The notes beneath the pieces are model-generated. The model was not told the origin of the DNA. It did not search any database and worked only from the letters and a program-made list of their open reading frames with translations. Source: Candidatus Eiseniibacteriota bacterium (GTDB taxonomy: Bacteria > Eisenbacteria > RBG-16-71-46 > SZUA-252). From it: a stretch of DNA of 64,000 nucleotides. The stretch covers positions 9,131 to 73,130 of the forward strand of contig QJVW01000069.1 in NCBI GenBank assembly GCA_003235575.1. Direction: 5' to 3'. Both the position numbers and the translations under genes were made by a program. Shown here one piece after another: positions 1-64,000 of the stretch. Each line of letters starts with the position of its first letter. The first letter of the stretch is position 1.

Positions 1-1050
1 GAGACGATCCTGATCGAGTCGTTCGACGTCGCCGACGGCCTTCTCCAGGACATCGTCGAAGAGGCGTACGAGGCCGGCGGAATCCCGCAGGTCTGCCTGC
101 GCCGCACCACCGTGCTGCGCCAGCTGCTGCTCCACGGCAGCGAGGCCCAGTTCCGGAAGCAGGCCGAGATCGACCTCTCGCAGATGAAGCAGGCGCAGGC
201 CTACGTCGGCCTCCGCGCGAGCGAGAATCTATCCGAGCTCTCCGACGTGCCGCCCGAGAACATGGCGCTGTACAGCAAACTCGTCATGAAGCCCGTTCAC
301 GCCGACTGGCGTGTCAAGAAGACGAAGTGGGTGGTCCTCCGGTACCCGAACGCCTCCATGGCGCAGGCGGCCAACATGAGCACCGCGGCGTTCGAGGAGT
401 ACTTCTACACCGTCTGCAACGTCGACTACGACAAGATGAGCGAGGCGATCCGCCCCCTGGTCGCGCGCATGGAGAAGACCGATCGCGTCCACATCAAGGG
501 GCCGGGAAAGACCGACCTGCGCTTCAGCATCAAGAACATCGGCGTCGTGCCGTGCGCCGGAGCGCGGAACATCCCCGACGGCGAGTGCTTCTCCGCGCCG
601 GTCCGGGATTCCGTGGAAGGGACCATCGCCTACAACACCCAGACGCTCTATCAGGGCGCGATCTTCGAGGACGTGGTGCTGACGTTCGAGGGCGGAAAGG
701 TCGTGAAAGCGGAAGCGAACGAGACCGAGCGCATCAACAAGATCCTCGATCAGGACGAGGGGGCGCGCTACGTCGGCGAGTTCTCGCTCGGATTCAATCC
801 GATGATCCGGGAGCCGATACGGGACACCCTGTTCGACGAGAAGATCGCCGGGTCCCTCCATTTCACGCCCGGCCAGGCGTACGAGGAGACCGACAACGGA
901 AACCGTTCCCAGGTCCACTGGGACATGGTGCTCATCCAGCGCCCCGAATACGGCGGCGGCGAGGTCTGGTTCGACGGCGAGCTGGTCCGGAAGGACGGCC
1001 GGTTCGTGGTGCCCGATTTGGAAGGGCTGAACCCGGAACGGCTAGCCTAA
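1..1050 (+). CDS. M29-family aminopeptidase (AmpS/PepS-like), 5' end truncated by window edge
   Basis: Frame 1 is open from nt 1 with no stop (ETILIESFDVADGLL...) and continues into the 112..1050 ORF. Translation resembles thermophilic metalloprotease/aminopeptidase II family by eye (from memory). Confidence 0.6.
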   Translation, partial: ETILIESFDVADGLLQDIVEEAYEAGGIPQVCLRRTTVLRQLLLHGSEAQFRKQAEIDLSQMKQAQAYVGLRASENLSELSDVPPENMALYSKLVMKPVHADWRVKKTKWVVLRYPNASMAQAANMSTAAFEEYFYTVCNVDYDKMSEAIRPLVARMEKTDRVHIKGPGKTDLRFSIKNIGVVPCAGARNIPDGECFSAPVRDSVEGTIAYNTQTLYQGAIFEDVVLTFEGGKVVKAEANETERINKILDQDEGARYVGEFSLGFNPMIREPIRDTLFDEKIAGSLHFTPGQAYEETDNGNRSQVHWDMVLIQRPEYGGGEVWFDGELVRKDGRFVVPDLEGLNPERLA

Positions 1051-1113
1051 GGGCGCCGGAGCGACGTTCGGCGCGAAACCCCGCGCGGCCCGCGTGAGGG
1101 CCGACGTTTCCGG

Positions 1114-1536
1114 CTAGCGCAGGGCGGCGTCCATCGTGATCTTGGCGTTCAGGAGACGCGAGATCGGACAGCCGGCCTTCGCCTTCTCGGCGGCGGCCTG
1201 GAACGCGGCCGGATCGGCGCCCGGAATCGCGGCGACCACCTTGAGGTGGACGGCCGTGACCGTGAAGCCGGCATCGGTCTTCTCCAGCGTCACCGTGGCG
1301 GTCGTCTCGATCGCCTCGGCGGTCATGGACGATTCGCCCAGGACGCCCGACAGGGCCATCGAGTAGCAACCGGCATGCGCGGCCCCGACCAGCTCCTCGG
1401 GGTTCGTGCCCTGTCCGCTCTCGAATCGCGCCGCGAACGAATATGCCTTGTCCTTCAGGGCGCCGCTCTCGGTCGAGACCGTTCCCTTGCCGTCCTTCAG
1501 TCCACCCTTCCATACCGCCGATCCCGATCGCTTCAT
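1114..1536 (-). CDS. osmC: OsmC/Ohr-family peroxiredoxin-like protein
   Basis: 141-aa core starting MKRSGSAVWKGGLKDGKGTVSTESG with C-terminal ...AKAGCPISRLLNA, typical of OsmC. The ORF-track N-terminal extension (MPEDRR...) is probably not translated. Confidence 0.7.
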   Translation of the reverse strand: MKRSGSAVWKGGLKDGKGTVSTESGALKDKAYSFAARFESGQGTNPEELVGAAHAGCYSMALSGVLGESSMTAEAIETTATVTLEKTDAGFTVTAVHLKVVAAIPGADPAAFQAAAEKAKAGCPISRLLNAKITMDAALR

Positions 1537-1580
1537 TCGCGTTCCTCCCAAGCGGGCCGCGTGGGGCCCGAGCCGTGTGG

Positions 1581-2912
1581 TTATCCGTTCAGCGTTCCCA
1601 TCAGTCCTTCGACGGTCTTTCGGATCTCCTTGTCGTTCGCCATCAGCCCTTCGATCTTCTGGCACGCGTGGAGAACGGTGGTGTGATCGCGGCCGCCGAA
1701 CTTGGCGCCGATCTCGGCAAGCGAGAGGTCGGTGATGTTGCGCGCGATGTACATGCCGATCTGGCGGGGAAACGCGATCGTGTCCGTGCGTCGCTTTCCG
1801 CGGAGCGATTCCTCGGTGACGCTGAATTGCCTCGCGACCAGTCGCTGGATGTCGTGGACGTCCACCCGTTGTAGGTCCGGCTGGATCTGGTCGCGCAGCA
1901 CTTCCTGCGCGAATTCGACCGTCAAGGGCTGGCTCGTTAGATCGGAGAAGGCGAGCAGGCGCGCCAGGGACCCCTCGAGATCGCGGATGTTCGTCTTGAT
2001 GTTGCTGGCGAGTAGGAGCGCGATTTCATTGGGAAGACTCCGTCCCTGCATCTCGGCCTTCTTCTTCACGATCGCCACGCGGGTCTCCAGGTCCGGCGCC
2101 TGCAGATCCGCGACCACGCCCCACGTGAAGCGCGAAACCAGGCGCTCCTGGAGCGCGGTCATCGAGTTCGGCGGTCCGTCGCTCGTCAGAACGATCTGCT
2201 TCTTGGCGTCGTGAAGCGCATTGAAGGTGTGAAAGAACTCCTCCTGCGTCGATTCCTTGCCCGCCAGGAACTGGATGTCGTCGATGAGGAGCACGTCGGC
2301 GGTGCGGTAGCGGCTCTTGAAGTCGAGCGTCGTGGCGTGCTGGATCGCGTAGATCATCTCGTTCATGAACTTCTCGGCCGAGACGAAGAAGACGCGCGCG
2401 CCCGGCTTCACCAGGCGAACCTGGTGTCCGATCGAGTGCATGAGGTGCGTCTTGCCGAGCCCCACGCCGCCGTAGAGAAAGAGCGGGTTGTACCGCGTTC
2501 CGGGGCTCTGCGCCACGGCCTGACAGACGGCGTGCGCGAACTGATTGCCGCTGCCGACGATGAACGAATCGAAGGTGTTGTGCGGGATCAGGCTGCTTTC
2601 GTCTCGGGACGGGGGCAGCGGTTGCGGCTGGTGTTCCTCGATCGGCGCTTCCGCCTCCGCCCGGATTTGAAAGGAGACCCCCGCGGGCTGCCCGGTCACC
2701 GCCGAGAGCGACGACTCGATGAGCGAGCGGTAGTGCTGGTCGAGCCAGTCCACGTAGAACGGACTCGGCACCTCCAGCAGCAGCGTCCGGCCATCGAACT
2801 CCAGCGGCGCCAGCGCGCGGAACCATGTTTCGTACGTCTGGCTCGTGAGATTGGACTGAATCCGCGCGATCGCGCGATCCCACACGTCGGTGGCGACCAT
2901 CGTTTCCATCAT
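1581..2912 (-). CDS. dnaA: chromosomal replication initiator protein DnaA
   Basis: 443 aa with Walker A GGVGLGKTHLMHSIGH, an AAA+ core and a C-terminal DNA-binding region (ARNITDLSLAEIGAKFGGRDHTTVLHA). Lies adjacent to a DnaA-box cluster. Confidence 0.95.
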   Translation of the reverse strand: MMETMVATDVWDRAIARIQSNLTSQTYETWFRALAPLEFDGRTLLLEVPSPFYVDWLDQHYRSLIESSLSAVTGQPAGVSFQIRAEAEAPIEEHQPQPLPPSRDESSLIPHNTFDSFIVGSGNQFAHAVCQAVAQSPGTRYNPLFLYGGVGLGKTHLMHSIGHQVRLVKPGARVFFVSAEKFMNEMIYAIQHATTLDFKSRYRTADVLLIDDIQFLAGKESTQEEFFHTFNALHDAKKQIVLTSDGPPNSMTALQERLVSRFTWGVVADLQAPDLETRVAIVKKKAEMQGRSLPNEIALLLASNIKTNIRDLEGSLARLLAFSDLTSQPLTVEFAQEVLRDQIQPDLQRVDVHDIQRLVARQFSVTEESLRGKRRTDTIAFPRQIGMYIARNITDLSLAEIGAKFGGRDHTTVLHACQKIEGLMANDKEIRKTVEGLMGTLNG

Positions 2913-2948
2913 CGTTTCATCCCCATGTCTTCACACCCTCTCCACGCA

Positions 2949-2969
2949 TTATCCACATACTTATCCACA
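2949..2969. promoter_or_regulatory. Two perfect DnaA boxes TTATCCACA (2949..2957 and 2961..2969) in the dnaA upstream region (oriC / autoregulatory site)
   Basis: Exact 9-mers TTATCCACA read directly on the + strand 37-57 bp upstream of the dnaA start. They lie between a -35-like TTGACT (minus strand, = 2970..2975) and a -10-like GATAAT (minus strand, = 2948..2953). Confidence 0.8.
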
Positions 2970-2977
2970 AGTCAAAA

Positions 2978-3013
2978 GGGGCGTAACGATCGCATTTCTA
3001 CGACGTTACGCCC
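2978..3013. promoter_or_regulatory. Perfect 11-bp inverted repeat GGGGCGTAACG (14-bp spacer) CGTTACGCCCC within the dnaA-rpmH intergenic/oriC region
   Basis: Read directly: ggggcgtaacg at 2978..2988 and cgttacgcccc at 3003..3013. On the minus strand it is followed by TTTTGAC, giving a hairpin/operator or terminator-like structure. Confidence 0.5.
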
Positions 3014-3323
3014 CAAAGTGTTTGAACTTCGGCAAGCGCCGATCACAGCATTCAGAACCCCGGTGAAGCACGGCGCGCGAGGGCGCGCCCAGGAGGAGTG
3101 GATTGGCGGGCCCTCGACGCCACAAGCTTCGTAGCGCGGTGGGTCCGCGAGGGGCGCAATGTACGCCCGGCGGCCCCGCGCTCGCAACGCAAAACTACGC
3201 GACACCACTCCGGTGCACGTCGGGGCGCGCCGAGATGCCCGTTGACCATTCCTCCATCTCTCCGATACACTCCAAGGCTCTCGCTTTGCAGTACCGATTC
3301 CACCCAGACCGAGGCTTTTCGAA

Positions 3324-3458
3324 GTGAAGCGCACCTTTCAACCGCACAATCGCCGCCGGAAGAAGGTCCATGGATTCCGGGCCCGCATGAGCACCCGTGG
3401 TGGCCGCGCCGTTCTCAACAGGCGTCGCGCCCGCGGGCGCAAACGCCTCACGCCCTGA
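3324..3458 (+). CDS. rpmH: 50S ribosomal protein L34
   Basis: GTG start; translation [44 protein letters not shown] is a near-consensus L34. Not in the ORF track (below length cutoff). Canonical position divergent from dnaA and upstream of rnpA. Confidence 0.95.
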
Positions 3459-3483
3459 CACGGAAGTACCGGGCGACAAATCC

Positions 3484-3831
3484 GTGGCAGGCGCGATCTC
3501 GACGCGTGATCGCCGCCTTCGCCAAGGGTGGCAATTCCGCGAAGTGTACCGTTCCGGGGCGTCCCTGAGCGGCAAGCTGATGACGCTGGTCAGCCTTGCC
3601 CGCGCGGAGGGGCATGGCATGGTCGCGTTCGTGGCCAGCCGGAGGGTAGGAGGCGCCGTCCAGCGCAACCGCGCCAAGCGGCTCATGCGCGAGGCGTTTC
3701 GCGCGGCCGCGCCGGACTGGCGAGATGAAGCACGCTGGCGAGTTTGGATCGCCCGAGCCGCATGCTCCCGATCCCGTCTCGCGGAGGTTTCCGTCGAAAT
3801 GGCACGCCTGCTCGGAATGGAGCGCCGATGA
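3484..3831 (+). CDS. rnpA: ribonuclease P protein component
   Basis: Motifs FREVYRSGASLSGKLMTLV and VASRRVGGAVQRNRAKRLMREAFR are typical of RnpA and the gene follows rpmH. GTG start at 3484 chosen, since the ORF-track start at 3397 overlaps rpmH. Confidence 0.8.
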   Translation: MAGAISTRDRRLRQGWQFREVYRSGASLSGKLMTLVSLARAEGHGMVAFVASRRVGGAVQRNRAKRLMREAFRAAAPDWRDEARWRVWIARAACSRSRLAEVSVEMARLLGMERR

Positions 3832-4091
3832 ACACCGCCACCGTCTCGACGTTGGGCCGCGCGGCGCGTGCGGGATTCGGACTTCGTCCGCTTCTTCTCT
3901 TTCTCGTTCGGAGCTATCGGTCCGTGATTTCACCCGCGCTTCCGCGCTCCTGTCGATTTCATCCTAGTTGCGCCGCCTACGCCGAGGAATCGCTACGGCG
4001 GCACCCGCTGCCCCGCGCGATCTGGCTGACCATTCGCCGGATCCTCCGATGCCACCCCTTCCATCCAGGAGGTTACGACCCCGTCCCCTAA
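3828..4091 (+). CDS. yidD: membrane protein insertion efficiency factor YidD
   Basis: YRSVISPALPRSCRFHPSCAAYAEESL...RRILRCHPFHPGGYDPVP matches the YidD signature. ATGA overlap with the rnpA stop. Confidence 0.85.
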   Translation: MNTATVSTLGRAARAGFGLRPLLLFLVRSYRSVISPALPRSCRFHPSCAAYAEESLRRHPLPRAIWLTIRRILRCHPFHPGGYDPVP

Positions 4092-4113
4092 GGGGGAGCG
4101 TGGTCGCTGGTTC

Positions 4114-5826
4114 ATGGACAAGAGAACCCTTGCTGCCATTCTGCTGATCCTGGGCGTACTGCTGGTCGACTCCGTTTGGTGGTCGCAGCGAACGCGCCAG
4201 CGCGTTCCCGCTCCACCCGACTCGACCAGCGCCCTCGTGACCCCGGGCGCCGAATCCGGCGCCGGCTCCGTCCCGGGTGCGACAGGCGCCACAGGCGCCG
4301 TCGAGGCGCCGGCCGTCATGCCCCCCGAGACCACCTCGGGGAGCAGCGCTACCGTGCCTGGCGCGCCGACCGTCACCGGCGAGACCGCCGTATCGACGCG
4401 CATCGCGTCCGCCCCGGTCGAAGAGCACCACCTGAAGACCAAGGTGTTCGACGCGACCCTGTCGAGTGAAGGCGGGGCCGTGACGTCCTGGGTCTTGGCG
4501 GACTACACCGATCCCGCGACGAAGAAGCCCGTGGACCTGGTCCGGCTGGGTCGTAGCGCCGTGCATGTGGCCGTATCGGCCGGCGACGCCACGTTCGATT
4601 TCACGAACGCGCCATTCCAAGTCGTGGACTACGACGGGATGCGCGGCCGTGTGGGATTCGAGGCCGTCGATTCCAGCGGCGTTCGGGTTCGGAAGACCTA
4701 TCGCCTTACCGATGATCCTTCCCTTCTCGACCTTGAAGTTCGCGTGTCCGCGCCCGCGGGACTCGGTCCGATCCGCTACCGGCTCGGCTGGGGAGCGCCG
4801 CTCCCGCTCACCGAGCGCTCGGCGAAGACGCAGGAGCTCAAGGGGACCGCGCTCCTCGGTGAGAAGATGGTGGCCCTCGACACGAAGGGCCTAGGCAAGG
4901 AGGGCTTCAAGGTAGAGAACGGAAACGTCCGCTGGGCGGGCGACCGGAGCAAGTACTTCGTCGCCGCGATTATCCCCGATTCGCAGACGGTGGAGCAGGT
5001 CGCGTTCTTCCCCGCGGAAGACGGCAGCGCCAATGCCTGGCTGACGGGCGCCGCGACGCCGGGCGCCGAGGTCGTGCGCCACGCGCGTCTCTACGCCGGC
5101 GCGATCCACTACGACACATTGATCGGGGTCGGCTATGGGATGGACCGCCTGGTGAACCTCGGCTGGTCCTGGCTTCAGCCGATCAGCCGATTCCTTTTGA
5201 AGTGCCTTCTCCTCCTCTACCAGTGGATCCCCAACTACGGCGTGGGGATCATCATCCTGAGCATCGCGACCAAGATCGTCTTCTATCCGCTGACGCAGTC
5301 GAGCCTTCGGACGATGAAGATCATGCACCGGCTCCAGCCGCGCATGAACGAGATTCGCGAGAAGCACAAGGACGACCCCGCCAAGATGAACACCGCCGTC
5401 ATGGCGCTCTACAAGGAGCACAAGGTCAACCCGCTGGGCGGATGTCTTCCGATGCTCCTGCAGATTCCGGTCTTCTTCGCGCTCTATCAGGTTTTCCTGA
5501 ACGCCGTGGAGCTGCGCGCCGCCTTCTTCATCGGCCACATCCACGACCTTTCGGCGCCGGACGTCCTCTTCATGCTCGGACCGCTGCCGATCTCGCTCAT
5601 GCCGATCCTGATGACGATCAGCACGTTCTGGATGCAGATGCTGACGCCGACCGATCCGAAACAGCGGCCGCTGATGATGATGATGCCGCTGATGATGCTC
5701 TTCATCATGTATAGTCTGCCCTCGGGCGTTATTCTCTATTGGACCGTCAACAATGTCCTCTCGGCCCTCCAGCAGCAGTGGGTAAACCACGTGGACGACC
5801 GCCAAATGGCCGCGGCCTCAACGTAG
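4114..5826 (+). CDS. yidC: membrane protein insertase YidC
   Basis: 570 aa with N-terminal TM, a large periplasmic domain and a C-terminal 5-TM Oxa1 core (GVGIIILSIATKIVFYPLTQSS...MMPLMMLFIMYSLPSGVILYW). Confidence 0.9.
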   Translation: MDKRTLAAILLILGVLLVDSVWWSQRTRQRVPAPPDSTSALVTPGAESGAGSVPGATGATGAVEAPAVMPPETTSGSSATVPGAPTVTGETAVSTRIASAPVEEHHLKTKVFDATLSSEGGAVTSWVLADYTDPATKKPVDLVRLGRSAVHVAVSAGDATFDFTNAPFQVVDYDGMRGRVGFEAVDSSGVRVRKTYRLTDDPSLLDLEVRVSAPAGLGPIRYRLGWGAPLPLTERSAKTQELKGTALLGEKMVALDTKGLGKEGFKVENGNVRWAGDRSKYFVAAIIPDSQTVEQVAFFPAEDGSANAWLTGAATPGAEVVRHARLYAGAIHYDTLIGVGYGMDRLVNLGWSWLQPISRFLLKCLLLLYQWIPNYGVGIIILSIATKIVFYPLTQSSLRTMKIMHRLQPRMNEIREKHKDDPAKMNTAVMALYKEHKVNPLGGCLPMLLQIPVFFALYQVFLNAVELRAAFFIGHIHDLSAPDVLFMLGPLPISLMPILMTISTFWMQMLTPTDPKQRPLMMMMPLMMLFIMYSLPSGVILYWTVNNVLSALQQQWVNHVDDRQMAAAST

Positions 5827-5834
5827 CGACCGGA

Positions 5835-6665
5835 ATGGGAAGCGAAGCCATGGATCAGCCGACGACCGACGAATCGATCGATATCGAAGCCGCCTCGTAC
5901 CCCGAGGCCATCGCCGAAGCCTGCTCGCGTCTTGGTCTCACGTCGGCGGAGCTCGCCATCGACCTCGTCGATCCGGGTTCGTCCGAGTCGTCGCGCCTGG
6001 GATACCGCCCCGTGAAGGTGAAGGTGCGGCGGCGGGATCCTCAAGCAGCCCCCGACGGCGCCGGGCGCGCACCCTCGCGGAGCCGGAGCGGCGGAGAATC
6101 CGATTACGCGCGCGGACACCGCGACAGCTCGCATCGCGCCCGTCCGCGCGATTCCGGACCCCCGCCTCCTCCCCTCGACCCGTCGTTGGTGACCCCGGAA
6201 ATGGTCACGATGGTCGGTGATTTGGTGCGTGGATTGGTGGAGACGATGCAATTCGAGGGCGCGACCGTGGAAGCATCCAAGTCGGCGCACGGAATCCGCG
6301 TCGGGGTGAACGCGGGCGAGTTCGACGATTTCCTGATCGGACCCGATGGCGAGACCTTGGCTGCGTTGCAGCACCTGCTGACCCGCATGGTGCGCTCGCG
6401 GATGCCCGGAAGCGCGGCTCCCCGGCTCGAAGTCGATGTCGCCGGTTACCGGGACCGCCAGATCGAGGCGCTACGCCAGATCGCCCGCGATCTCATGGCC
6501 GAAGTGCTGGGAGGGGCGCCGGAGGCCACGACCGATCCGCTGCCCGCCTCCGAGCGCCGCATCATTCACCTCGAAGTGGCCGAATCGACCGAGTGCGAAA
6601 CCGTCACCGTTGGGGACGGCTTCTATAAGCGCGTCATCATCCGCCGCGCCACGTCCAAGGAGTAA
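5835..6665 (+). CDS. jag: Jag/KhpB-like RNA-binding protein (KH + R3H domains)
   Basis: Canonical position after yidC. Contains an Arg/Pro-rich linker and a C-terminal ...GYRDRQIEALRQIARDLMAEV...ERRIIHLEVA (R3H-like). Confidence 0.7.
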   Translation: MGSEAMDQPTTDESIDIEAASYPEAIAEACSRLGLTSAELAIDLVDPGSSESSRLGYRPVKVKVRRRDPQAAPDGAGRAPSRSRSGGESDYARGHRDSSHRARPRDSGPPPPPLDPSLVTPEMVTMVGDLVRGLVETMQFEGATVEASKSAHGIRVGVNAGEFDDFLIGPDGETLAALQHLLTRMVRSRMPGSAAPRLEVDVAGYRDRQIEALRQIARDLMAEVLGGAPEATTDPLPASERRIIHLEVAESTECETVTVGDGFYKRVIIRRATSKE

Positions 6666-6712
6666 CCCTCCGGGCACCGCGCTCGTCGCGGCCGACCCGA
6701 AGCGCCCTCGCC

Positions 6713-8119
6713 ATGGCTCACTACGACACCATCGTCGCCACCGCCACGGCCCCCGGCGACGCGGCAATCGCGATCACGCGGCTCACGGGGCCCGATGCCC
6801 TGCCGCTTGCCGCGCGCCACTTTCGCGGTACGCGCTCTCCGCTCGATACGCCGTCCCATCGAATCCTCTTCGGTGATTTCGTGATCGAGGGCACTTCCCT
6901 CGACACGGTCCTGCTCTCGATCTTCCGGGCGCCGAACTCCTACACGGGCGAGGACGTCGTCGAAATATCGTCGCACGGTGGCAGCGCCATACCCCGCGCG
7001 GTGATGGAGGCGCTGATCGGCGCCGGGGCGCGCGCCGCGCGTCCAGGCGAATTCACGGAGCGCGCCTTCCGGAACGGCAAGCTCGACCTGGCCCAGGCCG
7101 AGTCGGTGGCTTCGCTCGTCCGCGCGCGCTCGGACCGCGCGGCCCGTGCGGCGCGTGCGACGCTCGGCGGCGAACTGACGCGGCGCATCGCGGCGCTCGA
7201 TGCCGAGATGGTCAGCCTTCTGGCCGAGGTGGAATCGCGAATCGATTTTCCCGCCGACGTTCGCGAGGCGGGCGATCTCCAGACGCTGGCGAATCGTTGC
7301 GCGGCGCTGGCGGAAGCGATCGGCGTCTGGTTGGACCGGCTTCCCTCCGCCCGCCGCCGCGAAGCGGGCGTGAGCGCGGCGATCCTCGGTGCGCCGAACG
7401 TCGGAAAGTCGAGCCTCCTGAACGCGCTCGCGGGATTCGACCGGGCGATCGTCAGCGATGCGCCCGGTACGACCCGTGACACGGTGGAGGCGTCGATCTG
7501 GTTGGACGGCATCGAACTCCGGTTGATCGACACCGCCGGCCTGCGGGAGGCGACCAGCCCCGAGGAACGGCTTGGCGTGGCGCGCACCGAGCGCGCCGCG
7601 GCGGAGGCGGATCTGGCGATCATGGTTCTCGACTGCACTCGTCCCGATGAAAGCGCGGCGGCCGGGGCCGTGGGCGCCGGCTTGGCGCCGCTTATCGTCG
7701 CCTGGAACAAGGCCGATCTCGCGGCGCCGGGCTCGTTCGACACCGGCGCGATCGGCCGCGCATCGGGATCGGCGGCCTCCGCGGCGCCGATCGCATGCGT
7801 CGAAACCGTCGCGGTGCGGGCCGGCGGCATCGATGCTCTGACGTCGGCGCTTCGTGCGGCGCTTCCCCGCGTGGTCGGCGATGCGGCGTCCGACGAGATC
7901 CCCACGACCAGCGCTCGACAGGAAGCGCTGCTCGTGGACGCGCACGAGGCGCTGGAGCGGGCCGGCGCGCAACTTGGCTCCGATCTCGAGCATGTCGCGT
8001 ACGATCTCGCGGCGGTCGACCTGACCGAGGCCCGTCGGGCGCTGGGTGAGGTCGTGGGCCGCGGCGTGGACGACGCGGTGGTCGCCGCCATCTTCGAACG
8101 TTTCTGCATCGGAAAGTGA
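6713..8119 (+). CDS. mnmE: tRNA modification GTPase MnmE
   Basis: N-terminal [23 protein letters not shown]-domain [14 protein letters not shown]...DAPGTTRD...DTAGLRE, and the C-terminal CIGK tetrapeptide typical of MnmE. Confidence 0.9.
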
Positions 8120-9966
8120 CGCCTATGAAGCAGCGCCACCCCTTGATCGTCGTCGGAGCCGGCCATGCGGGCTGCGAGGCGGCGTGCATCGCCGCGCGCC
8201 TCGGCGTGGAGGTCGCGCTCGTCACGATGAACTTCGACGCGATCGCCCACATGCCGTGCAATCCCGCGATCGGCGGACTGGCGAAGGGCCACCTGGTGCG
8301 CGAGATCGACGTGCTCGGCGGCATCATGGGGCGCATGGCCGACCGCGCGGGCATTCAATTCAAGATGCTGAACCGCGGCCGCGGACCGGCGGTCTGGTCC
8401 CCTCGCGCGCAGCAGGACAAGGCGCTCTACCGCTCCGTCGTCCGCGCACACCTCGACGCAACGCCGGGAATCACGCTCGTTCAGGGCCAGGTCACTTCGT
8501 TCGAGACCTCGGGCGGCCGCATCCGCGGCGTGCGGCTCGCCGACGGCGCCCTCCTCGAGGCGGATGCCGTGATCGTCACGCCCGGAACCTTTCTGAACGG
8601 AGTGCTCCACGTCGGCGACGAGACGGTCGCGGGCGGTCGCGTCGGCGAAGCGCCCGCGCGCGGTCTCTCCGATACGCTGACGGAGTTGGGCTTTAGCCTG
8701 ATTCGCCTCAAGACCGGGACTCCGCCGCGACTTCATCGTGACTCGATCGACTTCGATTCGCTGGAGACGCAGGAGGGCGAGTATCCACCGCGACCCTTCT
8801 CGCACTTCACCGAGTCCATCGACGTCGAGCAGATTCGCTGTCACTTGACCGCCACAACCGAGGAGACGCATCGCGTCGTCCGCGAGAATCTGCATCGCTC
8901 CCCGCTCTACACCGGAAAGATCCGCGGCATCGGCCCCCGGTACTGCCCTTCGGTCGAGGACAAGGTCGTGCGATTCGCCGACAAGCCGTCCCACCTGATC
9001 TTCCTGGAGCCCGAGGGGCGCCATGCGGTGGAGTACTACGTGAACGGCTTTTCGACCAGCCTCCCCGAGGAAGTTCAGCGGGAAATGCTGGCGACGATTC
9101 CCGGACTGGAGTCGGCGCAGTTGCTCCGCCCCGGTTATGCCGTGGAGTACGACTTCGTACCCCCGACGCAGCTGCGGCACACGCTGGAGACGCGGGTTGT
9201 CGCGGGGCTCTATCTCGCGGGACAGATCAACGGGACCTCCGGGTACGAGGAAGCCGCAGCCCAGGGACTGTGGGCCGGGATCAACGCGTCGCTTGCCCTG
9301 CAGGGTCGCGACCCCTGGGTGCTCCGCAGAGATGAGGCGTATATGGCTGTCCTAATTGACGATCTAGTCGTCAAAGGAACGGAGGAGCCGTACCGGATGT
9401 TCACGTCCAGCGCGGAGCACCGACTCTTGCTGCGTCAGGACAATGCGGACGAGCGACTGCTCCGGCACGCCGAGCAGCTAGGGACGATCAGCCCTGAGGA
9501 GTCGCGGCGGTTGCGCCAGCGGGGCGAACACCGGGTCGAGGCGCGCCGCCGCCTGCGCGCGACTACCCACCACGAGGACCCGCCGCGCGCCAACCCGATG
9601 ACCGTGGCGCACGCGCTCCGCGGCAACGGCATGACGCTCGCGAGCGCGGTGAGCCTGCCTGCCCTTGCCGATCTGGAGTCCCAGGCGGTAGAGTCGGCCG
9701 TCATCGAGGCGATGTACGAGGGGTATATCGAACGCCAACACCGTGCCGTGGAGCGCGCCGAACACAATGAGTCCCTTCTGCTGGCCGAATCGATCTTTCA
9801 GGAAGCGCTCCCCGAACTGCCTGCGGAAGCACGCGAGAAGCTCCGCCACCTGCGGCCCCGGAGCGTCGGACAGGCGTCCCGAATCGCGGGAATATCGCCT
9901 GCGGATGTCTCGGTCCTAGCGATCTATGCCGAGCGAAACCGACGGAGGGGCGTACCCACTCCCTGA
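8116..9966 (+). CDS. mnmG: tRNA uridine 5-carboxymethylaminomethyl modification enzyme MnmG (GidA)
   Basis: FAD-binding N-terminus [19 protein letters not shown] and conserved GidA motifs ([21 protein letters not shown]). ATGA overlap with mnmE. Confidence 0.92.
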
Positions 9967-10603
9967 CGCCCTGAAGGCGGACCGAGATCTCTTTCTGGAG
10001 AAGGTCTCTCCGTGGGTGGCAAGCGGACGCCTGGACGCGCGGTTCCTCGAACGGATCGATAAGTACGCCGCGCTCCTCCACAACCGGATCCCCACGCTGG
10101 CCCTCGTCGGCAAGCGGGACCGCGACTCCATCTACACCCGACACATCCTCGACTCCCTCAACCCCCTCTCGCTCATGGAGCAGCCGCCCGAGTGCTTCCT
10201 CGACATCGGAAGCGGCGGAGGCCTTCCGGGCATTCCCCTGGCCCTGGCGTGGCCGAAGACGCGCGCCGTGCTGCTCGAATCAAGGGAGCGCAAGGTGGCC
10301 TTTCTCGAGCGGACCCTTCGGGCCCTCGAGCTCCGCTCGGCCCACGTCGTCTGCGAACGGCTGGAGGAACACGTCAAGAAGTGCGGACCCGCCTACGACG
10401 TCTTATTCATCCGAGCCGTGGCCGACCCGGCCCGCCTGATTGAGGAGGCCGGGGCCTGCTGTTTGCCTGGGGCACGTTGGGTCTACTTCCTGGGCGCAGG
10501 CATCGACCGCGGGATTCTCCGGGAGAATCTCGCGGCCACAGGACGGGAGGGAGTCGAGGCCACCGGGTCCTTCGGGGGCCGCTTGTTCACCGGCGTGGTC
10601 TGA
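9926..10603 (+). CDS. rsmG: 16S rRNA (guanine527-N7)-methyltransferase RsmG (GidB)
   Basis: SAM-binding [19 protein letters not shown] and canonical position after mnmG. Confidence 0.85.
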
Positions 10604-10644
10604 GTCCACCGAGCCTGCGCCGCGACACCCCCGCAAGCACTCGA

Positions 10645-10660
10645 TGTTTCACGTGAAACA
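10645..10660. promoter_or_regulatory. parS: parS site TGTTTCACGTGAAACA (within 18-bp palindrome ATGTTTCACGTGAAACAT)
   Basis: Exact match to the widely conserved parS consensus, read directly; located between rsmG and parA. Confidence 0.85.
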
Positions 10661-10817
10661 TCTCCACAAGATGCTGCAAAATTGACATTTAACCAGGCCC
10701 TTTCGTGGAATGGGGCGGTTTTGAGCCCGATGGGTCGTCACGCTGCTCGAATCCTCCGCTCCGGGTCCTTCGCGCGCACCAGCCTCTAATCGCTTAATTA
10801 TCAGCAGCTAAAAAATG

Positions 10818-10833
10818 TGTTTCACGTGAAACA
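10818..10833. promoter_or_regulatory. parS: second parS site TGTTTCACGTGAAACA
   Basis: Identical 16-mer 173 bp downstream of the first, about 110 bp upstream of the parA start. Confidence 0.85.
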
Positions 10834-10941
10834 TAGATTCCGTTGGCGTCGGGGGCGACCTGTCGCCTAGACTCGGGCACCCGCGGGCCTCAACAGTCTC
10901 GCGCCCCGCGGCAATACCAGCAAATCGGACCAGGGAGATCC

Positions 10942-11703
10942 ATGCCAAGGACGGTAGCAATCGCAAACCAAAAGGGCGGCGTCGGCAAGACGACCACGGC
11001 CGTAAACCTGGCCGCGGCGCTGGCGCTGAATGGGAAGAGAACTCTTCTCATAGACATAGATCCACAGGGGAATGCGGGGAGCGGCCTCGGATATCCAAGC
11101 CTCAAGATCCAGAGTGGCATCTACGATGTGCTGGCCGGCGAGGCGCCACTTTCCAGAGTAACCATCGAAACAGACGTGGCGGGGCTGCACTTGATTCCTT
11201 CGGGTCAGCGCCTCGTGGGCGCCGAGGTCGAACTGGTGGATCTGCCTCGTCGCGAGTACCGGCTCAAGGAGGCTTTGGCCGAGGTTGAGGACCGCTACGA
11301 TCTGATCCTGATCGATGCGCCGCCATCATTGGGCTTTCTAACGCTAAACGCTCTCACCGCAGCAAAGTCCGTGCTTGTGCCCGTGCAGTGCGAGTACTAC
11401 GCCCTGGAGGGCCTGAGCCACCTGCTGAGCGCGATCCGTCTCGTGCAGCAGGGGCTGAACCCCACACTTCAAATCGAGGGAGTGCTGCTCACCATGTTCG
11501 ACAACCGGCTCAATCTCTCTCAACAGGTGTTGGAGGAGACTCGACGATTCTTCGCGGAGAGGGTCTACAGGACGGTGATCCCCCGCAACGTGCGACTCAG
11601 TGAGGCGCCCAGTTTCGGCAAGCCGGTGGTCGTCTACGATCCCGGGTGCGCAGGATCAATGAGCTACATGAACCTGGCGAAAGAGGTGATCGATCGTGGC
11701 TAG
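10942..11703 (+). CDS. parA: chromosome partitioning ATPase ParA/Soj
   Basis: Deviant Walker A IANQKGGVGKTTTAVNLAAALA. ATG at 10942 preceded by GGGAGA. The ORF-track upstream extension is unlikely. Confidence 0.9.
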   Translation: MPRTVAIANQKGGVGKTTTAVNLAAALALNGKRTLLIDIDPQGNAGSGLGYPSLKIQSGIYDVLAGEAPLSRVTIETDVAGLHLIPSGQRLVGAEVELVDLPRREYRLKEALAEVEDRYDLILIDAPPSLGFLTLNALTAAKSVLVPVQCEYYALEGLSHLLSAIRLVQQGLNPTLQIEGVLLTMFDNRLNLSQQVLEETRRFFAERVYRTVIPRNVRLSEAPSFGKPVVVYDPGCAGSMSYMNLAKEVIDRG

Positions 11704-12637
11704 AAAAGCGCTGGGAAGAGGGTTGGAAGCACTGATTCCGTCTGGAGTGGACCAGGAGGTGCCCATGGCGCCGCCTTCACCCTCGGTGGGCTCGCCTTCG
11801 CCGTCGCCGGCGGCCCACGCCGAGCGAGCCGGGGAAGCTCGGACGAGCGACATCGTGCACGTCCCGCTGACGCGCATCGAACGCAACCCCGCGCAGCCGC
11901 GGACGCAGTTCGATCCCGCGACCATTCGGGAGTTGGCCGATTCGATCCGGGAGCGCGGTGTTCTGCAGCCGGTCCTGTTGCGCCCCTCCGGCGACGGCTA
12001 CCAGCTGGTCGCAGGCGAGCGACGATTCCTCGCCGCCAAGGAGGCCGGGTTCAACACCGTTCCAGCCATCGTCCGCCCACTCACGGATCGCGAATCACTG
12101 CTGATCGCCCTCATCGAAAACGTCCAGCGGGAGAATCTAAATCCCGCGGACGAAGCGCGCGCCTACTACCGCCTGGCCGCCGAGTACGGGCTGTCGCATG
12201 AGGAGATCGCAAAGCGCGTGGGGAAGGATCGGTCAACTGTTTCTAACATTATTAGATTCAACAATTTGCCTGTTGAAGCAATGTCCCTCATGGAGTCGGG
12301 CAGGATCTCGGCCGGGCACGGCAGGGCGCTTCTTTCACTCGCCTCGGCAAAGCAGCAAATCGAGCTCGCGAACGCGGCGGCTTCGAACGATTGGTCCGTG
12401 AGGGAGTTGGAGTCGCGCATCCAGCGGTCCTCGTCGCCGCGTGTCGGCAAGTCCCGCCGAGCGCCGCACAGGGCGTTCTCCGCCGAACTGCTTGCCCTGG
12501 AAGACGAATTGATGCGGATCATGGGGACACGGGTTCGTATCACCAGGCGCCGCGGTGGAACCGGATCGCTTTCAGTGGATTACCACAATCAGGAAGAGTT
12601 GGAGCGGCTGATCGAGATGCTCCGCACGCTCTCCTAG
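11696..12637 (+). CDS. parB: chromosome partitioning protein ParB/Spo0J
   Basis: ParB box LQPVLLRPSGDGYQLVAGERRFLAAKEAG and HTH GKDRSTVSNIIRFNNLP. GTG start overlapping the parA end. Confidence 0.9.
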   Translation: MARKALGRGLEALIPSGVDQEVPMAPPSPSVGSPSPSPAAHAERAGEARTSDIVHVPLTRIERNPAQPRTQFDPATIRELADSIRERGVLQPVLLRPSGDGYQLVAGERRFLAAKEAGFNTVPAIVRPLTDRESLLIALIENVQRENLNPADEARAYYRLAAEYGLSHEEIAKRVGKDRSTVSNIIRFNNLPVEAMSLMESGRISAGHGRALLSLASAKQQIELANAAASNDWSVRELESRIQRSSSPRVGKSRRAPHRAFSAELLALEDELMRIMGTRVRITRRRGGTGSLSVDYHNQEELERLIEMLRTLS

Positions 12638-12678
12638 GCGCTATCCGGGGCGTTCGGCCCCGCCGGCCGTGTAGGAGA

Positions 12679-12687
12679 TGTGGATAA
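12679..12687. promoter_or_regulatory. isolated perfect DnaA box (TGTGGATAA) downstream of parB
   Basis: Exact reverse-orientation DnaA box 9-mer read directly in the parB-moxR intergenic region. Confidence 0.4.
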
Positions 12688-12864
12688 GTCGATAAATTCG
12701 GTGGAAAACGCAGCAACTCGTTGCAAGAGAGCCCATTGCGCTAGCCCTGCGCATACCGGCGCGCCCGGTTATGCACAGACGTGCGTCAACCCTGTAACAA
12801 TCGTACGCGGCGCGCGGACCCCCCAACGGGGCGGTCCCCGCCCAACCCGAACGAAAGGTCTTCG

Positions 12865-13881
12865 ATGAAAGAGTCCGTCGCTTCCCGCGACGTCGAACTT
12901 CTCGACGAGTTGAAGCAGGCAAGGGCCTCCATCGTCGCCGAGCTCCGCAAGGTGATCGTCGGCCACGAAGAGGTCGTGGAGCAGTTGCTGACGGCGCTCT
13001 TCGCGAACGGGCACTGTCTTCTTGTCGGCGTGCCGGGTCTCGCGAAGACGTTGCTTGTGTCGACCGTCGCGCGCGCGCTCGATCTGGAATTCAGCCGCAT
13101 TCAATTCACGCCGGACCTCATGCCGTCCGACATCACCGGCACCGAGATTCTCGAAGAGGATTCCTCGACGGGGCGACGCTCCTTCAAATTCATCCGTGGT
13201 CCGATCTTCGCCAACGTCCTGCTCGCGGACGAAATCAACCGGACGCCGCCGAAGACACAGGCCGCGCTGCTGCAGGCGATGCAGGAGTACCGCGTCACCG
13301 CCGGCGGCGAGACGCATTCGCTGTCGCTCCCGTTCTTCGTGCTGGCGACGCAGAATCCGATCGAGTTCGAGGGAACGTATCCGCTTCCCGAGGCGCAGCT
13401 CGATCGGTTCATGTTCCACGTCTCCGTTTCCTACCCCAGCGACGAGGAGGAACAGCGCATCGTCGCGACGACGACCAGCGCGTACGAAGCCGACGTGCAA
13501 CGCGTCCTCGGCCGCGATCGGATTCTGGAACTTCAGAAATTGGTGCGACGGATTCCGGTGTCGGAGCACGTCGTCCGCTACGCCGTTCATCTCACGCGCG
13601 CCTCGCGTCCGGGACCCGACTGCGCGGCGTTCGTGCGCGACTGGGTTTCGTGGGGCGCCGGCCCGCGCGCGGCGCAGTACCTGGTGCTGGGAGCAAAGGC
13701 CCGCGCCGCGCTCCACGGACGGCCGACGCCAAGCGAGGACGACGTGCGCGCGGTGGTTCGCCCCGTGCTCCGACACCGCATCATTCCGAACTTCACGGCG
13801 GAGGCCGACGGCATTTCGAGCCTCGACATCATCGCGAAGCTTCTCGAGACGGTGCCCGGTTCGGATGGAGCTCGGGGCTAG
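12865..13881 (+). CDS. MoxR-family AAA+ ATPase
   Basis: Walker [22 protein letters not shown], Walker [25 protein letters not shown], and typical MoxR length (338 aa). Confidence 0.88.
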
Positions 13882-13917
13882 CGGCGCCGGTCCGGCCCCG
13901 ACCCGCCCCACGAACCG

Positions 13918-14814
13918 ATGAGCGACGACCGACCACGGCTTCTCGACCCGGTCTTCATCTCCAAGCTCGCCCGTCTCGACCTGCAGGCGCGGCTGGTGGT
14001 GGAGGGATTTCTGACGGGGTTGCACCGTAGTCCGTACCACGGGTTTTCCGTCGAGTTCGCCGAGCACCGCCAGTACATGCCGGGCGATCCGCTCCGGCAC
14101 CTCGACTGGAAGGTGCTCGCGAAGTCCGACCGGAAATACCTGAAGCAGTACCAGGAGGAGACGAACCTCCGCGCACACCTGCTGGTCGACACCAGCGCGA
14201 GCATGGGCTACGGCACCAGCGGCGTCACCAAGCTCGACTACGCGCGCCAGTTGGCCGCGTCGCTGGCGTACCTCATCCTGGGGCAGCACGACGCGGTCGG
14301 GCTCTTCGGGTTCGCCCAGGGGCGGGGCGAGCAGATTCCGGCGCGCTCCACGATGGGGCATCTTCGGCCGCTCCTCCTGCTCCTCGAGCGTCTCACGGCC
14401 GGAGGCGGCACGGACTTCACCGCCTCGTTGCACACGCTGGCGGAGCGCATCACGCGGCGCGGTCTCGTCGTGATCCTCTCGGATCTCCTCGACGAGCCCG
14501 AGAAGATCGCCCAGGCGATTCATCACTTCCGTCACCGGCGCCACGAGGTCCTGGTGTTTCACATTCTGGATCCGCAGGAGGTCGCGTTCGACTTCGAGCG
14601 GGAGGCCGTTTACGTGGACGTCGAAGGCGGTCCACGCGTGACGACCCGGCCCCGCGAGCTGCGCGACGACTATCGCGCCCGCATCCAGGCTTGGCGCGCG
14701 CGGCTTCGCACGATCTGCATCGAGAAGCGCGCCGACTACATGGCGCTGACCACCGACGTTCCGTACGATCGCGCGCTGCTCGAATATCTTGCAAAGAGGT
14801 CGCGGCTTCTGTAG
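13918..14814 (+). CDS. DUF58 protein (MoxR-associated, vWA-like)
   Basis: Motif HRSPYHGFSVEFAEHRQYMPGDPLRHLDWKVLAKSDRKYLKQYQEE is the hallmark DUF58 N-terminal motif. Immediately follows moxR. Confidence 0.8.
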   Translation: MSDDRPRLLDPVFISKLARLDLQARLVVEGFLTGLHRSPYHGFSVEFAEHRQYMPGDPLRHLDWKVLAKSDRKYLKQYQEETNLRAHLLVDTSASMGYGTSGVTKLDYARQLAASLAYLILGQHDAVGLFGFAQGRGEQIPARSTMGHLRPLLLLLERLTAGGGTDFTASLHTLAERITRRGLVVILSDLLDEPEKIAQAIHHFRHRRHEVLVFHILDPQEVAFDFEREAVYVDVEGGPRVTTRPRELRDDYRARIQAWRARLRTICIEKRADYMALTTDVPYDRALLEYLAKRSRLL

Positions 14815-14835
14815 CCGCGGGGAGCCCCCGGTCCC

Positions 14836-16950
14836 ATGCCGACCTTCTCGTTCCTGAACCCCGGTTTTCTGTGGGCGCTGCCCGCGGCGGCCATTCCGCT
14901 CCTGATTCACCTTCTCAGCCGACGGCGCTTGCCGGAGATCCCGTTTCCGACGACGTCCTTCCTGCAGACGCTGGAGCCGCGCGAAATCCGCCGGATCCGG
15001 CTGCGCGAACTGCTTCTGCTCCTCCTGCGCACGCTGGCGCTTCTCCTCTTCGTGCTCGCCTTCGCGCGGCCCGCCTTGACGCCGGCCGACGCCGTGACGC
15101 ACGCCGCGGCCGCGGTCGGGATCCTTCTCGACGACTCGGAGAGCATGGCCGCCGTCGACGAGCGCGGCCACGCGCGCATCGACGAGGCGAAAGCCCGCGC
15201 CGCGGCGCTCGTCGAGGCGTCGCGTTCGGGCGACGCCATCCTTCTGGCTTCGTCCACGCGCGAGGAAGCGCCGCGTCCGGATCGCGGGGACGACCGCGTG
15301 CGCCTGCGCCGCGCGGTCGATCGCATCGAGGCTTTGCCGCGTCCCGCCTCGATGGCGCCGACGCTCGGCGGGCTGCGCCGGGCGATGGAGCGTAGCCCGC
15401 TCCCGTTCCGGGAGCTGTACGTCGTGAGCGACTTCCAGCGGTCCAACTTCAGCGATGCCGCGCGCGCCGAACTTGTCCGCGCCGCGACGGCGGGAATGCG
15501 CGTCTTTCTCGTGCCGGTGGCCGGCTCCTCGCTCCCCAACCGCGCCTTCGAATCGATCGATCCGGAGATCCGACCCGGGCCCGAGGGTCGCGGACTGGAG
15601 CTTCGCGCGCGTCTGGTGAATCACGCCAGCGCGCCCAGCGACCGGATCGCGATCCGACTGAGGGAAGGGGAGGCGCTGATCGGAGGCGGCGACGCGTCGC
15701 TCCGGGCCGGGGAACGCGCCTGGATCGCGATGCCGATCGAAGAGCGCGGGCTCGGCGTCTCCGGCTCGTCGCGCGAGACGCGCGTGACGGCGGAAATGGA
15801 CGAGGACGCGCTGGCGACCGATGACGTCTGGCACGCGGTGCTGGGCGCCCCGCGCCGGCTTCGCGTCCTGCGCATCGTGGAAGCGCGCGGCGGCGCGCCG
15901 CCGCGGTTCACGGCGCTGGCGCTCGATCCGTCGCGAAACGGGGCCTCCGGGTTTTCCGTCGAGGAGGGTTCGCCCGCGTCCCTGCTCTCGCTGACCGCCG
16001 GGCGCGCGGACGTCGTGCTGCTCGAGGACGTGGCGGCGCTGTCCGGCGACGCCGAGGCGCGCCTTCGCGCGTTCGTCCGCGACGGCGGCGGGCTCGTGGT
16101 CGCGATGGGGCCGCATGCCGACCCCGACTACTACAGCCGCCGGTTCTTCCCGGGCCTGATCGACCTCTCGCTTCAATCCGCGGCGCGCGCGCCCGACGGA
16201 GGCTCCTACGAATTGCGGGCTCGCGCCGCCGGCCACCCGATCCTCGAGGGCCTCTCGGTCGAGGTGGGCGCCCCGCTTTCCAAGGCGCGGTTGACGGGTC
16301 TGGTGCGCGGCAACGTCACCACGCCGCGCGCCGAGGTCGTGGTGCAGACGAGCAGCGGCCTGCCCGTCGTCGTCGCGGCGCCCTCGGTCGCGGTCTTCCT
16401 CTCCTCGCTGTCGGACGACTGGGGCGAACTGCCGTTTTCGGGCGCGTATGTCCCCCTGATTCGCGGCATGGTCAGCCACGCGGCACGGGCCGAGTCGGGC
16501 GCGCCACCCTCGCTCGTCGTGGGCGCCGCGCCGCGCATGCGCCTGGCCGCCGCGCCCTCCGGAGGCATCCGCGTCCGCGGACCGCGCGACTACGTCTCGA
16601 CCGCGACCGTGGAGGCGGAGGGCACGGGTTTTCGCGCCGTGGCGCTCGATCCAGCGCCGGCGCCCGGCTTCTACCAATTCGACACCGAAGGACAGATGCT
16701 CGGCACGGTCGCGGTGAACGTCGACCCCGTGGAGAGCGACCTCACCACGCTGCCGCCCGACTCGCTCCGCGCCGCGCTGCCGCCGGACGCACTGGAGCGG
16801 CTGACCGTGCTGCCGACCACCGCGGCCCTCACGCGCCATCTGCAGGCGACGCGCCGCGGCGAGGAGTTGTGGCTTCCGCTTCTCCTCCTCGCGGCCGTGC
16901 TCCTCGCGGTGGAAATCGCGCTCGCCAGCGCACGGCGGTTGAGCGCATGA
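14836..16950 (+). CDS. BatA-like membrane protein: N-terminal double-transmembrane domain plus vWA domain (MIDAS DDSESM)
   Basis: N-terminus MPTFSFLNPGFLWALPAAAIPLLIHLLSRRRLPEIPFPTTSFLQ (aerotolerance BatA N-terminal-type) with two TM helices, followed by ILLDDSESMAAVDE (DxSxS MIDAS motif). Operon partner of MoxR/DUF58. Confidence 0.7.
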   Translation: MPTFSFLNPGFLWALPAAAIPLLIHLLSRRRLPEIPFPTTSFLQTLEPREIRRIRLRELLLLLLRTLALLLFVLAFARPALTPADAVTHAAAAVGILLDDSESMAAVDERGHARIDEAKARAAALVEASRSGDAILLASSTREEAPRPDRGDDRVRLRRAVDRIEALPRPASMAPTLGGLRRAMERSPLPFRELYVVSDFQRSNFSDAARAELVRAATAGMRVFLVPVAGSSLPNRAFESIDPEIRPGPEGRGLELRARLVNHASAPSDRIAIRLREGEALIGGGDASLRAGERAWIAMPIEERGLGVSGSSRETRVTAEMDEDALATDDVWHAVLGAPRRLRVLRIVEARGGAPPRFTALALDPSRNGASGFSVEEGSPASLLSLTAGRADVVLLEDVAALSGDAEARLRAFVRDGGGLVVAMGPHADPDYYSRRFFPGLIDLSLQSAARAPDGGSYELRARAAGHPILEGLSVEVGAPLSKARLTGLVRGNVTTPRAEVVVQTSSGLPVVVAAPSVAVFLSSLSDDWGELPFSGAYVPLIRGMVSHAARAESGAPPSLVVGAAPRMRLAAAPSGGIRVRGPRDYVSTATVEAEGTGFRAVALDPAPAPGFYQFDTEGQMLGTVAVNVDPVESDLTTLPPDSLRAALPPDALERLTVLPTTAALTRHLQATRRGEELWLPLLLLAAVLLAVEIALASARRLSA

Positions 16951-16980
16951 CCGCGCTGCCGCGCTCCAGCGCCTGACGCC

Positions 16981-19900
16981 GTGTCGACGACCGTATCCAC
17001 CACGACCCTCGCCTCGCGCCTGCTCCAGGCCGTCGTCTCGCACCCCGCGACCGGGGATCTCATGGCGCGCGCCCGCGCGGAGGCGGCGACCGATCGCGGC
17101 GAACGGGGAGATCGCCCCGCGATTCGCGTGCGGGGAAGCGCGGGGAGCCTCAACGCGATCCTCGCCGCGGTCCTCGCGGGTCAGGGAACCGTTCCGATGG
17201 CGGTGGTGGCTCCCGACCTCGATCGTGCGGAAGCATGGCGGGACGATCTGGCCGCGTTTCTCGGGCCCAACGGGGTCGTCTACCTTCCGCCGCTGGACGT
17301 CGTGCCGTGGAGCCACCAGACGCCGACGTCGCCCGTGCGCGACGAGCGCCTCGACGGCCTCGCGCGTCTCGCCGGCGCCGCGCCGCCGGTGGCGGTCATT
17401 CCCGCGGCGGCGCTCCAGCGCTTGGTGCCGCGACCGGAGGATCTCCGCCCGCGTACGCTGCGGCTTCGCGCCGGCTGGGAAGGCGACCCACACGACTTGA
17501 TGCGCGACCTCGTCCTGTTCGGCTACCGGACCGTGAACGAGGTGAGCGAGTCGGGGGAGGTCAGTCGTCGCGGCGGGATCGTGGACGTGCACGGCCCCGG
17601 CATGGAACAGCCGATCCGCATCGAATTCGACGGAGATGTCGTCGCGTCGCTTCGCTCCTTCGACCCCGCCACGCAACGGTCGACCGGGACGGTCGCGGAA
17701 GCCCGCGTCGTTCCGGCCCGCGAGATCCTGTACGCGGCGGACCTCGATGCGCGCCTGCGCGCGTTCGACCGGCCGCCGCTCTCGACGGGGGAGGAGGCCC
17801 GCCGCCTGCGCGACCTGGTCGGAGAAGGGATCTACTTCGAGGGTGTCGAGTGGCTGGCGCCCCATCTCGGCGTCGATCTCGGCTCGATCCTGGACCACCT
17901 TCCGCCCGGGACCCTCCTCTGGGTCGACGAGCCGCTCGCCGTCGAGCGCGAGCTCATCCAGGTGGAGCGGGAGGCCGAGCGGCTGGAGCCCGGAGCCCGG
18001 GAACGCTCGTCGCTGCTTCCGCCGCGCGACACGCTGTTCGAGCCTTCCCAGCGGACGCTCGATCGCCTGCGATCGACGCCACGCATCGAGTCGAGCGTGA
18101 CCGGCCGGGAGATTCGCGACGACGGCGAGCGGATCGACTTCGGGGCGCGGCCGCAGCCCGCGTTCGGGCGGAAGCTGGACCTTCTTCGCTCCGAGCTTCG
18201 CCGCCTGGGCCAGGTCGGATATCACCGGTCGATCGTCTGCGACAACATCGGCCAGGCCGAGCGCCTGGAGGAACTGCTCGGAGACGACCTCGCGACGATC
18301 GAGGTCGGCTCGCTCGTAGGCGGCTTCGTCCTGCCCGCCGCCCGCATGGCGGTTTTCACCGACCACGAGATCTTCGCGCGCTACCGGCGCCGGCGCGGGC
18401 GGCGACTCCGCCCGTCGGCGGCCGCGATGCGCGAACTCCTGACCCTCGCGCCCGGCGATTACGTGGTGCACCTGGATCACGGCATCGGTGTCTACAAGGG
18501 TCTTCAGCGCCTGACGTTCGACGGCCACGAGACCGAGTGCATCCAGCTCGACTACGCCGGCGGCGACCGGCTCTTCGTCCCCATCGATCAGTTGGGTCTG
18601 ATCGAGCGCTACGCCGCGGAGGAAGGACACGCGCCCACCATCCACCGTCTCGGCGGCACCACGTGGGCGCGCACCAAATCGAAGACCCGCAAGGCGATCG
18701 CCGACATCGCCGGAGAGCTGCTACGACACTACGCCGCGCGCCAGGCGCACCCGGGGCACGCGTTTCCCGCCGATACCCCCTGGCAGCGCGAACTGGAGTC
18801 GTCGTTCGTGTACGACGAGACGCCCGATCAGCTCCGCGCGGTCGAGGACGTGAAGCGGGACATGGAGTCGTCGCGGCCGATGGACCGCCTTCTTTGCGGG
18901 GACGTCGGGTACGGAAAGACCGAGGTGGCGATCCGCGCGGCGTTCAAAGCCATTCAGGGCGGAAAACAGGTGGCGGTGCTGGTCCCGACGACTGTTCTCG
19001 CGCAGCAGCACTTCGTGACCTTCACCGAACGGCTGGCGGATTACCCGGTTCGGATCGATGTGCTGTCCCGGTTTCGCAACGCGAAGGAGCAGAAAGAGGT
19101 GGTCGCCAAGGTGGGCCGTGGGGAAGTCGACCTCGTCATCGGCACGCACCGGCTCCTGTCCAAGGATGTGCGGTACGCCAATCTGGGGTTGGTGATCATC
19201 GACGAGGAGCAGCGATTCGGCGTCGCCCAGAAGGAACGCATCCGGACGATGATGGAGACGGTCGATGTCCTGACGCTCACCGCCACGCCGATTCCCCGAA
19301 CACTCCACCTCAGCCTGCTCGGCGCGCGGGACATGTCCAGCATGGCGACGCCGCCGCGCGGACGGTATCCGATCAAGACTGAAATCGTGGAAATGAACCG
19401 CGAGGTGATCCAGGACGCGCTCTTGCGGGAGGCGGATCGTGGCGGGCAGTCGTTCTTCGTCCACAACCGGGTCGAGTCGATCGACCAGATGGCCCACTAC
19501 CTGCAAAGCATCGTTCCGCAATTGCGCTACGCCGTGGCGCACGGGCAAATGAAGGACGCACAACTCGAGAAGGTGATGCTCGACTTCCTCGAGCGGCGCG
19601 TCGACGTGCTCGTCTCGACCCTGATCATCGAATCGGGATTGGACATCCCCACGGTGAACACGATGCTCATCCACCGCGCCGACGCCCTTGGCTTGGCGCA
19701 GATCTACCAGTTGCGGGGGCGGATCGGCCGTTCGCACCACCAGGCCTTCTGCTACCTCCTCGTTCCGCCGGGAAAGGTCCTCTCCGAGGAGGCCGAGAAG
19801 CGGCTGCGCGTCGTCGCCGAGCACGAAGAGCTTGGCGCCGGCCTCCAGATCGCGATGCGCGACCTCGAAATTCGAGGCGCGGGCAACCTGCTCGGGCCCG

Positions 19901-20463
19901 AACAACACGGATTCATGGCCGGCGTCGGCTTCGATCTCTACTGCCGCATGGTCGAGGAGGTCGTGCAGGAGCTGAAGGGCATTGCCGTGGCCAAGGGGCC
20001 GGAGCCCGAGGTGGCGAGCGACCTGCCAGCGTTCGTTCCGGACGAGTACATCTCCGATCGCGACGAGAAATTGGACGTCTACCGGCGTCTGGCCGCGATG
20101 ACCGAATCCGATGCGCTGGACACCCTGGCCTCGGAGCTCCGGGACCGCTTCGGGGCGCCTCCCGCGGAGGTGGAGCAGCTTCTGGCGCTGAAGCGGCTTC
20201 GGCTCTTGGGCCGCGATGCCGGCGCGGCCAAGCTGCGCGTGAAGCAGGAACGCCTTGAAATAGAGTTCTCGGAGCCACTTGCGAGAAAGAACGTGCTCGC
20301 CGTCGTGGCTTCCGCACCCGGGAAATTGGAATTCGCCGAGAGCGCCCGCGTGCTCCGCGTCCTGAAGCCGAAGGACCCGGTCTTGTTGGCTACAAACATC
20401 TTGCGGCAGTTGGGGCCCGCTGATAGCGTGTCCGCTCCTTCATCGGCCCCGGACGGATCGTGA
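16981..20463 (+). CDS. mfd: transcription-repair coupling factor Mfd
   Basis: 1160 aa; helicase motif [29 protein letters not shown], and a TRCF C-terminal domain. Confidence 0.92.
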   Translation: [1160 protein letters not shown]

Positions 20464-20575
20464 ACCGCGCCGCCCATTCGGTGTATAAGTGCCAAGTGTT
20501 CAAACGTTTGCGGACGGATGACCCGGAGAGGAGAAGGGATTTGGGATGCCCCGCCCGAGACTGATCAGAGAGACG

Positions 20576-22369
20576 ATGATTCATTCGGAATCGAAGATTG
20601 CCCGAGTCTCCGCCGCCGTACGCGCCGGCCGCGCGGCCGCAGTCGCCATGCTCGCGGCATCCCTGTTGTTCCACTCGCCGCCCCCCGCCCTGGCCAAGGT
20701 TCCGCCCTCCTTGAAGGGGCCCGTGGCCACGGTCGGCGACCGGCATGTCGAGGCAATCGACATCGTTCAGGCGGGGAAGGCGCTGGCGGGCCGAGCGGGC
20801 CGCGAGATGACGCCCGCTTCGTGGCGGCGCTACCTATTGAACCGCTGCATCGACCGAGAGCTGCTCGGCATGGAGGCCGCGCGACGTGGATTTGCGGCCG
20901 ATCCCGCCGTTCGGAACCGGGTAGCCAACAGGGAATTCCTCGTGCTTCGGCGCGAGTTGGAGGCGAAGGTCCTCCGCCCGGGGATCATGCCGTCACCCAC
21001 GGAATTCGCCGAAATCAAGGAGAGCGGCCTCTTCCGCTTCATCGATCTCTACTACATATTGGTGCGGGACGACGCTTCAGGTGCCAGACGTCGGCTCTGC
21101 GAGCGGATCGGAAGGCAAGTCCGGGCCGGCGCCTCCTGGGACTCGCTGGCGCGCATCTACAGCGGTCATCCGCCCTCGGCTTCGGCCGGAGGGCACTTCG
21201 GCCCGACGATGGTGCGCGACCTCGACCCGGCCGCGCACGCCGCGGTCGTGGCGGGCTCGGCCGGAGACATTTTCGGTCCATACAGCGGTCCCTACGGGCA
21301 CGAGCTCTACAAGATCGGAGCATTCATACCGATCGACGACGACTCCCTCATGCGGTTCCTCGTGGACGAACGCACCCGGCAAATCTGGTTTCGAGAGAAC
21401 AAGTACCTGTTGGACAAGTACCACTTCACCCCCGATGCGCACGCGGCGCGTCTGGCGCTTCGCGCTCTGGGCTCGGAAACCCCTGACTCGCTTCTAGCCT
21501 CGCTCGGCCCCGACGGTACGCGCCCGAAGCGGGGCGTGCGCGCGGCTCTGGGCATCCTCGCCCGCGCGGACAGCGACTCCGTGACCATCGCGGACATCTT
21601 CCGGGAGGCGCCCCCGGCGACGAATCACCGCGGCGTGGCGAGGATCCGAAACGAAGAGGCGCTGGCGAATTTCTCGGCACGGGCCCTCCTCCCGCGGCTG
21701 CTCGTCCGGGATGCCCGCGAGCGCGGGTTGGACAAAGAACCCTCGATCGCGCGCACGCTGCGCCTCATCCGCGACGAGGAGGCGACACGAGCCATGGTCG
21801 CGCGCGCGCGTCCGCCGGATCCCGACGCCGCGGCGCTCCGCGCCTATGTGGAGGAACACGCCGAGCGGTATCGCTGGCCCGCCGCGAGGCGCGCCACCAT
21901 CATCATGTTCCCGAACGCCGATAGCGCCCACGCCGCCTTGAGGGCTTGGAACGGCGTCGGACTCCCCGCGGACACGACGCTGTCGCGCCTCGGATTCCAT
22001 CGCATGAAGCGCCCCGGCGTGTCCCTGCCGCAGGCGGGATGGATGGACTCGCACTTGTTGTACGAAAATGGCGCCGACCCCCTCAGCCGGAGCGTACGAG
22101 GGCTGGACGTTGGTCAATTCGCTCCCGTGACGCGCCTGCCGCAAGGATGGGCCGTGGTCTGCGTCACCGATCGCGAAGAGGCCCGAGCCATGAACGAAGA
22201 AGAAGCCGCTCCACGCGCGCTGCGCGATTGGAGAGAGGAGGCTGAAAATCGATGGGTAACGACACTATTGGAACGGCTGCGGGCCAAGACGGCGGCGAAG
22301 ATCATTCCCGCACGCCTCGAGGCAGTGCGCCTTCTAGATGCCGAAGCGAAGCGGGGCGCAGGATCGTGA
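20576..22369 (+). CDS. PpiC-type peptidyl-prolyl cis-trans isomerase / periplasmic chaperone (SurA/PpiD-like)
   Basis: N-terminal hydrophobic anchor or signal, then a parvulin-like segment (GGHFGPTMVRDLDPA...GDIFGPYSGPYGHELYKI). Immediately upstream of a second SurA-like gene. Confidence 0.55.
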   Translation: MIHSESKIARVSAAVRAGRAAAVAMLAASLLFHSPPPALAKVPPSLKGPVATVGDRHVEAIDIVQAGKALAGRAGREMTPASWRRYLLNRCIDRELLGMEAARRGFAADPAVRNRVANREFLVLRRELEAKVLRPGIMPSPTEFAEIKESGLFRFIDLYYILVRDDASGARRRLCERIGRQVRAGASWDSLARIYSGHPPSASAGGHFGPTMVRDLDPAAHAAVVAGSAGDIFGPYSGPYGHELYKIGAFIPIDDDSLMRFLVDERTRQIWFRENKYLLDKYHFTPDAHAARLALRALGSETPDSLLASLGPDGTRPKRGVRAALGILARADSDSVTIADIFREAPPATNHRGVARIRNEEALANFSARALLPRLLVRDARERGLDKEPSIARTLRLIRDEEATRAMVARARPPDPDAAALRAYVEEHAERYRWPAARRATIIMFPNADSAHAALRAWNGVGLPADTTLSRLGFHRMKRPGVSLPQAGWMDSHLLYENGADPLSRSVRGLDVGQFAPVTRLPQGWAVVCVTDREEARAMNEEEAAPRALRDWREEAENRWVTTLLERLRAKTAAKIIPARLEAVRLLDAEAKRGAGS

Positions 22370-23679
22370 TGCGCCGCCTCGCCTACCTTTTCCTGCCCCT
22401 GGCGGCCGCCTGCGCGCTCGCCGCGCTGGACGGAACGCCCGGCCTCGCGGCGGAGCGGATCGCCGCGATCGTGAACAAGAGCGTGATTCTGTCGTCGGAA
22501 GTGGACGAGCGGTTCGCCCAGGCCGCCGCGCGATTCAACATCAACCCGGCCGATACCGCCACCGTCGCCAAACTTCGCCGCGATGTCCTGGAGCAGTTGA
22601 TCGAGAACCAGGTCATCGTCGATGAGGCCCTGAAACTGGGAATCGTCGTGACCCCCCAGGAAGTGAACCAAGCCGTCCAGCGCGAAATCGACGCCGTGCG
22701 CGATCGACTCGGTGGGGAGGAAGCGTTTCAGGAGGCGCTGAAGGAAGAGCGCACGACGGAAGCCGAACTGCGGCAGCGGTACGCTCCGGACATCAAGGAG
22801 CAGATGCTCATCTCGCGCACCGTCTCCCGGGAAGTGCAGAGCAAGACCTCCGTCACCGACGCGGAGTTGAAGAAATTCTTCGAGGCCAATCGCGATTCGA
22901 TCGGCCGGCAACCCGAGCAGCTCGACATGGCGCACATCATGTTCGCGTACGAGCCCGACTCGGCTAACGTCCGCCGCGCGCGCGCGCGCGCCGACAGCCT
23001 CCGGAAGGCGATCCTGGCGGGGGCGCCGTTCGAGGACGTGGCGCGCCAAAGCTCCGACGACCCGAGCGGGCAGCGTGGCGGTGACCTGGGAACGTTCGGT
23101 CGCGGCGACATGGTCCCCGAGTTCGAGGAAGTCGCTTTTCGGATCAAGCCCGGCGAGTTGAGCCAGCCGGTTCGGACACGGTTCGGATTCCACATCATCA
23201 AGGTCGAAGAGCGCACGGCGAAGACGGACTCGACCGAGGAAACGGTCCACGCGCGGCACGTGATGGTCGGGCTGCGCCCGTCGCCCGGGGACGAGGAGCG
23301 TGCTCGCAAGCGCGCGATGGTCGTGCGCGACTCGCTGCTGAAGGGCGCCGATTTCGCGACCATGGCGAAGCGCTATTCACAGGACACGGCCACCAAGGAT
23401 TCCGGCGGCGCGCTCGGCAAGATTTCGGCGGGCGGACTCCCGCCGAATCTCCGCGAGGTGTTGACGGGCCTCAGCATCGGAGAGGTGAGCGTTCCCGTGA
23501 AGCGGGACACCGGCTACCACCTGTTCAAGCTCCTCGGAAGAGAGCCGGAGAAGGACTACGACTTCGAGGAGATCAAGGAACAGCTGCGCCAGATGGTCCT
23601 GAACCGAAAGCTCGAGGAGAACTATCGCCGCTGGTACGAAAAGGTCAAGAAGACCGCCAGCATCGAAATCAAGGAATAG
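22369..23679 (+). CDS. surA: SurA-like periplasmic chaperone / parvulin PPIase
   Basis: Signal peptide MRRLAYLFLPLAAACALA and SurA N-domain, followed by two parvulin domains (GGDLGTFGRGDMVPEFEEVAF..., GGALGKISAGGLPPNLREVL). GTGATG overlap with the upstream gene. Confidence 0.75.
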   Translation: MRRLAYLFLPLAAACALAALDGTPGLAAERIAAIVNKSVILSSEVDERFAQAAARFNINPADTATVAKLRRDVLEQLIENQVIVDEALKLGIVVTPQEVNQAVQREIDAVRDRLGGEEAFQEALKEERTTEAELRQRYAPDIKEQMLISRTVSREVQSKTSVTDAELKKFFEANRDSIGRQPEQLDMAHIMFAYEPDSANVRRARARADSLRKAILAGAPFEDVARQSSDDPSGQRGGDLGTFGRGDMVPEFEEVAFRIKPGELSQPVRTRFGFHIIKVEERTAKTDSTEETVHARHVMVGLRPSPGDEERARKRAMVVRDSLLKGADFATMAKRYSQDTATKDSGGALGKISAGGLPPNLREVLTGLSIGEVSVPVKRDTGYHLFKLLGREPEKDYDFEEIKEQLRQMVLNRKLEENYRRWYEKVKKTASIEIKE

Positions 23680-23698
23680 CGTCGGGAGGTCCCTACCG

Positions 23699-24760
23699 GT
23701 GTCGCCGCGCCGCCCCACGCTGCTCGTGACCATGGGGGATCCCGCCGGGATCGGCCCCGAGATCGTCGCGCGCGTCGTCGCCATGCCCTCGCTCCGTCGC
23801 GCGGCGCGCCTGGCCGTCGCGGGCGATCCGGACATCTTCGACCGTGCCCTTCGTCACGCGGGCGCGCGGTCCCGGCTCCGGCCGACGTCACCCGAGCGCT
23901 TCGACCCCGCCGACGATGGCCCGGGCGTTCCCTTCATCGTCACCAGCGAGGAGGGGTGGGCCTCGATCAGCCCCGGAACGCCGACGGAGGGATCGGGCCG
24001 CGCCTCCGCGCTGGCGATTGAATCGGCCGCACGCCTCGCCACCGCGGGCCGCGTCGACGGCATCGTGACCGCCCCGATCTCGAAACAGGCGCTTCGGCTG
24101 GCGGGGTATCCGCATCCGGGCCACACCGAGTTTCTGGGCGCGCTTACCGGTTCGCGAGAGACCAGGATGCTGTTCGTCGCCCGACGCGTTCGCCTCCTGC
24201 TCGCCACGGTGCATCTGCCACTGCGCGCCGTACCCGACGCGCTGACGGTGGCGTCCCTGCGGCGAACCATGGAATTCGCCGCCGCGGCGCTCCGAAACTT
24301 TCGTTGGGGGCCGCGGCGCGCCGTGGCCGTGCTGGGATTGAACCCTCACGCCGGCGAGGGGGGTATGTTCGGAGACGAGGAGGCGCGCGTCATCGCGCCC
24401 GCCATCGAGCAGGCTCGCGCGCTGGGGATCTCCGCGGAGGGTCCGTATCCCGCGGACACGTTCTTCGCGCGGCACGCCGACCGCCATGATCTGGGCATCG
24501 TCGTCGCGATGTACCATGATCAGGGGCTGATTCCCGCGAAGGCCGACGGCGTCGGCGGCGCGGCCAACGTCACGCTAGGGCTTCCCTTCGTGCGCTCCTC
24601 CGTAGATCATGGGACTGCGTTCGATCGCGCCTGGAGAGGGCGCGGCGGCGCGACCCGCGCGGGCGCTCCCAGTCCCGCGGGACTCGTCACCGCGATCCGC
24701 GTCGGCGCCGACCTCGCGCGCCGGACGGGTCGCCGACCCATGGAGTGGGCATGGCCCTGA
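23699..24760 (+). CDS. pdxA: 4-hydroxythreonine-4-phosphate dehydrogenase PdxA
   Basis: TMGDPAGIGPEI, HTEFLG and AMYHDQGLIP...DHGTAFD motifs; canonical surA-pdxA linkage. Confidence 0.88.
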   Translation: MSPRRPTLLVTMGDPAGIGPEIVARVVAMPSLRRAARLAVAGDPDIFDRALRHAGARSRLRPTSPERFDPADDGPGVPFIVTSEEGWASISPGTPTEGSGRASALAIESAARLATAGRVDGIVTAPISKQALRLAGYPHPGHTEFLGALTGSRETRMLFVARRVRLLLATVHLPLRAVPDALTVASLRRTMEFAAAALRNFRWGPRRAVAVLGLNPHAGEGGMFGDEEARVIAPAIEQARALGISAEGPYPADTFFARHADRHDLGIVVAMYHDQGLIPAKADGVGGAANVTLGLPFVRSSVDHGTAFDRAWRGRGGATRAGAPSPAGLVTAIRVGADLARRTGRRPMEWAWP

Positions 24761-25527
24761 TACGCCTGGAGCACGTCAGCAAGTCGTACCGCGACCGTTT
24801 GGCGCTGAACGACGTGTCGCTCTCCTTCGAGACCGGGGAGTGGGTGTTCGTGAACGGTCCGAGCGGCGCGGGGAAGAGCACGCTCCTGCGCATCCTGGCG
24901 CTCGCGGAGAAACCGACCAGCGGCCGCGTGGAGGTCGATCCCCTCGCGGTCGAGGAAGCGCCCGGCGTGGCGCCGGCGGCTCCGACCGGGGACGCGTCCG
25001 CCGACCACGCCGAGCCGGAGCCCGCCGCCGCGGCCCCGCCGCGCGCGATTCGCCGCAAGGTCTCCGGCCGTCTGGTGCGGCGCCACATCGGCGTCCTCGG
25101 ACAGGAGTTCCGCCTCCTGCCCGATCGGAGCGTCTTCGACAACGTCGCGCTCTCCTGCAACATCGGCGGCATCTGGAACCGCTCCGTCGTACGCGACCGC
25201 GTGAACCCGCTTCTGGACGAGATGGGAATTCGCGGCGTGGAGGCGCTCTATCCCGGCGATCTGTCGGCGGGGCAGAAGCAGCGCGTCGCGCTCGCCCGCG
25301 CCATGGCCCGCCACCCGCGCATTCTTCTCGCCGATGAGCCCACCGGGAACCTGGATCCGGCCGCCGCGGATCAGATCTTCGCCCTCCTGCGTGAGATCTG
25401 CTCCCGCGGCGCGCTGGTGGTCATCGCCAGTCACGCCGAGGACCGGGTGCGGCGGTATCCCGGCCGCATCGTTCGGCTCGAACGGGGCATCCTCCGACAC
25501 GACGGCGTGGAAGGGGGCGCCGCCTGA
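24751..25527 (+). CDS. ftsE: cell-division ABC transporter ATP-binding protein FtsE (with ~40-aa Pro/Ala-rich insertion)
   Basis: Walker A GPSGAGKSTLLRIL, signature LSAGQKQRVALARA, Walker B ILLADEPTGNLD, followed by ftsX. Insertion DPLAVEEAPGVAPAAPTGDASADHAEPEPAAAAPPRAIRRK sits between Walker A and the Q-loop. Confidence 0.85.
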   Translation: MALIRLEHVSKSYRDRLALNDVSLSFETGEWVFVNGPSGAGKSTLLRILALAEKPTSGRVEVDPLAVEEAPGVAPAAPTGDASADHAEPEPAAAAPPRAIRRKVSGRLVRRHIGVLGQEFRLLPDRSVFDNVALSCNIGGIWNRSVVRDRVNPLLDEMGIRGVEALYPGDLSAGQKQRVALARAMARHPRILLADEPTGNLDPAAADQIFALLREICSRGALVVIASHAEDRVRRYPGRIVRLERGILRHDGVEGGAA

Positions 25528-26396
25528 TGGGCCCGATTCGGTACATCCTTCGCGAATTGTGGCGCGGGGTCGCCCAGCATCGCGCCCTCACGGTGACGAG
25601 CATCCTTTCGATGTCGGCGATTCTCCTCATCTTCCTCGTCTTCATGATGGTGCTGCAAACCGTCGATCGCTACGCGGGGGATCTGGAAGCGCGCGAAGAG
25701 GTCTCCGTCTTCCTGAACGAAGGGCTGTCGCGGGCCGACATCAAGAGCGTGGCGGAGGCGCTGTACGCCATCGATGGGGTCGACAGCGTCCGATTCGTCA
25801 GCAAGGAGGAGGCATGGGAGGCCTTCCGTGCGGACGTCGCCGACGAAGCGTTGGTCCAGGCCGTGGGCTCGAACCCGCTCCCCGCGACCTATGTGATCCG
25901 ACCGACGGTTTCGTTCCGGAACGCCGACGGCGTGCGTCGGATCGCGCGCGCCGCGGAGACGGTGCCCCACGTCGAGGATGTTCGGTACGCGGGGGAATGG
26001 GTGGTTCGTGCGGAACAGGTCGTCGGCACCTTGAAACGGGTCGGCGCGGCCGTCGGGCTGATCGTTCTGGTCGGCGTGCTGTTCGTCGTGGGCGCCACGA
26101 CGCGGCTTTCGGTTCAGACGCGGCTCGACTCGGTCCACTTGATCCGCTCCCTCGGCGGGGGATTCCTCTTCACCGAGGCGCCGTACTTGGTGGAGGGATT
26201 CGTCCTCGCGTCGATCTCCTCGCTCCTCACGATCGCCGCGGCGCTCCTCATCCACGATCAGTTGGCCGACGGGCTCTTCCGACTCCTCCTGTTGCCGACC
26301 CAGTCCCTCTTCGCCTTCGTAGGCATCAGCGGTCTGCTGGGCCTGCTCGGCAGTTGGATCGCGGTGGCCACCCTTCCGAGGAAATGGCTGCTCTAA
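25527..26396 (+). CDS. ftsX: cell-division protein FtsX
   Basis: 289 aa. N-terminal TM, a periplasmic domain, then three C-terminal TM helices. Follows ftsE. Confidence 0.85.
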   Translation: MGPIRYILRELWRGVAQHRALTVTSILSMSAILLIFLVFMMVLQTVDRYAGDLEAREEVSVFLNEGLSRADIKSVAEALYAIDGVDSVRFVSKEEAWEAFRADVADEALVQAVGSNPLPATYVIRPTVSFRNADGVRRIARAAETVPHVEDVRYAGEWVVRAEQVVGTLKRVGAAVGLIVLVGVLFVVGATTRLSVQTRLDSVHLIRSLGGGFLFTEAPYLVEGFVLASISSLLTIAAALLIHDQLADGLFRLLLLPTQSLFAFVGISGLLGLLGSWIAVATLPRKWLL

Positions 26397-27667
26397 TCGG
26401 CCGAGCGGCAGGGGCGAAGTTCCTGGCCCTTCTCGTGGCGAGCGTGCTGGCGTCGCCGATGCCGCGCCTCGCGGCCGCGCAGACCGCCGGCGCTGACTCC
26501 GCCGCCGCTGCTGCCGCCGCTGCCGCCGCCGCCGCCGCTGCTGCCGCCGCCGCGTCGCAGGACGCCGCCGAAATCGAGGCCCAGCGTCGGGAACTGGACG
26601 CGCTCCACAAGCAGATCGAGGATCGCCGCGAGCGATCGAAGGAGCTGAAGGGCAAGGAGAAGAATCTACTTGGCCAACTGCGCGAAACGGAGAAGAGCCT
26701 GCAGCTGACGGTGCGCTACCTGCGGGCGCTGGAGAAGCGGCGCAAGGCGCTTCAGGCGGATCTGGGCGACGCGACGTCCGAGCTGGCGAGGACAGCCGTT
26801 CAGCTTCAGGCCGACCGACGGATGCTCGCCTGGCGGTTGCGCGAGATCTACAAGCGCGGCCGATCCCACGAGTTGGAATACATCCTTTCGGCGCGATCGT
26901 TCGGCGACCTGATGGCGCGCACGTACTTCCTGGCCCGCGTCGCGAAGGAGGACCGCACGCGTCTGATGGTGACGCAGGCGCACCGCGTGGAGGTGCAGGA
27001 CACGCGGACCCGGCTCGAGGCACGGAAGCGGGAACTGGACCGGCTGAGGGCCGAGACCGTCCGCCAGCGCCGTTCGCAGGCGAATCTGCGCAAGCAGCGC
27101 CGCCGGCTCCTGAGCAGCATCCGCTCCGACGCCAAGGCGAACGAACAGGCGCAAAAGGAGCTGATTGAGGCTCAGAAGCGGATTCGAGCCCTGATCGATA
27201 CCCTGGAAAAGCGCCGGTTGGCCCGGGAGCGCGGCGCTCCGTCCGGAGAGTTGCCGCTCTTCGGGGACTTCGGGAAGAACCGCGGACGTCTGCCGTGGCC
27301 CGCGCACGGCCGCGTGGCCCGCGGATTCGGTCAAGTGAAGAACCCCCGGTTCAACACCGCCACGTTCAATAGCGGCATCGACATCGCGGCCACGTTCGGG
27401 GCGACGATTTCGGCCGTGGCGCCGGGCCGCGTCGAGTACGTGAACTGGCTCGAGGGCTACGGCAAGTGTGTTATCCTCAATCATGGCGGCGGTTACTACA
27501 CGTTGTATGCCCACGCCTCCGAAATCATCGTCCCGGTCGGCAAGGACGTCGCCGCCAACGAGGCGATCGGCCGGGTCGGAGACACCGGCTCCACCTCCGG
27601 CACGGTGCTCCATTTCGAGATCCGCCGGGGAAAAGACGCCCTGAACCCTCTCGAGTGGTTCCGGTGA
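26384..27667 (+). CDS. M23/LytM-domain murein hydrolase activator (EnvC-like) with signal peptide, poly-Ala tract and coiled-coil
   Basis: Signal MAALIGRAAGAKFLALLVASVLASP; a 21x Ala run; a coiled-coil (QRRELDALHKQIEDRRERSKELKGKEKNLLGQLRE...); a C-terminal LytM domain (GIDIAA...YVNWLEGYGKCVILNHGGGYYTLYAH...GDTGSTSGTVLHFEIR). Position after ftsEX as in envC. Confidence 0.8.
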   Translation: MAALIGRAAGAKFLALLVASVLASPMPRLAAAQTAGADSAAAAAAAAAAAAAAAAAASQDAAEIEAQRRELDALHKQIEDRRERSKELKGKEKNLLGQLRETEKSLQLTVRYLRALEKRRKALQADLGDATSELARTAVQLQADRRMLAWRLREIYKRGRSHELEYILSARSFGDLMARTYFLARVAKEDRTRLMVTQAHRVEVQDTRTRLEARKRELDRLRAETVRQRRSQANLRKQRRRLLSSIRSDAKANEQAQKELIEAQKRIRALIDTLEKRRLARERGAPSGELPLFGDFGKNRGRLPWPAHGRVARGFGQVKNPRFNTATFNSGIDIAATFGATISAVAPGRVEYVNWLEGYGKCVILNHGGGYYTLYAHASEIIVPVGKDVAANEAIGRVGDTGSTSGTVLHFEIRRGKDALNPLEWFR

Positions 27668-27677
27668 GCCCTACCCC

Positions 27678-28820
27678 ATGGTTCCTACGACCGTTCAACA
27701 TCAGGAAGACGCCCTCGGCCTCCTGCGCGCCTCGCTAAGCGTCGGGCACGTCGGGCACTCCTATCTGTTCCACGGGCCCGCGGGCGTGGGCAAGACGCGT
27801 GCGGCGCTTTGGCTTGCCCGCGCCCTGCTCTGCAGCTCGCCGACCAAGGCGGGCGAGCCCTGCGATGCGTGCTCGGCCTGCGCCGAGGCCGCCGCGCTCC
27901 GGCACCCCGACCTCGAGCTTCTGCTGCCGCTCCCCTCGTTCCGCACCGAGGGACGCACCGAGAAGCAGGCGGACGAAGCGCGATCGGCGGCCCGAGCCGG
28001 CGCGTTGGCGCGCTACGCGAGCGAGCCGTTCTTCGCCCCCGTCTTCGCCAAGCAGCCGGTGCATACCGTCGACGATCTCGCGCGCGCGAAGCAGTTTCTC
28101 TCGATGACGCCGCAGCGAGACGGTGGCGCCAAGGTCTTGATCATCAAGGGCGCGGAGGCGATGACCGGGCCGGCGGCGCACGCATTCCTGAAGATCCTCG
28201 AGGAGCCGCAGCCCGGCCGCGTGCTCATCCTGGGCGCGCGGCAAATACGCGCGCTTCTTCCGACCATCGCCTCGCGATGCCTGCACGTGCGCTTCCGCCC
28301 GCTACCGGAATCATTCCTGGCGCGCGCGCTGGAGGCGCGCGGCGTCACTAAGCCGACGGCCCGGCTGGCGGCGGCGCTGTCGCAGGGAAGCCTGGGACGC
28401 GCGATCGCGCCGTTCGAAGCGCCGCTCGACGGCACCGGCGCGGCGCCCGACGAGGGCGATTTCGCCACCCTGCGCGCCGCGGCGCACGACTTGTTCGTGA
28501 AACCGCCCTCCGCCGCGATCGTCGGCACGCTGCGCCGCGGGCGCCTGGAGCGCGATCGCGGCCGGTTCCTCTCCGCCGTCTCGCTGGCGGTTCACTTCTA
28601 CCGCGACGTTCTGCGCCTGAAGATCCTGGGCGGCGATGTCGCGCTGGCGAACGAGGACCGAAAGCGGGAAGTGGCTGCCGCCGCCGCGTCGCTGCCACTT
28701 CCGGCGCTCTCGCGCCGCATCCGACTTCTCGAGGAGATCGCCGCCGCGGTGCAGTCGAACGTCACCGTCGCGTATGCGGTCGCCTCCGCCCAGCATCGAA
28801 TGGGGCTGGGCGTACCTTGA
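27678..28820 (+). CDS. holB: DNA polymerase III subunit delta'
   Basis: AAA+-like GHSYLFHGPAGVGKTRAALWLARALLC followed by a Cys-rich zinc module (CDACSACAE). Confidence 0.8.
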   Translation: MVPTTVQHQEDALGLLRASLSVGHVGHSYLFHGPAGVGKTRAALWLARALLCSSPTKAGEPCDACSACAEAAALRHPDLELLLPLPSFRTEGRTEKQADEARSAARAGALARYASEPFFAPVFAKQPVHTVDDLARAKQFLSMTPQRDGGAKVLIIKGAEAMTGPAAHAFLKILEEPQPGRVLILGARQIRALLPTIASRCLHVRFRPLPESFLARALEARGVTKPTARLAAALSQGSLGRAIAPFEAPLDGTGAAPDEGDFATLRAAAHDLFVKPPSAAIVGTLRRGRLERDRGRFLSAVSLAVHFYRDVLRLKILGGDVALANEDRKREVAAAAASLPLPALSRRIRLLEEIAAAVQSNVTVAYAVASAQHRMGLGVP

Positions 28821-28861
28821 CCCCCACGCGTACCGAGGTCCCGTCTCGGCGGGAATAACGC

Positions 28862-30160
28862 ATGATCGAACCGAATCCCGCCACGGCAGCCGCCGTGGCC
28901 GAACCGAAGCAGAGACCGGGCGAGGCCCATGAAGTACTGGAGGTGGCGTTCAAGGCGCGCCGCCGCGAGTACTACGCCAACCCCAAGGAGATCCCGATCC
29001 GCACGGGCGATTGGATCATCGTCCAGGCCGACCGCGGGGAGGATCTCGGCCGGGTTCACCACACCCATGAGTGGGTGAAGCGCGACCACCTTCCGGGAAA
29101 CCTGCGCACGGTGATCCGCCCCGCACGGCCCGACGATCTGGAGCGCCTGGAGCAGAACCGCTCCAAGGAAGAGCGCGCCTTCCGGACGTGCAAGGAGCGC
29201 GTCGAGCACCGGGAAGTGGAGATGAAGGTCGTCGACTGCGAGTATCAGTTCGACGGCAACCGCATCACCTTCTTCTTCACCGCGGAGAAGCGAATCGACT
29301 TCCGCGACCTGGTCAAGGATCTCGCCTCGATCTTTCGCACCCGCATCGAGCTGCGTCAGATCGGCGTGCGCGACGAGTCGGGCCGGATCGGAGGAATGGG
29401 CACCTGCGGGCGCGAGCTCTGCTGCGCCACCTGGCTCCGCGAATTCGAGCCGATCACGCTGAAGATGGCCAAGGACCAGGGGCTTTCCCCCAGTCCCTCC
29501 AAGATCTCGGGCGCGTGCGGCAGGCTGAAGTGCTGCCTGCGCTACGAACTCGATTTCTACAAGGAGTCCGCCCGCGAGTTTCCAAAGGTCGGAAGCCGCG
29601 TGGATCTGCAGGGCGTGACGTGGGAGGTGGGGCGCGTCGACATCTTCAACCGCAGGCTGAAACTCTACGACGGCGCCGGAAAGGAGAGCGAAATCGCTCT
29701 CGAGGAAATTCCCTCCGGGACGAAGCTCGTCGGACCGACGCGTGATCGTCGAAAGGGTTGCGACAAGAAGGGCTGCGGTTCGCGCGGGGCGAAGCCCGGC
29801 GACGGGGGCGGACACGACCACCCGACCGACAAGCCCGAGCAACCGGGTCGCACCGGCCGTCGCGACCCGTCGGGCCGGTCGCACCGAGGGGGCCGGGCGA
29901 AGAGCGCGCCGCCGGCTCCGGCCCCGCCCACCGGCAGCGGTTCCGCCCCCGGCGCCTCTGGCGCCCCGGGCGCCCCGGGCACGCCGGCTCCCGGCGAGAA
30001 TCCGCCGCAGGGAGGTATCGTGCGTCGTCCGCTCGACGGACCGGGGCGTGGCCGCCGCCGCCGCCGCGGCCGTCGGGATCGCGGGGGGGGAGCCTCCGGC
30101 TCCGGAACGTCGTCCAATGGACCGAAAGGCGGGCCGTCGGGCCCGGCACAGGGATCATGA
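28862..30160 (+). CDS. PSP1 C-terminal domain protein (YaaT/RicT-like) with ~130-aa Gly/Pro/Arg-rich disordered tail
   Basis: Conserved PSP1 core (DWIIVQADRGEDLGRV...GMGTCGRELCCATWLREFEPITLKMAKDQ...GACGRLKCCLRYE). The holB-yaaT adjacency is as in Bacillus. C-terminal low-complexity region GCDKKGCGSRGAKPGDGGGHD...GRRRRRGRRDRGGGASGSG. Confidence 0.75.
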   Translation: MIEPNPATAAAVAEPKQRPGEAHEVLEVAFKARRREYYANPKEIPIRTGDWIIVQADRGEDLGRVHHTHEWVKRDHLPGNLRTVIRPARPDDLERLEQNRSKEERAFRTCKERVEHREVEMKVVDCEYQFDGNRITFFFTAEKRIDFRDLVKDLASIFRTRIELRQIGVRDESGRIGGMGTCGRELCCATWLREFEPITLKMAKDQGLSPSPSKISGACGRLKCCLRYELDFYKESAREFPKVGSRVDLQGVTWEVGRVDIFNRRLKLYDGAGKESEIALEEIPSGTKLVGPTRDRRKGCDKKGCGSRGAKPGDGGGHDHPTDKPEQPGRTGRRDPSGRSHRGGRAKSAPPAPAPPTGSGSAPGASGAPGAPGTPAPGENPPQGGIVRRPLDGPGRGRRRRRGRRDRGGGASGSGTSSNGPKGGPSGPAQGS

Positions 30161-31701
30161 ACAAGTTCTACATCACCACCGCCATCGACTATGTGAACAG
30201 CGCGCCCCATATCGGGACGGCGTACGAGAAGATCGCAGCCGATGCGATCGCCCGGTACAAGCGCTTGGCGGGGTTCGACACGCGATTCCTCATGGGGAAC
30301 GACGAGCACTCCATCAACGTCGAAAAGGCCGCGCGCGAGAAGGGTATGGATCCGCTCGCCTATTGCGATCAAATGGCCGAGGTCTTCCAGGGCGTGTGGA
30401 AGCGTCTCGACATTTCCTACGACGATTTCATTCGCACTACCGAGCCGCGGCATCATCGCGCGGTGCAGGAGCTTCTTCGGCGCATCGTCGCGCGCGGGGA
30501 CATCTTCCGGGGCAAGTACGAGGGGTATTACTGCGTCGGGTGCGAACGCTTCTATCCCGAGAAGGACCTCGTCGACGGCAAGTGTCCGGACCACAAGACG
30601 GAGCCGCAGTGGGTGAGCGAGGAGAACTGGTTCTTCAAGCTCTCGGCGTACGGCCCGCGCCTTCTCGCCTTCTACAAGGAGCACCCCGACTTCTTGATCC
30701 CCGCCATCCGCCGGAACGAAATCGTGAACGTGATCGAGGGCGGACTGGAGGACATCTCCGTTTCCCGCGCCTCGACCTGGGGCATTCCGTTTCCGGACGA
30801 CCCGGCGCAGCGCGTCTACGTCTGGTTCGACGCGCTCATCAACTACATCTCGGGGGTCGATTTCCCCTCCGAGGATGGGCGCTGGCGATACTGGCCGGCC
30901 GACCTTCACGTCATCGGGAAGGACATCACCCGCTTTCACTGCATCATCTGGCCCGCCATGCTGATGAGCGCCGGCGTGCCCCTGCCGAAGGCGGTGCTGG
31001 GACACGGCTGGGTGCATTTCCAGGGGGAGAAGCTCTCCAAGTCGCTGGGCAACATCGTGAACCCGCTCGACATCGCCGAGAAGTGGGGCTCCGACTCCCT
31101 TCGCTACTACCTCTTGAAGGAGGTGCCGCTCTCGCGCGACGGCGACTTCACATGGCAGCTCTTCATCGAGCGGTACAACTCGGATTTGGCCAACGACTGG
31201 GGCAATCTGTTCACCCGAACGGTGTCGATGGTGCACCGGTACCGGGCGGGGCTGCTGGCGTCCCGCGAGGCGGGCGCGGAACTGAAGGCGCTGATCGTGG
31301 CCGCGCTTCGCGACTACCGCGAGGGGATGGACCGCTACGCCATCGAGGACGGCATCGAAGCGGCCTGGACGATCATCCGCCGCGCGAATCAGATGGTCGA
31401 AGAGGGCGCGCCCTGGAAGTTGGCCAAGGATCCCGCGAAGGCGGCCGAACTCGACGCACTCCTGGGAGAACTCGTCGTGGCGCTGCAGCACACCGCCCTT
31501 CTACTCTTCCCGGTGATGCCGGCCAAGGCCCGCCTGGTCTGGGAGACGCTGCGGCTGACGCCAGCGATCGAAGAGGCGCGCTTCCCCGCGGAAGGCTCGC
31601 TCCTGCCGCCGCCCCCCGGGGACACCCCGCTGGGCGAATCGAAGCCGCTATTTCCCCGCATCGACAAGGCGCCGACGGAGAGTCCGGCACGCACGGCATG
31701 A
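30157..31701 (+). CDS. metG: methionine--tRNA ligase (short form, no C-terminal tRNA-binding domain)
   Basis: HIGH motif region MNKFYITTAIDYVNSAPHIGTAYEKI and KMSKS GEKLSKSLGN. ATGA overlap with the upstream gene. Confidence 0.92.
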   Translation: MNKFYITTAIDYVNSAPHIGTAYEKIAADAIARYKRLAGFDTRFLMGNDEHSINVEKAAREKGMDPLAYCDQMAEVFQGVWKRLDISYDDFIRTTEPRHHRAVQELLRRIVARGDIFRGKYEGYYCVGCERFYPEKDLVDGKCPDHKTEPQWVSEENWFFKLSAYGPRLLAFYKEHPDFLIPAIRRNEIVNVIEGGLEDISVSRASTWGIPFPDDPAQRVYVWFDALINYISGVDFPSEDGRWRYWPADLHVIGKDITRFHCIIWPAMLMSAGVPLPKAVLGHGWVHFQGEKLSKSLGNIVNPLDIAEKWGSDSLRYYLLKEVPLSRDGDFTWQLFIERYNSDLANDWGNLFTRTVSMVHRYRAGLLASREAGAELKALIVAALRDYREGMDRYAIEDGIEAAWTIIRRANQMVEEGAPWKLAKDPAKAAELDALLGELVVALQHTALLLFPVMPAKARLVWETLRLTPAIEEARFPAEGSLLPPPPGDTPLGESKPLFPRIDKAPTESPARTA

Positions 31702-32459
31702 TCGACTCCCACGCCCACGTCGGACGCGACGAATTCGATACGGACCGCGATGCCGTGCTGGCGCGCGCGCGCGACGCGGGCGTGCGCTGGATCGTGGAGG
31801 CGGCCACCGACGCGGCCTCGGCGAAGGCGACGGTGGCGCTTGCCCGCCGGTCGCCGGGCGTGCGGGCCGCCGTGGGCATGCACCCGTGCGACGTGCGCGA
31901 GGACCGCGCCGCCGAGCTGGACGAGATCGAAACACTGGCGGAGGAGCGCGAGGTCGTGGCGGTCGGGGAGACCGGGCTCGACGGGCACTGGCCGGAAAAC
32001 GCGCCGATGCCGGTTCAGGAGGCGTTCCTTCGGCGGCACATCGCCCTCGCCAAGAAAGTCGGGAAGCCGCTGGTCCTCCACCACCGGAAGACGGGCGAGC
32101 GCGTGGCCGAGATCCTGGAGCAGGAGGGGCCGCCCGCGGCGGGCGGGTCGTTCCATTGCTTCGCGGGGGATCTGGCCCTGGCACGCCGCGTGGTCGCCAT
32201 GGGGTTCAAGATCGGCGTCGGCGGCTCGTCGACCTTCAAGAAGAGCGACATCCCGGAACTGGTCCGGATGATCGGCCTCCAGCACGTCCTTCTCGAGACC
32301 GACAGCCCCTACCTGGCTCCGGTGCCCCACCGCGGCAAGCGGAACGAACCGGCCTACCTGGCGCTGGTGCGCGACCACCTGGCGGCGGCGCTGGACATGA
32401 CGCCGGCCGCCGTGGAGGAGGCGACGGATGCTTCGGCCCGAGCGCTCTTTCGCCTCTAG
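31698..32459 (+). CDS. tatD: TatD-family metal-dependent hydrolase
   Basis: MIDSHAHVGRDEFDTDRD...GETGLD...HCFAG TatD motifs. ATGA overlap with metG. Confidence 0.85.
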   Translation: MIDSHAHVGRDEFDTDRDAVLARARDAGVRWIVEAATDAASAKATVALARRSPGVRAAVGMHPCDVREDRAAELDEIETLAEEREVVAVGETGLDGHWPENAPMPVQEAFLRRHIALAKKVGKPLVLHHRKTGERVAEILEQEGPPAAGGSFHCFAGDLALARRVVAMGFKIGVGGSSTFKKSDIPELVRMIGLQHVLLETDSPYLAPVPHRGKRNEPAYLALVRDHLAAALDMTPAAVEEATDASARALFRL

Positions 32460-33372
32460 GGAGGCGGCCGCCCCGAAGGGTGGGAAGGCCGCGCCGAAAA
32501 CTCCCGGCGCGGAAGATTCCGCCCCCACGCACGCGACGAGCGGCGTCGTGGCGTCGCTCCGGTCCCTGGATGTTCGGCCGAGCCGTCGGTTGGGCCAGAA
32601 CTTTCTCACCGACCCGCGCGTCGCCGAGCGGATCGCGGCCGTGGCGTTGGGCGCCGGCGCGACCGGTCCGATCGTCGAGATCGGCCCGGGCCTGGGCGCG
32701 CTGACCGAGCGGCTGGCGGCGAGCGGCCGCCCGCTGACCGCGGTGGAACTCGACCTCCGCCTCGCCGAACACGTCGAATCGCTGCTCCGCCCCTGGCCCC
32801 AGGCACGCGTCGTCCGCGGCGACATCCTGGACCAGCGCCTGGCCTTGCTCGCCCCCGGCGACGATCCCGTGACCATCGTCGCGAACCTCCCCTACGCGAT
32901 CACGAGTCCCGCGATCGAGTGGATCCTGCAGCAGGGGCCGCGCGTGAAGCGGGCGGTGCTCATGATCCAGCGGGAGGTGGCGCAGCGTCTGACCGCGAAG
33001 CCGGGCACGAAGGAGTACGGCAGCTTCTCCGTGTTCGTAGCGCTGCACGGCGAAATCGAGATCGCATTCCGCGTGTCGCCGGGGGCGTTCCATCCCCGGC
33101 CCGACATCGACTCGGTGGTCTTCACGCTCACGCCGCGCCCCTATCCGGGGACGGACGCCGAGGAGCGCGTCGCGGTCGGGCGCCTGGTTCGCGCGGCGAC
33201 CGGTGGGCGGAGGAAGACGCTGGCGAACGCGCTGTCGAAGGGACTGGCGGTCACCGCGAACGAAGCCCGCGCCCTTCTCGCGAGCGCGGGGATCGACGCC
33301 GGCCGGCGCGCCGAAACGCTGAACGTGGACGAATGGTTGCGGATCGCGCGGGCGGAGGGGGCGCGGGGGTGA
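32428..33372 (+). CDS. rsmA: 16S rRNA (adenine1518/1519-N6)-dimethyltransferase RsmA/KsgA
   Basis: LGQNFLTDPRVAERIA...IVEIGPGLGALTERL...ANLPYAITSP motifs. The true start may be downstream of 32428, because the N-terminal 40 aa are non-conserved. Confidence 0.85.
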   Translation: MLRPERSFASREAAAPKGGKAAPKTPGAEDSAPTHATSGVVASLRSLDVRPSRRLGQNFLTDPRVAERIAAVALGAGATGPIVEIGPGLGALTERLAASGRPLTAVELDLRLAEHVESLLRPWPQARVVRGDILDQRLALLAPGDDPVTIVANLPYAITSPAIEWILQQGPRVKRAVLMIQREVAQRLTAKPGTKEYGSFSVFVALHGEIEIAFRVSPGAFHPRPDIDSVVFTLTPRPYPGTDAEERVAVGRLVRAATGGRRKTLANALSKGLAVTANEARALLASAGIDAGRRAETLNVDEWLRIARAEGARG

Positions 33373-35417
33373 GGCGGAGGGGCGTTCCCGTCCCCGCGGC
33401 TCGAGCCATGCTCGCCGCGCTAGCGGTCGTAGCCGCCTGTCTTCTCGTCGCGGCGCCGCGGACATCGGTCGCCCAGGAGTCGGATCCGTACGCGGGGGTC
33501 GTCGAGGACAGCGTCTTCCAGGTGACCCCGCGATCGCCGATTTCCTATTCCTCCTACTACTCCCGTGACCAGGCTCGAGCGGCGTGGACGCAGAGCATCG
33601 ACTACAACCGGACCGTGGGGAAGTTCGCGCTGGGGCTCAACGGCGGCACGTCCACGGCGGAGGACCTGCTCGGCATCGCCTCCACGAACACGTCCGGGGA
33701 TCTTGCCGGCCGCATCAATTGGCGCGCCGCCCCCGCATGGGTCCTTACCCTCGATGGCCGGTTTTCGATGAACTCGATCTCCGACGGGTCGCGGGGAAGC
33801 GGCTCGGAACAGCGGCGAAACCGCCTGGCGCTCAAGACCCAATACTCCGCCAAACCGATCGAGTCGGCGCGACTCGTCGTGCTCGGGTCGAGCGAATTCC
33901 AGCAAAACTATGATCTCCGGTTTGGCGAAGGATCGGCGGCCGCGGCGGATTCGATGCCCTCCGGCACGCGCGTCGCGTCGCGTGACTCCTCCTATTTCTC
34001 CGGGCGCCTCGATGCGATTCGAGGCCAGTTGGATTGGAAATTGCGCAGCGACGTCACCTTCAAGGGCGTCGCGTCGGGGAGCCGCATCCGTCCGACGACC
34101 AACGTAGAGGCGTCCAGGTACTTCGTGCCGGGGGATGGCTCATCCCCGGTGGATCGCGTGAACACGCTGTCGATTCGCCAATCCGCGGACAACGGGCTGC
34201 TCGACGGCACCGTGACCTACACGGGCCTGCGCGCCACGACGTTCGAGCTTCGCTCCGTCCGCGACGGCATCGACCAAGTCTATTTCGACCTGGGCCAGTT
34301 GCAGGTGGAACAGTACTCCAACGACTCGCGGCGGCATGCCTTCCGCATCCAGAGCGGAGCTCTGATTCCCGTGACGGTGAACCTGAATGCGGTGCTGAAT
34401 CGATCCCTTCGCCTCTATGCGGCACGACCGAATCTCAACGCGCTGATCACCACGCGCGAGATCGGGGGAGGGGTCGGATACATGACCAGAGAAACGAGGG
34501 TGTCCACGAACTTCACCGTGAACCGAACGCGAGCCGAACAGCAGGCTGCTTCGAACGGGCTTACGATCAGTCGCCTGATTTCCGCGAACGTAACGCAGCA
34601 CGTCGCGGGACAGCTCTATCTCGTGGGTCTGGGCAGCGCCTCGCTCTTCTCCTACCAGTACTTGGTTCCACCCGGCTCGAATCGGACGTTCAGCGCGGAC
34701 GACCGGGACATCGCGAGCGCGTTCGCCAGCGTCGGATTTCGATTCGGGATCACGCCGCGCTGCAGCACGTCGGCGAATTTCTCCGTCAATCGCTCCCACA
34801 ATGTCTCCATCGACGAGACGCGTTCGACCGGGAACATCGCGACGACCGTATACCAGATCAACGGCGGGATCCGGTTGCCGTTGACGCGCGACGTCACCAT
34901 CGGGCAGACCTACGTGTTGAGCGCCAACTACCGCCTCTTCGACTACGATGAATTGCGCAACGATCTCACGCGGAACTTCCGCATTGAGACGACCGTCGCG
35001 GACACACTGTCCCGATTCGCCTATCTCCGCCTCGATCACCGCTACTATTTCTTCGACCGGGGAGACTACACGCCGATCACACCTGGAGGTCCGGTCGGCT
35101 ACGGCGTCTCGCAAGAGCAATTCCAGCAGATTCTCGAGGGCACCGTGGGGATCCGGCCGATCCCGGGCCTGCTGCTCCTGGCGAAACAGAGCCTCGCCGA
35201 CACCCGGAACCACGATATCCTCACGGATGCGCGAACGACGACCCAGCAGTGGAATTTGAATCTCGGCCTTGAGGTGAACCGTTCGTTCTGGGGCGGAGCG
35301 GGGTTGATCGGGTCGGTACGGCACGAAAGCAGGTACCAAAACCTTTCGACCATGACCGAATCGGACAACAAGGAGGACCATTGGATCGCCGGCATCACGT
35401 TCCAAAAGGACTTCTAG
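33369..35417 (+). CDS. large outer-membrane beta-barrel protein, function unknown (682 aa)
   Basis: Signal peptide (V/M)RRRGVPVPAARAMLAALAVVAACLLVAAPRTSVAQE. Ser/Thr/Asn/Arg-rich with alternating-polarity strands and a C-terminal ...HWIAGITFQKDF ending in Phe (OMP signature). GTG start overlaps the rsmA stop. The ORF-track start at 32919 is an in-frame read-through artifact. Confidence 0.55.
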   Translation: MRRRGVPVPAARAMLAALAVVAACLLVAAPRTSVAQESDPYAGVVEDSVFQVTPRSPISYSSYYSRDQARAAWTQSIDYNRTVGKFALGLNGGTSTAEDLLGIASTNTSGDLAGRINWRAAPAWVLTLDGRFSMNSISDGSRGSGSEQRRNRLALKTQYSAKPIESARLVVLGSSEFQQNYDLRFGEGSAAAADSMPSGTRVASRDSSYFSGRLDAIRGQLDWKLRSDVTFKGVASGSRIRPTTNVEASRYFVPGDGSSPVDRVNTLSIRQSADNGLLDGTVTYTGLRATTFELRSVRDGIDQVYFDLGQLQVEQYSNDSRRHAFRIQSGALIPVTVNLNAVLNRSLRLYAARPNLNALITTREIGGGVGYMTRETRVSTNFTVNRTRAEQQAASNGLTISRLISANVTQHVAGQLYLVGLGSASLFSYQYLVPPGSNRTFSADDRDIASAFASVGFRFGITPRCSTSANFSVNRSHNVSIDETRSTGNIATTVYQINGGIRLPLTRDVTIGQTYVLSANYRLFDYDELRNDLTRNFRIETTVADTLSRFAYLRLDHRYYFFDRGDYTPITPGGPVGYGVSQEQFQQILEGTVGIRPIPGLLLLAKQSLADTRNHDILTDARTTTQQWNLNLGLEVNRSFWGGAGLIGSVRHESRYQNLSTMTESDNKEDHWIAGITFQKDF

Positions 35418-35992
35418 TCGGCCTTGCGGCGGGGGCGCTCTGCCTCATGGCGCTGGGGGGTGTCGGGTGCGGGCTGTTCGAAACGCGGAGCCCGATGGAT
35501 CCCGGCGCGAACACCTTCCCCTGCGCGTCCTTGGACGCTCCGGACAACGTGTTCGCGAACCTTCGGAAATCGTTCGGCCAGGGAGCCGGGCTGGGCTGTT
35601 ACACGTCCGTGTTCGACCCATCGTTCGTCTTCCACGGTGATCCGACCGACGTCTCCGAAGCGCCGGCGGGGACATTCGACAACTGGGACAAGAGCGTCGA
35701 AGACCAAGTCAGCCTAGCCGTCGCCAACGACGCCAGCGACGTGGCGGTCACCTACAAGGGATCCCCGGAAATCGTCACGCAGGATATCGACCTGGAGATC
35801 AGGCGCTACACCTACGAAATCGCTTACGCAGGATCGGCGATTCCCGATACCCTGTTCCAAGGAATCGCGGAGTTGACGATTCGCAGGTCGACGTCCGGCC
35901 TATGGCAGATTACGGAGTGGTTCGATCTCCGCGACCCCGCGGGAACCACCACACGGACTTGGGGGTACCTACGTTCGTCCTACCGCATTTAG
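35381..35992 (+). CDS. hypothetical secreted protein or lipoprotein
   Basis: N-terminal hydrophobic segment KGLLVGLAAGALCLMALGGVGCG (signal peptide, possibly lipoprotein); no recognisable domain. Directly follows and overlaps the OMP gene. Confidence 0.4.
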   Translation: MDRRHHVPKGLLVGLAAGALCLMALGGVGCGLFETRSPMDPGANTFPCASLDAPDNVFANLRKSFGQGAGLGCYTSVFDPSFVFHGDPTDVSEAPAGTFDNWDKSVEDQVSLAVANDASDVAVTYKGSPEIVTQDIDLEIRRYTYEIAYAGSAIPDTLFQGIAELTIRRSTSGLWQITEWFDLRDPAGTTTRTWGYLRSSYRI

Positions 35993-36046
35993 CGCCCGCC
36001 ACGGACGGCGCCTTGATCCCGGTCGCCGATAGAGGTATAATCACTT

Positions 36047-36604
36047 ATGGTCATTCAAGTTAGAAACGCCGCGATCCTCTCGATCCTCGCCATCGGAGTG
36101 CTCAGCGGGTGCCTGTTCAGCCCCGAAAAGAAGGCCCCGATCAGCACGCCCCCGCCCGAGTACCCGGCGCCGAGGAACGTCAACCAGGCTCTTCTCAACA
36201 TGATTGCGGCCTACGAAGCGCGCGACTCCGTGGGCACCGAGGCCATCTACGACGTCAATTACCAGGGGTCGTCGGTCGACTTGGCGGATCCCAGGCCCAC
36301 GATCACCCTGAGCCAGATCGACGAACGGCATCACGTCGCGGTCCTGAAGCTCGATCCGAATATCGTGAGCGTCACGCTGAATTTCGGCCCTCAATCGTCA
36401 TGGATCCCTATCCCCCCGAACGTGGGCGAGGAAGACTGGAAGGTGCTGCAGATCAACTCGGCGAATATCGAGATCCGCGACGCGAACACGGGAACCACCT
36501 TCCAATCCCAGAACAACAAGATGGTGTACACCTTCATTCCACACGTCTCGACGTCCGGCGATACGACCTGGGCGATCCGTCGCTGGGAAGAGATCCGAAC
36601 CTAG
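36047..36604 (+). CDS. hypothetical lipoprotein
   Basis: Signal with lipobox AIGVLSGC. Lower GC than its neighbours; no recognisable domain. Confidence 0.5.
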   Translation: MVIQVRNAAILSILAIGVLSGCLFSPEKKAPISTPPPEYPAPRNVNQALLNMIAAYEARDSVGTEAIYDVNYQGSSVDLADPRPTITLSQIDERHHVAVLKLDPNIVSVTLNFGPQSSWIPIPPNVGEEDWKVLQINSANIEIRDANTGTTFQSQNNKMVYTFIPHVSTSGDTTWAIRRWEEIRT

Positions 36605-36736
36605 CAGCGCGCAAGCCCTCTCCGCGACACCGCCTGGAAGATCGTCCGGTGGACCGAGGTCAGGAACTGACCTAGAATCGGCCACTCGGTCCCGCGCGCC
36701 CGCGCGCCCGCGTTCACCCCCGAATTCGGCGAGGCC

Positions 36737-38032
36737 TTGGCCCGTACCCGTAAGAAGTCATCCCGTCGCGGCCGCGCACCCTCCAAGGGCGTGATCATCG
36801 GCCTCGCGGTGGTCCTCATCAGCGTTGTCGCCATCGTGGCGCGGAACCAACCGCGCATCCGGGACACCGCACCCCGCGATCAGGCCTCCTCCAGCGCGGC
36901 GGACAAGGCCGCGGCGGCCGATCCCGATTCGATGGGGCAGAGCCCGAACGCGATTCGCATCGAGTCCGACTGGGATCGCTTTCGGTTGCGCGTCGAATCC
37001 GAGTACCTGCGCCTCGTGCGCGCGGGCGACCCCGCCGCCATCAACCGTCTCACCAGCCGCACGCTGCGCGGGGCGTTGGAGGAGATCGGGATCACGCGGG
37101 ACCGGATCGACGAGCGTCCAGGCGCCGCCCGCGTCGCCGGCGCCGGCCGGGCGCCGGTTCGGTGGCGCATTCAAGTGTCGCCGCGTACCTCGCTCTATCG
37201 CATCAACGACGCCCTGACCCAGGCCATCCGCACCCTCGGGGGACACGTGATCCGGGGCGCCGAGCGCCCCGCGCGGCTCGCGGGGCACGCCCTCGATCTT
37301 CGCATTGGCTACGGGGGAAGGGTCACGCACGCGATCATCGTGGAGCCGGACGCGTCGATCTCGGATGTCGGCGCCCGCGTCGCGTTCATCGTGACCGACC
37401 TCGAGGACGCCGAACGCGATCTGTTCCAGGTGTTCCTGGAGAGCACGGTCCCGTTCACGGCCGCCGTTCGACCCGACCGCTCCGAGGGGCCGAAGGTCGC
37501 GCGACAATGGCGCGAGAGCGAGCGGGAAGTCTTCGTGCTTCTTCCCATGGAGCCGCGGGGATACCCCCAGAACGATCCCGGAAAGAACGCCATCCTGCTC
37601 GACCTCTCCCGGATCGAGATCGAGGACCGGGTGCAGCGCTGCCTCTCGGCGGCGGCACCGGTCGCGGGCGTCATGACCCGAATGGGCAGCGCCGCCCTGA
37701 ACGACCCCGACGTGATGAAGGCGGTGCTGGGCGAGATGCGCCGTCGCGGGCTACCCTTCCTGGACGCGCACGGCGCGGGCCCAAGCGTCGTGGAAGAAAT
37801 CGGCGAGATGATCGGCGCCCGTACGGCGGCGGTCGGCGGCAGGTTGGATGGGAAGTCGCCGGAGTCGTCCCGTTCGGAACTCCGGAAACTGATCGAAATG
37901 GCCGTGCAGCGCGGTGCGCTCTTGATCACCGTGCGCGCGAACGGGGTCGCGCTCCGCGCCATCGAGCGCGAACGCGAGGCATGGAAGGCGCGCGGCGTGG
38001 AGATCGTTCCCGCGTCGACGCTGATCCTTTGA
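36737..38032 (+). CDS. divergent polysaccharide deacetylase family protein (YibQ-like), membrane-anchored
   Basis: N-terminal TM anchor IIGLAVVLISVVAIV. Motif VMTRMGSAALNDPDVMKAVLGEMRRRGLPFLD resembles the YibQ-family NHMGS...RGL.F.DS motif (from memory). Confidence 0.45.
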   Translation: MARTRKKSSRRGRAPSKGVIIGLAVVLISVVAIVARNQPRIRDTAPRDQASSSAADKAAAADPDSMGQSPNAIRIESDWDRFRLRVESEYLRLVRAGDPAAINRLTSRTLRGALEEIGITRDRIDERPGAARVAGAGRAPVRWRIQVSPRTSLYRINDALTQAIRTLGGHVIRGAERPARLAGHALDLRIGYGGRVTHAIIVEPDASISDVGARVAFIVTDLEDAERDLFQVFLESTVPFTAAVRPDRSEGPKVARQWRESEREVFVLLPMEPRGYPQNDPGKNAILLDLSRIEIEDRVQRCLSAAAPVAGVMTRMGSAALNDPDVMKAVLGEMRRRGLPFLDAHGAGPSVVEEIGEMIGARTAAVGGRLDGKSPESSRSELRKLIEMAVQRGALLITVRANGVALRAIEREREAWKARGVEIVPASTLIL

Positions 38033-38063
38033 CGCCCGGATCACGTCCGGGAGAGGCGAAACG

Positions 38064-38804
38064 ATGACGTGCGAACTGAGTGTGAACGTTGACCACGTGG
38101 CCACCGTGCGCCAGGCGCGCGGCGGAAACGAGCCCGATCCGGTGCGCGCGGGGGCGCTGGCGCTCCAGGCGGGGGCGGCCGGCATTACGGTCCATCTTCG
38201 CGAGGATCGGCGACACATTCAGGATCGCGACGTCCATGGCCTGCGCGCCTTGTGCGGCCCGGGGCGGGGCGAGTTGAACCTCGAGATGGCGCTCACCGAG
38301 GAAATGATCGCGATCGCCCTTGCGATCAAGCCCGACCGGGTGACCCTGGTTCCCGAACGCCGCGAGGAGTTGACCACGGAGGGAGGCCTGGACGTCGCGC
38401 TCCACGCCAAAGCCATCGAGGCAGGCGCCGCGCGGCTTCGAGCCGTCGACATTCCGGTCAGCCTGTTCCTCGACCCCGAGGAGGCATTGGCCGCTCCCAC
38501 CCGCGCGGCCGGCGCCACGATCGTCGAAATCCACACGGGCGCCTACGCGAACGCCGGCGACCCGGCCGCCGTGGAGCGCGAGCTGGACCGCATCGGCCGC
38601 GCCGCCGTGGCGTTCGAACGCGAAGGGCTTCGCGTCCATGCCGGCCACGGCCTCACGGTGACGAACGTCGGCCCGCTGCTCCAGCGGTACGCGTTCACCG
38701 AGCTCTCGATCGGGCACACCCTCGTGTCGCGCTCGATCGAAGTCGGGATGGAGGCGGCCGTTCGGGAAATGATCGCCGCCATCGGCGCCGCGCGCCGCCC
38801 GTAA
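38064..38804 (+). CDS. pdxJ: pyridoxine 5'-phosphate synthase PdxJ
   Basis: LSVNVDHVATVRQARGGNEPDPV...GITVHLREDRRHI...EVHTG...HAGHGL motifs. Confidence 0.9.
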   Translation: MTCELSVNVDHVATVRQARGGNEPDPVRAGALALQAGAAGITVHLREDRRHIQDRDVHGLRALCGPGRGELNLEMALTEEMIAIALAIKPDRVTLVPERREELTTEGGLDVALHAKAIEAGAARLRAVDIPVSLFLDPEEALAAPTRAAGATIVEIHTGAYANAGDPAAVERELDRIGRAAVAFEREGLRVHAGHGLTVTNVGPLLQRYAFTELSIGHTLVSRSIEVGMEAAVREMIAAIGAARRP

Positions 38805-38912
38805 CGCGACGCAGCTTCAACTCACCTTCCTACAGTCGACCATTCAGCCGCTCCAACCGACTGTGTCCCAGTCCTTTGCGCGGTTGTGGGCGCCCGTGTC
38901 GCGGTCGTGGTC

Positions 38913-38951
38913 GTAACACGGAAGGCACAGAACCGTAACATCGCATTCACC
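38913..38951 (+). promoter_or_regulatory. candidate Pho box: four hexamers at 11-bp periodicity (GTAACA-GGCACA-GTAACA-TTCACC) upstream of the porin-pstSCA operon
   Basis: Read directly: hexamers begin at 38913, 38924, 38935 and 38946, about 105 bp upstream of the porin start. Direct repeats with 11-bp periodicity are the established pattern for PhoB/PhoP-type binding sites. Confidence 0.35.
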
Positions 38952-39054
38952 CCCAGGCCTCACGCTCCCGCTCGACGCCATTGGATCCGGCGCACGGTGC
39001 GAATGCACCTGTTGCGACTCGATACGGATCCCGGTCGGTTGTGGACGAGAAGGA

Positions 39055-40185
39055 GTGGGAATGACGCAACGAAGGTGGTGGGCCATGGCCGTGGCCGCGG
39101 CGCTTGCCTGGGGTATGGGCACCGTTCGAGGACAGGCCGAGGCCGCGGAGACGGGCTCCGACTACCCCCGCGGAAAGATCAGCGGGTACATCTGGGCCGA
39201 CACGTACTACAACGTGAGCGGCGACCCGGAGCATCGGTACAACTCGAGCGGCGCCGACTCGGCGAACCAGCTGATCAGCGGCTCGTATTCAGGTGGAATG
39301 CCGTCGGTGATCGGGCGCGATCTGAACGGCGTGCAGGTCCGGCGCGTCTACTTTCAGCACGACGGCGAGCTCTCGATCAAGTATTCGACCCGCTTCCGGC
39401 TCGAGGTGGACGGCAAGTCCCTCACGTCGGACGGCAAGTTGGGCGTCAACGTCAAGGCGGCCTATTTCCAAGCCAAGGAAGTCATCCCTCGGGGCAACTT
39501 TCTGGTCGGCGTGATCGGCACGCCCGTTTGGGAGACGTCCGAGGCGGCGTGGGGCTACCGTTCGATCGAGAAGACGATCGCCGACTTCCGAGGCCTGGGC
39601 AGCAGCGCCGACCTCGGGATTCAGATGAAGGGTTATGCCGATGAGGGGCGCAAGGTCGGCTACAACTTCGCGATCGGAAACGGCCTCGGACAGAAGCCCG
39701 AGAACAACCGGTACAAGAAAGTCTACTTCGGCCTTCCGCTTCGTCCCGCGAGCGACCTGACGATCGAGCCGTACGTGGACTACGAGTGGGGCGCGGGCGG
39801 CAAGGACAAGGCCACCTACAAGGTCTTCGTCGGATACGCCATGCGGAAGCTCTCGCTCGGCGCCGAACTGGTCGATCGTGTGAACCACAACCCGTCGGGA
39901 TCCAACACCGAACCCCTTGGACTCTCGTTCTTCGGAACCTATCGGACCAAGGAAACCATGGCGCTCTTCGCCCGCTACGACCGGTATCAGCCGGACACGC
40001 GCGCCGCGGACCGGATCGACGCCGACCTCTACGTCGCGGGCATCGACTGGATGGCGGCCCCGAACGTCTCCATCATGCCCAACGTTCTGGCGACGCAGTA
40101 CCGCGCGCGCGGCGCAGCGGAGGCGCCGCCTCACCACGACGTGCAGGCGCGCGTCACGTTCAACGTCAAGTTCTCGAAGCCGTAG
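39055..40185 (+). CDS. outer-membrane porin, probably phosphate-selective (OprO/OprP-like)
   Basis: Signal MTQRRWWAMAVAAALAWGMGTVRGQAEA, beta-rich with Gly/Tyr. Immediately upstream of pstS, downstream of a candidate Pho box. Confidence 0.5.
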   Translation: MGMTQRRWWAMAVAAALAWGMGTVRGQAEAAETGSDYPRGKISGYIWADTYYNVSGDPEHRYNSSGADSANQLISGSYSGGMPSVIGRDLNGVQVRRVYFQHDGELSIKYSTRFRLEVDGKSLTSDGKLGVNVKAAYFQAKEVIPRGNFLVGVIGTPVWETSEAAWGYRSIEKTIADFRGLGSSADLGIQMKGYADEGRKVGYNFAIGNGLGQKPENNRYKKVYFGLPLRPASDLTIEPYVDYEWGAGGKDKATYKVFVGYAMRKLSLGAELVDRVNHNPSGSNTEPLGLSFFGTYRTKETMALFARYDRYQPDTRAADRIDADLYVAGIDWMAAPNVSIMPNVLATQYRARGAAEAPPHHDVQARVTFNVKFSKP

Positions 40186-40213
40186 TCCGGATTCCAACCA
40201 AGGAGATCACGCG

Positions 40214-41299
40214 ATGACGATGTTCCGATCCAAGGCTCCCGCGGCGAGGCTGCTGCGGGGTGTCGCCATGCTCGCGATGACGCTGACGATGGGCGGAACG
40301 ATGCCGGCGTGCGCCGCGAAGCCCGTGAACCTGACGGGCGCGGGCGCGACGTTCCCGTACCCGATCTACTCGAAGTGGTTCGACATGTACCACCAGAAGA
40401 CCGGCACGCAGGTCAACTACCAGTCGATCGGCAGCGGCGGCGGCATTCAGCAGGTGAAGGCCGGCACGGTCGACTTCGGCGCCTCGGACGCGCCTCTCAA
40501 CGATCAGCGAATGGGGGAGATGCCGAAGCCGGTGGTTCACTTCCCGACGGTGGCGGGCGCGGTGGTTCTGGCCTACAACCTCCCGGGTTTGAAGGCGCCC
40601 CTCCGGATGACCAGCGACGTCGTCGCGGGCATCTATTTGGGTAAGATCACGAAGTGGAACGACAAGGCGATTGCGGCGGCGAACCCGGGGGTGACGCTCC
40701 CGGCGCAGGCGATCCTACCCGTGTACCGCTCCGACGGCAGTGGCACGACCTACATCTTCGTGTCCTACCTCTCGGCCGTGAGCAAGGAGTGGGGCACGAC
40801 GGTCGGCGTCAACACCTCCGTCTCGTGGCCCGCCGGAATCGGCGGCAAGGGAAACGAAGGCGTTTCCGGACTGGTCCGGCAAACACCCGGCTCCATCGGA
40901 TACGTGGAGTTGGCCTACGCCAAGCAGAACAAGTTCACGGTGGCGCATCTCCAGAACGCGGCCGGCAGGTTCGTGGAGCCGACGCTCGCCTCGACGACGG
41001 CCGCCGCCAACGGCGCCGCGGCCGAACTGGCCAAGGACGTTCGCACGCCGATCGTCAATTCGCCCGACCCCGATGCCTATCCCATCGCGGGGCTGACCTT
41101 CCTCCTGGTGACGAAGGATCAGGCGAACGCGGCCAAGGGCCGGGCCATCGCCAGCTTCATCGAATGGGCCATGACCGAAGGGCAGGAACAGGCAGCGGAC
41201 CTGGACTACGCACGACTGCCGGAATCGGTCGTGAACGTGAACATGACGAACCTCCTCTCGCTCACCTCGGCGGGAAAACCGCTCGTGGCGAAGCGGTAG
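40214..41299 (+). CDS. pstS: phosphate ABC transporter substrate-binding protein PstS
   Basis: ATG preceded by AAGGAGA. LTGAGATFPYPIYSKW...NYQSIGSGGGIQQVKAGTVDFGASDAPL matches PstS. Confidence 0.9.
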   Translation: MTMFRSKAPAARLLRGVAMLAMTLTMGGTMPACAAKPVNLTGAGATFPYPIYSKWFDMYHQKTGTQVNYQSIGSGGGIQQVKAGTVDFGASDAPLNDQRMGEMPKPVVHFPTVAGAVVLAYNLPGLKAPLRMTSDVVAGIYLGKITKWNDKAIAAANPGVTLPAQAILPVYRSDGSGTTYIFVSYLSAVSKEWGTTVGVNTSVSWPAGIGGKGNEGVSGLVRQTPGSIGYVELAYAKQNKFTVAHLQNAAGRFVEPTLASTTAAANGAAAELAKDVRTPIVNSPDPDAYPIAGLTFLLVTKDQANAAKGRAIASFIEWAMTEGQEQAADLDYARLPESVVNVNMTNLLSLTSAGKPLVAKR

Positions 41300-41300
41300 C

Positions 41301-42281
41301 ATGACCCCGGAACGGTCGGTGGGAACCGCGGGAGCGATGAGCGGTCTTCGCCCCCGCCCGGCCTTTCGCGTCGACGACGTCTACCGCGGCCTCCTCATGG
41401 CGGCCGCGGGCGTCGTCTTCCTGATCGTCTTCCTCATCGCGTTCGAATCGTTCATGGGAGCGCGGCTCTCCATGAAGACGATCGGGTGGAGCTTCCTCTG
41501 GTCCGGCGAGTGGGACCCCGTGGCGGACCACTACGGCGCGCTCCCCTACGTGATCGGCACGCTCTCGACCTCTTTCCTCGCCCTGCTCCTGGCGGTGCCG
41601 CTCGGCGTCGGAAGCGCCGTCTACCTCGCCGAGCTGGCGAGCCGGCGGCTTGGCGCGGTCGTCTCCTTCGTCATGGAACTCCTCGCGGCGATTCCCAGCA
41701 TCGTCTTCGGAATCTGGGGATTCTTCGTTTTGGCGCCGGTGCTGCGAACCACCGTCGAGCCGTGGCTGATCGAGCACTTCGGGTTCATCCCGCTCTTCTC
41801 CGGCGCGCCGTTCGGCATCGGCATCCTCAACGCCGGGATCATTCTCGCCATCATGATCGTGCCGACGATCGTCTCCATTTCGCGCGAGGTTCTACTCGCC
41901 ACTCCGAAGTCGCTTCGCGAAGCGTCCCTGGCGCTCGGCGCGACGCAGGCCGAGTCGATCGGCGTGGCGCTCGACGCGGCGAAGCCCGGTATCCTGGGCG
42001 CCGCGATCCTGGCTCTCGGGAGGGCGCTCGGCGAAACGATGGCCGTGACGATGGTCATCGGCAACACCAACCGGATCCCGACTTCGCTTCTCGACCCGGG
42101 CGCGACGATGGCCAGCGTGATCGCGAACGAATTCACCGAGGCGACCAGTCCGATCTATCTCTCGGCGTTGATCCAGATCGCGCTCGTGCTCTTCCTCGTG
42201 ACCATCGTCATGAACGGGCTGGCGCGGCTCCTGGTCTACTGGGTGACGGGCGGCCGCAGCGACACGGCGGGGGCGGCATGA
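41301..42281 (+). CDS. pstC: phosphate ABC transporter permease PstC
   Basis: Six TM helices and an EAA-like permease motif (SLREASLALGATQAESI). Confidence 0.88.
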   Translation: MTPERSVGTAGAMSGLRPRPAFRVDDVYRGLLMAAAGVVFLIVFLIAFESFMGARLSMKTIGWSFLWSGEWDPVADHYGALPYVIGTLSTSFLALLLAVPLGVGSAVYLAELASRRLGAVVSFVMELLAAIPSIVFGIWGFFVLAPVLRTTVEPWLIEHFGFIPLFSGAPFGIGILNAGIILAIMIVPTIVSISREVLLATPKSLREASLALGATQAESIGVALDAAKPGILGAAILALGRALGETMAVTMVIGNTNRIPTSLLDPGATMASVIANEFTEATSPIYLSALIQIALVLFLVTIVMNGLARLLVYWVTGGRSDTAGAA

Positions 42282-43111
42282 TGCGTACGCGCCGTCTTTG
42301 GAACCACGCCGTCCTGACCGCCTGCTACGCGGCGGCGGGCATCGTCGTGCTGCCGCTCGTGTTGATCGTGGGCCATCTCCTGGGGAAGGGGGCGGCCGGC
42401 CTCAGCCTGGAATTCTTCACGCACATGCCGAAGCCGGTCGGGGAACTGGGCGGCGGCATGGCGAACGCCATCGTGGGGACCTTGATCATCGTCGGAATCG
42501 CCGGGGCCGTCGCGATCCCGATTGGCGTGGCGGCGGGGGTCTACCTCGCCGAGTACGGTCGCGGGAAGTTCGCGGCGCTCGTCCGCTACACGACCGACGT
42601 ATTGAGCGGCATTCCGTCGATCGTCGTCGGCGTGGCCGCCTACGGACTGGTCGTGGTGCCGATGGGACGGTTCTCCGCGCTTGCGGGGTCGGTGGCGCTC
42701 GCGATCCTCATGTTGCCGACCATCATTCGGAGCACCGAGGAGATGGTGCGCCTCGTGCCCCGCTCCTATCGGGAGGCCGCGCTCGCGCTGGGGGCGCCGC
42801 GGTGGAAGACCGTCCAGCAGGTGGTGCTCCCCGCGGCGCGCGCGGGAATCGTCACCGCCAGCATGCTGGCCGTCGCACGCGCCGCCGGTGAGACGGCGCC
42901 CCTCCTCTTCACGGCCCTCGGAAACCGCTTCTGGTCCCTCAGCCTGGACGAGCCGATGGCGACGCTGCCGGTCTTCATCTACGACTACGCTCGCGCCCCG
43001 TACGACGATTGGAACGCCCAGGCCTGGACCGGCGCCCTGGTCCTGGTTCTGCTCGTGACCATTATTTCGGCGCTCCTGCGCCTGACGGTGCGGAGGGTCC
43101 GGACGGGGTAG
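42278..43111 (+). CDS. pstA: phosphate ABC transporter permease PstA
   Basis: ATGA overlap with pstC. Permease motif SYREAALALGAPRWKTV. Confidence 0.88.
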   Translation: MMRTRRLWNHAVLTACYAAAGIVVLPLVLIVGHLLGKGAAGLSLEFFTHMPKPVGELGGGMANAIVGTLIIVGIAGAVAIPIGVAAGVYLAEYGRGKFAALVRYTTDVLSGIPSIVVGVAAYGLVVVPMGRFSALAGSVALAILMLPTIIRSTEEMVRLVPRSYREAALALGAPRWKTVQQVVLPAARAGIVTASMLAVARAAGETAPLLFTALGNRFWSLSLDEPMATLPVFIYDYARAPYDDWNAQAWTGALVLVLLVTIISALLRLTVRRVRTG

Positions 43112-43131
43112 GCGGGGCAGACCGGCGACGG

Positions 43132-43806
43132 CTACGCCTCGGTCGTTCGCTCCTCGGCGTGGTGCTTGATCACGCGGGCCTCGGCGACGAAGATCGCCTC
43201 TTCGGCGATGTTGGTGGCGAGATCGCCGACGCGTTCCAGGTTGCGGCTGATGAGGAGCAGTTCCAGGGCGGAGGGGACACACTCCGGATCGCGGAGCATC
43301 TTCGCCGATAGCGCGCCGAAGATGTGCGCCTTGTCGGCGTCGATGTCGGAATCGCGCTCACAGACGCGGCGGGCCATCACCGGATCGCCGCGCAGCCACG
43401 CCGAGACGGCGTCCTTCAGCGCGCCGCGCGTCCGCTCGCCCATCCGCGGCAGGTCCTCGGGCGCGGCCATGACCGGGAGGCGGCTCAACTTGATCGCGCC
43501 TTGCGCGATGTTGACCGCGTGATCCCCGATCCGCTCCAGGTCGTTCGAAAGCCGTATCGACGCCACGACGAAGCGCAGATCCCGCGCGACCGGCTGCTGC
43601 AGCCCCAGAAATCGAAGGCAGCTCTCCTCGACTTCCAGCTCGATCTTGTCGATGGCCGGATCGTCGGTGAACACCTCCTCGGCCAGGCGCGGGTTTCGCG
43701 TGCGCACGGCCTCCATCGCCTTCGTCAGGGCGGTCTCCGCCCGCCCCGCCATTTCGCTCAGGCGGTCGCGCAGCGCTTCGAGATCGGTATGAAAGTGTCG
43801 TTCCAC
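43132..43806 (-). CDS. phoU: phosphate signalling complex protein PhoU
   Basis: 224 aa with a duplicated PhoU repeat (DLERIGDHAVNIAQ / NLERVGDLATNIAE). Confidence 0.9.
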   Translation of the reverse strand: MERHFHTDLEALRDRLSEMAGRAETALTKAMEAVRTRNPRLAEEVFTDDPAIDKIELEVEESCLRFLGLQQPVARDLRFVVASIRLSNDLERIGDHAVNIAQGAIKLSRLPVMAAPEDLPRMGERTRGALKDAVSAWLRGDPVMARRVCERDSDIDADKAHIFGALSAKMLRDPECVPSALELLLISRNLERVGDLATNIAEEAIFVAEARVIKHHAEERTTEA

Positions 43807-43828
43807 GTGGGGGCTCCCGGGCGGACGC

Positions 43829-44665
43829 CTATCCGAAACGGCCCGTGATGTAGTCCTCGGTCAACCGCTCCCGCGGCTTGGTGAAGAGCGTCTGCGTCGG
43901 CCCGTACTCCACCAGTTTGCCGGAGAGCATGAACGCGGTGCGATCGGAGATGCGTGCGGCCTGCTGCATATTGTGCGTCACGATCGCGACCGTGACGCTC
44001 TTCTTGATGTCGTGCACCAGCTCTTCGATCTTCGCCGTGGCGATCGGATCCAGCGCGGAGGCCGGTTCGTCGAGGAGCAGCACCTCCGGTTCCACGGCCA
44101 ACGCGCGCGCGATGCAGAGGCGCTGCTGCTGGCCGCCCGAAAGCCCCAGGGCGGAACGCCCCAGACGATCCTTCACCTCGCTCCAGAGCGCGGCGCGCTT
44201 CAGCGCTTCCTCCACCAGGTTCTCCAGCCGCGATTTCTTGCGCACGCCCTGCAGGCGCGGGCCGTAGGAGACGTTGTCGAAGATCGACATCGGAAACGGG
44301 TTGGCGCGCTGGAACACCATGCCGACGCGGCGGCGCAGGTCGACCAGGTCGAGCCCGGCGCCCAGCACGTCCGTTTGGTGAAATCGTATCGCCCCGGCGT
44401 AGCGGATGGGCGGGTAGAGATCGTTCATCCGATTGAAGCAGCGGAGGAGCGACGACTTGCCACACCCCGAGGGTCCGATGATCGCCGTAATGCGATTCCT
44501 GGCGATGGGAAGGCTGACCTCGTGGAGCGCCTGGTGGGATCCGTACCAAAGGGAGAGCCCTTCCGCCTCGAGGGCGGTGGGGGCATCCGGTTCCGGAGTC
44601 GCCGCGACGTTATCGGGCATCTCGACTACCGCGGGTCTGGGGAGCGTTTCGATCAACGAGGCCAT
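43829..44665 (-). CDS. pstB: phosphate ABC transporter ATP-binding protein PstB
   Basis: [34 protein letters not shown] and [12 protein letters not shown] motifs; upstream of phoU on the minus strand. Confidence 0.92.
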
Positions 44666-44723
44666 CCTTTCCAGGTTCGCCCAACGATACGAAAAGACCG
44701 CGCCGGATGGTCATGTCATCCTT

Positions 44724-44740
44724 GTTACAAATGGGTTACG
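44724..44740 (-). promoter_or_regulatory. candidate Pho box upstream of pstB (minus-strand GTAAC repeats at 11-bp spacing)
   Basis: + strand gttaca (44724..44729) and gttacg (44735..44740) read on the minus strand as TGTAAC / CGTAAC, 11 bp apart and 60-75 bp upstream of pstB. Same motif and orientation as the array upstream of the porin. Confidence 0.3.
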
Positions 44741-46094
44741 AACCCGGACCCGAAACGGGAAGCTCCAGCCAGAAGGTGCTTCCACGATCGGCCTCGCTTT
44801 CCACGCCGACGGTACCCCCGTGCAACTGAACGGCGTGCTTCACGATGGATAGCCCGAGCCCGGTCCCGCCCTGCGCCCGCGAACGGGCCTGGTCGGCCCG
44901 GTAGAAGCGCTCGAAGATCCGGGCGAGGTGCTCGGGTGCGATTCCCCTTCCCGAGTCCGCCACCGAAATCCGTGCGCGCGACGTCCCGGGCACGAGGTGA
45001 ATCCGAACCCACCCTTTCTCGGTGTACTTGATCGCGTTGTCGATCAGATTGCGGATCGCCAGTTCCAACCGCTTCCGGTCGCAGCGAATTCGCGTGCCCG
45101 GCGCCGCGTCGAGTTCGAACGCCAGCCCTCGGCGGGCCGCCAAATCCTCGAATGGCTCCGCCATTTCCCGGAGCAACTCGCCCAGGTCCCAATCCTTGAG
45201 CTCCAACTCCGCGTCCGGCCGTTCCAGATCCGCAAGCGATAGAAGGTCGTCCACCAGCGCTTCCAGCCGGCTCGCCTGGGCTCGTATCGTTTCGACGAAC
45301 TTACCGCGGTGCTCCTCGTCGTGCAAACCGCCCTGGAGCAGCGTTTCGGTGTAGCCGAGGATCGAGGTCAACGGGGTCTTCAATTCATGCGACACGTTGG
45401 CCACGAACTCGCGGCGAATCTCCGCCGCGCGCCTCTCGGGACCGAGGTCCTCGATCGTCAGAAGCCAGGCCTCGGGCGTCGCCCCATCGCCCACGGGCGC
45501 CACCGTCGCTTCGACGTCCAGTCGCTCCGACAGATAAAGAGAGACCTCCCGGGTCACCGCGCGTCCGGCCCGGCGCGCGTCCTCTACGGCCTCCTGGAGG
45601 GCCGGCTGCCTGGCCACGGAGAGGTGCGCCCCGCGATCCGGCGCCTCCACTTCCACCGATTCCCAGAACCGCGCGTTGGCATGCCGGATGGTGAGATCGG
45701 GGGCGATCAAAGCCACGCCCTGGGGCAGATAGTCGAGGGCGGCGGCGCTCTCGTCGCGCCCGCGCTCCAGCTCGTTCCGATCCCGTTCGGCCCGATCCGC
45801 GATCTCGTTCAGCGATCGCGCCAGACCCCCCAAGTCGTCGTGATATTCCACGGCGGCGCGCGCCGAGAGCTCACCCGACGCCAGCCGGGCGGCGGCGTCC
45901 TCCAGCACCCTGAGACGGCGGGCGAGCCGGACGAGGAGCGCGTAGGTCAGGACGGCCACGAGGATGACGGCGATGGCGAGGAGCGACCAGAGGCGCACGC
46001 CGGCCCCGGGCCCGATCAACAGCCCGGCCAGCGTCACGACTACGACGAGGACCCCGAGAAGGGAGGCGTAGAGGCGCCGAATCGTCGGACCCAC
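44736..46094 (-). CDS. phoR: phosphate regulon sensor histidine kinase PhoR
   Basis: N-terminal TM, HAMP/PAS, H-box FVANVSHELKTPLTSILGY, N and G boxes (DSGRGI..., GGTGLGLSIVK). Confidence 0.85.
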   Translation of the reverse strand: MGPTIRRLYASLLGVLVVVVTLAGLLIGPGAGVRLWSLLAIAVILVAVLTYALLVRLARRLRVLEDAAARLASGELSARAAVEYHDDLGGLARSLNEIADRAERDRNELERGRDESAAALDYLPQGVALIAPDLTIRHANARFWESVEVEAPDRGAHLSVARQPALQEAVEDARRAGRAVTREVSLYLSERLDVEATVAPVGDGATPEAWLLTIEDLGPERRAAEIRREFVANVSHELKTPLTSILGYTETLLQGGLHDEEHRGKFVETIRAQASRLEALVDDLLSLADLERPDAELELKDWDLGELLREMAEPFEDLAARRGLAFELDAAPGTRIRCDRKRLELAIRNLIDNAIKYTEKGWVRIHLVPGTSRARISVADSGRGIAPEHLARIFERFYRADQARSRAQGGTGLGLSIVKHAVQLHGGTVGVESEADRGSTFWLELPVSGPGS

Positions 46095-46130
46095 GCGGGC
46101 ACTTTACCACCCCGCGGCGGCCGGGGCGCG

Positions 46131-46836
46131 CTACTTGGTCGTCGCCGGAAGCTCGGCGGAATAGCCGACGCCGGTGACGGTCCGAATCAGCGCCGCGTCC
46201 TTGCCCAGCTTGGCCCGCAAGCGGCGAACGTGGACGTCCACCGTGCGCGTCTCGCCGAAGTAGCCCAGGCCCCAGACCTTGTCGAGGAGCTGCTCTCGGG
46301 AGAAGACCTTGCCGGGGCGCTGGAGCAGGTGCTCGAGCAGGCGGTACTCCGTGGGAGTGAGGTGCACTTCCCGCTGGCGCAGAAATACCTGGTGGCGCTC
46401 GCGGTCGAATCGGAACGGCCCGATCTCGTCCTTGCCCGTCGGCTCGTCGGGGCGCGTTCGGCGGAGGACGGCGCCCACCCGCGCCACCAGCTCCTTGGGC
46501 GAGAACGGCTTCGTCAGATAGTCGTCGGCCCCCCGCTCGAACCCGATCAGTTTGTCCATCTCGGTGCTGCGGGCCGTTAGGAGGAGGACCGGCAGGGAGC
46601 GTGTTCTCGGCTCGCCGCGGATCGCCTCCAGGACCTCGATGCCGCTTCGTTTCGGGAGGAGCAGGTCGAGCACGACGAGGTCGGGCGGGGACTGGTAGAT
46701 CCGTTCCAGGGCGCTCTCGCCGTCGGCCGCCTCGAGGACGCGGTACCCCTCGCGGGTGAGGTTGTACCGGACGAGCTCCACGATCTCGGGCTCGTCGTCG
46801 ACCACCAATATGGTGGAGCGTGAAGTCTTGGGCACG
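46131..46836 (-). CDS. phoB: phosphate regulon response regulator PhoB/PhoP (OmpR family)
   Basis: Receiver domain TILVVDDEPEIVELVRYNL...D; winged-helix output domain (LTPTEYRLLEHLLQRPGKVFSREQLLDKVWG). GTG start proposed at 46836, since the ORF-track 296-aa version has a non-conserved N-terminal extension. Confidence 0.85.
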
Positions 46837-47033
46837 TCCGCGTAGGACCCTCTGGTTCGGGCCGGTTGGGACACCTTGATCGGCGTGGATCTGGGCCGGC
46901 CGCAGTTTACCACGCGGCTACAGGATGGGCCCGAGGATGCCGGCGGGGAGTTTCCGACCGGCGTCGGAGAGGTTTCGATCACGTTACGGACGTGCCCGGT
47001 CCCCCCATCGCCCCACCCCATTTACACTTGCCT

Positions 47034-47090
47034 CATTGACTTCCCGCCAGGGGTCGGGTAGCCTCGTCCGTCTCGATTGACTTCCGCCCA
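47034..47090 (+). promoter_or_regulatory. direct repeat of a -35-like element (ATTGACTTCCcGCC x2, 41 bp apart) in the secD upstream region
   Basis: Read directly: cattgacttcccgcca at 47034..47049 and gattgacttccgccca at 47075..47090, both containing TTGACT. Confidence 0.3.
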
Positions 47091-47124
47091 AGGTTTCCCG
47101 GCTCCGGGAAATACAGGAGCAACC

Positions 47125-48741
47125 GTGACGAAAAGCGATCAGCGAAAATTCGTCTTCACCCTCGCCGGCCTGGCGGTGTGTCTCTACACGCTTTGGCCGA
47201 CTTTCCAGTTCTATGCCAAGTCGCCGGCGGAGCGTCAGGAAGTGCTCCAGGCCAGGCCCGCGGCGGCCACGAACGCCGAGGAACGCCAGCGGCTGCAAAA
47301 ACTGGCCGACCTTCGTGAAAAGTCGATCAAGCTCGGACTCGACCTTCAGGGAGGCATGTATCTCCTCCTGGAGGTGGACAAGTCGAAGCTCGGCCCGGCC
47401 GAGGCGAAGAACGCCGTCGACCAGGCGATGCAGATCATCCGCAACCGGATCGACCAGTTCGGCGTGGCCGAGCCCAGCATTCAGAAGCAGGGCGACAACC
47501 GTATTCTGATCCAGCTTCCCGGGCTCCTCGATCAGGAACGGGCCAAGGAGTTGATCGGCCAGACCGCGCTCCTCGACTTCAAGCTCGTCAAGACGGACGA
47601 GGAACAGCGCGCGATCATCGACCGCATCGACACCTACTTCGAGTCGAAGGCCGCCGCCGACAGCGGCGCGGTCCGCGACTCGCTTTCACGCCCCTTCTCC
47701 TCGCTCTTCCTCAGCGTCGCGCAGGCCGGCGAATCGTTCGCGCTCTCCGAGAACGAGGCGATGCTGAACGGCATGATCCAGGAATTGCGCGCCGACTCGA
47801 CCTTTGTGCTGGACGGAACGATGGCCTGGGAGGCGCACCAGTCCGAGCGCGAAGGCCGAACCGGCCGCGTCTTCTACATCCTGACGAAGGAACCCCTCAT
47901 GCAGGGGAAGGAAGTCCAGAGCGCCCAGATGCGTCTGGACCTCGACCAGCAGCGGCCCGGAGCGCCAGGCGTTTCGTTCACGCTCACCAGCCGCGGCGGC
48001 GCCATGTTCGCGGATATCACCGGCTCGAATACCGGGCGGCGCCTCGCGATCGTTCTCGACAATCGCGTCCAGTCGGCGCCGAACATCTTGGAGCGAATCC
48101 CCCGCGGCCAGGGCTCCATCACCGGCAATTTCACGGAGGAAGAGGCCCAGAACCTCTCGATCGTGCTTCGGTCGGGCGCGCTGCCGGCTCCGGTGAACGT
48201 GGTGGAGGAGCGAACGGTTGGGCCGTCGCTCGGCCAGGACTCGATCCAGAAGGGGTTGATGGCCGGCGCCATGGGCGCTGGAGCGGTCGTCCTCTTCATG
48301 CTGATCTACTACCGCCTCTCCGGCGTCGTGGCGGTGGTGGCGCTGGTTTTGAACATCATCGCGCTGCTCGCCTGCATGGCGGGATTCCACGCCACGCTCA
48401 CCCTTCCCGGTATCGCGGGGGTCGTGCTCACGATCGGAATGGCGGTGGACGCGAACGTGCTGATCTTCGAGCGCATCCGTGAGGAATTGCGCCACAAGAA
48501 GACCGTCATGGCCGCGATCGAAACCGGGTATGCGCGCGCGTACCGCACGATCGTGGACGCGAACGTAACCACGCTCCTCTCGGCGCTCGCGCTCATGTGG
48601 TTCGGAACCGGACCCATCCGCGGATTCGCCGTGACCCTTTCGATCGGCTTGATCATCAACATGATCACGGCGGTCGGCGTATCCAAGATGATCTTCGACG
48701 CCTGGTCGCTGCGTCGCAAGGTCAACAGCATCAGCATTTAA
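47125..48741 (+). CDS. secD: protein translocase subunit SecD
   Basis: GTG start preceded by AGGAG. Periplasmic domain and C-terminal 5-TM region with conserved SecD motifs (GLDLQGG, TLPGIAGVVLTIGMAVDANVLIFERIREE). Confidence 0.9.
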   Translation: MTKSDQRKFVFTLAGLAVCLYTLWPTFQFYAKSPAERQEVLQARPAAATNAEERQRLQKLADLREKSIKLGLDLQGGMYLLLEVDKSKLGPAEAKNAVDQAMQIIRNRIDQFGVAEPSIQKQGDNRILIQLPGLLDQERAKELIGQTALLDFKLVKTDEEQRAIIDRIDTYFESKAAADSGAVRDSLSRPFSSLFLSVAQAGESFALSENEAMLNGMIQELRADSTFVLDGTMAWEAHQSEREGRTGRVFYILTKEPLMQGKEVQSAQMRLDLDQQRPGAPGVSFTLTSRGGAMFADITGSNTGRRLAIVLDNRVQSAPNILERIPRGQGSITGNFTEEEAQNLSIVLRSGALPAPVNVVEERTVGPSLGQDSIQKGLMAGAMGAGAVVLFMLIYYRLSGVVAVVALVLNIIALLACMAGFHATLTLPGIAGVVLTIGMAVDANVLIFERIREELRHKKTVMAAIETGYARAYRTIVDANVTTLLSALALMWFGTGPIRGFAVTLSIGLIINMITAVGVSKMIFDAWSLRRKVNSISI

Positions 48742-48751
48742 GGGAGGCTCG

Positions 48752-49660
48752 GTGCTCGAAATCCTCCGTGGCATCAACGTCGACTGGATGCAGCGTCGCC
48801 GCATCGCCTACGCGGTGTCCGGCCTGGCTGTGCTTCTTTCGATCGGCTCGCTGGTCCTGCACGGCGGCCCGCGCTACGGCGTCGATTTCACGGGCGGGAC
48901 CCTGATGGAGGTCGAGATCGCGCCGGCCCCGGGCGTGGAGGCGGTGCGCGACGTCGTGACGGGCGTGGGCGTGGAAGGGGCGGAAATTCAGCGCCTCGAT
49001 CGCCCGGGCCTGTACCTCATCCGCATGGGCACGCGGGCCGGCGTCAAGGACCCCTCCCCGTCGATCCGCACCGCGCTGGAGCAGGCCATGAGCGACGCCG
49101 TCGTGACGGTCCATCGCGTCGAGACCGTCGGCCCCCGCGTCGGCAGCGAGCTCCGGAGCGCCGCGTTGAACGCGATCTTCCTGGCGTTGGGGCTGATTCT
49201 CGTCTACGTCGCCATCCGGTATGACTGGCGCTACTCGCTGGGCGCGATCGCCGCGCTCTTTCACGACGTCTTCATCGCCCTGGGCGCGGTCTCCATCACC
49301 AATCGCGAGGTCACGCTGACGGTCGTGGCGGCATTCCTGACGATCGCGGGTTTCTCGATCAACGATACGATCGTGGTGTTCGACCGAATTCGGGAGCGCC
49401 GCCAGACGATGCGCCGCGACCCGGCCGAGAAGGTCATGAACGTCGCGATCAACGAAACGCTCAGCCGCACCATCATCACGTCGCTGACCGTGGCCCTGAC
49501 GGTCGTGGCTCTCTTCTTCTTCGGCGGCGAGGTGATCCACGACTTCTCGTTCGCCATGCTCGTCGGCGTTGTGTTCGGGACGTACTCCTCCGTGTACGTC
49601 GCCAGCGCCCTGGCGCTCGAAACACAGCTGTGGCTCGAGGGAAGGGGTCGCAAGAAGTAG
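48752..49660 (+). CDS. secF: protein translocase subunit SecF
   Basis: GVDFTGGT...GFSINDTIVVFDRIRE SecF motifs; follows secD. Confidence 0.9.
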   Translation: MLEILRGINVDWMQRRRIAYAVSGLAVLLSIGSLVLHGGPRYGVDFTGGTLMEVEIAPAPGVEAVRDVVTGVGVEGAEIQRLDRPGLYLIRMGTRAGVKDPSPSIRTALEQAMSDAVVTVHRVETVGPRVGSELRSAALNAIFLALGLILVYVAIRYDWRYSLGAIAALFHDVFIALGAVSITNREVTLTVVAAFLTIAGFSINDTIVVFDRIRERRQTMRRDPAEKVMNVAINETLSRTIITSLTVALTVVALFFFGGEVIHDFSFAMLVGVVFGTYSSVYVASALALETQLWLEGRGRKK

Positions 49661-49707
49661 TCGCCGCGCCCCGGCCGCGGATCCCGCGCCCGGCCGACAT
49701 GGAGGGG

Positions 49708-50241
49708 ATGATGCGAATTCGCCGTCATCGCGGTCCCGGCCGCCCCTTCGTTGGCGTTCTCTGCTTCCTGGCGATCACATTGGCGCCCGGCCTTACGACC
49801 GCAGCCGAGAACGGCGCCGCGGCCGAACCGCCCGATGCTCCCAACGCTTCACCCGTCCGCGCCATGCCCCAGCGCACCCCCGCGCAGCTCTTCGCCGGGG
49901 TCGAGAGCGCCTGGGCCGCCGGCGCCGCCGCGACGATCGCCTCGTACTGCGACAGCGCGACCGCGCACGTCTCCCTCAAGCCCGGAGGCTCTCCCGCATC
50001 GGCGCCGACGCTGGGCGGCTTGAGCTTCCTGATCCACGACCAACTTCGCTTCGTCGTCACGAAACAGTTCCGCATCGTCCGGTTCGAGGTGGACGGAAAG
50101 AAGCGCACCGCCCGGGCGTGGGCGCGGTGGAACGGCGATTGGGGCGGCGCGAAGGGCGCCCGCGATCTGGAGGTCCAGCTTACCGCCCGCGCGCGTTCGG
50201 ACGGGCTGTGGCTCCTGACGGAAATACGAGCGAACGATTGA
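49708..50241 (+). CDS. hypothetical secreted protein
   Basis: Start MMRIRRH after GGAGGGG. Signal peptide FVGVLCFLAITLAPGLTTAAE. No recognisable domain. Confidence 0.4.
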   Translation: MMRIRRHRGPGRPFVGVLCFLAITLAPGLTTAAENGAAAEPPDAPNASPVRAMPQRTPAQLFAGVESAWAAGAAATIASYCDSATAHVSLKPGGSPASAPTLGGLSFLIHDQLRFVVTKQFRIVRFEVDGKKRTARAWARWNGDWGGAKGARDLEVQLTARARSDGLWLLTEIRAND

Positions 50242-50293
50242 GTCGCCGTCACGCCGTGCGTGACCGTCGCGTCCGGCCGGTTCCCCCGACGAT

Positions 50294-51139
50294 ATGACCG
50301 AAGACGTCCTCTACACGTCCGACCTTCACGGCAGCGAATCCCACTACCGCCAAACGCTCGAATGGGCGCGCCGCGTGGGCGCGCGGGCGATCCTCCTGGG
50401 CGGCGACCTGGCGCCGCACGGCTCGATCGACGAGCAGGCGACCTTCTACACGTCGTTCTTCCTGCCGCTGTTCCGTTCCTACTTCGAGGAGAACGGCGCC
50501 GCCGATGTGTGGTGGATCATGGGCAACGACGACTGGGCGGCCAACGTTCCCCTGCTGGAGCGCGCGGGGTTGGGCCGCCTGCGCCACGCGCACGGCCGCG
50601 TCTGCGCGTTCCTGGATGGCTGGTCGCTGGCCGGCTCCGCGTTCGTGCCGGCCAGTCCGTTCGCGCTCAAGGACTGGGAACGCTGGGAGGACGGTCTGGG
50701 ACCCTCCACCCGCCGGGACGGGTTCCGTTCCAGCGCCCAGGGCGGGTCGCTGCCGTTCTCGTTCGTCGGCCGCGAGCGGAGCGAGGCGATCGCCGCCGAG
50801 TTCGCCACCATCGGGCGCCAGTGGCCCGAGGATCCGTCCCGCGTGATCTGTATGTTCCACGGGCCGCCCTACGGCACGGCGCTGGACCAGTTGCACGGCA
50901 ACGTCCACGTCGGCTCGCGCGAGACGAGGCGGTTCCTCGAGGAGCGCCGGCCGCCCCTCTCCTTGCATGGCCATATTCACGAATCGCCCCACGTTTCGGG
51001 TCGATTCTCCGATCGTGTGAACGAAACGGTCTGCGTGAACCCCGGCCAGGACCCACGTCAGCCGCTGAAGGCCGTTACCTTTCGAATGAGCGATCCGGCC
51101 GGCACGCTGCGGCACACCGTGATGGGGACCGCGCCATGA
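50294..51139 (+). CDS. calcineurin-like metallophosphoesterase
   Basis: Metal-binding motifs DLHGS, GGDLAPHG, GNDD, HGP...H. Confidence 0.65.
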   Translation: MTEDVLYTSDLHGSESHYRQTLEWARRVGARAILLGGDLAPHGSIDEQATFYTSFFLPLFRSYFEENGAADVWWIMGNDDWAANVPLLERAGLGRLRHAHGRVCAFLDGWSLAGSAFVPASPFALKDWERWEDGLGPSTRRDGFRSSAQGGSLPFSFVGRERSEAIAAEFATIGRQWPEDPSRVICMFHGPPYGTALDQLHGNVHVGSRETRRFLEERRPPLSLHGHIHESPHVSGRFSDRVNETVCVNPGQDPRQPLKAVTFRMSDPAGTLRHTVMGTAP

Positions 51140-51852
51140 ACATTCGCGTTCTGCAGCACGTCCCGCACGAAGGTCCCGCGGCGATCGCCGCGTGGGCCGC
51201 GGAGCGTGGGCACGCGCTCGCGACGACGCGACTCGATCGCGGCGAGCCCCTTCCCGCCGTCGAATCGTTCGATGCGCTGGTGTTGATGGGGGGGCCGATG
51301 AGCGTGCACGACGAGACGGCGTATCCGTGGCTGGTGGCGGAGAAGCGGTTTCTCGAGCAGGTGCTCCAATGCGACCGCCGCGTTCTGGGCGTCTGCCTCG
51401 GCGCGCAGCTGATCGCCGCGGCGTTGGGGCGCCGCGTCTACGCAGCGCCGGTGGCCGAGATCGGCTGGCATCCCGTGACCACGTTGCCGGCGGCGGCGCG
51501 CTCGCGGACCTTCGCGGAAATGCCGTCGCCAATGGTGCCGTTTCACTGGCACGGCGAAACGTTCGATTTGCCCGAAGGCGCGCTCCACCTGGCGAAATCC
51601 GAACCATGTCCGAACCAGGCGTTCGAGATCGAATTCGACGGAGGGCCCCAGCGCGGCGGGGCCCTGGCGCTCGCCCTCCAATTCCACCTCGAGGCGACCG
51701 AGGAGAGCGTGCGCGCGATGATCGAGGCCGATGGCGCCGCGCTCGCCCGCGTTCCGGGAGCACCCCGCCCCGAGGACCTGCTCGCCAAACCCTCCCTGTG
51801 GAAGGCGAACCGCCCCCTCCTGGACGACGTCCTCGACCGACTGATGTCCTGA
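51136..51852 (+). CDS. class I glutamine amidotransferase-like protein (cytoplasmic)
   Basis: Nucleophile elbow LGVCLGAQLIA and downstream H/E; ATGA overlap with the phosphoesterase. Confidence 0.7.
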   Translation: MNIRVLQHVPHEGPAAIAAWAAERGHALATTRLDRGEPLPAVESFDALVLMGGPMSVHDETAYPWLVAEKRFLEQVLQCDRRVLGVCLGAQLIAAALGRRVYAAPVAEIGWHPVTTLPAAARSRTFAEMPSPMVPFHWHGETFDLPEGALHLAKSEPCPNQAFEIEFDGGPQRGGALALALQFHLEATEESVRAMIEADGAALARVPGAPRPEDLLAKPSLWKANRPLLDDVLDRLMS

Positions 51853-51860
51853 ACCTCAAG

Positions 51861-51888
51861 CCCCGCGCGAGGTTGCCCGCGCGCGGGG
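51861..51888 (+). terminator. GC-rich hairpin (CCCCGCGCG...CGCGCGGGG) downstream of the GATase gene
   Basis: 9-bp perfect inverted repeat with an ~10-nt loop, 9 bp after the stop. No U-tract. Confidence 0.35.
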
Positions 51889-52068
51889 GGCCGGAACCGC
51901 GTCTCCCCGAAACAGGCGCGCCTCCACCTGCGGAACTGGGCGTAAGTGCCGATGTATTGCTAGATATGGCTGCCCGAGGATCGGCGGCTCTCTGGTACGC
52001 TAGGGGATACCCCCGGGACGGCTTCCGCCCCGCGCCCGCCCGACCACGTTAGGATTACGTAACGACCT

Positions 52069-52779
52069 ATGCGACTTAATGTTAAGGCGTTCTACATCGT
52101 TATTTCGGCGATTCTCCTCGTCGGCGCGGCCCTTCCCACGCCGGCGGCGTCGCAGACGGCCGGCCACCGCTCGGAGCTGTCGGGCGGATTCACGATCGCG
52201 CGCCTCAAGTACACGGGGGGAGGGGATTGGTACTCGGATGAGACCAGTCTCCGGAATCTGCTCCGCACGCTCCGGTCGCGGAACGACGTGCGCGTCGCCC
52301 AGGAAACCGAGGCCGTCGTCACGGCCACCGACCCCGAGTTGTGGAACTACCCCATGCTCTTCATGACGGGACATGGGAACGTGAAGATGAGCGACGAGGA
52401 GCGCCGCGCCTTGCGATCGTACCTCGATCAGGGCGGCCTGCTCTGGGCGGACGACAACTTCGGCCTCGATCCTTCGTTTCGCGCGCTGATGGCGCAGATC
52501 TATCCCGAGGAGGCGTTGACCGAGCTGCCGTTCTCCCACGAGATCTTTCGCGTGCCCAACGCGTTCCCCGGCGGACCGCCGAAGGTGCACGAACACGACG
52601 GCGGTCCGGCGCGCGTCTTCGCCCTGCACCACAAGGGCCGGATCGTGGTTCTCTACACCTTCGACGCCGATATCGGAAACGGCATCGAGGATCCCGGCAT
52701 TCACGACGACACCCCCGAGAAACGCGCCGCCGCGATGCGCTTCGCCGTGAACATCGCCATGTACGCGCTGTCCCATTGA
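52069..52779 (+). CDS. secreted GATase1-fold-like protein lacking a Cys nucleophile (DUF4159-like)
   Basis: Signal peptide ISAILLVGAALPTPAASQ. Motif YPMLFMTGHGNVKMSDEERRALRSYLDQGGLLWADDNFG has the ThuA/GATase1-like strand-turn architecture with D-D in place of Cys. Family name recalled from memory. Confidence 0.5.
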   Translation: MRLNVKAFYIVISAILLVGAALPTPAASQTAGHRSELSGGFTIARLKYTGGGDWYSDETSLRNLLRTLRSRNDVRVAQETEAVVTATDPELWNYPMLFMTGHGNVKMSDEERRALRSYLDQGGLLWADDNFGLDPSFRALMAQIYPEEALTELPFSHEIFRVPNAFPGGPPKVHEHDGGPARVFALHHKGRIVVLYTFDADIGNGIEDPGIHDDTPEKRAAAMRFAVNIAMYALSH

Positions 52780-52792
52780 GGTCGATCGACGC

Positions 52793-55700
52793 ATGAGCCC
52801 CGCCCACGACATCTTGGCCCTTCACCTCGCCCGGGCGAAGCGCGCCCTCTTCCGTCGCGCGGCCGAGCGGACCGCGCTCCCGCTCGTGGCGCTCGCCGCC
52901 GTGCTCGCGGCCCTGGCGCTCGTGATCGCATTGAGCATGACCCTCTACCGCGGGCACTACTCGCTGCTTCGCCTGGTTCTCCTGGCCGGCGGCGCCGCCC
53001 TCCTGGTGGCGGGCGTCTGGAGGATGCTCCGCGAGCACATGAACGAGGATCACATCGCGATCGCGACGGGATCGCTGGAGCCCGAGCGCAAGGATCAGAT
53101 CCTGGCCGCGCTGGAGCTCGCGCGCGAAGCGAAGCGGGAGGAGCGAACGCGGTCGGGTGGCGCGGACGAGGCCGGCCGCGCCGCGGCCCCCGAAGCTTCC
53201 GCTTCGTTGCGCGACGCGGCGATCGCCCACGCGGCGGAGACGACCGCGCGGTTGCCGCTCGAACGTCTCGCCGATTGGCCGGCGCGTCGACGCTGGATCG
53301 GCATCGCCGCGGGTTCGTTCGCCATCGCGGCGATCGCCGCCCTGTCCGGCGGCGCGCGCACGCCGACGGTGCTGGCGCACATCGCCGACCCCGCGTCCGC
53401 GCCCAAGGCGCCGATTTCGATCCGCGTGACGCCCGGCTCCACCGAGATCGAGGGGGGCGCCTCCGTGGTCGTGCGCGCGTTCGTGCGCGGATCGGGCGCC
53501 CGTCCGAAGATGCTGGTCTTCGATCGGCCGACCGAAGGCGGCGACCCCGCCTGGCGGGAGCGGGCCCTGGGCGATCCGGACACCGACACGCGGGGTGAAG
53601 CGCAGCGCGGCGAACGCGCCTACGAGGTGCGCCTCCCGAACGTGAAGGAGGATCTCCGGTACAAGGTGCGCGTCGCGGACGCCGAATCGCCGACGTTCGG
53701 TCTTTCGGTGCGGGACCTCCCGCGGGCCACGGGCTTCCGCATTCGCTACGACTATCCCGCCTACACCGGACTTCCGGACGAGGAGATCCGCGCCCTGACC
53801 GGGGATCTCGTCGCGCCGCGTGGAACCAAGGCGCGGCTCGAGGTCACCTTGAACCGCGACGCGGCCTCGGCCACGCTGATCGGCGAACGCACGCGCCTTC
53901 GCATCGACGGGGAGCGCGGGGAGCGGCTCGTGCGCTTCGACGTACCGATGCAACACGACGACGCCATCCTCGTGCGCCTCACGGACGCGCGCGGCCGTCG
54001 CTCCGACTTGGGTCCCTTCGAGCTTCGTGCGATTCCCGACCGGCCGCCGGCCGTGACGGTTCTCGCGCCCGACGTCGTGGCGGATGTCGGACGCGACATG
54101 GTCTCCGTGATCATCGCCGGCGTCACCGACGATCACGGCGTGCGCAAGGTGCTCCTCCGCTACCGGGCACGGGACGAGCAGGAAACGACGGACGTGCTCC
54201 ACGAGGAACGCGCCGGCTCGCGGGAACTTGCCGTGCGGTACACCTGGCCGCTCCAGCCGATGAATTTGCTCCCCGGCGAGGAAATCGCCTATCAAGTCGG
54301 CGCCGTCGACGGCAACGCCGTGGATGGACCCCAGACTACCTGGTCCGATGAGCGCCGGCTCCGCTTCCCCAGCGCGACCGAAATCCTTGCGTCGATGCAG
54401 CAGGAGCGAGACGAATCGATCGAGGCGCTGGAGGAAGCCGTTCGCGGCGCGCGCGAGTTGCAGCAACGGACCGAGGAGCTGCGCCAAGACCTGGGACGGT
54501 CCCGCGAAATGACGTGGGAGCAGCGCCAGGAGGTCCAGAAGGCGATCGAGGGGCAGCAGCAGCTGCGCGAGACGATCGACCAGGTGACCGACCAGCTCCA
54601 GCAGGGCGCGGAAAAGTTGTCCCAGTCGCGCGCGCTGAACGCAGAGCTGGTGCAGAAGATCACCGAACTGCAGGAGCTCCTGAGCCAGATCAAGGATCAG
54701 TCGCTGCTGCGCGCCATGCAACGGATGCAGCAAGCGATGAAGAACATGACGCCCGAGGAAATGGAGCGGGCGCTCCAGAACTTCAAGCTCTCGCAGGACG
54801 ACGTGCTCCGGAACATCGAGCGGACGATCGAGCTCTTGAAACAGATCCGCATGGAAGAGCGGCTCGAGACCGCTTCGGAACGCGCCGCCGAGATGGAACG
54901 CCGACAGATCGCGCTCAACGATTCACTGTCGCGCGCGCGCGAGAAGGAAGCGACCCAGTCGCTGGCGAAACGCGAGGCGGAGATCGCGGCGATGTCCGAC
55001 GAGCAAAAGAAGGCGATGGACGAGCTGGCGAAGGATCTTCAGTCGATGGATCCTCAGAGCGCGAAGGAGGCCCAGTCGCTGAGCCGCGACCTGGGCCCGG
55101 AGGGTCTGGAGCCGGAGCTCCAGCAGGCGGAGCAGCAGCTGGCGTCGGGCGACCGGGACGAAGCCAAGCCCTCCACCCAGTCGCTTCGCGAGCGGCTGGA
55201 AAGCCTGCGCCGCCGCACGGATCAAATGCGCGAGAACTTCCGGGATCGGAAGAAGAACGCGCTGGCGAAGGAGATGGAGGACGCGGCGCAGGATCTTCTC
55301 GACGTGGCGTCGCTCCAGGAGAGCATGCTGCGCGACGAGGAGAGCACCGTCGGCGAACGCGCGGAGAAGCAAAAGGGGCTGGAGGAGGCGACGGAGCAGG
55401 CGACGAAGAAGATCGCGGACATCGCCAAGCAGACGCTCTTCATGACGCCCGACGTGACCCAGGCCGTCGGTCGCGCGCTGCAAAATCAGGCGAGCGCCGT
55501 CGGCAGGTACTCCCAGCAGGACCTCATGGGCGGGCTGATGGGGACCAAGGAGTCCACGATCGCGCTGAACCAGGCCGCGACCGGTCTCCTCAAGGCCCGC
55601 GAATCGATGCAGGGATCGAAGTCGTCGACCGGCATGTCGGAGGCCATGCAGCAGATGCAGGGCCTGGCGGGCGACCAGCAGGCGCTGAACGATCAGGCGA

Positions 55701-56206
55701 TGGGCATGATGCCCGGCGGGCCCGGATCGCAGGACGGGAGCGGCGGCCGCCTGAGTCCCGGAGACGGCGAGGCGATGTCGCGCATGGCGGCGGAGCAGGA
55801 GGCGATTCGGCGCGGGCTCGAGGAAGCCCTGCAAAAGATGGGGAAGGGCGGCGGCAAGCCGCTGGGCGACATGGGGAACGTCGCGGACGAAATGAAGGCG
55901 GTGGAGCAGGACCTCCGGGCCGGCCGCCTCGATCAGGAAACGGTGCGGCGCCAGCAGCGGATTCTCAGCCGCCTTCTCGACGCGCCGCGCGCCGTGGAGA
56001 AGCGCGACTACTCGCGCAAGCGGAAGTCGCGACCCGGCGTCGACGTGGTCCGATCCTCGCCCGGCGCGCTCTCGCCGGAGCTCCTGAAGGCGAGGCCGTC
56101 CTTGGCGTCCCTCCTCGCGAAGGGAAGCCGCGATCCGGTGACGCCCGAGTTCCGCGCGTTGGTCGATCAATACCTCGAGTCGCTGATGAAGGAGGGGGGC
56201 CGATGA
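52793..56206 (+). CDS. giant membrane protein: 3 N-terminal TM helices, beta-rich extracytoplasmic domain, ~600-aa E/Q/R-rich coiled-coil C-terminal half (DUF4175-like)
   Basis: TM segments LPLVALAAVLAALALVIALSM, LLRLVLLAGGAALLVAGVW and WIGIAAGSFAIAAIAALSGG. A long heptad-like region (EELRQDLGRSREMTWEQRQEVQKAIEGQQQLRETIDQVTDQLQQ...). Start is 14 bp after the preceding gene's stop. Confidence 0.6.
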   Translation: MSPAHDILALHLARAKRALFRRAAERTALPLVALAAVLAALALVIALSMTLYRGHYSLLRLVLLAGGAALLVAGVWRMLREHMNEDHIAIATGSLEPERKDQILAALELAREAKREERTRSGGADEAGRAAAPEASASLRDAAIAHAAETTARLPLERLADWPARRRWIGIAAGSFAIAAIAALSGGARTPTVLAHIADPASAPKAPISIRVTPGSTEIEGGASVVVRAFVRGSGARPKMLVFDRPTEGGDPAWRERALGDPDTDTRGEAQRGERAYEVRLPNVKEDLRYKVRVADAESPTFGLSVRDLPRATGFRIRYDYPAYTGLPDEEIRALTGDLVAPRGTKARLEVTLNRDAASATLIGERTRLRIDGERGERLVRFDVPMQHDDAILVRLTDARGRRSDLGPFELRAIPDRPPAVTVLAPDVVADVGRDMVSVIIAGVTDDHGVRKVLLRYRARDEQETTDVLHEERAGSRELAVRYTWPLQPMNLLPGEEIAYQVGAVDGNAVDGPQTTWSDERRLRFPSATEILASMQQERDESIEALEEAVRGARELQQRTEELRQDLGRSREMTWEQRQEVQKAIEGQQQLRETIDQVTDQLQQGAEKLSQSRALNAELVQKITELQELLSQIKDQSLLRAMQRMQQAMKNMTPEEMERALQNFKLSQDDVLRNIERTIELLKQIRMEERLETASERAAEMERRQIALNDSLSRAREKEATQSLAKREAEIAAMSDEQKKAMDELAKDLQSMDPQSAKEAQSLSRDLGPEGLEPELQQAEQQLASGDRDEAKPSTQSLRERLESLRRRTDQMRENFRDRKKNALAKEMEDAAQDLLDVASLQESMLRDEESTVGERAEKQKGLEEATEQATKKIADIAKQTLFMTPDVTQAVGRALQNQASAVGRYSQQDLMGGLMGTKESTIALNQAATGLLKARESMQGSKSSTGMSEAMQQMQGLAGDQQALNDQAMGMMPGGPGSQDGSGGRLSPGDGEAMSRMAAEQEAIRRGLEEALQKMGKGGGKPLGDMGNVADEMKAVEQDLRAGRLDQETVRRQQRILSRLLDAPRAVEKRDYSRKRKSRPGVDVVRSSPGALSPELLKARPSLASLLAKGSRDPVTPEFRALVDQYLESLMKEGGR

Positions 56207-56967
56207 GGGCCGTCGCCGCCATCCTCGCCGCCACGATCGTCGCGGGCGCCTTCGGGCAAGAAGGCCGGGCCGTCGCCGCGCCGCAGCCGGAGAAGACGAC
56301 CCTTCCGCGCATGACGCTGACGCCGGCGGCGCCCGCGGACTCCGGCTCGGATCCCCGGACGTACGAGGCGACGATCCGCCGCTTCGCCACGCTCACCCCA
56401 TCCGATTCGATGGGGAACGGCGCGTACGCCGCGGCCGAGGCGGCGTTCGCGGCGGGCTCGTTCGACCAGGCGGCCAAGGCGTTCCATGATTTCGCCCGAC
56501 GCTATCCCCGCAATCTCAACGTCAACGATGCGCTATCGGCCATCCTCCTGATCCAGGAAGCGCGCGATTTCGAGGACCGACCGCTGCTTCTCTACGCGCG
56601 GGCGCGGGCGCATCGCGCCGGGGGACAGCCCGATTCGGCGCGGATTCTTCTCGCCGAGGCGGCGGAACGGTACCCGGGCGCCAAGGCGCGTCATCGAATC
56701 GCGTACATGCTGGCGGAATTGGCCCGTGAGCGCGCGGACCACGTCGGCGCCCTTCGCTGGGCGATGGTCGCGGCCGATACGGCATCCACGAACCGAACGG
56801 CCCCCTTCGCGCTTCGCATCGCGGCCGAATCGTCGCTCGATTTGGGCAAGCCGCCGCAGGAGGCGCTCGCCCTGTACAAGATCATCCTGGAGCGGTATCC
56901 CCACTCCGCGGTGACGCCGGAAGCCCGGGCGCGCGCGCTGCAGATCCGAAAGAGGATGCCGCAGTGA
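56203..56967 (+). CDS. secreted TPR-like protein (BatC/YbgF-like)
   Basis: Signal MRAVAAILAATIVAGAFGQEG; Ala-rich helical repeats (AYAAAEAAFAAGSFDQAAKAFHDFARRYP...). ATGA overlap with the giant gene. Confidence 0.5.
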   Translation: MRAVAAILAATIVAGAFGQEGRAVAAPQPEKTTLPRMTLTPAAPADSGSDPRTYEATIRRFATLTPSDSMGNGAYAAAEAAFAAGSFDQAAKAFHDFARRYPRNLNVNDALSAILLIQEARDFEDRPLLLYARARAHRAGGQPDSARILLAEAAERYPGAKARHRIAYMLAELARERADHVGALRWAMVAADTASTNRTAPFALRIAAESSLDLGKPPQEALALYKIILERYPHSAVTPEARARALQIRKRMPQ

Positions 56968-58232
56968 TGCGACTTCGCGCGCTGGTTCTGGCGGCCACGC
57001 TTGCCGTGGGGAGCCTGTGGCCCGCGGCAGCGGCCGCGCGCTTCCTGGTCCCCATGGACACGGCGCAGGCGGATCACCTGCGCGCGTATGGGCTCACGTA
57101 TTGGGCCCTCTCCCGCGGGCTGCACGGCGAGTGGCTGCTGAACTACCGCGGCGGCTCGTTCCTCCTTCCGGAGACGGAGAGTGTCCGCGAGGAGGCGTTG
57201 GTGCGCGGCGTGACCCTGGAGCAGGTGAGCGAGGCGGAGATCGCGCGCATCCAGGCGGAAATCGCGGACAACAACATGGAGACCATCAAACTGGAAACGG
57301 CCCCCCGCGTGGCCGTCTACGTCCCGCCGAATGCGCCGCCGTGGGACGACGCGGTGCAGCTGGCGCTGGAGTATGCCCAGATACCGTACACGAAGCTCTG
57401 GGACGCGGAGGTGCTGGACGGTCGGCTGGCCGACTACGATTGGCTCCACCTCCACCACGAGGACTTCACCGGGCAGTACGGAAAATTCTATGCCGCGTTC
57501 GCGTCCGCGGATTGGTACCGGCTGCAGGTCGCGGAGAACGAAGCCGTGGCCCAGCGCTACGGCTTCGCCAAGGTCTCGGAGCTGAAGAAGGCCGTGGCCC
57601 AATCGATCCGGCAATACGTCGCGCAGGGCGGTTTCCTGTTCGCGATGTGCTCCGCCACCGATACGTTCGACATCGCGCTCGCGGCGGCCGGCGTGGACAT
57701 CGTGTCGAAGGAGTATGACGGCGACGGTGTGACGCCGGGCGCGCAGGAGCGCCTCGATTTCAGCCGGACGCTGGCCTTCCAGAACTTCCAGCTGGAGATG
57801 AACCCGCTGGTCTACGAGTACTCGAACATCGATACCACGAACAAGGCGATCCTACGCGGACAGCGGGGCGACACCTTCACGCTGTTCGATTTCTCCGCGA
57901 AGCAGGATCCCGTGCCGACGATGCTGGTCCAGGACCACACGGCGACCATCAAGGGGTTCCTGGGCCAGACAACGGGCTTCGACAAGACGCTCCTCCGGCC
58001 GGGCGTGACGATCCTGGCGGAGACGCCGGGTTTCGACGACGTGAAGTACATCCACGGTCACTTCGGAAAGGGCACGTTCACGTTCTACGGGGGACACGAT
58101 CCGGAGGACTATCAACACGCGGTGGGAGATCCGCCCACCGATCTCTCCCTGCACAAGAACTCGCCGGGCTATCGGCTGATCTTGAACAACGTTCTGTTCC
58201 CCGCCGCCGAGAAGAAAGAGAAGAAGACGTAG
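56967..58232 (+). CDS. secreted GATase1-like domain protein with conserved Cys
   Basis: Signal MRLRALVLAATLAVGSLWPAAAAA. Motif RQYVAQGGFLFAMCSATD is paralogous to SYLDQGGLLWADD in the 52069..52779 protein. GTGATG overlap with the TPR gene. Confidence 0.5.
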   Translation: MRLRALVLAATLAVGSLWPAAAAARFLVPMDTAQADHLRAYGLTYWALSRGLHGEWLLNYRGGSFLLPETESVREEALVRGVTLEQVSEAEIARIQAEIADNNMETIKLETAPRVAVYVPPNAPPWDDAVQLALEYAQIPYTKLWDAEVLDGRLADYDWLHLHHEDFTGQYGKFYAAFASADWYRLQVAENEAVAQRYGFAKVSELKKAVAQSIRQYVAQGGFLFAMCSATDTFDIALAAAGVDIVSKEYDGDGVTPGAQERLDFSRTLAFQNFQLEMNPLVYEYSNIDTTNKAILRGQRGDTFTLFDFSAKQDPVPTMLVQDHTATIKGFLGQTTGFDKTLLRPGVTILAETPGFDDVKYIHGHFGKGTFTFYGGHDPEDYQHAVGDPPTDLSLHKNSPGYRLILNNVLFPAAEKKEKKT

Positions 58233-58342
58233 GAATTTCACCCTCGACAGCCCTCGGATCGGCTGGTACTCCTTGAAAGACCCCCGCGGTGCCTCCCCGC
58301 CGCCGGATATTCCAGCCCCCGACCTCGCACCGGAGGTGTCTC

Positions 58343-59143
58343 ATGCACGATACAGCGAAAGGACAAATCGACCAGGCAGCCGCCGAGGTCTACGACGAGT
58401 ATTTCGTGCCGGCGCTTTTTCAAGAGTGGGCGCCGCAAATGGCCGATGCCGCCGCCATTCGCGCCGGACAGCGCGTCATCGACGTGGCGTGCGGCACCGG
58501 CGTTCTGGCGCGGGAACTCATGGAGCGCGTCGGCGCGAAGGGCACCGTGGTCGGGTTGGACCCAAACCCCGGGATGCTCGCCGTGGCCCGGCGCAAGGCT
58601 CCAACCCTCGAGTGGCGCGAGGCTCCCGCCGAAGCGATTCCGCTTGGCGATGGGCTGTTCCACGCGGCGCTTTCGCAATTCGGGCTCATGTTCTTCGACG
58701 ATCAGGTGAAGGCGATCCGTGAAATGATGCGCGTCACGAAGCGCCGCGGCCACGTCGTCGTGTCCGTGTGGGACACGATCGAAGCGTCGCCGGGCTACGC
58801 AAAGCTCGCGGCGCTCCTCCACCGGCTCTTCGGCGCCGAAGCCTCCGCGGCGCTTCGAGCGCCCTATTGCCTGGGCGACACCAAGGACCTGATGGCGCTT
58901 TTCGAGAAGGCGGGCGTCGCCAACGCCAAGATCGAAACGCGCGCCGGAACCGCCCGCTTCAATTCGATTCGCTGGTGGATGAAAACCGACGTGCGCGGCT
59001 GGACGCTCTCCGACATGATCGACGATGCCCAGTTCGAGCGCCTGGTGTTCGAGGCGGAGGAGGAGTTGAAGGAATTCACCACGCCGCACGGCAACGTCGC
59101 GTTTCCGACGTCCGTGCACATCGTGAAGGCGGTCAAGTCGTAG
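58343..59143 (+). CDS. class I SAM-dependent methyltransferase
   Basis: ATG preceded by GGAGGTG. SAM motif I VIDVACGTGVLAREL, motif II VVGLDPNPGM. Confidence 0.8.
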   Translation: MHDTAKGQIDQAAAEVYDEYFVPALFQEWAPQMADAAAIRAGQRVIDVACGTGVLARELMERVGAKGTVVGLDPNPGMLAVARRKAPTLEWREAPAEAIPLGDGLFHAALSQFGLMFFDDQVKAIREMMRVTKRRGHVVVSVWDTIEASPGYAKLAALLHRLFGAEASAALRAPYCLGDTKDLMALFEKAGVANAKIETRAGTARFNSIRWWMKTDVRGWTLSDMIDDAQFERLVFEAEEELKEFTTPHGNVAFPTSVHIVKAVKS

Positions 59144-59203
59144 AAAGCCGCCTCACGCCGCGAACACGGCGATCCATGGCGCTGCCGGTTGTCCCCGCCC
59201 CGT

Positions 59204-59329
59204 CTAGAGGGAGTGGAAGAAGCTCGCGATCAGGACGACGGCGAAGAAAACGATGAAGGGCAGGATCACCATCAGGGTGATGAGTCCGACCGCATGGACG
59301 GCCGGCGGGATGTGCATGTGATGAGACAT
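59204..59329 (-). CDS. small His-rich hydrophobic peptide (41 aa), hypothetical
   Basis: Minus-strand ORF MSHHMHIPPAVHAVGLITLMVILPFIVFFAVVLIASFFHSL*, a single TM helix. Not in the ORF track. Flanked upstream by GC hairpins. Confidence 0.3.
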   Translation of the reverse strand: MSHHMHIPPAVHAVGLITLMVILPFIVFFAVVLIASFFHSL

Positions 59330-59644
59330 GTCGCCCTCCTTGGAGGCGACACTCGCTCCGGGAGGACGCCTCCCGCCCGCGAAACGTGCAGAACGCGTAC
59401 CGTCGACGGCCGGACGGAGAAAAATCCGCCTATCTTTCTTCGGGGCACCCCGTTGCGTCGTCCCAAGGGGGCCGCGATTCGGGGCTGGATGCCCGACATG
59501 TCCTGACGTGATGGCAGGACCCCTGACAATTAGGTCACACCTGCGCGGCGTCCACCGTCCGTGGACCTGGCGGACCCGGGGCTTCGCTTGTCCGGAACGG
59601 ACGCGCCGTCTCCTGGATGGATCGGTCCAACTCCCTCCCCGCGT

Positions 59645-60286
59645 CTATTGGGACGCGATGATGATATTTCCGGCGCCCAACGTAGCGGTGATCTTCCCGT
59701 CCGCTCCGGTGCCGATGACGCCGTCGACGACGCGGTCCTCCACTTGGCCCACGACGGGGAAGCCGACTTGAATCGTGCCGGCGCCGACGGATAGCTCCAA
59801 CGCCACGTTCGCGCTCGGAGGCAGATTGATCCAGATGTTTCCGGCTCCGGCCATGAAGGAACATTGGCCGGCGGCCGGCCCCACGTAGGTGATGTCCGCC
59901 GCGCCGGCCTGAATCCACGGCAGCATGTCCGGTGGGATCGTGGCGTCCACATCGACCCATGCGTTGCTCAGGCCAAGCGGATTGGCCGTGGTGACGCGCA
60001 CGGTGTCCGCATCCGTGAGCATCTCCAGGTCGAGCTGGTCGAGATTCGATTCCTTCCGCGCCCATTTCACCGCCACGATATCCACGGCGTTCGCCGCGCC
60101 GGTCGTGACGTTGATGTTGCCCGCGAAATCGTTGATCTGGAGTACGCCTCCGGCGCCGACGACGAAACTGCTGTCGGATCGCGCGGAGAACCTTGGCGGC
60201 GATGAAGGATTCGACTCGTCCGAGCAGCCCAGGGCCGCGACGATCGAGAGAAGGGCGGCGCCCCACAGCGCGCGATATCGTTTCAT
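59645..60286 (-). CDS. lipoprotein with beta-helix-like Gly/Ala/Asn repeats (putative adhesin-like, DUF4097-like)
   Basis: Signal with lipobox MKRYRALWGAALLSIVAALGCS; repeated GAGNI.V / GAGTIQV motifs. The ORF-track 475-aa version has an unsupported N-terminal extension. Confidence 0.55.
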   Translation of the reverse strand: MKRYRALWGAALLSIVAALGCSDESNPSSPPRFSARSDSSFVVGAGGVLQINDFAGNINVTTGAANAVDIVAVKWARKESNLDQLDLEMLTDADTVRVTTANPLGLSNAWVDVDATIPPDMLPWIQAGAADITYVGPAAGQCSFMAGAGNIWINLPPSANVALELSVGAGTIQVGFPVVGQVEDRVVDGVIGTGADGKITATLGAGNIIIASQ

Positions 60287-60420
60287 CTCTCCATCTCCTT
60301 CCTTCGTGATTCCAACGTCCGACGTCTCCGATTCCTGCGGCGGCGACCCACGTGTCCCCAAATCGTGCCGGGCGGGCGTACGAGGTGAAAGCGGTCCGAT
60401 GGTAGGTTCCCGAGGGCGGT

Positions 60421-61083
60421 CTACCCTCGGTACAGCTCCAAAATCCCGAACGTGTTGTTCACGCCGTGCGCCAGCGCCGCGGGCCAGATGGACCAGCGGC
60501 CGGCCAGCGTGACGGCGCCGAAGACGAGGCCGCTGGCGGCGGCGCCCGCGATGCCGGCGGGGCCCTGATACGCGTGCACGATGCCGAACATCGCCGCCTG
60601 GAGCACCAGGGCGAGCGCCATCGCCCGCCGTGTGTCGCCCAGCGCGAACGTGATTCCGCGCATGAGGACGATCCGGTACGCGACCTCCTCCCCGAACGCC
60701 GCGAAACTCCAACTCATCGCCAGCAGCCCGGCCAGCGCTCCCGGCGAGCCCTTCACGTCGGCGAACCGATCCAGAATCCGCGGTCCGCCAAGTAGCCCTT
60801 CGAGCATCGGTTCGAGCGCGACGTCGAAGACGCGCAGGACCGCGATCGCGGCGAGGGCCAGCAGAAGATGGCGCGGGCCGAGGCGTGTTCCGAAGCCCAC
60901 GCGGTTCAGCGGCAGCCCCGCGCGCAGCAGCAGAACGGTGAACACGACGACGACGATGATGTAACCCGGTGTCGCGAACCCCGACCACGGCGTGAGGGCG
61001 CCGGGGTACGTGCCCGCCGCCCGCAACGCGCCCATCGCCAACAACCCGAGGCCCAGTCCCGGGATCAGCCATCGAACGCTCAT
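60421..61083 (-). CDS. CPBP-family intramembrane metalloprotease (CAAX protease / Abi-like)
   Basis: Conserved motifs EEVAYR, FGIVH and HGVNN on a multi-TM scaffold. Confidence 0.8.
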   Translation of the reverse strand: MSVRWLIPGLGLGLLAMGALRAAGTYPGALTPWSGFATPGYIIVVVVFTVLLLRAGLPLNRVGFGTRLGPRHLLLALAAIAVLRVFDVALEPMLEGLLGGPRILDRFADVKGSPGALAGLLAMSWSFAAFGEEVAYRIVLMRGITFALGDTRRAMALALVLQAAMFGIVHAYQGPAGIAGAAASGLVFGAVTLAGRWSIWPAALAHGVNNTFGILELYRG

Positions 61084-64000
61084 GCTTCAGAACCTCCCGG
61101 CTCCACCTCCACCGCCGGCGCGATCAGCTGGTACATCACGGGCGTGACGATTCGCGCCAGGAGCGTGCTCGAGATCAATCCGCCGATGATCACCCACGCC
61201 AACGGAGAGTACATCGCGCTACCCTGCAGCGCGATCGGAAGAAGACCGCCGATCGCCGTCATGCTGGTGAGGACGATCGGGAGGAACCGGACCTCGCCCG
61301 CCTTTCGTATCGCCTCCTCCAGGGGGACGCCCCTCGATCGCATCTGGTTCGTCAGGTCCACCAGCAGGATCGAGGTCTTGATCTCGATCCCGATCAGCGC
61401 CACGAACCCGATCGTCGCGGTGAAGGAGAGCGTCGCCCCCACCGCCAGCAGCGCGAGAATGCCTCCCGCGATGCCGAGCGGAATCACGGAGGCCACGATC
61501 AGCACGGACCGGAACGTCCGGAACTCGAGCACCAGGATCGCCAGAATTCCGAAGATCGCCACCAGGATGGCGCCGCCGATCCCGCCGAAGCTCTCCTCGC
61601 GTGCCTCGATCTCGCCCGCGGCAACGATGCGATAGCCGGGCGGGATCTCCATTCGCCCGAGCCGCTCCAGCACCGCGCCCGTCACGCGGTCGGTGTTGTA
61701 GCCGCTCCGGACGTTGGCCGTGACCGTCACGCTTCGGCTGCGGTCGTAGCGCTGCATCTCGGGGACGGCGCGCTCGAACCGCACGTCCGCCACCTGCGCC
61801 AACGGCGTCAGACGGCCCGTGCTCGAACTGACGTACACCCGTTGGAGGTCGCGGGGATTCGGGCGACCGGTGCGACCCAGCCGCACCACCACGGCGCGCT
61901 CATCGCCGCTTTCCTCCCGCAGCGTGCCGGCCTCGAGTCCCGCCAATCCGAGCCGGATGGTTCGGTCGATCTCGATCGTCGGAATTTCCAGGAGTCCCGC
62001 CTTCTCGCGATTGAGGCGCACACGGAGGTCGGTCCCCGCCAAGCGCACGGGGTTCGTCACGTACTGGGTGCCGGGTGTCGTGTCGATCACGTCGGCGATG
62101 CGCGCCGCGATCGCGCTCAGGGAATCGACCGACGGTCCTTCGATCCGAATCGCGATCGGGGCCGCGATGGGGGGCCCATTCTCGAACTCGCGCACCGCCA
62201 ACTCGGCCCCGGGGTAGGCGGACAGCTTCGCGCGAAGGGAGTCCAACAGGGTGGGCGTGCGGTGGGCGTCGTATTCGTGGAGCAGCACGAACAGTTGCCC
62301 GGCCCGCGGACTGTCCACCCGCGGGTAGATGTTGTAATAGACGGTCGGATTGTCGTGTCCGACCGACGTGTAGATCGCCCTCACCTCGGGACGCTGCCGC
62401 AGAACCCGCTCGGCGAAGCGCGCGGCCGAGTCGGTCACGGCGATCGAGGCGCCTTCGGGCGCGGTGATGTCCACGTGGAACTGCGGCGTCTCTGCCTTGG
62501 GGAAGAGGGAGAAGCCGACGACCGGCACCAGCGCGACCGACACGAGCACGATCACCGCCGCGATCACGAGCGTCCACCGGGGATGCTTCAGGGCGCGGTC
62601 GAGCACCGGCGCGTACGTCTTGTGAATGCCGCGGTCGAACGCTTGAAGGTATCGATTCCCCTCGCCCTCCGCCTTCCGTCGGAAGAAGATGCTGGCGAGC
62701 CACGGAATGATCGTGAGCGATACGAGAAGCGACGCCAGCACCGAGAAGACGACCGCCATCGGCAGCGACCGGATGAACCGCCCCGGATTGCCGGGAAGGA
62801 AGATCAACGGGATGAAGGCGAAGAGTAGCGTCGCGGTCGCCCCGAGCACGGCGACCCAGATCTGCTTCGTCCCCAGAATGGCCGCCTCCCGCGGGCCGCG
62901 GCCCTCCCGCCGGAACCGCGTGATGTTCTCGACCACCACGATCGAATCGTCCACCAGCAGGCCGAGGGCGATCACCATCCCGACGATGGTCATTTGGTTC
63001 AGCGTGAACCCCGCCCAGGCCAGGGCCACGAGCCCGATCGCCAGCGAGAGCGGAATGGAGATCATGACGATCGACGCCGCGCGGAAGCCGAGCGGGAGGA
63101 GCGTCAGAGCCACCAGCGCGATCGCGATCAGGAAGTCCTCGGTCAACCGGTTCAGCCGGTGCGACACGTTGGCCGCTTGATCGAACCCGCGCTCCAGCGT
63201 CACCGTGCCCGGCAGGTCCTTCTCGAACGCATCGAGCGCGGCGTAGATCCTGTCGCGCACGGCCTGGACGGTGGTCCCCGCCTGCTGGTTCGCCGTGACG
63301 AAGACCGCACGGCGTCCGTTGAAGCGCGCGCGGTAGGTAGAGTCGGCCGAAGCCCAGCGCACCGTCGCGACATCGGAAACGTGGACCAACCGGCCGCGAC
63401 CACCGCGGATGACGGTGGCGCGGATCTCGTCCAGCGTCTCGTAGCTTCCCGATGAATGAACGCTGAAGCTCCGCCGCCCCGACTCCACCGCGCCCGCGGG
63501 GATGTCGGTGCTCTCGCCGCCGATGGCGCCGAGCACCAGTCCCACGGGGAGGCGAAGTTCCGCCAAACGTCCAAGATCGACGTCCACGTGGACCTGGCGC
63601 TTCGGCGCGCCCCACCGCTCCGCCTTCCGAACCCCGGGCACGGCGGTCAGCCGGTCCTGCAGCGCCTCGGCCAAAGAGTCGAGGGTGGCGAAGGACGCGT
63701 TCGGCGAAACGAGCGCCACCTGGACGATGTTCACGTTCAGCGTCGTCGAGCGCGTGATGTCCAGGCGGGTCAGCTGCGACGGCAGGTCTGGCCGGAGTGC
63801 GTTCACTTCGCGCGTCACCTCGTCGTACTTCCGGTCGGAGTCCTCGTCCGCGTCGAACTCGATGAACGTCGTCGCGACGCCGTCCCGGATCGAACTGCTG
63901 ATCCGCTTCACGTTCTCCAGCTCGTTCAGACGATCCTCGAGTTTCTTCACCACGAGCCGTTCCAGGTCGGTGGGGCTCGCGCCCGGGTAGACCGCGACGA
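61080..64000 (-). CDS. RND-family efflux transporter permease (AcrB/HAE1-like), 5' end beyond window
   Basis: 12-TM plus porter-domain architecture with GxxxD TM4 motif (ALGLLVDDSIVVVENI). The first in-window residue aligns to about residue 70 of AcrB, so the N-terminus lies past nt 64000. Overlaps the CPBP gene start (ATGA). Confidence 0.85.
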   Translation of the reverse strand, partial: VAVYPGASPTDLERLVVKKLEDRLNELENVKRISSSIRDGVATTFIEFDADEDSDRKYDEVTREVNALRPDLPSQLTRLDITRSTTLNVNIVQVALVSPNASFATLDSLAEALQDRLTAVPGVRKAERWGAPKRQVHVDVDLGRLAELRLPVGLVLGAIGGESTDIPAGAVESGRRSFSVHSSGSYETLDEIRATVIRGGRGRLVHVSDVATVRWASADSTYRARFNGRRAVFVTANQQAGTTVQAVRDRIYAALDAFEKDLPGTVTLERGFDQAANVSHRLNRLTEDFLIAIALVALTLLPLGFRAASIVMISIPLSLAIGLVALAWAGFTLNQMTIVGMVIALGLLVDDSIVVVENITRFRREGRGPREAAILGTKQIWVAVLGATATLLFAFIPLIFLPGNPGRFIRSLPMAVVFSVLASLLVSLTIIPWLASIFFRRKAEGEGNRYLQAFDRGIHKTYAPVLDRALKHPRWTLVIAAVIVLVSVALVPVVGFSLFPKAETPQFHVDITAPEGASIAVTDSAARFAERVLRQRPEVRAIYTSVGHDNPTVYYNIYPRVDSPRAGQLFVLLHEYDAHRTPTLLDSLRAKLSAYPGAELAVREFENGPPIAAPIAIRIEGPSVDSLSAIAARIADVIDTTPGTQYVTNPVRLAGTDLRVRLNREKAGLLEIPTIEIDRTIRLGLAGLEAGTLREESGDERAVVVRLGRTGRPNPRDLQRVYVSSSTGRLTPLAQVADVRFERAVPEMQRYDRSRSVTVTANVRSGYNTDRVTGAVLERLGRMEIPPGYRIVAAGEIEAREESFGGIGGAILVAIFGILAILVLEFRTFRSVLIVASVIPLGIAGGILALLAVGATLSFTATIGFVALIGIEIKTSILLVDLTNQMRSRGVPLEEAIRKAGEVRFLPIVLTSMTAIGGLLPIALQGSAMYSPLAWVIIGGLISSTLLARIVTPVMYQLIAPAVEVEPGGSEA

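What the first reader, a model, noticed from the sequence alone, without database searches (positions are those of the whole stretch)
52069..58232. Four-gene envelope module: DUF4159-like GATase1-fold protein - 1137-aa TM/coiled-coil giant - TPR protein - second GATase1-like secreted protein (function unknown)
A tightly coupled operon (14-bp gap, then ATGA and GTGATG overlaps) encodes two signal-peptide proteins that share the strand-turn motif Y(L/V)xQGG(L/F)L(W/F)A. The first has SYLDQGGLLWADD with no Cys; the last has QYVAQGGFLFAMCSATD with Cys. They flank a 3-TM giant protein whose C-terminal ~600 aa are an E/Q/R-rich coiled-coil, plus a TPR protein. Domains of this kind (DUF4159, DUF4175, BatC-like TPR) are, from memory, found next to MoxR/DUF58/BatA aerotolerance-like operons, but no biochemical function is established for any of them. 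Here the MoxR-DUF58-BatA half sits 35 kb away, so this is either a split system or an independent module. The catalytically dead / live GATase1 pairing is unexplained.
Basis: partly seen in the sequence, partly recalled or inferred. Interest (0 to 1): 0.72.

Follow-up and report, generated by a model that had tools for sequence, protein, structure and literature searches.

The report
Split Bat/MoxR envelope module, unnamed enzyme
Four tightly coupled genes encode the periplasm-facing half of a widespread but biochemically unexplained MoxR/DUF58/BatA ("Bat"-type) envelope system, and the fourth gene belongs to a very conserved, unnamed protein family that looks like a cysteine-dependent enzyme and may be the system's catalytic part.

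Summary
Four co-directional genes sit at 52069-58232, with a 13-nt gap and then two stop/start overlaps.

- **G1:** a secreted DUF4159 protein (Pfam E 8e-57).
- **G2:** a 1137-aa membrane protein with a marginal DUF4175 match. It has three TM helices, three beta-sandwich domains and about 550 aa of helical bundles.
- **G3:** a TPR protein.

The order G1-G2-TPR-G4 recurs in Eisenbacteria, Latescibacterota, Krumholzibacteriota, Marinimicrobia and Lentisphaeria. In Latescibacterota it is followed directly by MoxR-DUF58. In Gemmatimonadota, DUF4159, MoxR, DUF58, BatA and DUF4175 form one operon. The window therefore carries a split system.

G4 is the most constrained part, at 56-82% identity across phyla. 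Cys229 sits at a nucleophile elbow, and His165, Asp167, His378 and Glu381 are each about 96-97% conserved. NCBI's name for the family, "asparagine synthetase B", is not supported.

I read G4 as a thiol hydrolase or transferase held on a periplasmic scaffold; that reading is inferred, not shown. This is a new variant of a known but unexplained system. Interest is moderate.

The parts
52069..52779 (+). G1: secreted 236-aa DUF4159 protein with a GATase1-like fold and no Cys. Its invariant polar cluster is GGGDWY, TGHG(100-103), ADD(127-129), HEHD(174-177), D208 and H212.
   Evidence: Pfam PF13709 matches at E 7.9e-57 over the full length. The family profile matches PDB 4i66 at E 1.3e-17. Invariant residues come from nine module-linked orthologues. 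The N-terminal hydrophobic segment spans residues 1-28.
52793..56206 (+). G2: 1137-aa inner-membrane scaffold. The model shows a TM hairpin (within helices 3-80), helices at 85-160 that I place in the cytoplasm, a third TM helix (165-186), three beta-sandwich domains (209-524), helical bundles (528-1074) and a disordered tail.
56203..56967 (+). G3: 254-aa secreted TPR protein with no Cys, so it is not a lipoprotein. It is a shortened version of the 490-700-aa TPR protein found at this position in other phyla.
   Evidence: Pfam TPR_6 (E 6.8e-10), TPR_14, and YfiO just below its cut-off. YbgF and BamD NCBIfam models score far below their cut-offs. TPR genes lie immediately upstream of G4 in 35 loci.
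56964..58232 (+). G4: 422-aa secreted protein of an unnamed, very conserved family. It has an N-terminal alpha/beta domain (26-110) and a GATase1-like domain. Cys229 sits at a strand-helix nucleophile elbow. Other conserved motifs are HLHHEDFTGQ (162-171), GGHDPED (376-382) and SPGYRLILNN (400-409).
12781..13881 (+). MoxR-type AAA+ ATPase (AAA_3 domain plus AAA lid). Presumed cytoplasmic motor of the same system, 35 kb away.
   Evidence: Pfam AAA_3 at E 2.9e-62. Orthologues are adjacent to the module or to DUF4159/DUF4175 in L054, L014, L016, L086, L087 and L089.
13918..14814 (+). DUF58 (vWA-like) protein, partner of MoxR.
   Evidence: Pfam DUF58 at E 1e-44, plus VWA_2.
14836..16950 (+). BatA-like 704-aa membrane protein. 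It has an N-terminal double-TM domain, a vWA domain and a probable third GATase1-like region around residues 390-520. It contains no Cys.
   Evidence: Pfam BatA at E 1.2e-17, VWA_2 and TIGR02226. A weak ThuA hit at residues 393-474, E 0.21. The same LRxFVxxGG motif as in G1 and G4. The Gemmatirosa and Longimicrobiales orthologues hit GATase1_like (E 7e-4) and DUF4350 (weak) at the same place. Cys count.

Best explanation
The four genes encode the extracytoplasmic half of a MoxR/DUF58/BatA envelope system of the 'Bat' type, with MoxR of the MRP type. In this genome the system is split into two loci 35 kb apart.

**Shown by tool results.**
- The four genes form a conserved, translationally coupled module.
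- In other phyla their homologues share operons with MoxR, DUF58 and BatA.
- G1 and G4 both have the class-I amidotransferase-like fold.
- G2 is a three-TM protein with a large non-membrane part made of three Ig-like domains and helical bundles.
- G4 is by far the most constrained component. It keeps a lone Cys at a strand-helix elbow, together with His165, Asp167, His378 and Glu381.

**Inferred mechanism.**
- G2 is anchored in the inner membrane and projects a long scaffold into the periplasm.
- The TPR protein G3 acts as the adaptor.
- G1 is a non-thiol subunit with a His/Asp cluster, possibly binding a metal or ligand. G4 is held on the same scaffold.
- G4 is the catalytic subunit. It would be a Cys229/His378 thiol hydrolase or acyl/amido-transferase working through a thioester intermediate on an envelope substrate that is not yet known.
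- The cytoplasmic MoxR ATPase, with DUF58 and the BatA vWA protein, assembles or remodels the complex across the membrane, perhaps through G2's cytoplasmic helices (85-160).
- A lone catalytic thiol outside the cytoplasm would be oxidation-sensitive. That would fit the oxidative-stress and envelope phenotypes reported for Bat and cmd mutants.
For: **Module is real and conserved.**
- Gene coupling in the window.
- The same order G1-G2-TPR-G4 in 16 complete and 5 partial loci of the 83 examined. These come from Eisenbacteria, Latescibacterota, Krumholzibacteriota, Neomarinimicrobiota, Lentisphaeria and 'FCB group'. One further locus is L088.

**Link to MoxR/DUF58/BatA.**
- L054: G1-G2-TPR-G4-MoxR-DUF58, with a 120-bp gap before MoxR. 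L014 and L016 are similar.
- Gemmatirosa L086: X-DUF4159 - MoxR - DUF58 - BatA - DUF4175-like, contiguous.
- Longimicrobiales L087: TPR - DUF4159 - MoxR - DUF58 - BatA - DUF4175.
- Pedosphaera L089: MoxR - DUF58 - BatA - X - G2-like.

**Folds.**
- G1: PF13709 and PDB 4i66.

**Candidate active site of G4.**
- Cys229 follows strand 224-228 and precedes helix 230-240, in the small-x-Cys-small-small context A-M-C-S-A.
- GGHDPE follows strand 370-375, where GATases carry their His-Pro-Glu motif (position recalled from my own knowledge).
- Conservation in 365 sequences: C229 96%, H378 96%, H165 97%, D167 97%, E381 96%.
- One divergent homologue (P0147) has lost C229, H378 and H165 together.

**Constraint.** Against Latescibacterota L054, bit scores are G4 566 over 422 aa, G1 190 over 236 aa and G2 286 over 1137 aa.

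**Extracytoplasmic location.**
- Signal-like N-termini.
- 7 of 22 G4 homologues carry a T9SS C-terminal sorting domain.
- G1-G3 contain no Cys in 1627 aa, where 8.4 are expected (Poisson P 2e-4).

**Literature.**
- MoxR proteins act as maturation chaperones with vWA partners. RL3499 matters for membrane integrity and cell morphology (PMC3893208).
- BatA and MoxR stress phenotypes in Riemerella (PMC11834572).
- The BatA-type vWA domain is periplasmic in Borrelia BB0173 (PMC5700661).
- MoxR-DUF58 is paired with a transglutaminase in bifidobacteria (PMC12067865).
Against: - No substrate, activity or interaction has been measured for any component.
- I could not obtain model coordinates, so the spatial proximity of Cys229 to His378 is untested.
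- G4 occurs without G1, G2 or MoxR nearby in all 7 Pedobacter loci and in the Ignavibacteria loci. Its function therefore cannot depend strictly on them in cis.
- Some homologues are T9SS cargo and so probably act outside the outer membrane. This argues against one fixed periplasmic substrate.
- In the window the two halves are 35 kb apart with housekeeping genes between them, so co-regulation is unproven.
- Deleting the Bat genes in Leptospira gave no phenotype (PMC3557215).
- The DUF4175 match of G2 is marginal.
Confidence: 0.6

Rival explanations
1. The complex is structural only. G4 and G1 are non-catalytic GATase1-like interaction modules, as in GldG, IFT52 and OST48. The module is a passive envelope tether or spacer built on G2's long helical region, and the conserved polar residues serve binding rather than catalysis.
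Against: A lone Cys is 96% conserved at a nucleophile-elbow position in otherwise Cys-free extracytoplasmic proteins, with about 96-97% conserved His, Asp and Glu. Cys229, His378 and His165 are lost together in one divergent member. G4 shows 56-82% identity across phyla, which is unusually high for a mere adaptor.
Confidence: 0.25
2. The proteins are metal or redox clients. G4 (Cys/His) and G1 (His/Asp cluster) would be periplasmic metalloproteins or redox proteins. Their cofactor would be inserted or maintained by the MoxR-vWA machinery, as with CoxD for CO dehydrogenase or NorQ/NorD for NO reductase. The system would then handle metal or oxidative stress rather than hydrolysis.
For: G4 carries His-rich motifs HLHHED and GGHDPED plus Cys. 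G1 orthologues keep invariant H102, D128, D129, H174, H176, D177, D208 and H212. MoxR family members are documented cofactor-insertion chaperones (PMC3893208). Bat operons are linked to oxidative stress (PMC11834572).
Against: No known metal-binding family matches G1 or G4. The Cys sits in a classical nucleophile-elbow context rather than a Cys-x-x-Cys or His-x-His metal site. MoxR is cytoplasmic, whereas G1 and G4 are exported. No metal analysis is available.
Confidence: 0.2
3. The module is independent. The four genes would work on their own and have nothing to do with the MoxR-DUF58-BatA genes 35 kb away. The co-occurrence seen elsewhere would be coincidental.
For: The two halves are separated by about 35 kb of housekeeping genes in the window. 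In Eisenbacteria-type loci no MoxR lies within 10 kb. G4 often occurs alone.
Against: Direct adjacency is seen in three Latescibacterota loci. Single operons combine DUF4159 and DUF4175 with MoxR, DUF58 and BatA in two Gemmatimonadota, and a Pedosphaera (Verrucomicrobia) MAG has a G2-like gene in the same operon as MoxR, DUF58 and BatA. BatA-like proteins carry a third GATase1-like region with the same motif.
Confidence: 0.1
4. The module is a Tol-Pal- or BAM-type accessory. G3 would be a YbgF/CpoB- or BamD-like TPR protein, and the module would belong to those characterised envelope machines.
For: G3 gives weak hits to TIGR02795 (YbgF, 40.1 bits), TIGR03302 (BamD, 28.5 bits) and Pfam YfiO (24.8 bits).
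Against: All three scores are below the curated cut-offs (90.1, 81.4 and 25 bits). G3 has no lipobox Cys. No tol, pal or bam genes lie in the module or its conserved neighbourhood.
Confidence: 0.03

Closest known systems
Bacteroides aerotolerance (BatI) operon and MRP-type MoxR operons: MoxR-DUF58-BatA/BatB(vWA)-BatC(TPR)-BatD-BatE
   Same: The window has a MoxR AAA_3 ATPase, a DUF58 protein and a BatA_N+vWA membrane protein. TPR proteins are part of the system. The components face the envelope. The biochemical function is unknown despite stress phenotypes (PMC11834572, PMC5700661, PMC3557215).
   Different: In the window the BatB-E positions are not filled next to MoxR. Instead a distant locus encodes DUF4159, DUF4175, TPR and G4. 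G4 is not a described Bat component. The system is split into two loci. No BatD or SH3-domain (BatE-type) Pfam hit was seen among the proteins I scanned.
Rhizobium leguminosarum cmdA-D (RL3499-RL3502), the 'broadly conserved operon' needed for envelope integrity and cell morphology (Vanderlinde et al. 2011, cited in PMC3893208 and PMC5118466)
   Same: It is an MRP-type MoxR plus DUF58 followed by large membrane proteins, with an envelope phenotype. From memory, and not tested here, RL3501 and RL3502 are the BatA_N/DUF4159 and DUF4175 (TIGR02302) proteins of alphaproteobacteria.
   Different: G2 does not reach the alphaproteobacterial TIGR02302 model. DUF4159 here is a free secreted protein rather than a fusion. 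The cmd operon as described is four genes, so it has no place for a TPR-G4 pair. The paper itself was not available.
Class I glutamine amidotransferase-like superfamily (true GATases, ThuA-like, DUF4159, GATase1_like/DUF4350, MetA, DJ-1/PfpI)
   Same: G4 and G1 share the fold. G4 has Cys at the nucleophile elbow and an H-D-P-E motif after a late strand, like the Cys...His-Pro-Glu pattern of GATases.
   Different: No sequence model of the superfamily matches G4. G4 is exported. It has an extra N-terminal domain and an insert of about 100 aa (residues 241-345). No synthase partner is present. G1 has Asp in place of Cys.
PDB 4i66, Hoch_4089 of Haliangium ochraceum (a DUF4159 structure, uncharacterised)
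   Same: Same family as G1 (E 1.3e-17 with the family profile).
   Different: 4i66 lacks the TGHG, ADD and HEHD motifs that are invariant in module-linked G1 orthologues.
MoxR-DUF58-transglutaminase operons (bifidobacterial PFNA cluster)
   Same: An MRP-type MoxR and a DUF58 protein are paired with a Cys-dependent transamidase-type enzyme (PMC12067865). This is a functional analogy to G4.
   Different: The catalytic protein has a different fold (papain-like transglutaminase against GATase1-like). No homology exists, and the analogy is inference only.

Membership tests
DUF4159 (PF13709) - G1 | Full-length match to the Pfam model above the gathering score | tested here: met
   192.5 bits against a cut-off of 25.9, profile positions 1-202 of 202. 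Related to PDB 4i66.
DUF4175 (PF13779) / TIGR02302 - G2 | Match to the Pfam model above the gathering score over most of the profile, and a match to TIGR02302 | tested here: inconclusive
   30.8 bits against a cut-off of 27.3, but only profile positions 193-333 of 825. No TIGR02302 hit at E up to 0.1. Some homologues carry precomputed PF13779 or the NCBI name 'DUF4175 family protein'. The Gemmatirosa orthologue scores 26.0, just below the cut-off.
TPR proteins / BatC - G3 | TPR repeats above threshold. A BatC-specific model is not available. | tested here: met
   TPR_6 at 39.4 bits (cut-off 26.3) and TPR_14 at 37.7 bits (cut-off 23.5). BatC identity cannot be tested with these libraries.
Tol-Pal YbgF/CpoB (TIGR02795) and BamD (TIGR03302) - G3 | Score above the curated equivalog or subfamily cut-off. 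For BamD, also a lipoprotein Cys. | tested here: not met
   40.1 bits against 90.1, and 28.5 against 81.4. G3 has no Cys.
Class I glutamine amidotransferase fold - G4 | Alpha/beta fold similarity to GATase1-like structures | tested here: met
Class I glutamine amidotransferase enzymes - G4 | Sequence match to PF00117 or a related model | tested here: not met
   No Pfam or NCBIfam hit, even at E up to 10, for 22 family members, apart from weak BPL_N hits in 4. hhalign against the window's own GATase found nothing.
Class I glutamine amidotransferase enzymes - G4 | Cys-His-Glu triad: Cys at the nucleophile elbow, His and Glu after a late strand, in contact in 3D | tested here: inconclusive
   Cys229 lies between strand 224-228 and helix 230-240. 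His378 and Glu381 lie in GGHDPE after strand 370-375. All are about 96% conserved. The 3D distances could not be measured because no coordinates were available.
Asparagine synthetase B (the name NCBI gives to G4 homologues) | N-terminal Cys class-II amidotransferase domain plus an Asn_synthase domain, in a cytoplasmic protein | tested here: not met
   No GATase_7/GATase_6 or Asn_synthase hit. G4 has an N-terminal signal-like segment rather than an N-terminal Cys. The name appears and is a misnomer.
MoxR (MRP)/DUF58/BatA system - whole module | Presence of an AAA_3 MoxR, a DUF58 protein and a BatA_N/vWA protein in the genome | tested here: met
   Found at window 12781-16950.
MoxR (MRP)/DUF58/BatA system - whole module | Operon-level linkage of the module's genes with MoxR, DUF58 and BatA | tested here: met
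   Not linked in the window itself (35 kb apart). Adjacent in L054, L014 and L016. Forms one operon with these genes in L086, L087 and L089.
T9SS cargo - G4 | C-terminal Por_Secre_tail sorting domain | tested here: not met
   The window protein ends in ...AAEKKEKKT with no sorting domain. 7 of 22 homologues do carry PF18962.

The most novel reading that the evidence does not exclude
G4 founds a new, so far unmodelled family of exported Cys-His enzymes in the GATase1 fold. The family is conserved at 56-82% identity across the FCB superphylum. It would be the missing catalytic effector of Bat/MoxR-MRP envelope systems, for example a thiol transamidase or amidase acting on an envelope polymer or protein. 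Its lone oxidation-sensitive thiol would explain why these systems show 'aerotolerance' and envelope-integrity phenotypes.
Probability: 0.3. Interest if true: 0.75.

Novelty: new variant of a known kind. Interest (0 to 1): 0.55.

Why it matters
MoxR/DUF58/BatA ("Bat" or cmd) operons are widespread in bacteria. They have been tied to aerotolerance, stress survival, virulence and envelope integrity since 1999, yet no biochemical activity has been assigned to any of their envelope components.

This module shows three things. The DUF4159 and DUF4175 genes belong to that system even when they are physically split from it. GATase1-like domains recur three times in the system. In FCB-group bacteria the system recruits a fourth, extremely conserved protein with a plausible thiol active site.

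That gives experimenters a concrete handle, because a single nucleophilic Cys can be used to trap substrates. It also flags a large family (more than 8000 sequences) that lacks any family model and carries a misleading name in public annotation.

Tried and rejected
- **Sequence searches for G4.** Pfam, NCBIfam and PDB sequence searches found nothing. Scanning 22 family members at E up to 10 gave only T9SS tails and weak BPL_N hits.
- **Profile comparisons.** Comparing the G4 family with the G1 family aligned only the 16-residue motif. Comparing it with the window's cytoplasmic GATase aligned nothing.
- **Regulatory signals.** The promoter/terminator scan over the operon found nothing above shuffle expectation. 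Rfam had no hit anywhere in the window.
- **Literature.** DUF4159 appears only in a Pfam paper. Four papers mention DUF4175; I read none of them. Searching 'asparagine synthetase B' with T9SS gave nothing. The key Rhizobium paper, PMC3133104, is not held.
- **Plasmid search with G1.** It found a DUF4159 gene inside a resistance mosaic on a Corynebacterium plasmid. This is irrelevant to function.
- **Rejected readings.** Tol-Pal/BamD membership is rejected on score. AsnB identity is rejected because no AsnB-type domain is present. A mobile-element or defence-island origin is rejected because the neighbourhood is housekeeping: SecDF, SurA, PdxA, FtsEX, MetG and Mfd.
- **Upstream GATase.** The class-I GATase at 51142-51852 is not part of the module. 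In relatives a protein kinase gene on the opposite strand sits there instead.
- **Model coordinates.** They are not exposed, so triad geometry could not be measured.

Full report
**1. The observation**

The region 52069-58232 holds four + strand ORFs with coding-type composition (GC3 0.86-0.88).
- G1: 52069-52779, 236 aa.
- G2: 52793-56206, 1137 aa.
- G3: 56203-56967, 254 aa.
- G4: 56964-58232, 422 aa from the GTG. Public gene calls use the ATG at 56967 and give 421 aa.

G2 and G3 overlap in ATGA. G3 and G4 meet in GTGATG.

G1 and G4 begin with hydrophobic signal-like segments, and G3 has a short one. G2 has three hydrophobic helices within residues 23-188.

The shared motif is real. It reads RSYLDQGGLLWADD in G1 and RQYVAQGGFLFAMCSATD in G4. 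Cys229 is the only cysteine in all four proteins.

**2. What the four proteins are**

- **G1.** A full-length DUF4159 protein (E 7.9e-57). It is related to the uncharacterised structure 4i66.
- **G2.** It reaches the DUF4175 model only marginally: 30.8 bits against a cut-off of 27.3, over 141 of 825 profile positions. It does not reach TIGR02302. NCBI labels several homologues 'DUF4175 family protein'.
- **G3.** A TPR protein (TPR_6 and TPR_14). Its hits to YbgF and BamD are far below the curated cut-offs, and it has no lipobox Cys.
- **G4.** It has no Pfam, NCBIfam or PDB sequence match. With a 22-sequence alignment its model is confident (pLDDT 91.8).

**3. G4 is the unusual part**

- **Family size and conservation.** The family has more than 8000 members in the protein collection. 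The best 120 are at least 74% identical to the query. At least 597 genome loci encode it.
- **Taxonomic spread.** The window protein is 56-82% identical to homologues from Eisenbacteria, Latescibacterota, Krumholzibacteriota, Ignavibacteria, Chlorobiota, Zixibacteria, Cloacimonadota, Marinimicrobia, Lentisphaeria and cultured Pedobacter.
- **Few divergent branches.** A search of 50%-identity cluster representatives listed only about 20 roughly full-length members among its best 150 hits.
- **Relative constraint.** In the same Latescibacterota locus (L054) the bit scores are G4 566 over 422 aa, G1 190 over 236 aa and G2 286 over 1137 aa.
- **Conserved motifs**: LVPMD..Q.DHL.AYG, WLLNYRGGSF, HLHHEDFTGQ (162-171), GGFLFAMC229SATD, GGHDPED (376-382) and SPGYRLILNN.
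- **Candidate active site.** Cys229 sits between strand 224-228 and helix 230-240, in an Ala-Met-Cys-Ser-Ala context. That is the geometry of a nucleophile elbow. The H-D-P-E motif follows strand 370-375, which is where amidotransferases carry His-Pro-Glu (position recalled from my own knowledge).
- **Residue conservation in 365 sequences**: Cys229 96%, His378 96%, His165 97%, Asp167 97% and Glu381 96%.
- **Joint loss.** One divergent member (P0147) has lost Cys229, His378 and His165 together.
- **Limit of the evidence.** Model coordinates are not exposed, so contact between these residues is not shown.
- **The public name.** NCBI calls the family 'asparagine synthetase B'. No AsnB-type domain is present, so the name is a misnomer.
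- **Export.** Seven of 22 homologues carry a T9SS C-terminal sorting domain. This confirms that the family works outside the cytoplasm.

**4. G1 is not simply a dead copy**

Nine module-linked orthologues, 41-68% identical to the window's G1, share invariant GGGDWY, TGHG, ADD (at the position of G4's elbow), HEHD, D208 and H212. The solved DUF4159 protein 4i66 lacks these motifs.

The G1 and G4 families align by profile only over the 16-residue helix-GG-strand motif (E 5e-4, probability 32%). Their kinship is therefore at fold level.

The BatA-like protein at 14836-16950 shows the same motif (LRAFVRDGGGLVVA) and a weak ThuA hit. Its Gemmatirosa and Longimicrobiales orthologues hit GATase1_like and DUF4350 at the same place. 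The whole system thus appears to contain three GATase1-like domains.

**5. Conservation of the module and its link to MoxR**

I examined 83 loci: three from exact-sequence look-ups of two close G4 homologues and 80 from the genome scan.
- **Order conserved.** G1-G2-TPR-G4 appears in 16 complete and 5 end-truncated loci. These come from Eisenbacteria, Latescibacterota, Krumholzibacteriota, Neomarinimicrobiota, Lentisphaeria and an 'FCB group' MAG. One more locus was found through a distant G2 homologue (L088).
- **TPR length.** In most lineages the TPR protein is 490-700 aa. The window lineage has a 254-aa version.
- **Most constant neighbour.** A TPR gene immediately upstream is G4's most constant neighbour, seen in 35 loci. 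In Ignavibacteria clpX sometimes lies between the two.
- **G4 alone.** In seven Pedobacter genomes G4 stands alone.
- **Direct adjacency to MoxR.** In Latescibacterota L054 the module is followed after 120 bp by MoxR and DUF58. L014 and L016 are similar.
- **Single operons.**
  - Gemmatirosa kalamazoonensis has X-DUF4159, MoxR, DUF58, BatA_N+vWA+GATase1-like and a DUF4175-like 1268-aa protein.
  - A Longimicrobiales MAG has TPR, DUF4159, MoxR, DUF58, BatA and DUF4175.
  - A Pedosphaera MAG has MoxR, DUF58, BatA, an unknown protein and a G2-like protein.

The window's MoxR (12781-13881), DUF58 (13918-14814) and BatA-like (14836-16950) genes are therefore best read as the other half of one system. 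They are separated from the module by housekeeping genes: Mfd, SurA, PdxA, FtsEX, MetG and SecDF. No paralogues of any component occur elsewhere in the window.

**6. Mechanism**

*Shown:*
- The module is conserved and translationally coupled.
- It is linked at operon level to MoxR, DUF58 and BatA in relatives.
- The folds are as described above.
- There are exported-protein signals. G1-G3 have no Cys in 1627 aa, where 8.4 are expected from the window's other proteins (P about 2e-4). BatA704 also has none, leaving Cys229 as the only thiol.

*Inferred:*
- G2 is N-in/C-out, judged from its basic N-terminus and three TM helices. It projects Ig domains and helical bundles into the periplasm.
- G3 is the TPR adaptor.
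- G1 and G4 dock on this scaffold.
- G4 is a Cys229/His378 thiol hydrolase or acyl/amido-transferase. Within this fold, MetA, γ-glutamyl hydrolases and glutaminases all use a thioester intermediate.
- The cytoplasmic MoxR ATPase, with DUF58 and the BatA vWA protein, assembles or remodels the complex. This fits the chaperone role documented for MoxR proteins (PMC3893208) and the periplasmic vWA domain of Borrelia BB0173 (PMC5700661).

A lone extracytoplasmic catalytic thiol would be oxidation-sensitive. That offers a rationale for the oxidative-stress and envelope phenotypes of Bat and cmd mutants (PMC11834572; PMC3893208). Leptospira bat mutants, however, showed no phenotype (PMC3557215).

An analogy exists in bifidobacteria, where MoxR and DUF58 are paired with a transglutaminase, another thiol transamidase (PMC12067865).

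The substrate is unknown. The existence of T9SS-exported paralogues argues against a single fixed periplasmic substrate.

**7. Rivals**

- Metal or redox client proteins matured by MoxR, given the His-rich motifs.
- An independent module, which the operon evidence contradicts.
- A Tol-Pal/BAM accessory, which fails the score thresholds.

**8. Novelty and verdict**

The MoxR/DUF58/BatA system and its DUF4159 and DUF4175 companions are a known but unexplained kind. The split arrangement and the TPR-G4 addition make this a new variant.

G4 itself is a large, very conserved family with no family model and a wrong public name, and it is the part worth following up.

Interest is moderate (0.55). Nothing here overturns current views. 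It does give a concrete, testable catalytic candidate for a system whose function has been open since 1999.

Noticed in passing
window 56964-58232 and homologues P0124, P0127, P0129, P0132, P0142, P0122, P0138: About a third of the divergent G4 homologues (7 of 22) carry a C-terminal T9SS sorting domain (Por_Secre_tail). The window protein and most others end in a conserved basic tail...FPAA-x-KK-x-KKT. In the T9SS versions the sorting domain starts after the point where this tail ends.
   Followed up: partly
G4 family in public databases (e.g. WP_142774371.1 of Spirosoma; MAG entries): NCBI annotation names this family 'asparagine synthetase B'. No AsnB-type domain is detectable and the proteins are exported, so the name is a misnomer that is likely to spread.
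   Followed up: yes
window 52069-56967 and 14836-16950: G1, G2, G3 (1627 aa together) and the BatA-like protein (704 aa) contain no cysteine at all. The window's other proteins average 0.51% Cys. The single Cys of the module is the conserved Cys229 of G4.
   Followed up: partly
window 14836-16950 (residues ~390-520 of the BatA-like protein): There is a probable third GATase1-like region in the system. It gives a weak ThuA hit (E 0.21) and has an LRAFVRDGGGLVVA motif like those of G1 and G4. Orthologues in L086 and L087 hit GATase1_like (E 7e-4) and DUF4350 (weak) at the same position.
   Followed up: partly
L017, L022, L023, L027, L028, L036, L037, L050, L063, L079 (Ignavibacteria and relatives): In these lineages a clpX gene sits immediately upstream of G4. 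In L017 it lies between a 620-aa TPR gene and G4. An FAA-hydrolase gene often follows G4.
   Followed up: no
L085 = NZ_CP015623.1 129740-130357 (Corynebacterium crudilactis plasmid pCRULAC1): A stand-alone DUF4159 gene, 40% identical to G1, sits inside an IS26/Tn3 antibiotic-resistance mosaic next to a dihydrofolate reductase gene. It is far from its usual phyla and context.
   Followed up: no
window 51142-51852: A class-I glutamine amidotransferase (PF00117) with no predicted signal peptide lies directly upstream of G1. It is not conserved at this position in relatives, where a Ser/Thr kinase gene on the opposite strand sits instead. Its proximity to two GATase1-like genes looks coincidental.
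   Followed up: partly
window 49630-50241: A 203-aa ORF with no Pfam or NCBIfam match follows secF. It is conserved at the same position, SecD-SecF-X-metallophosphoesterase, in related contigs L001, L002 and L005.
   Followed up: no
window 32919-35417 and 39055-40185: Two sizeable ORFs (832 aa and 376 aa) with coding-type composition have no Pfam hit at E up to 1e-5.
   Followed up: no
L089 7232-9982, 13042-15906 and 15930-17048 (Pedosphaera MAG): In the Verrucomicrobia version of the operon, MoxR-DUF58-BatA is followed by 916-aa, G2-like 1006-aa, 954-aa and 372-aa proteins. None of these has a Pfam hit on record. They may be further lineage-specific envelope components of the same system.
   Followed up: no
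L054 2269-4494: In Latescibacterota a 741-aa beta-propeller protein (Reg_prop and PorZ_N-like hits) lies directly upstream of G1 on the same strand. It may be an additional member of the operon there.
   Followed up: no
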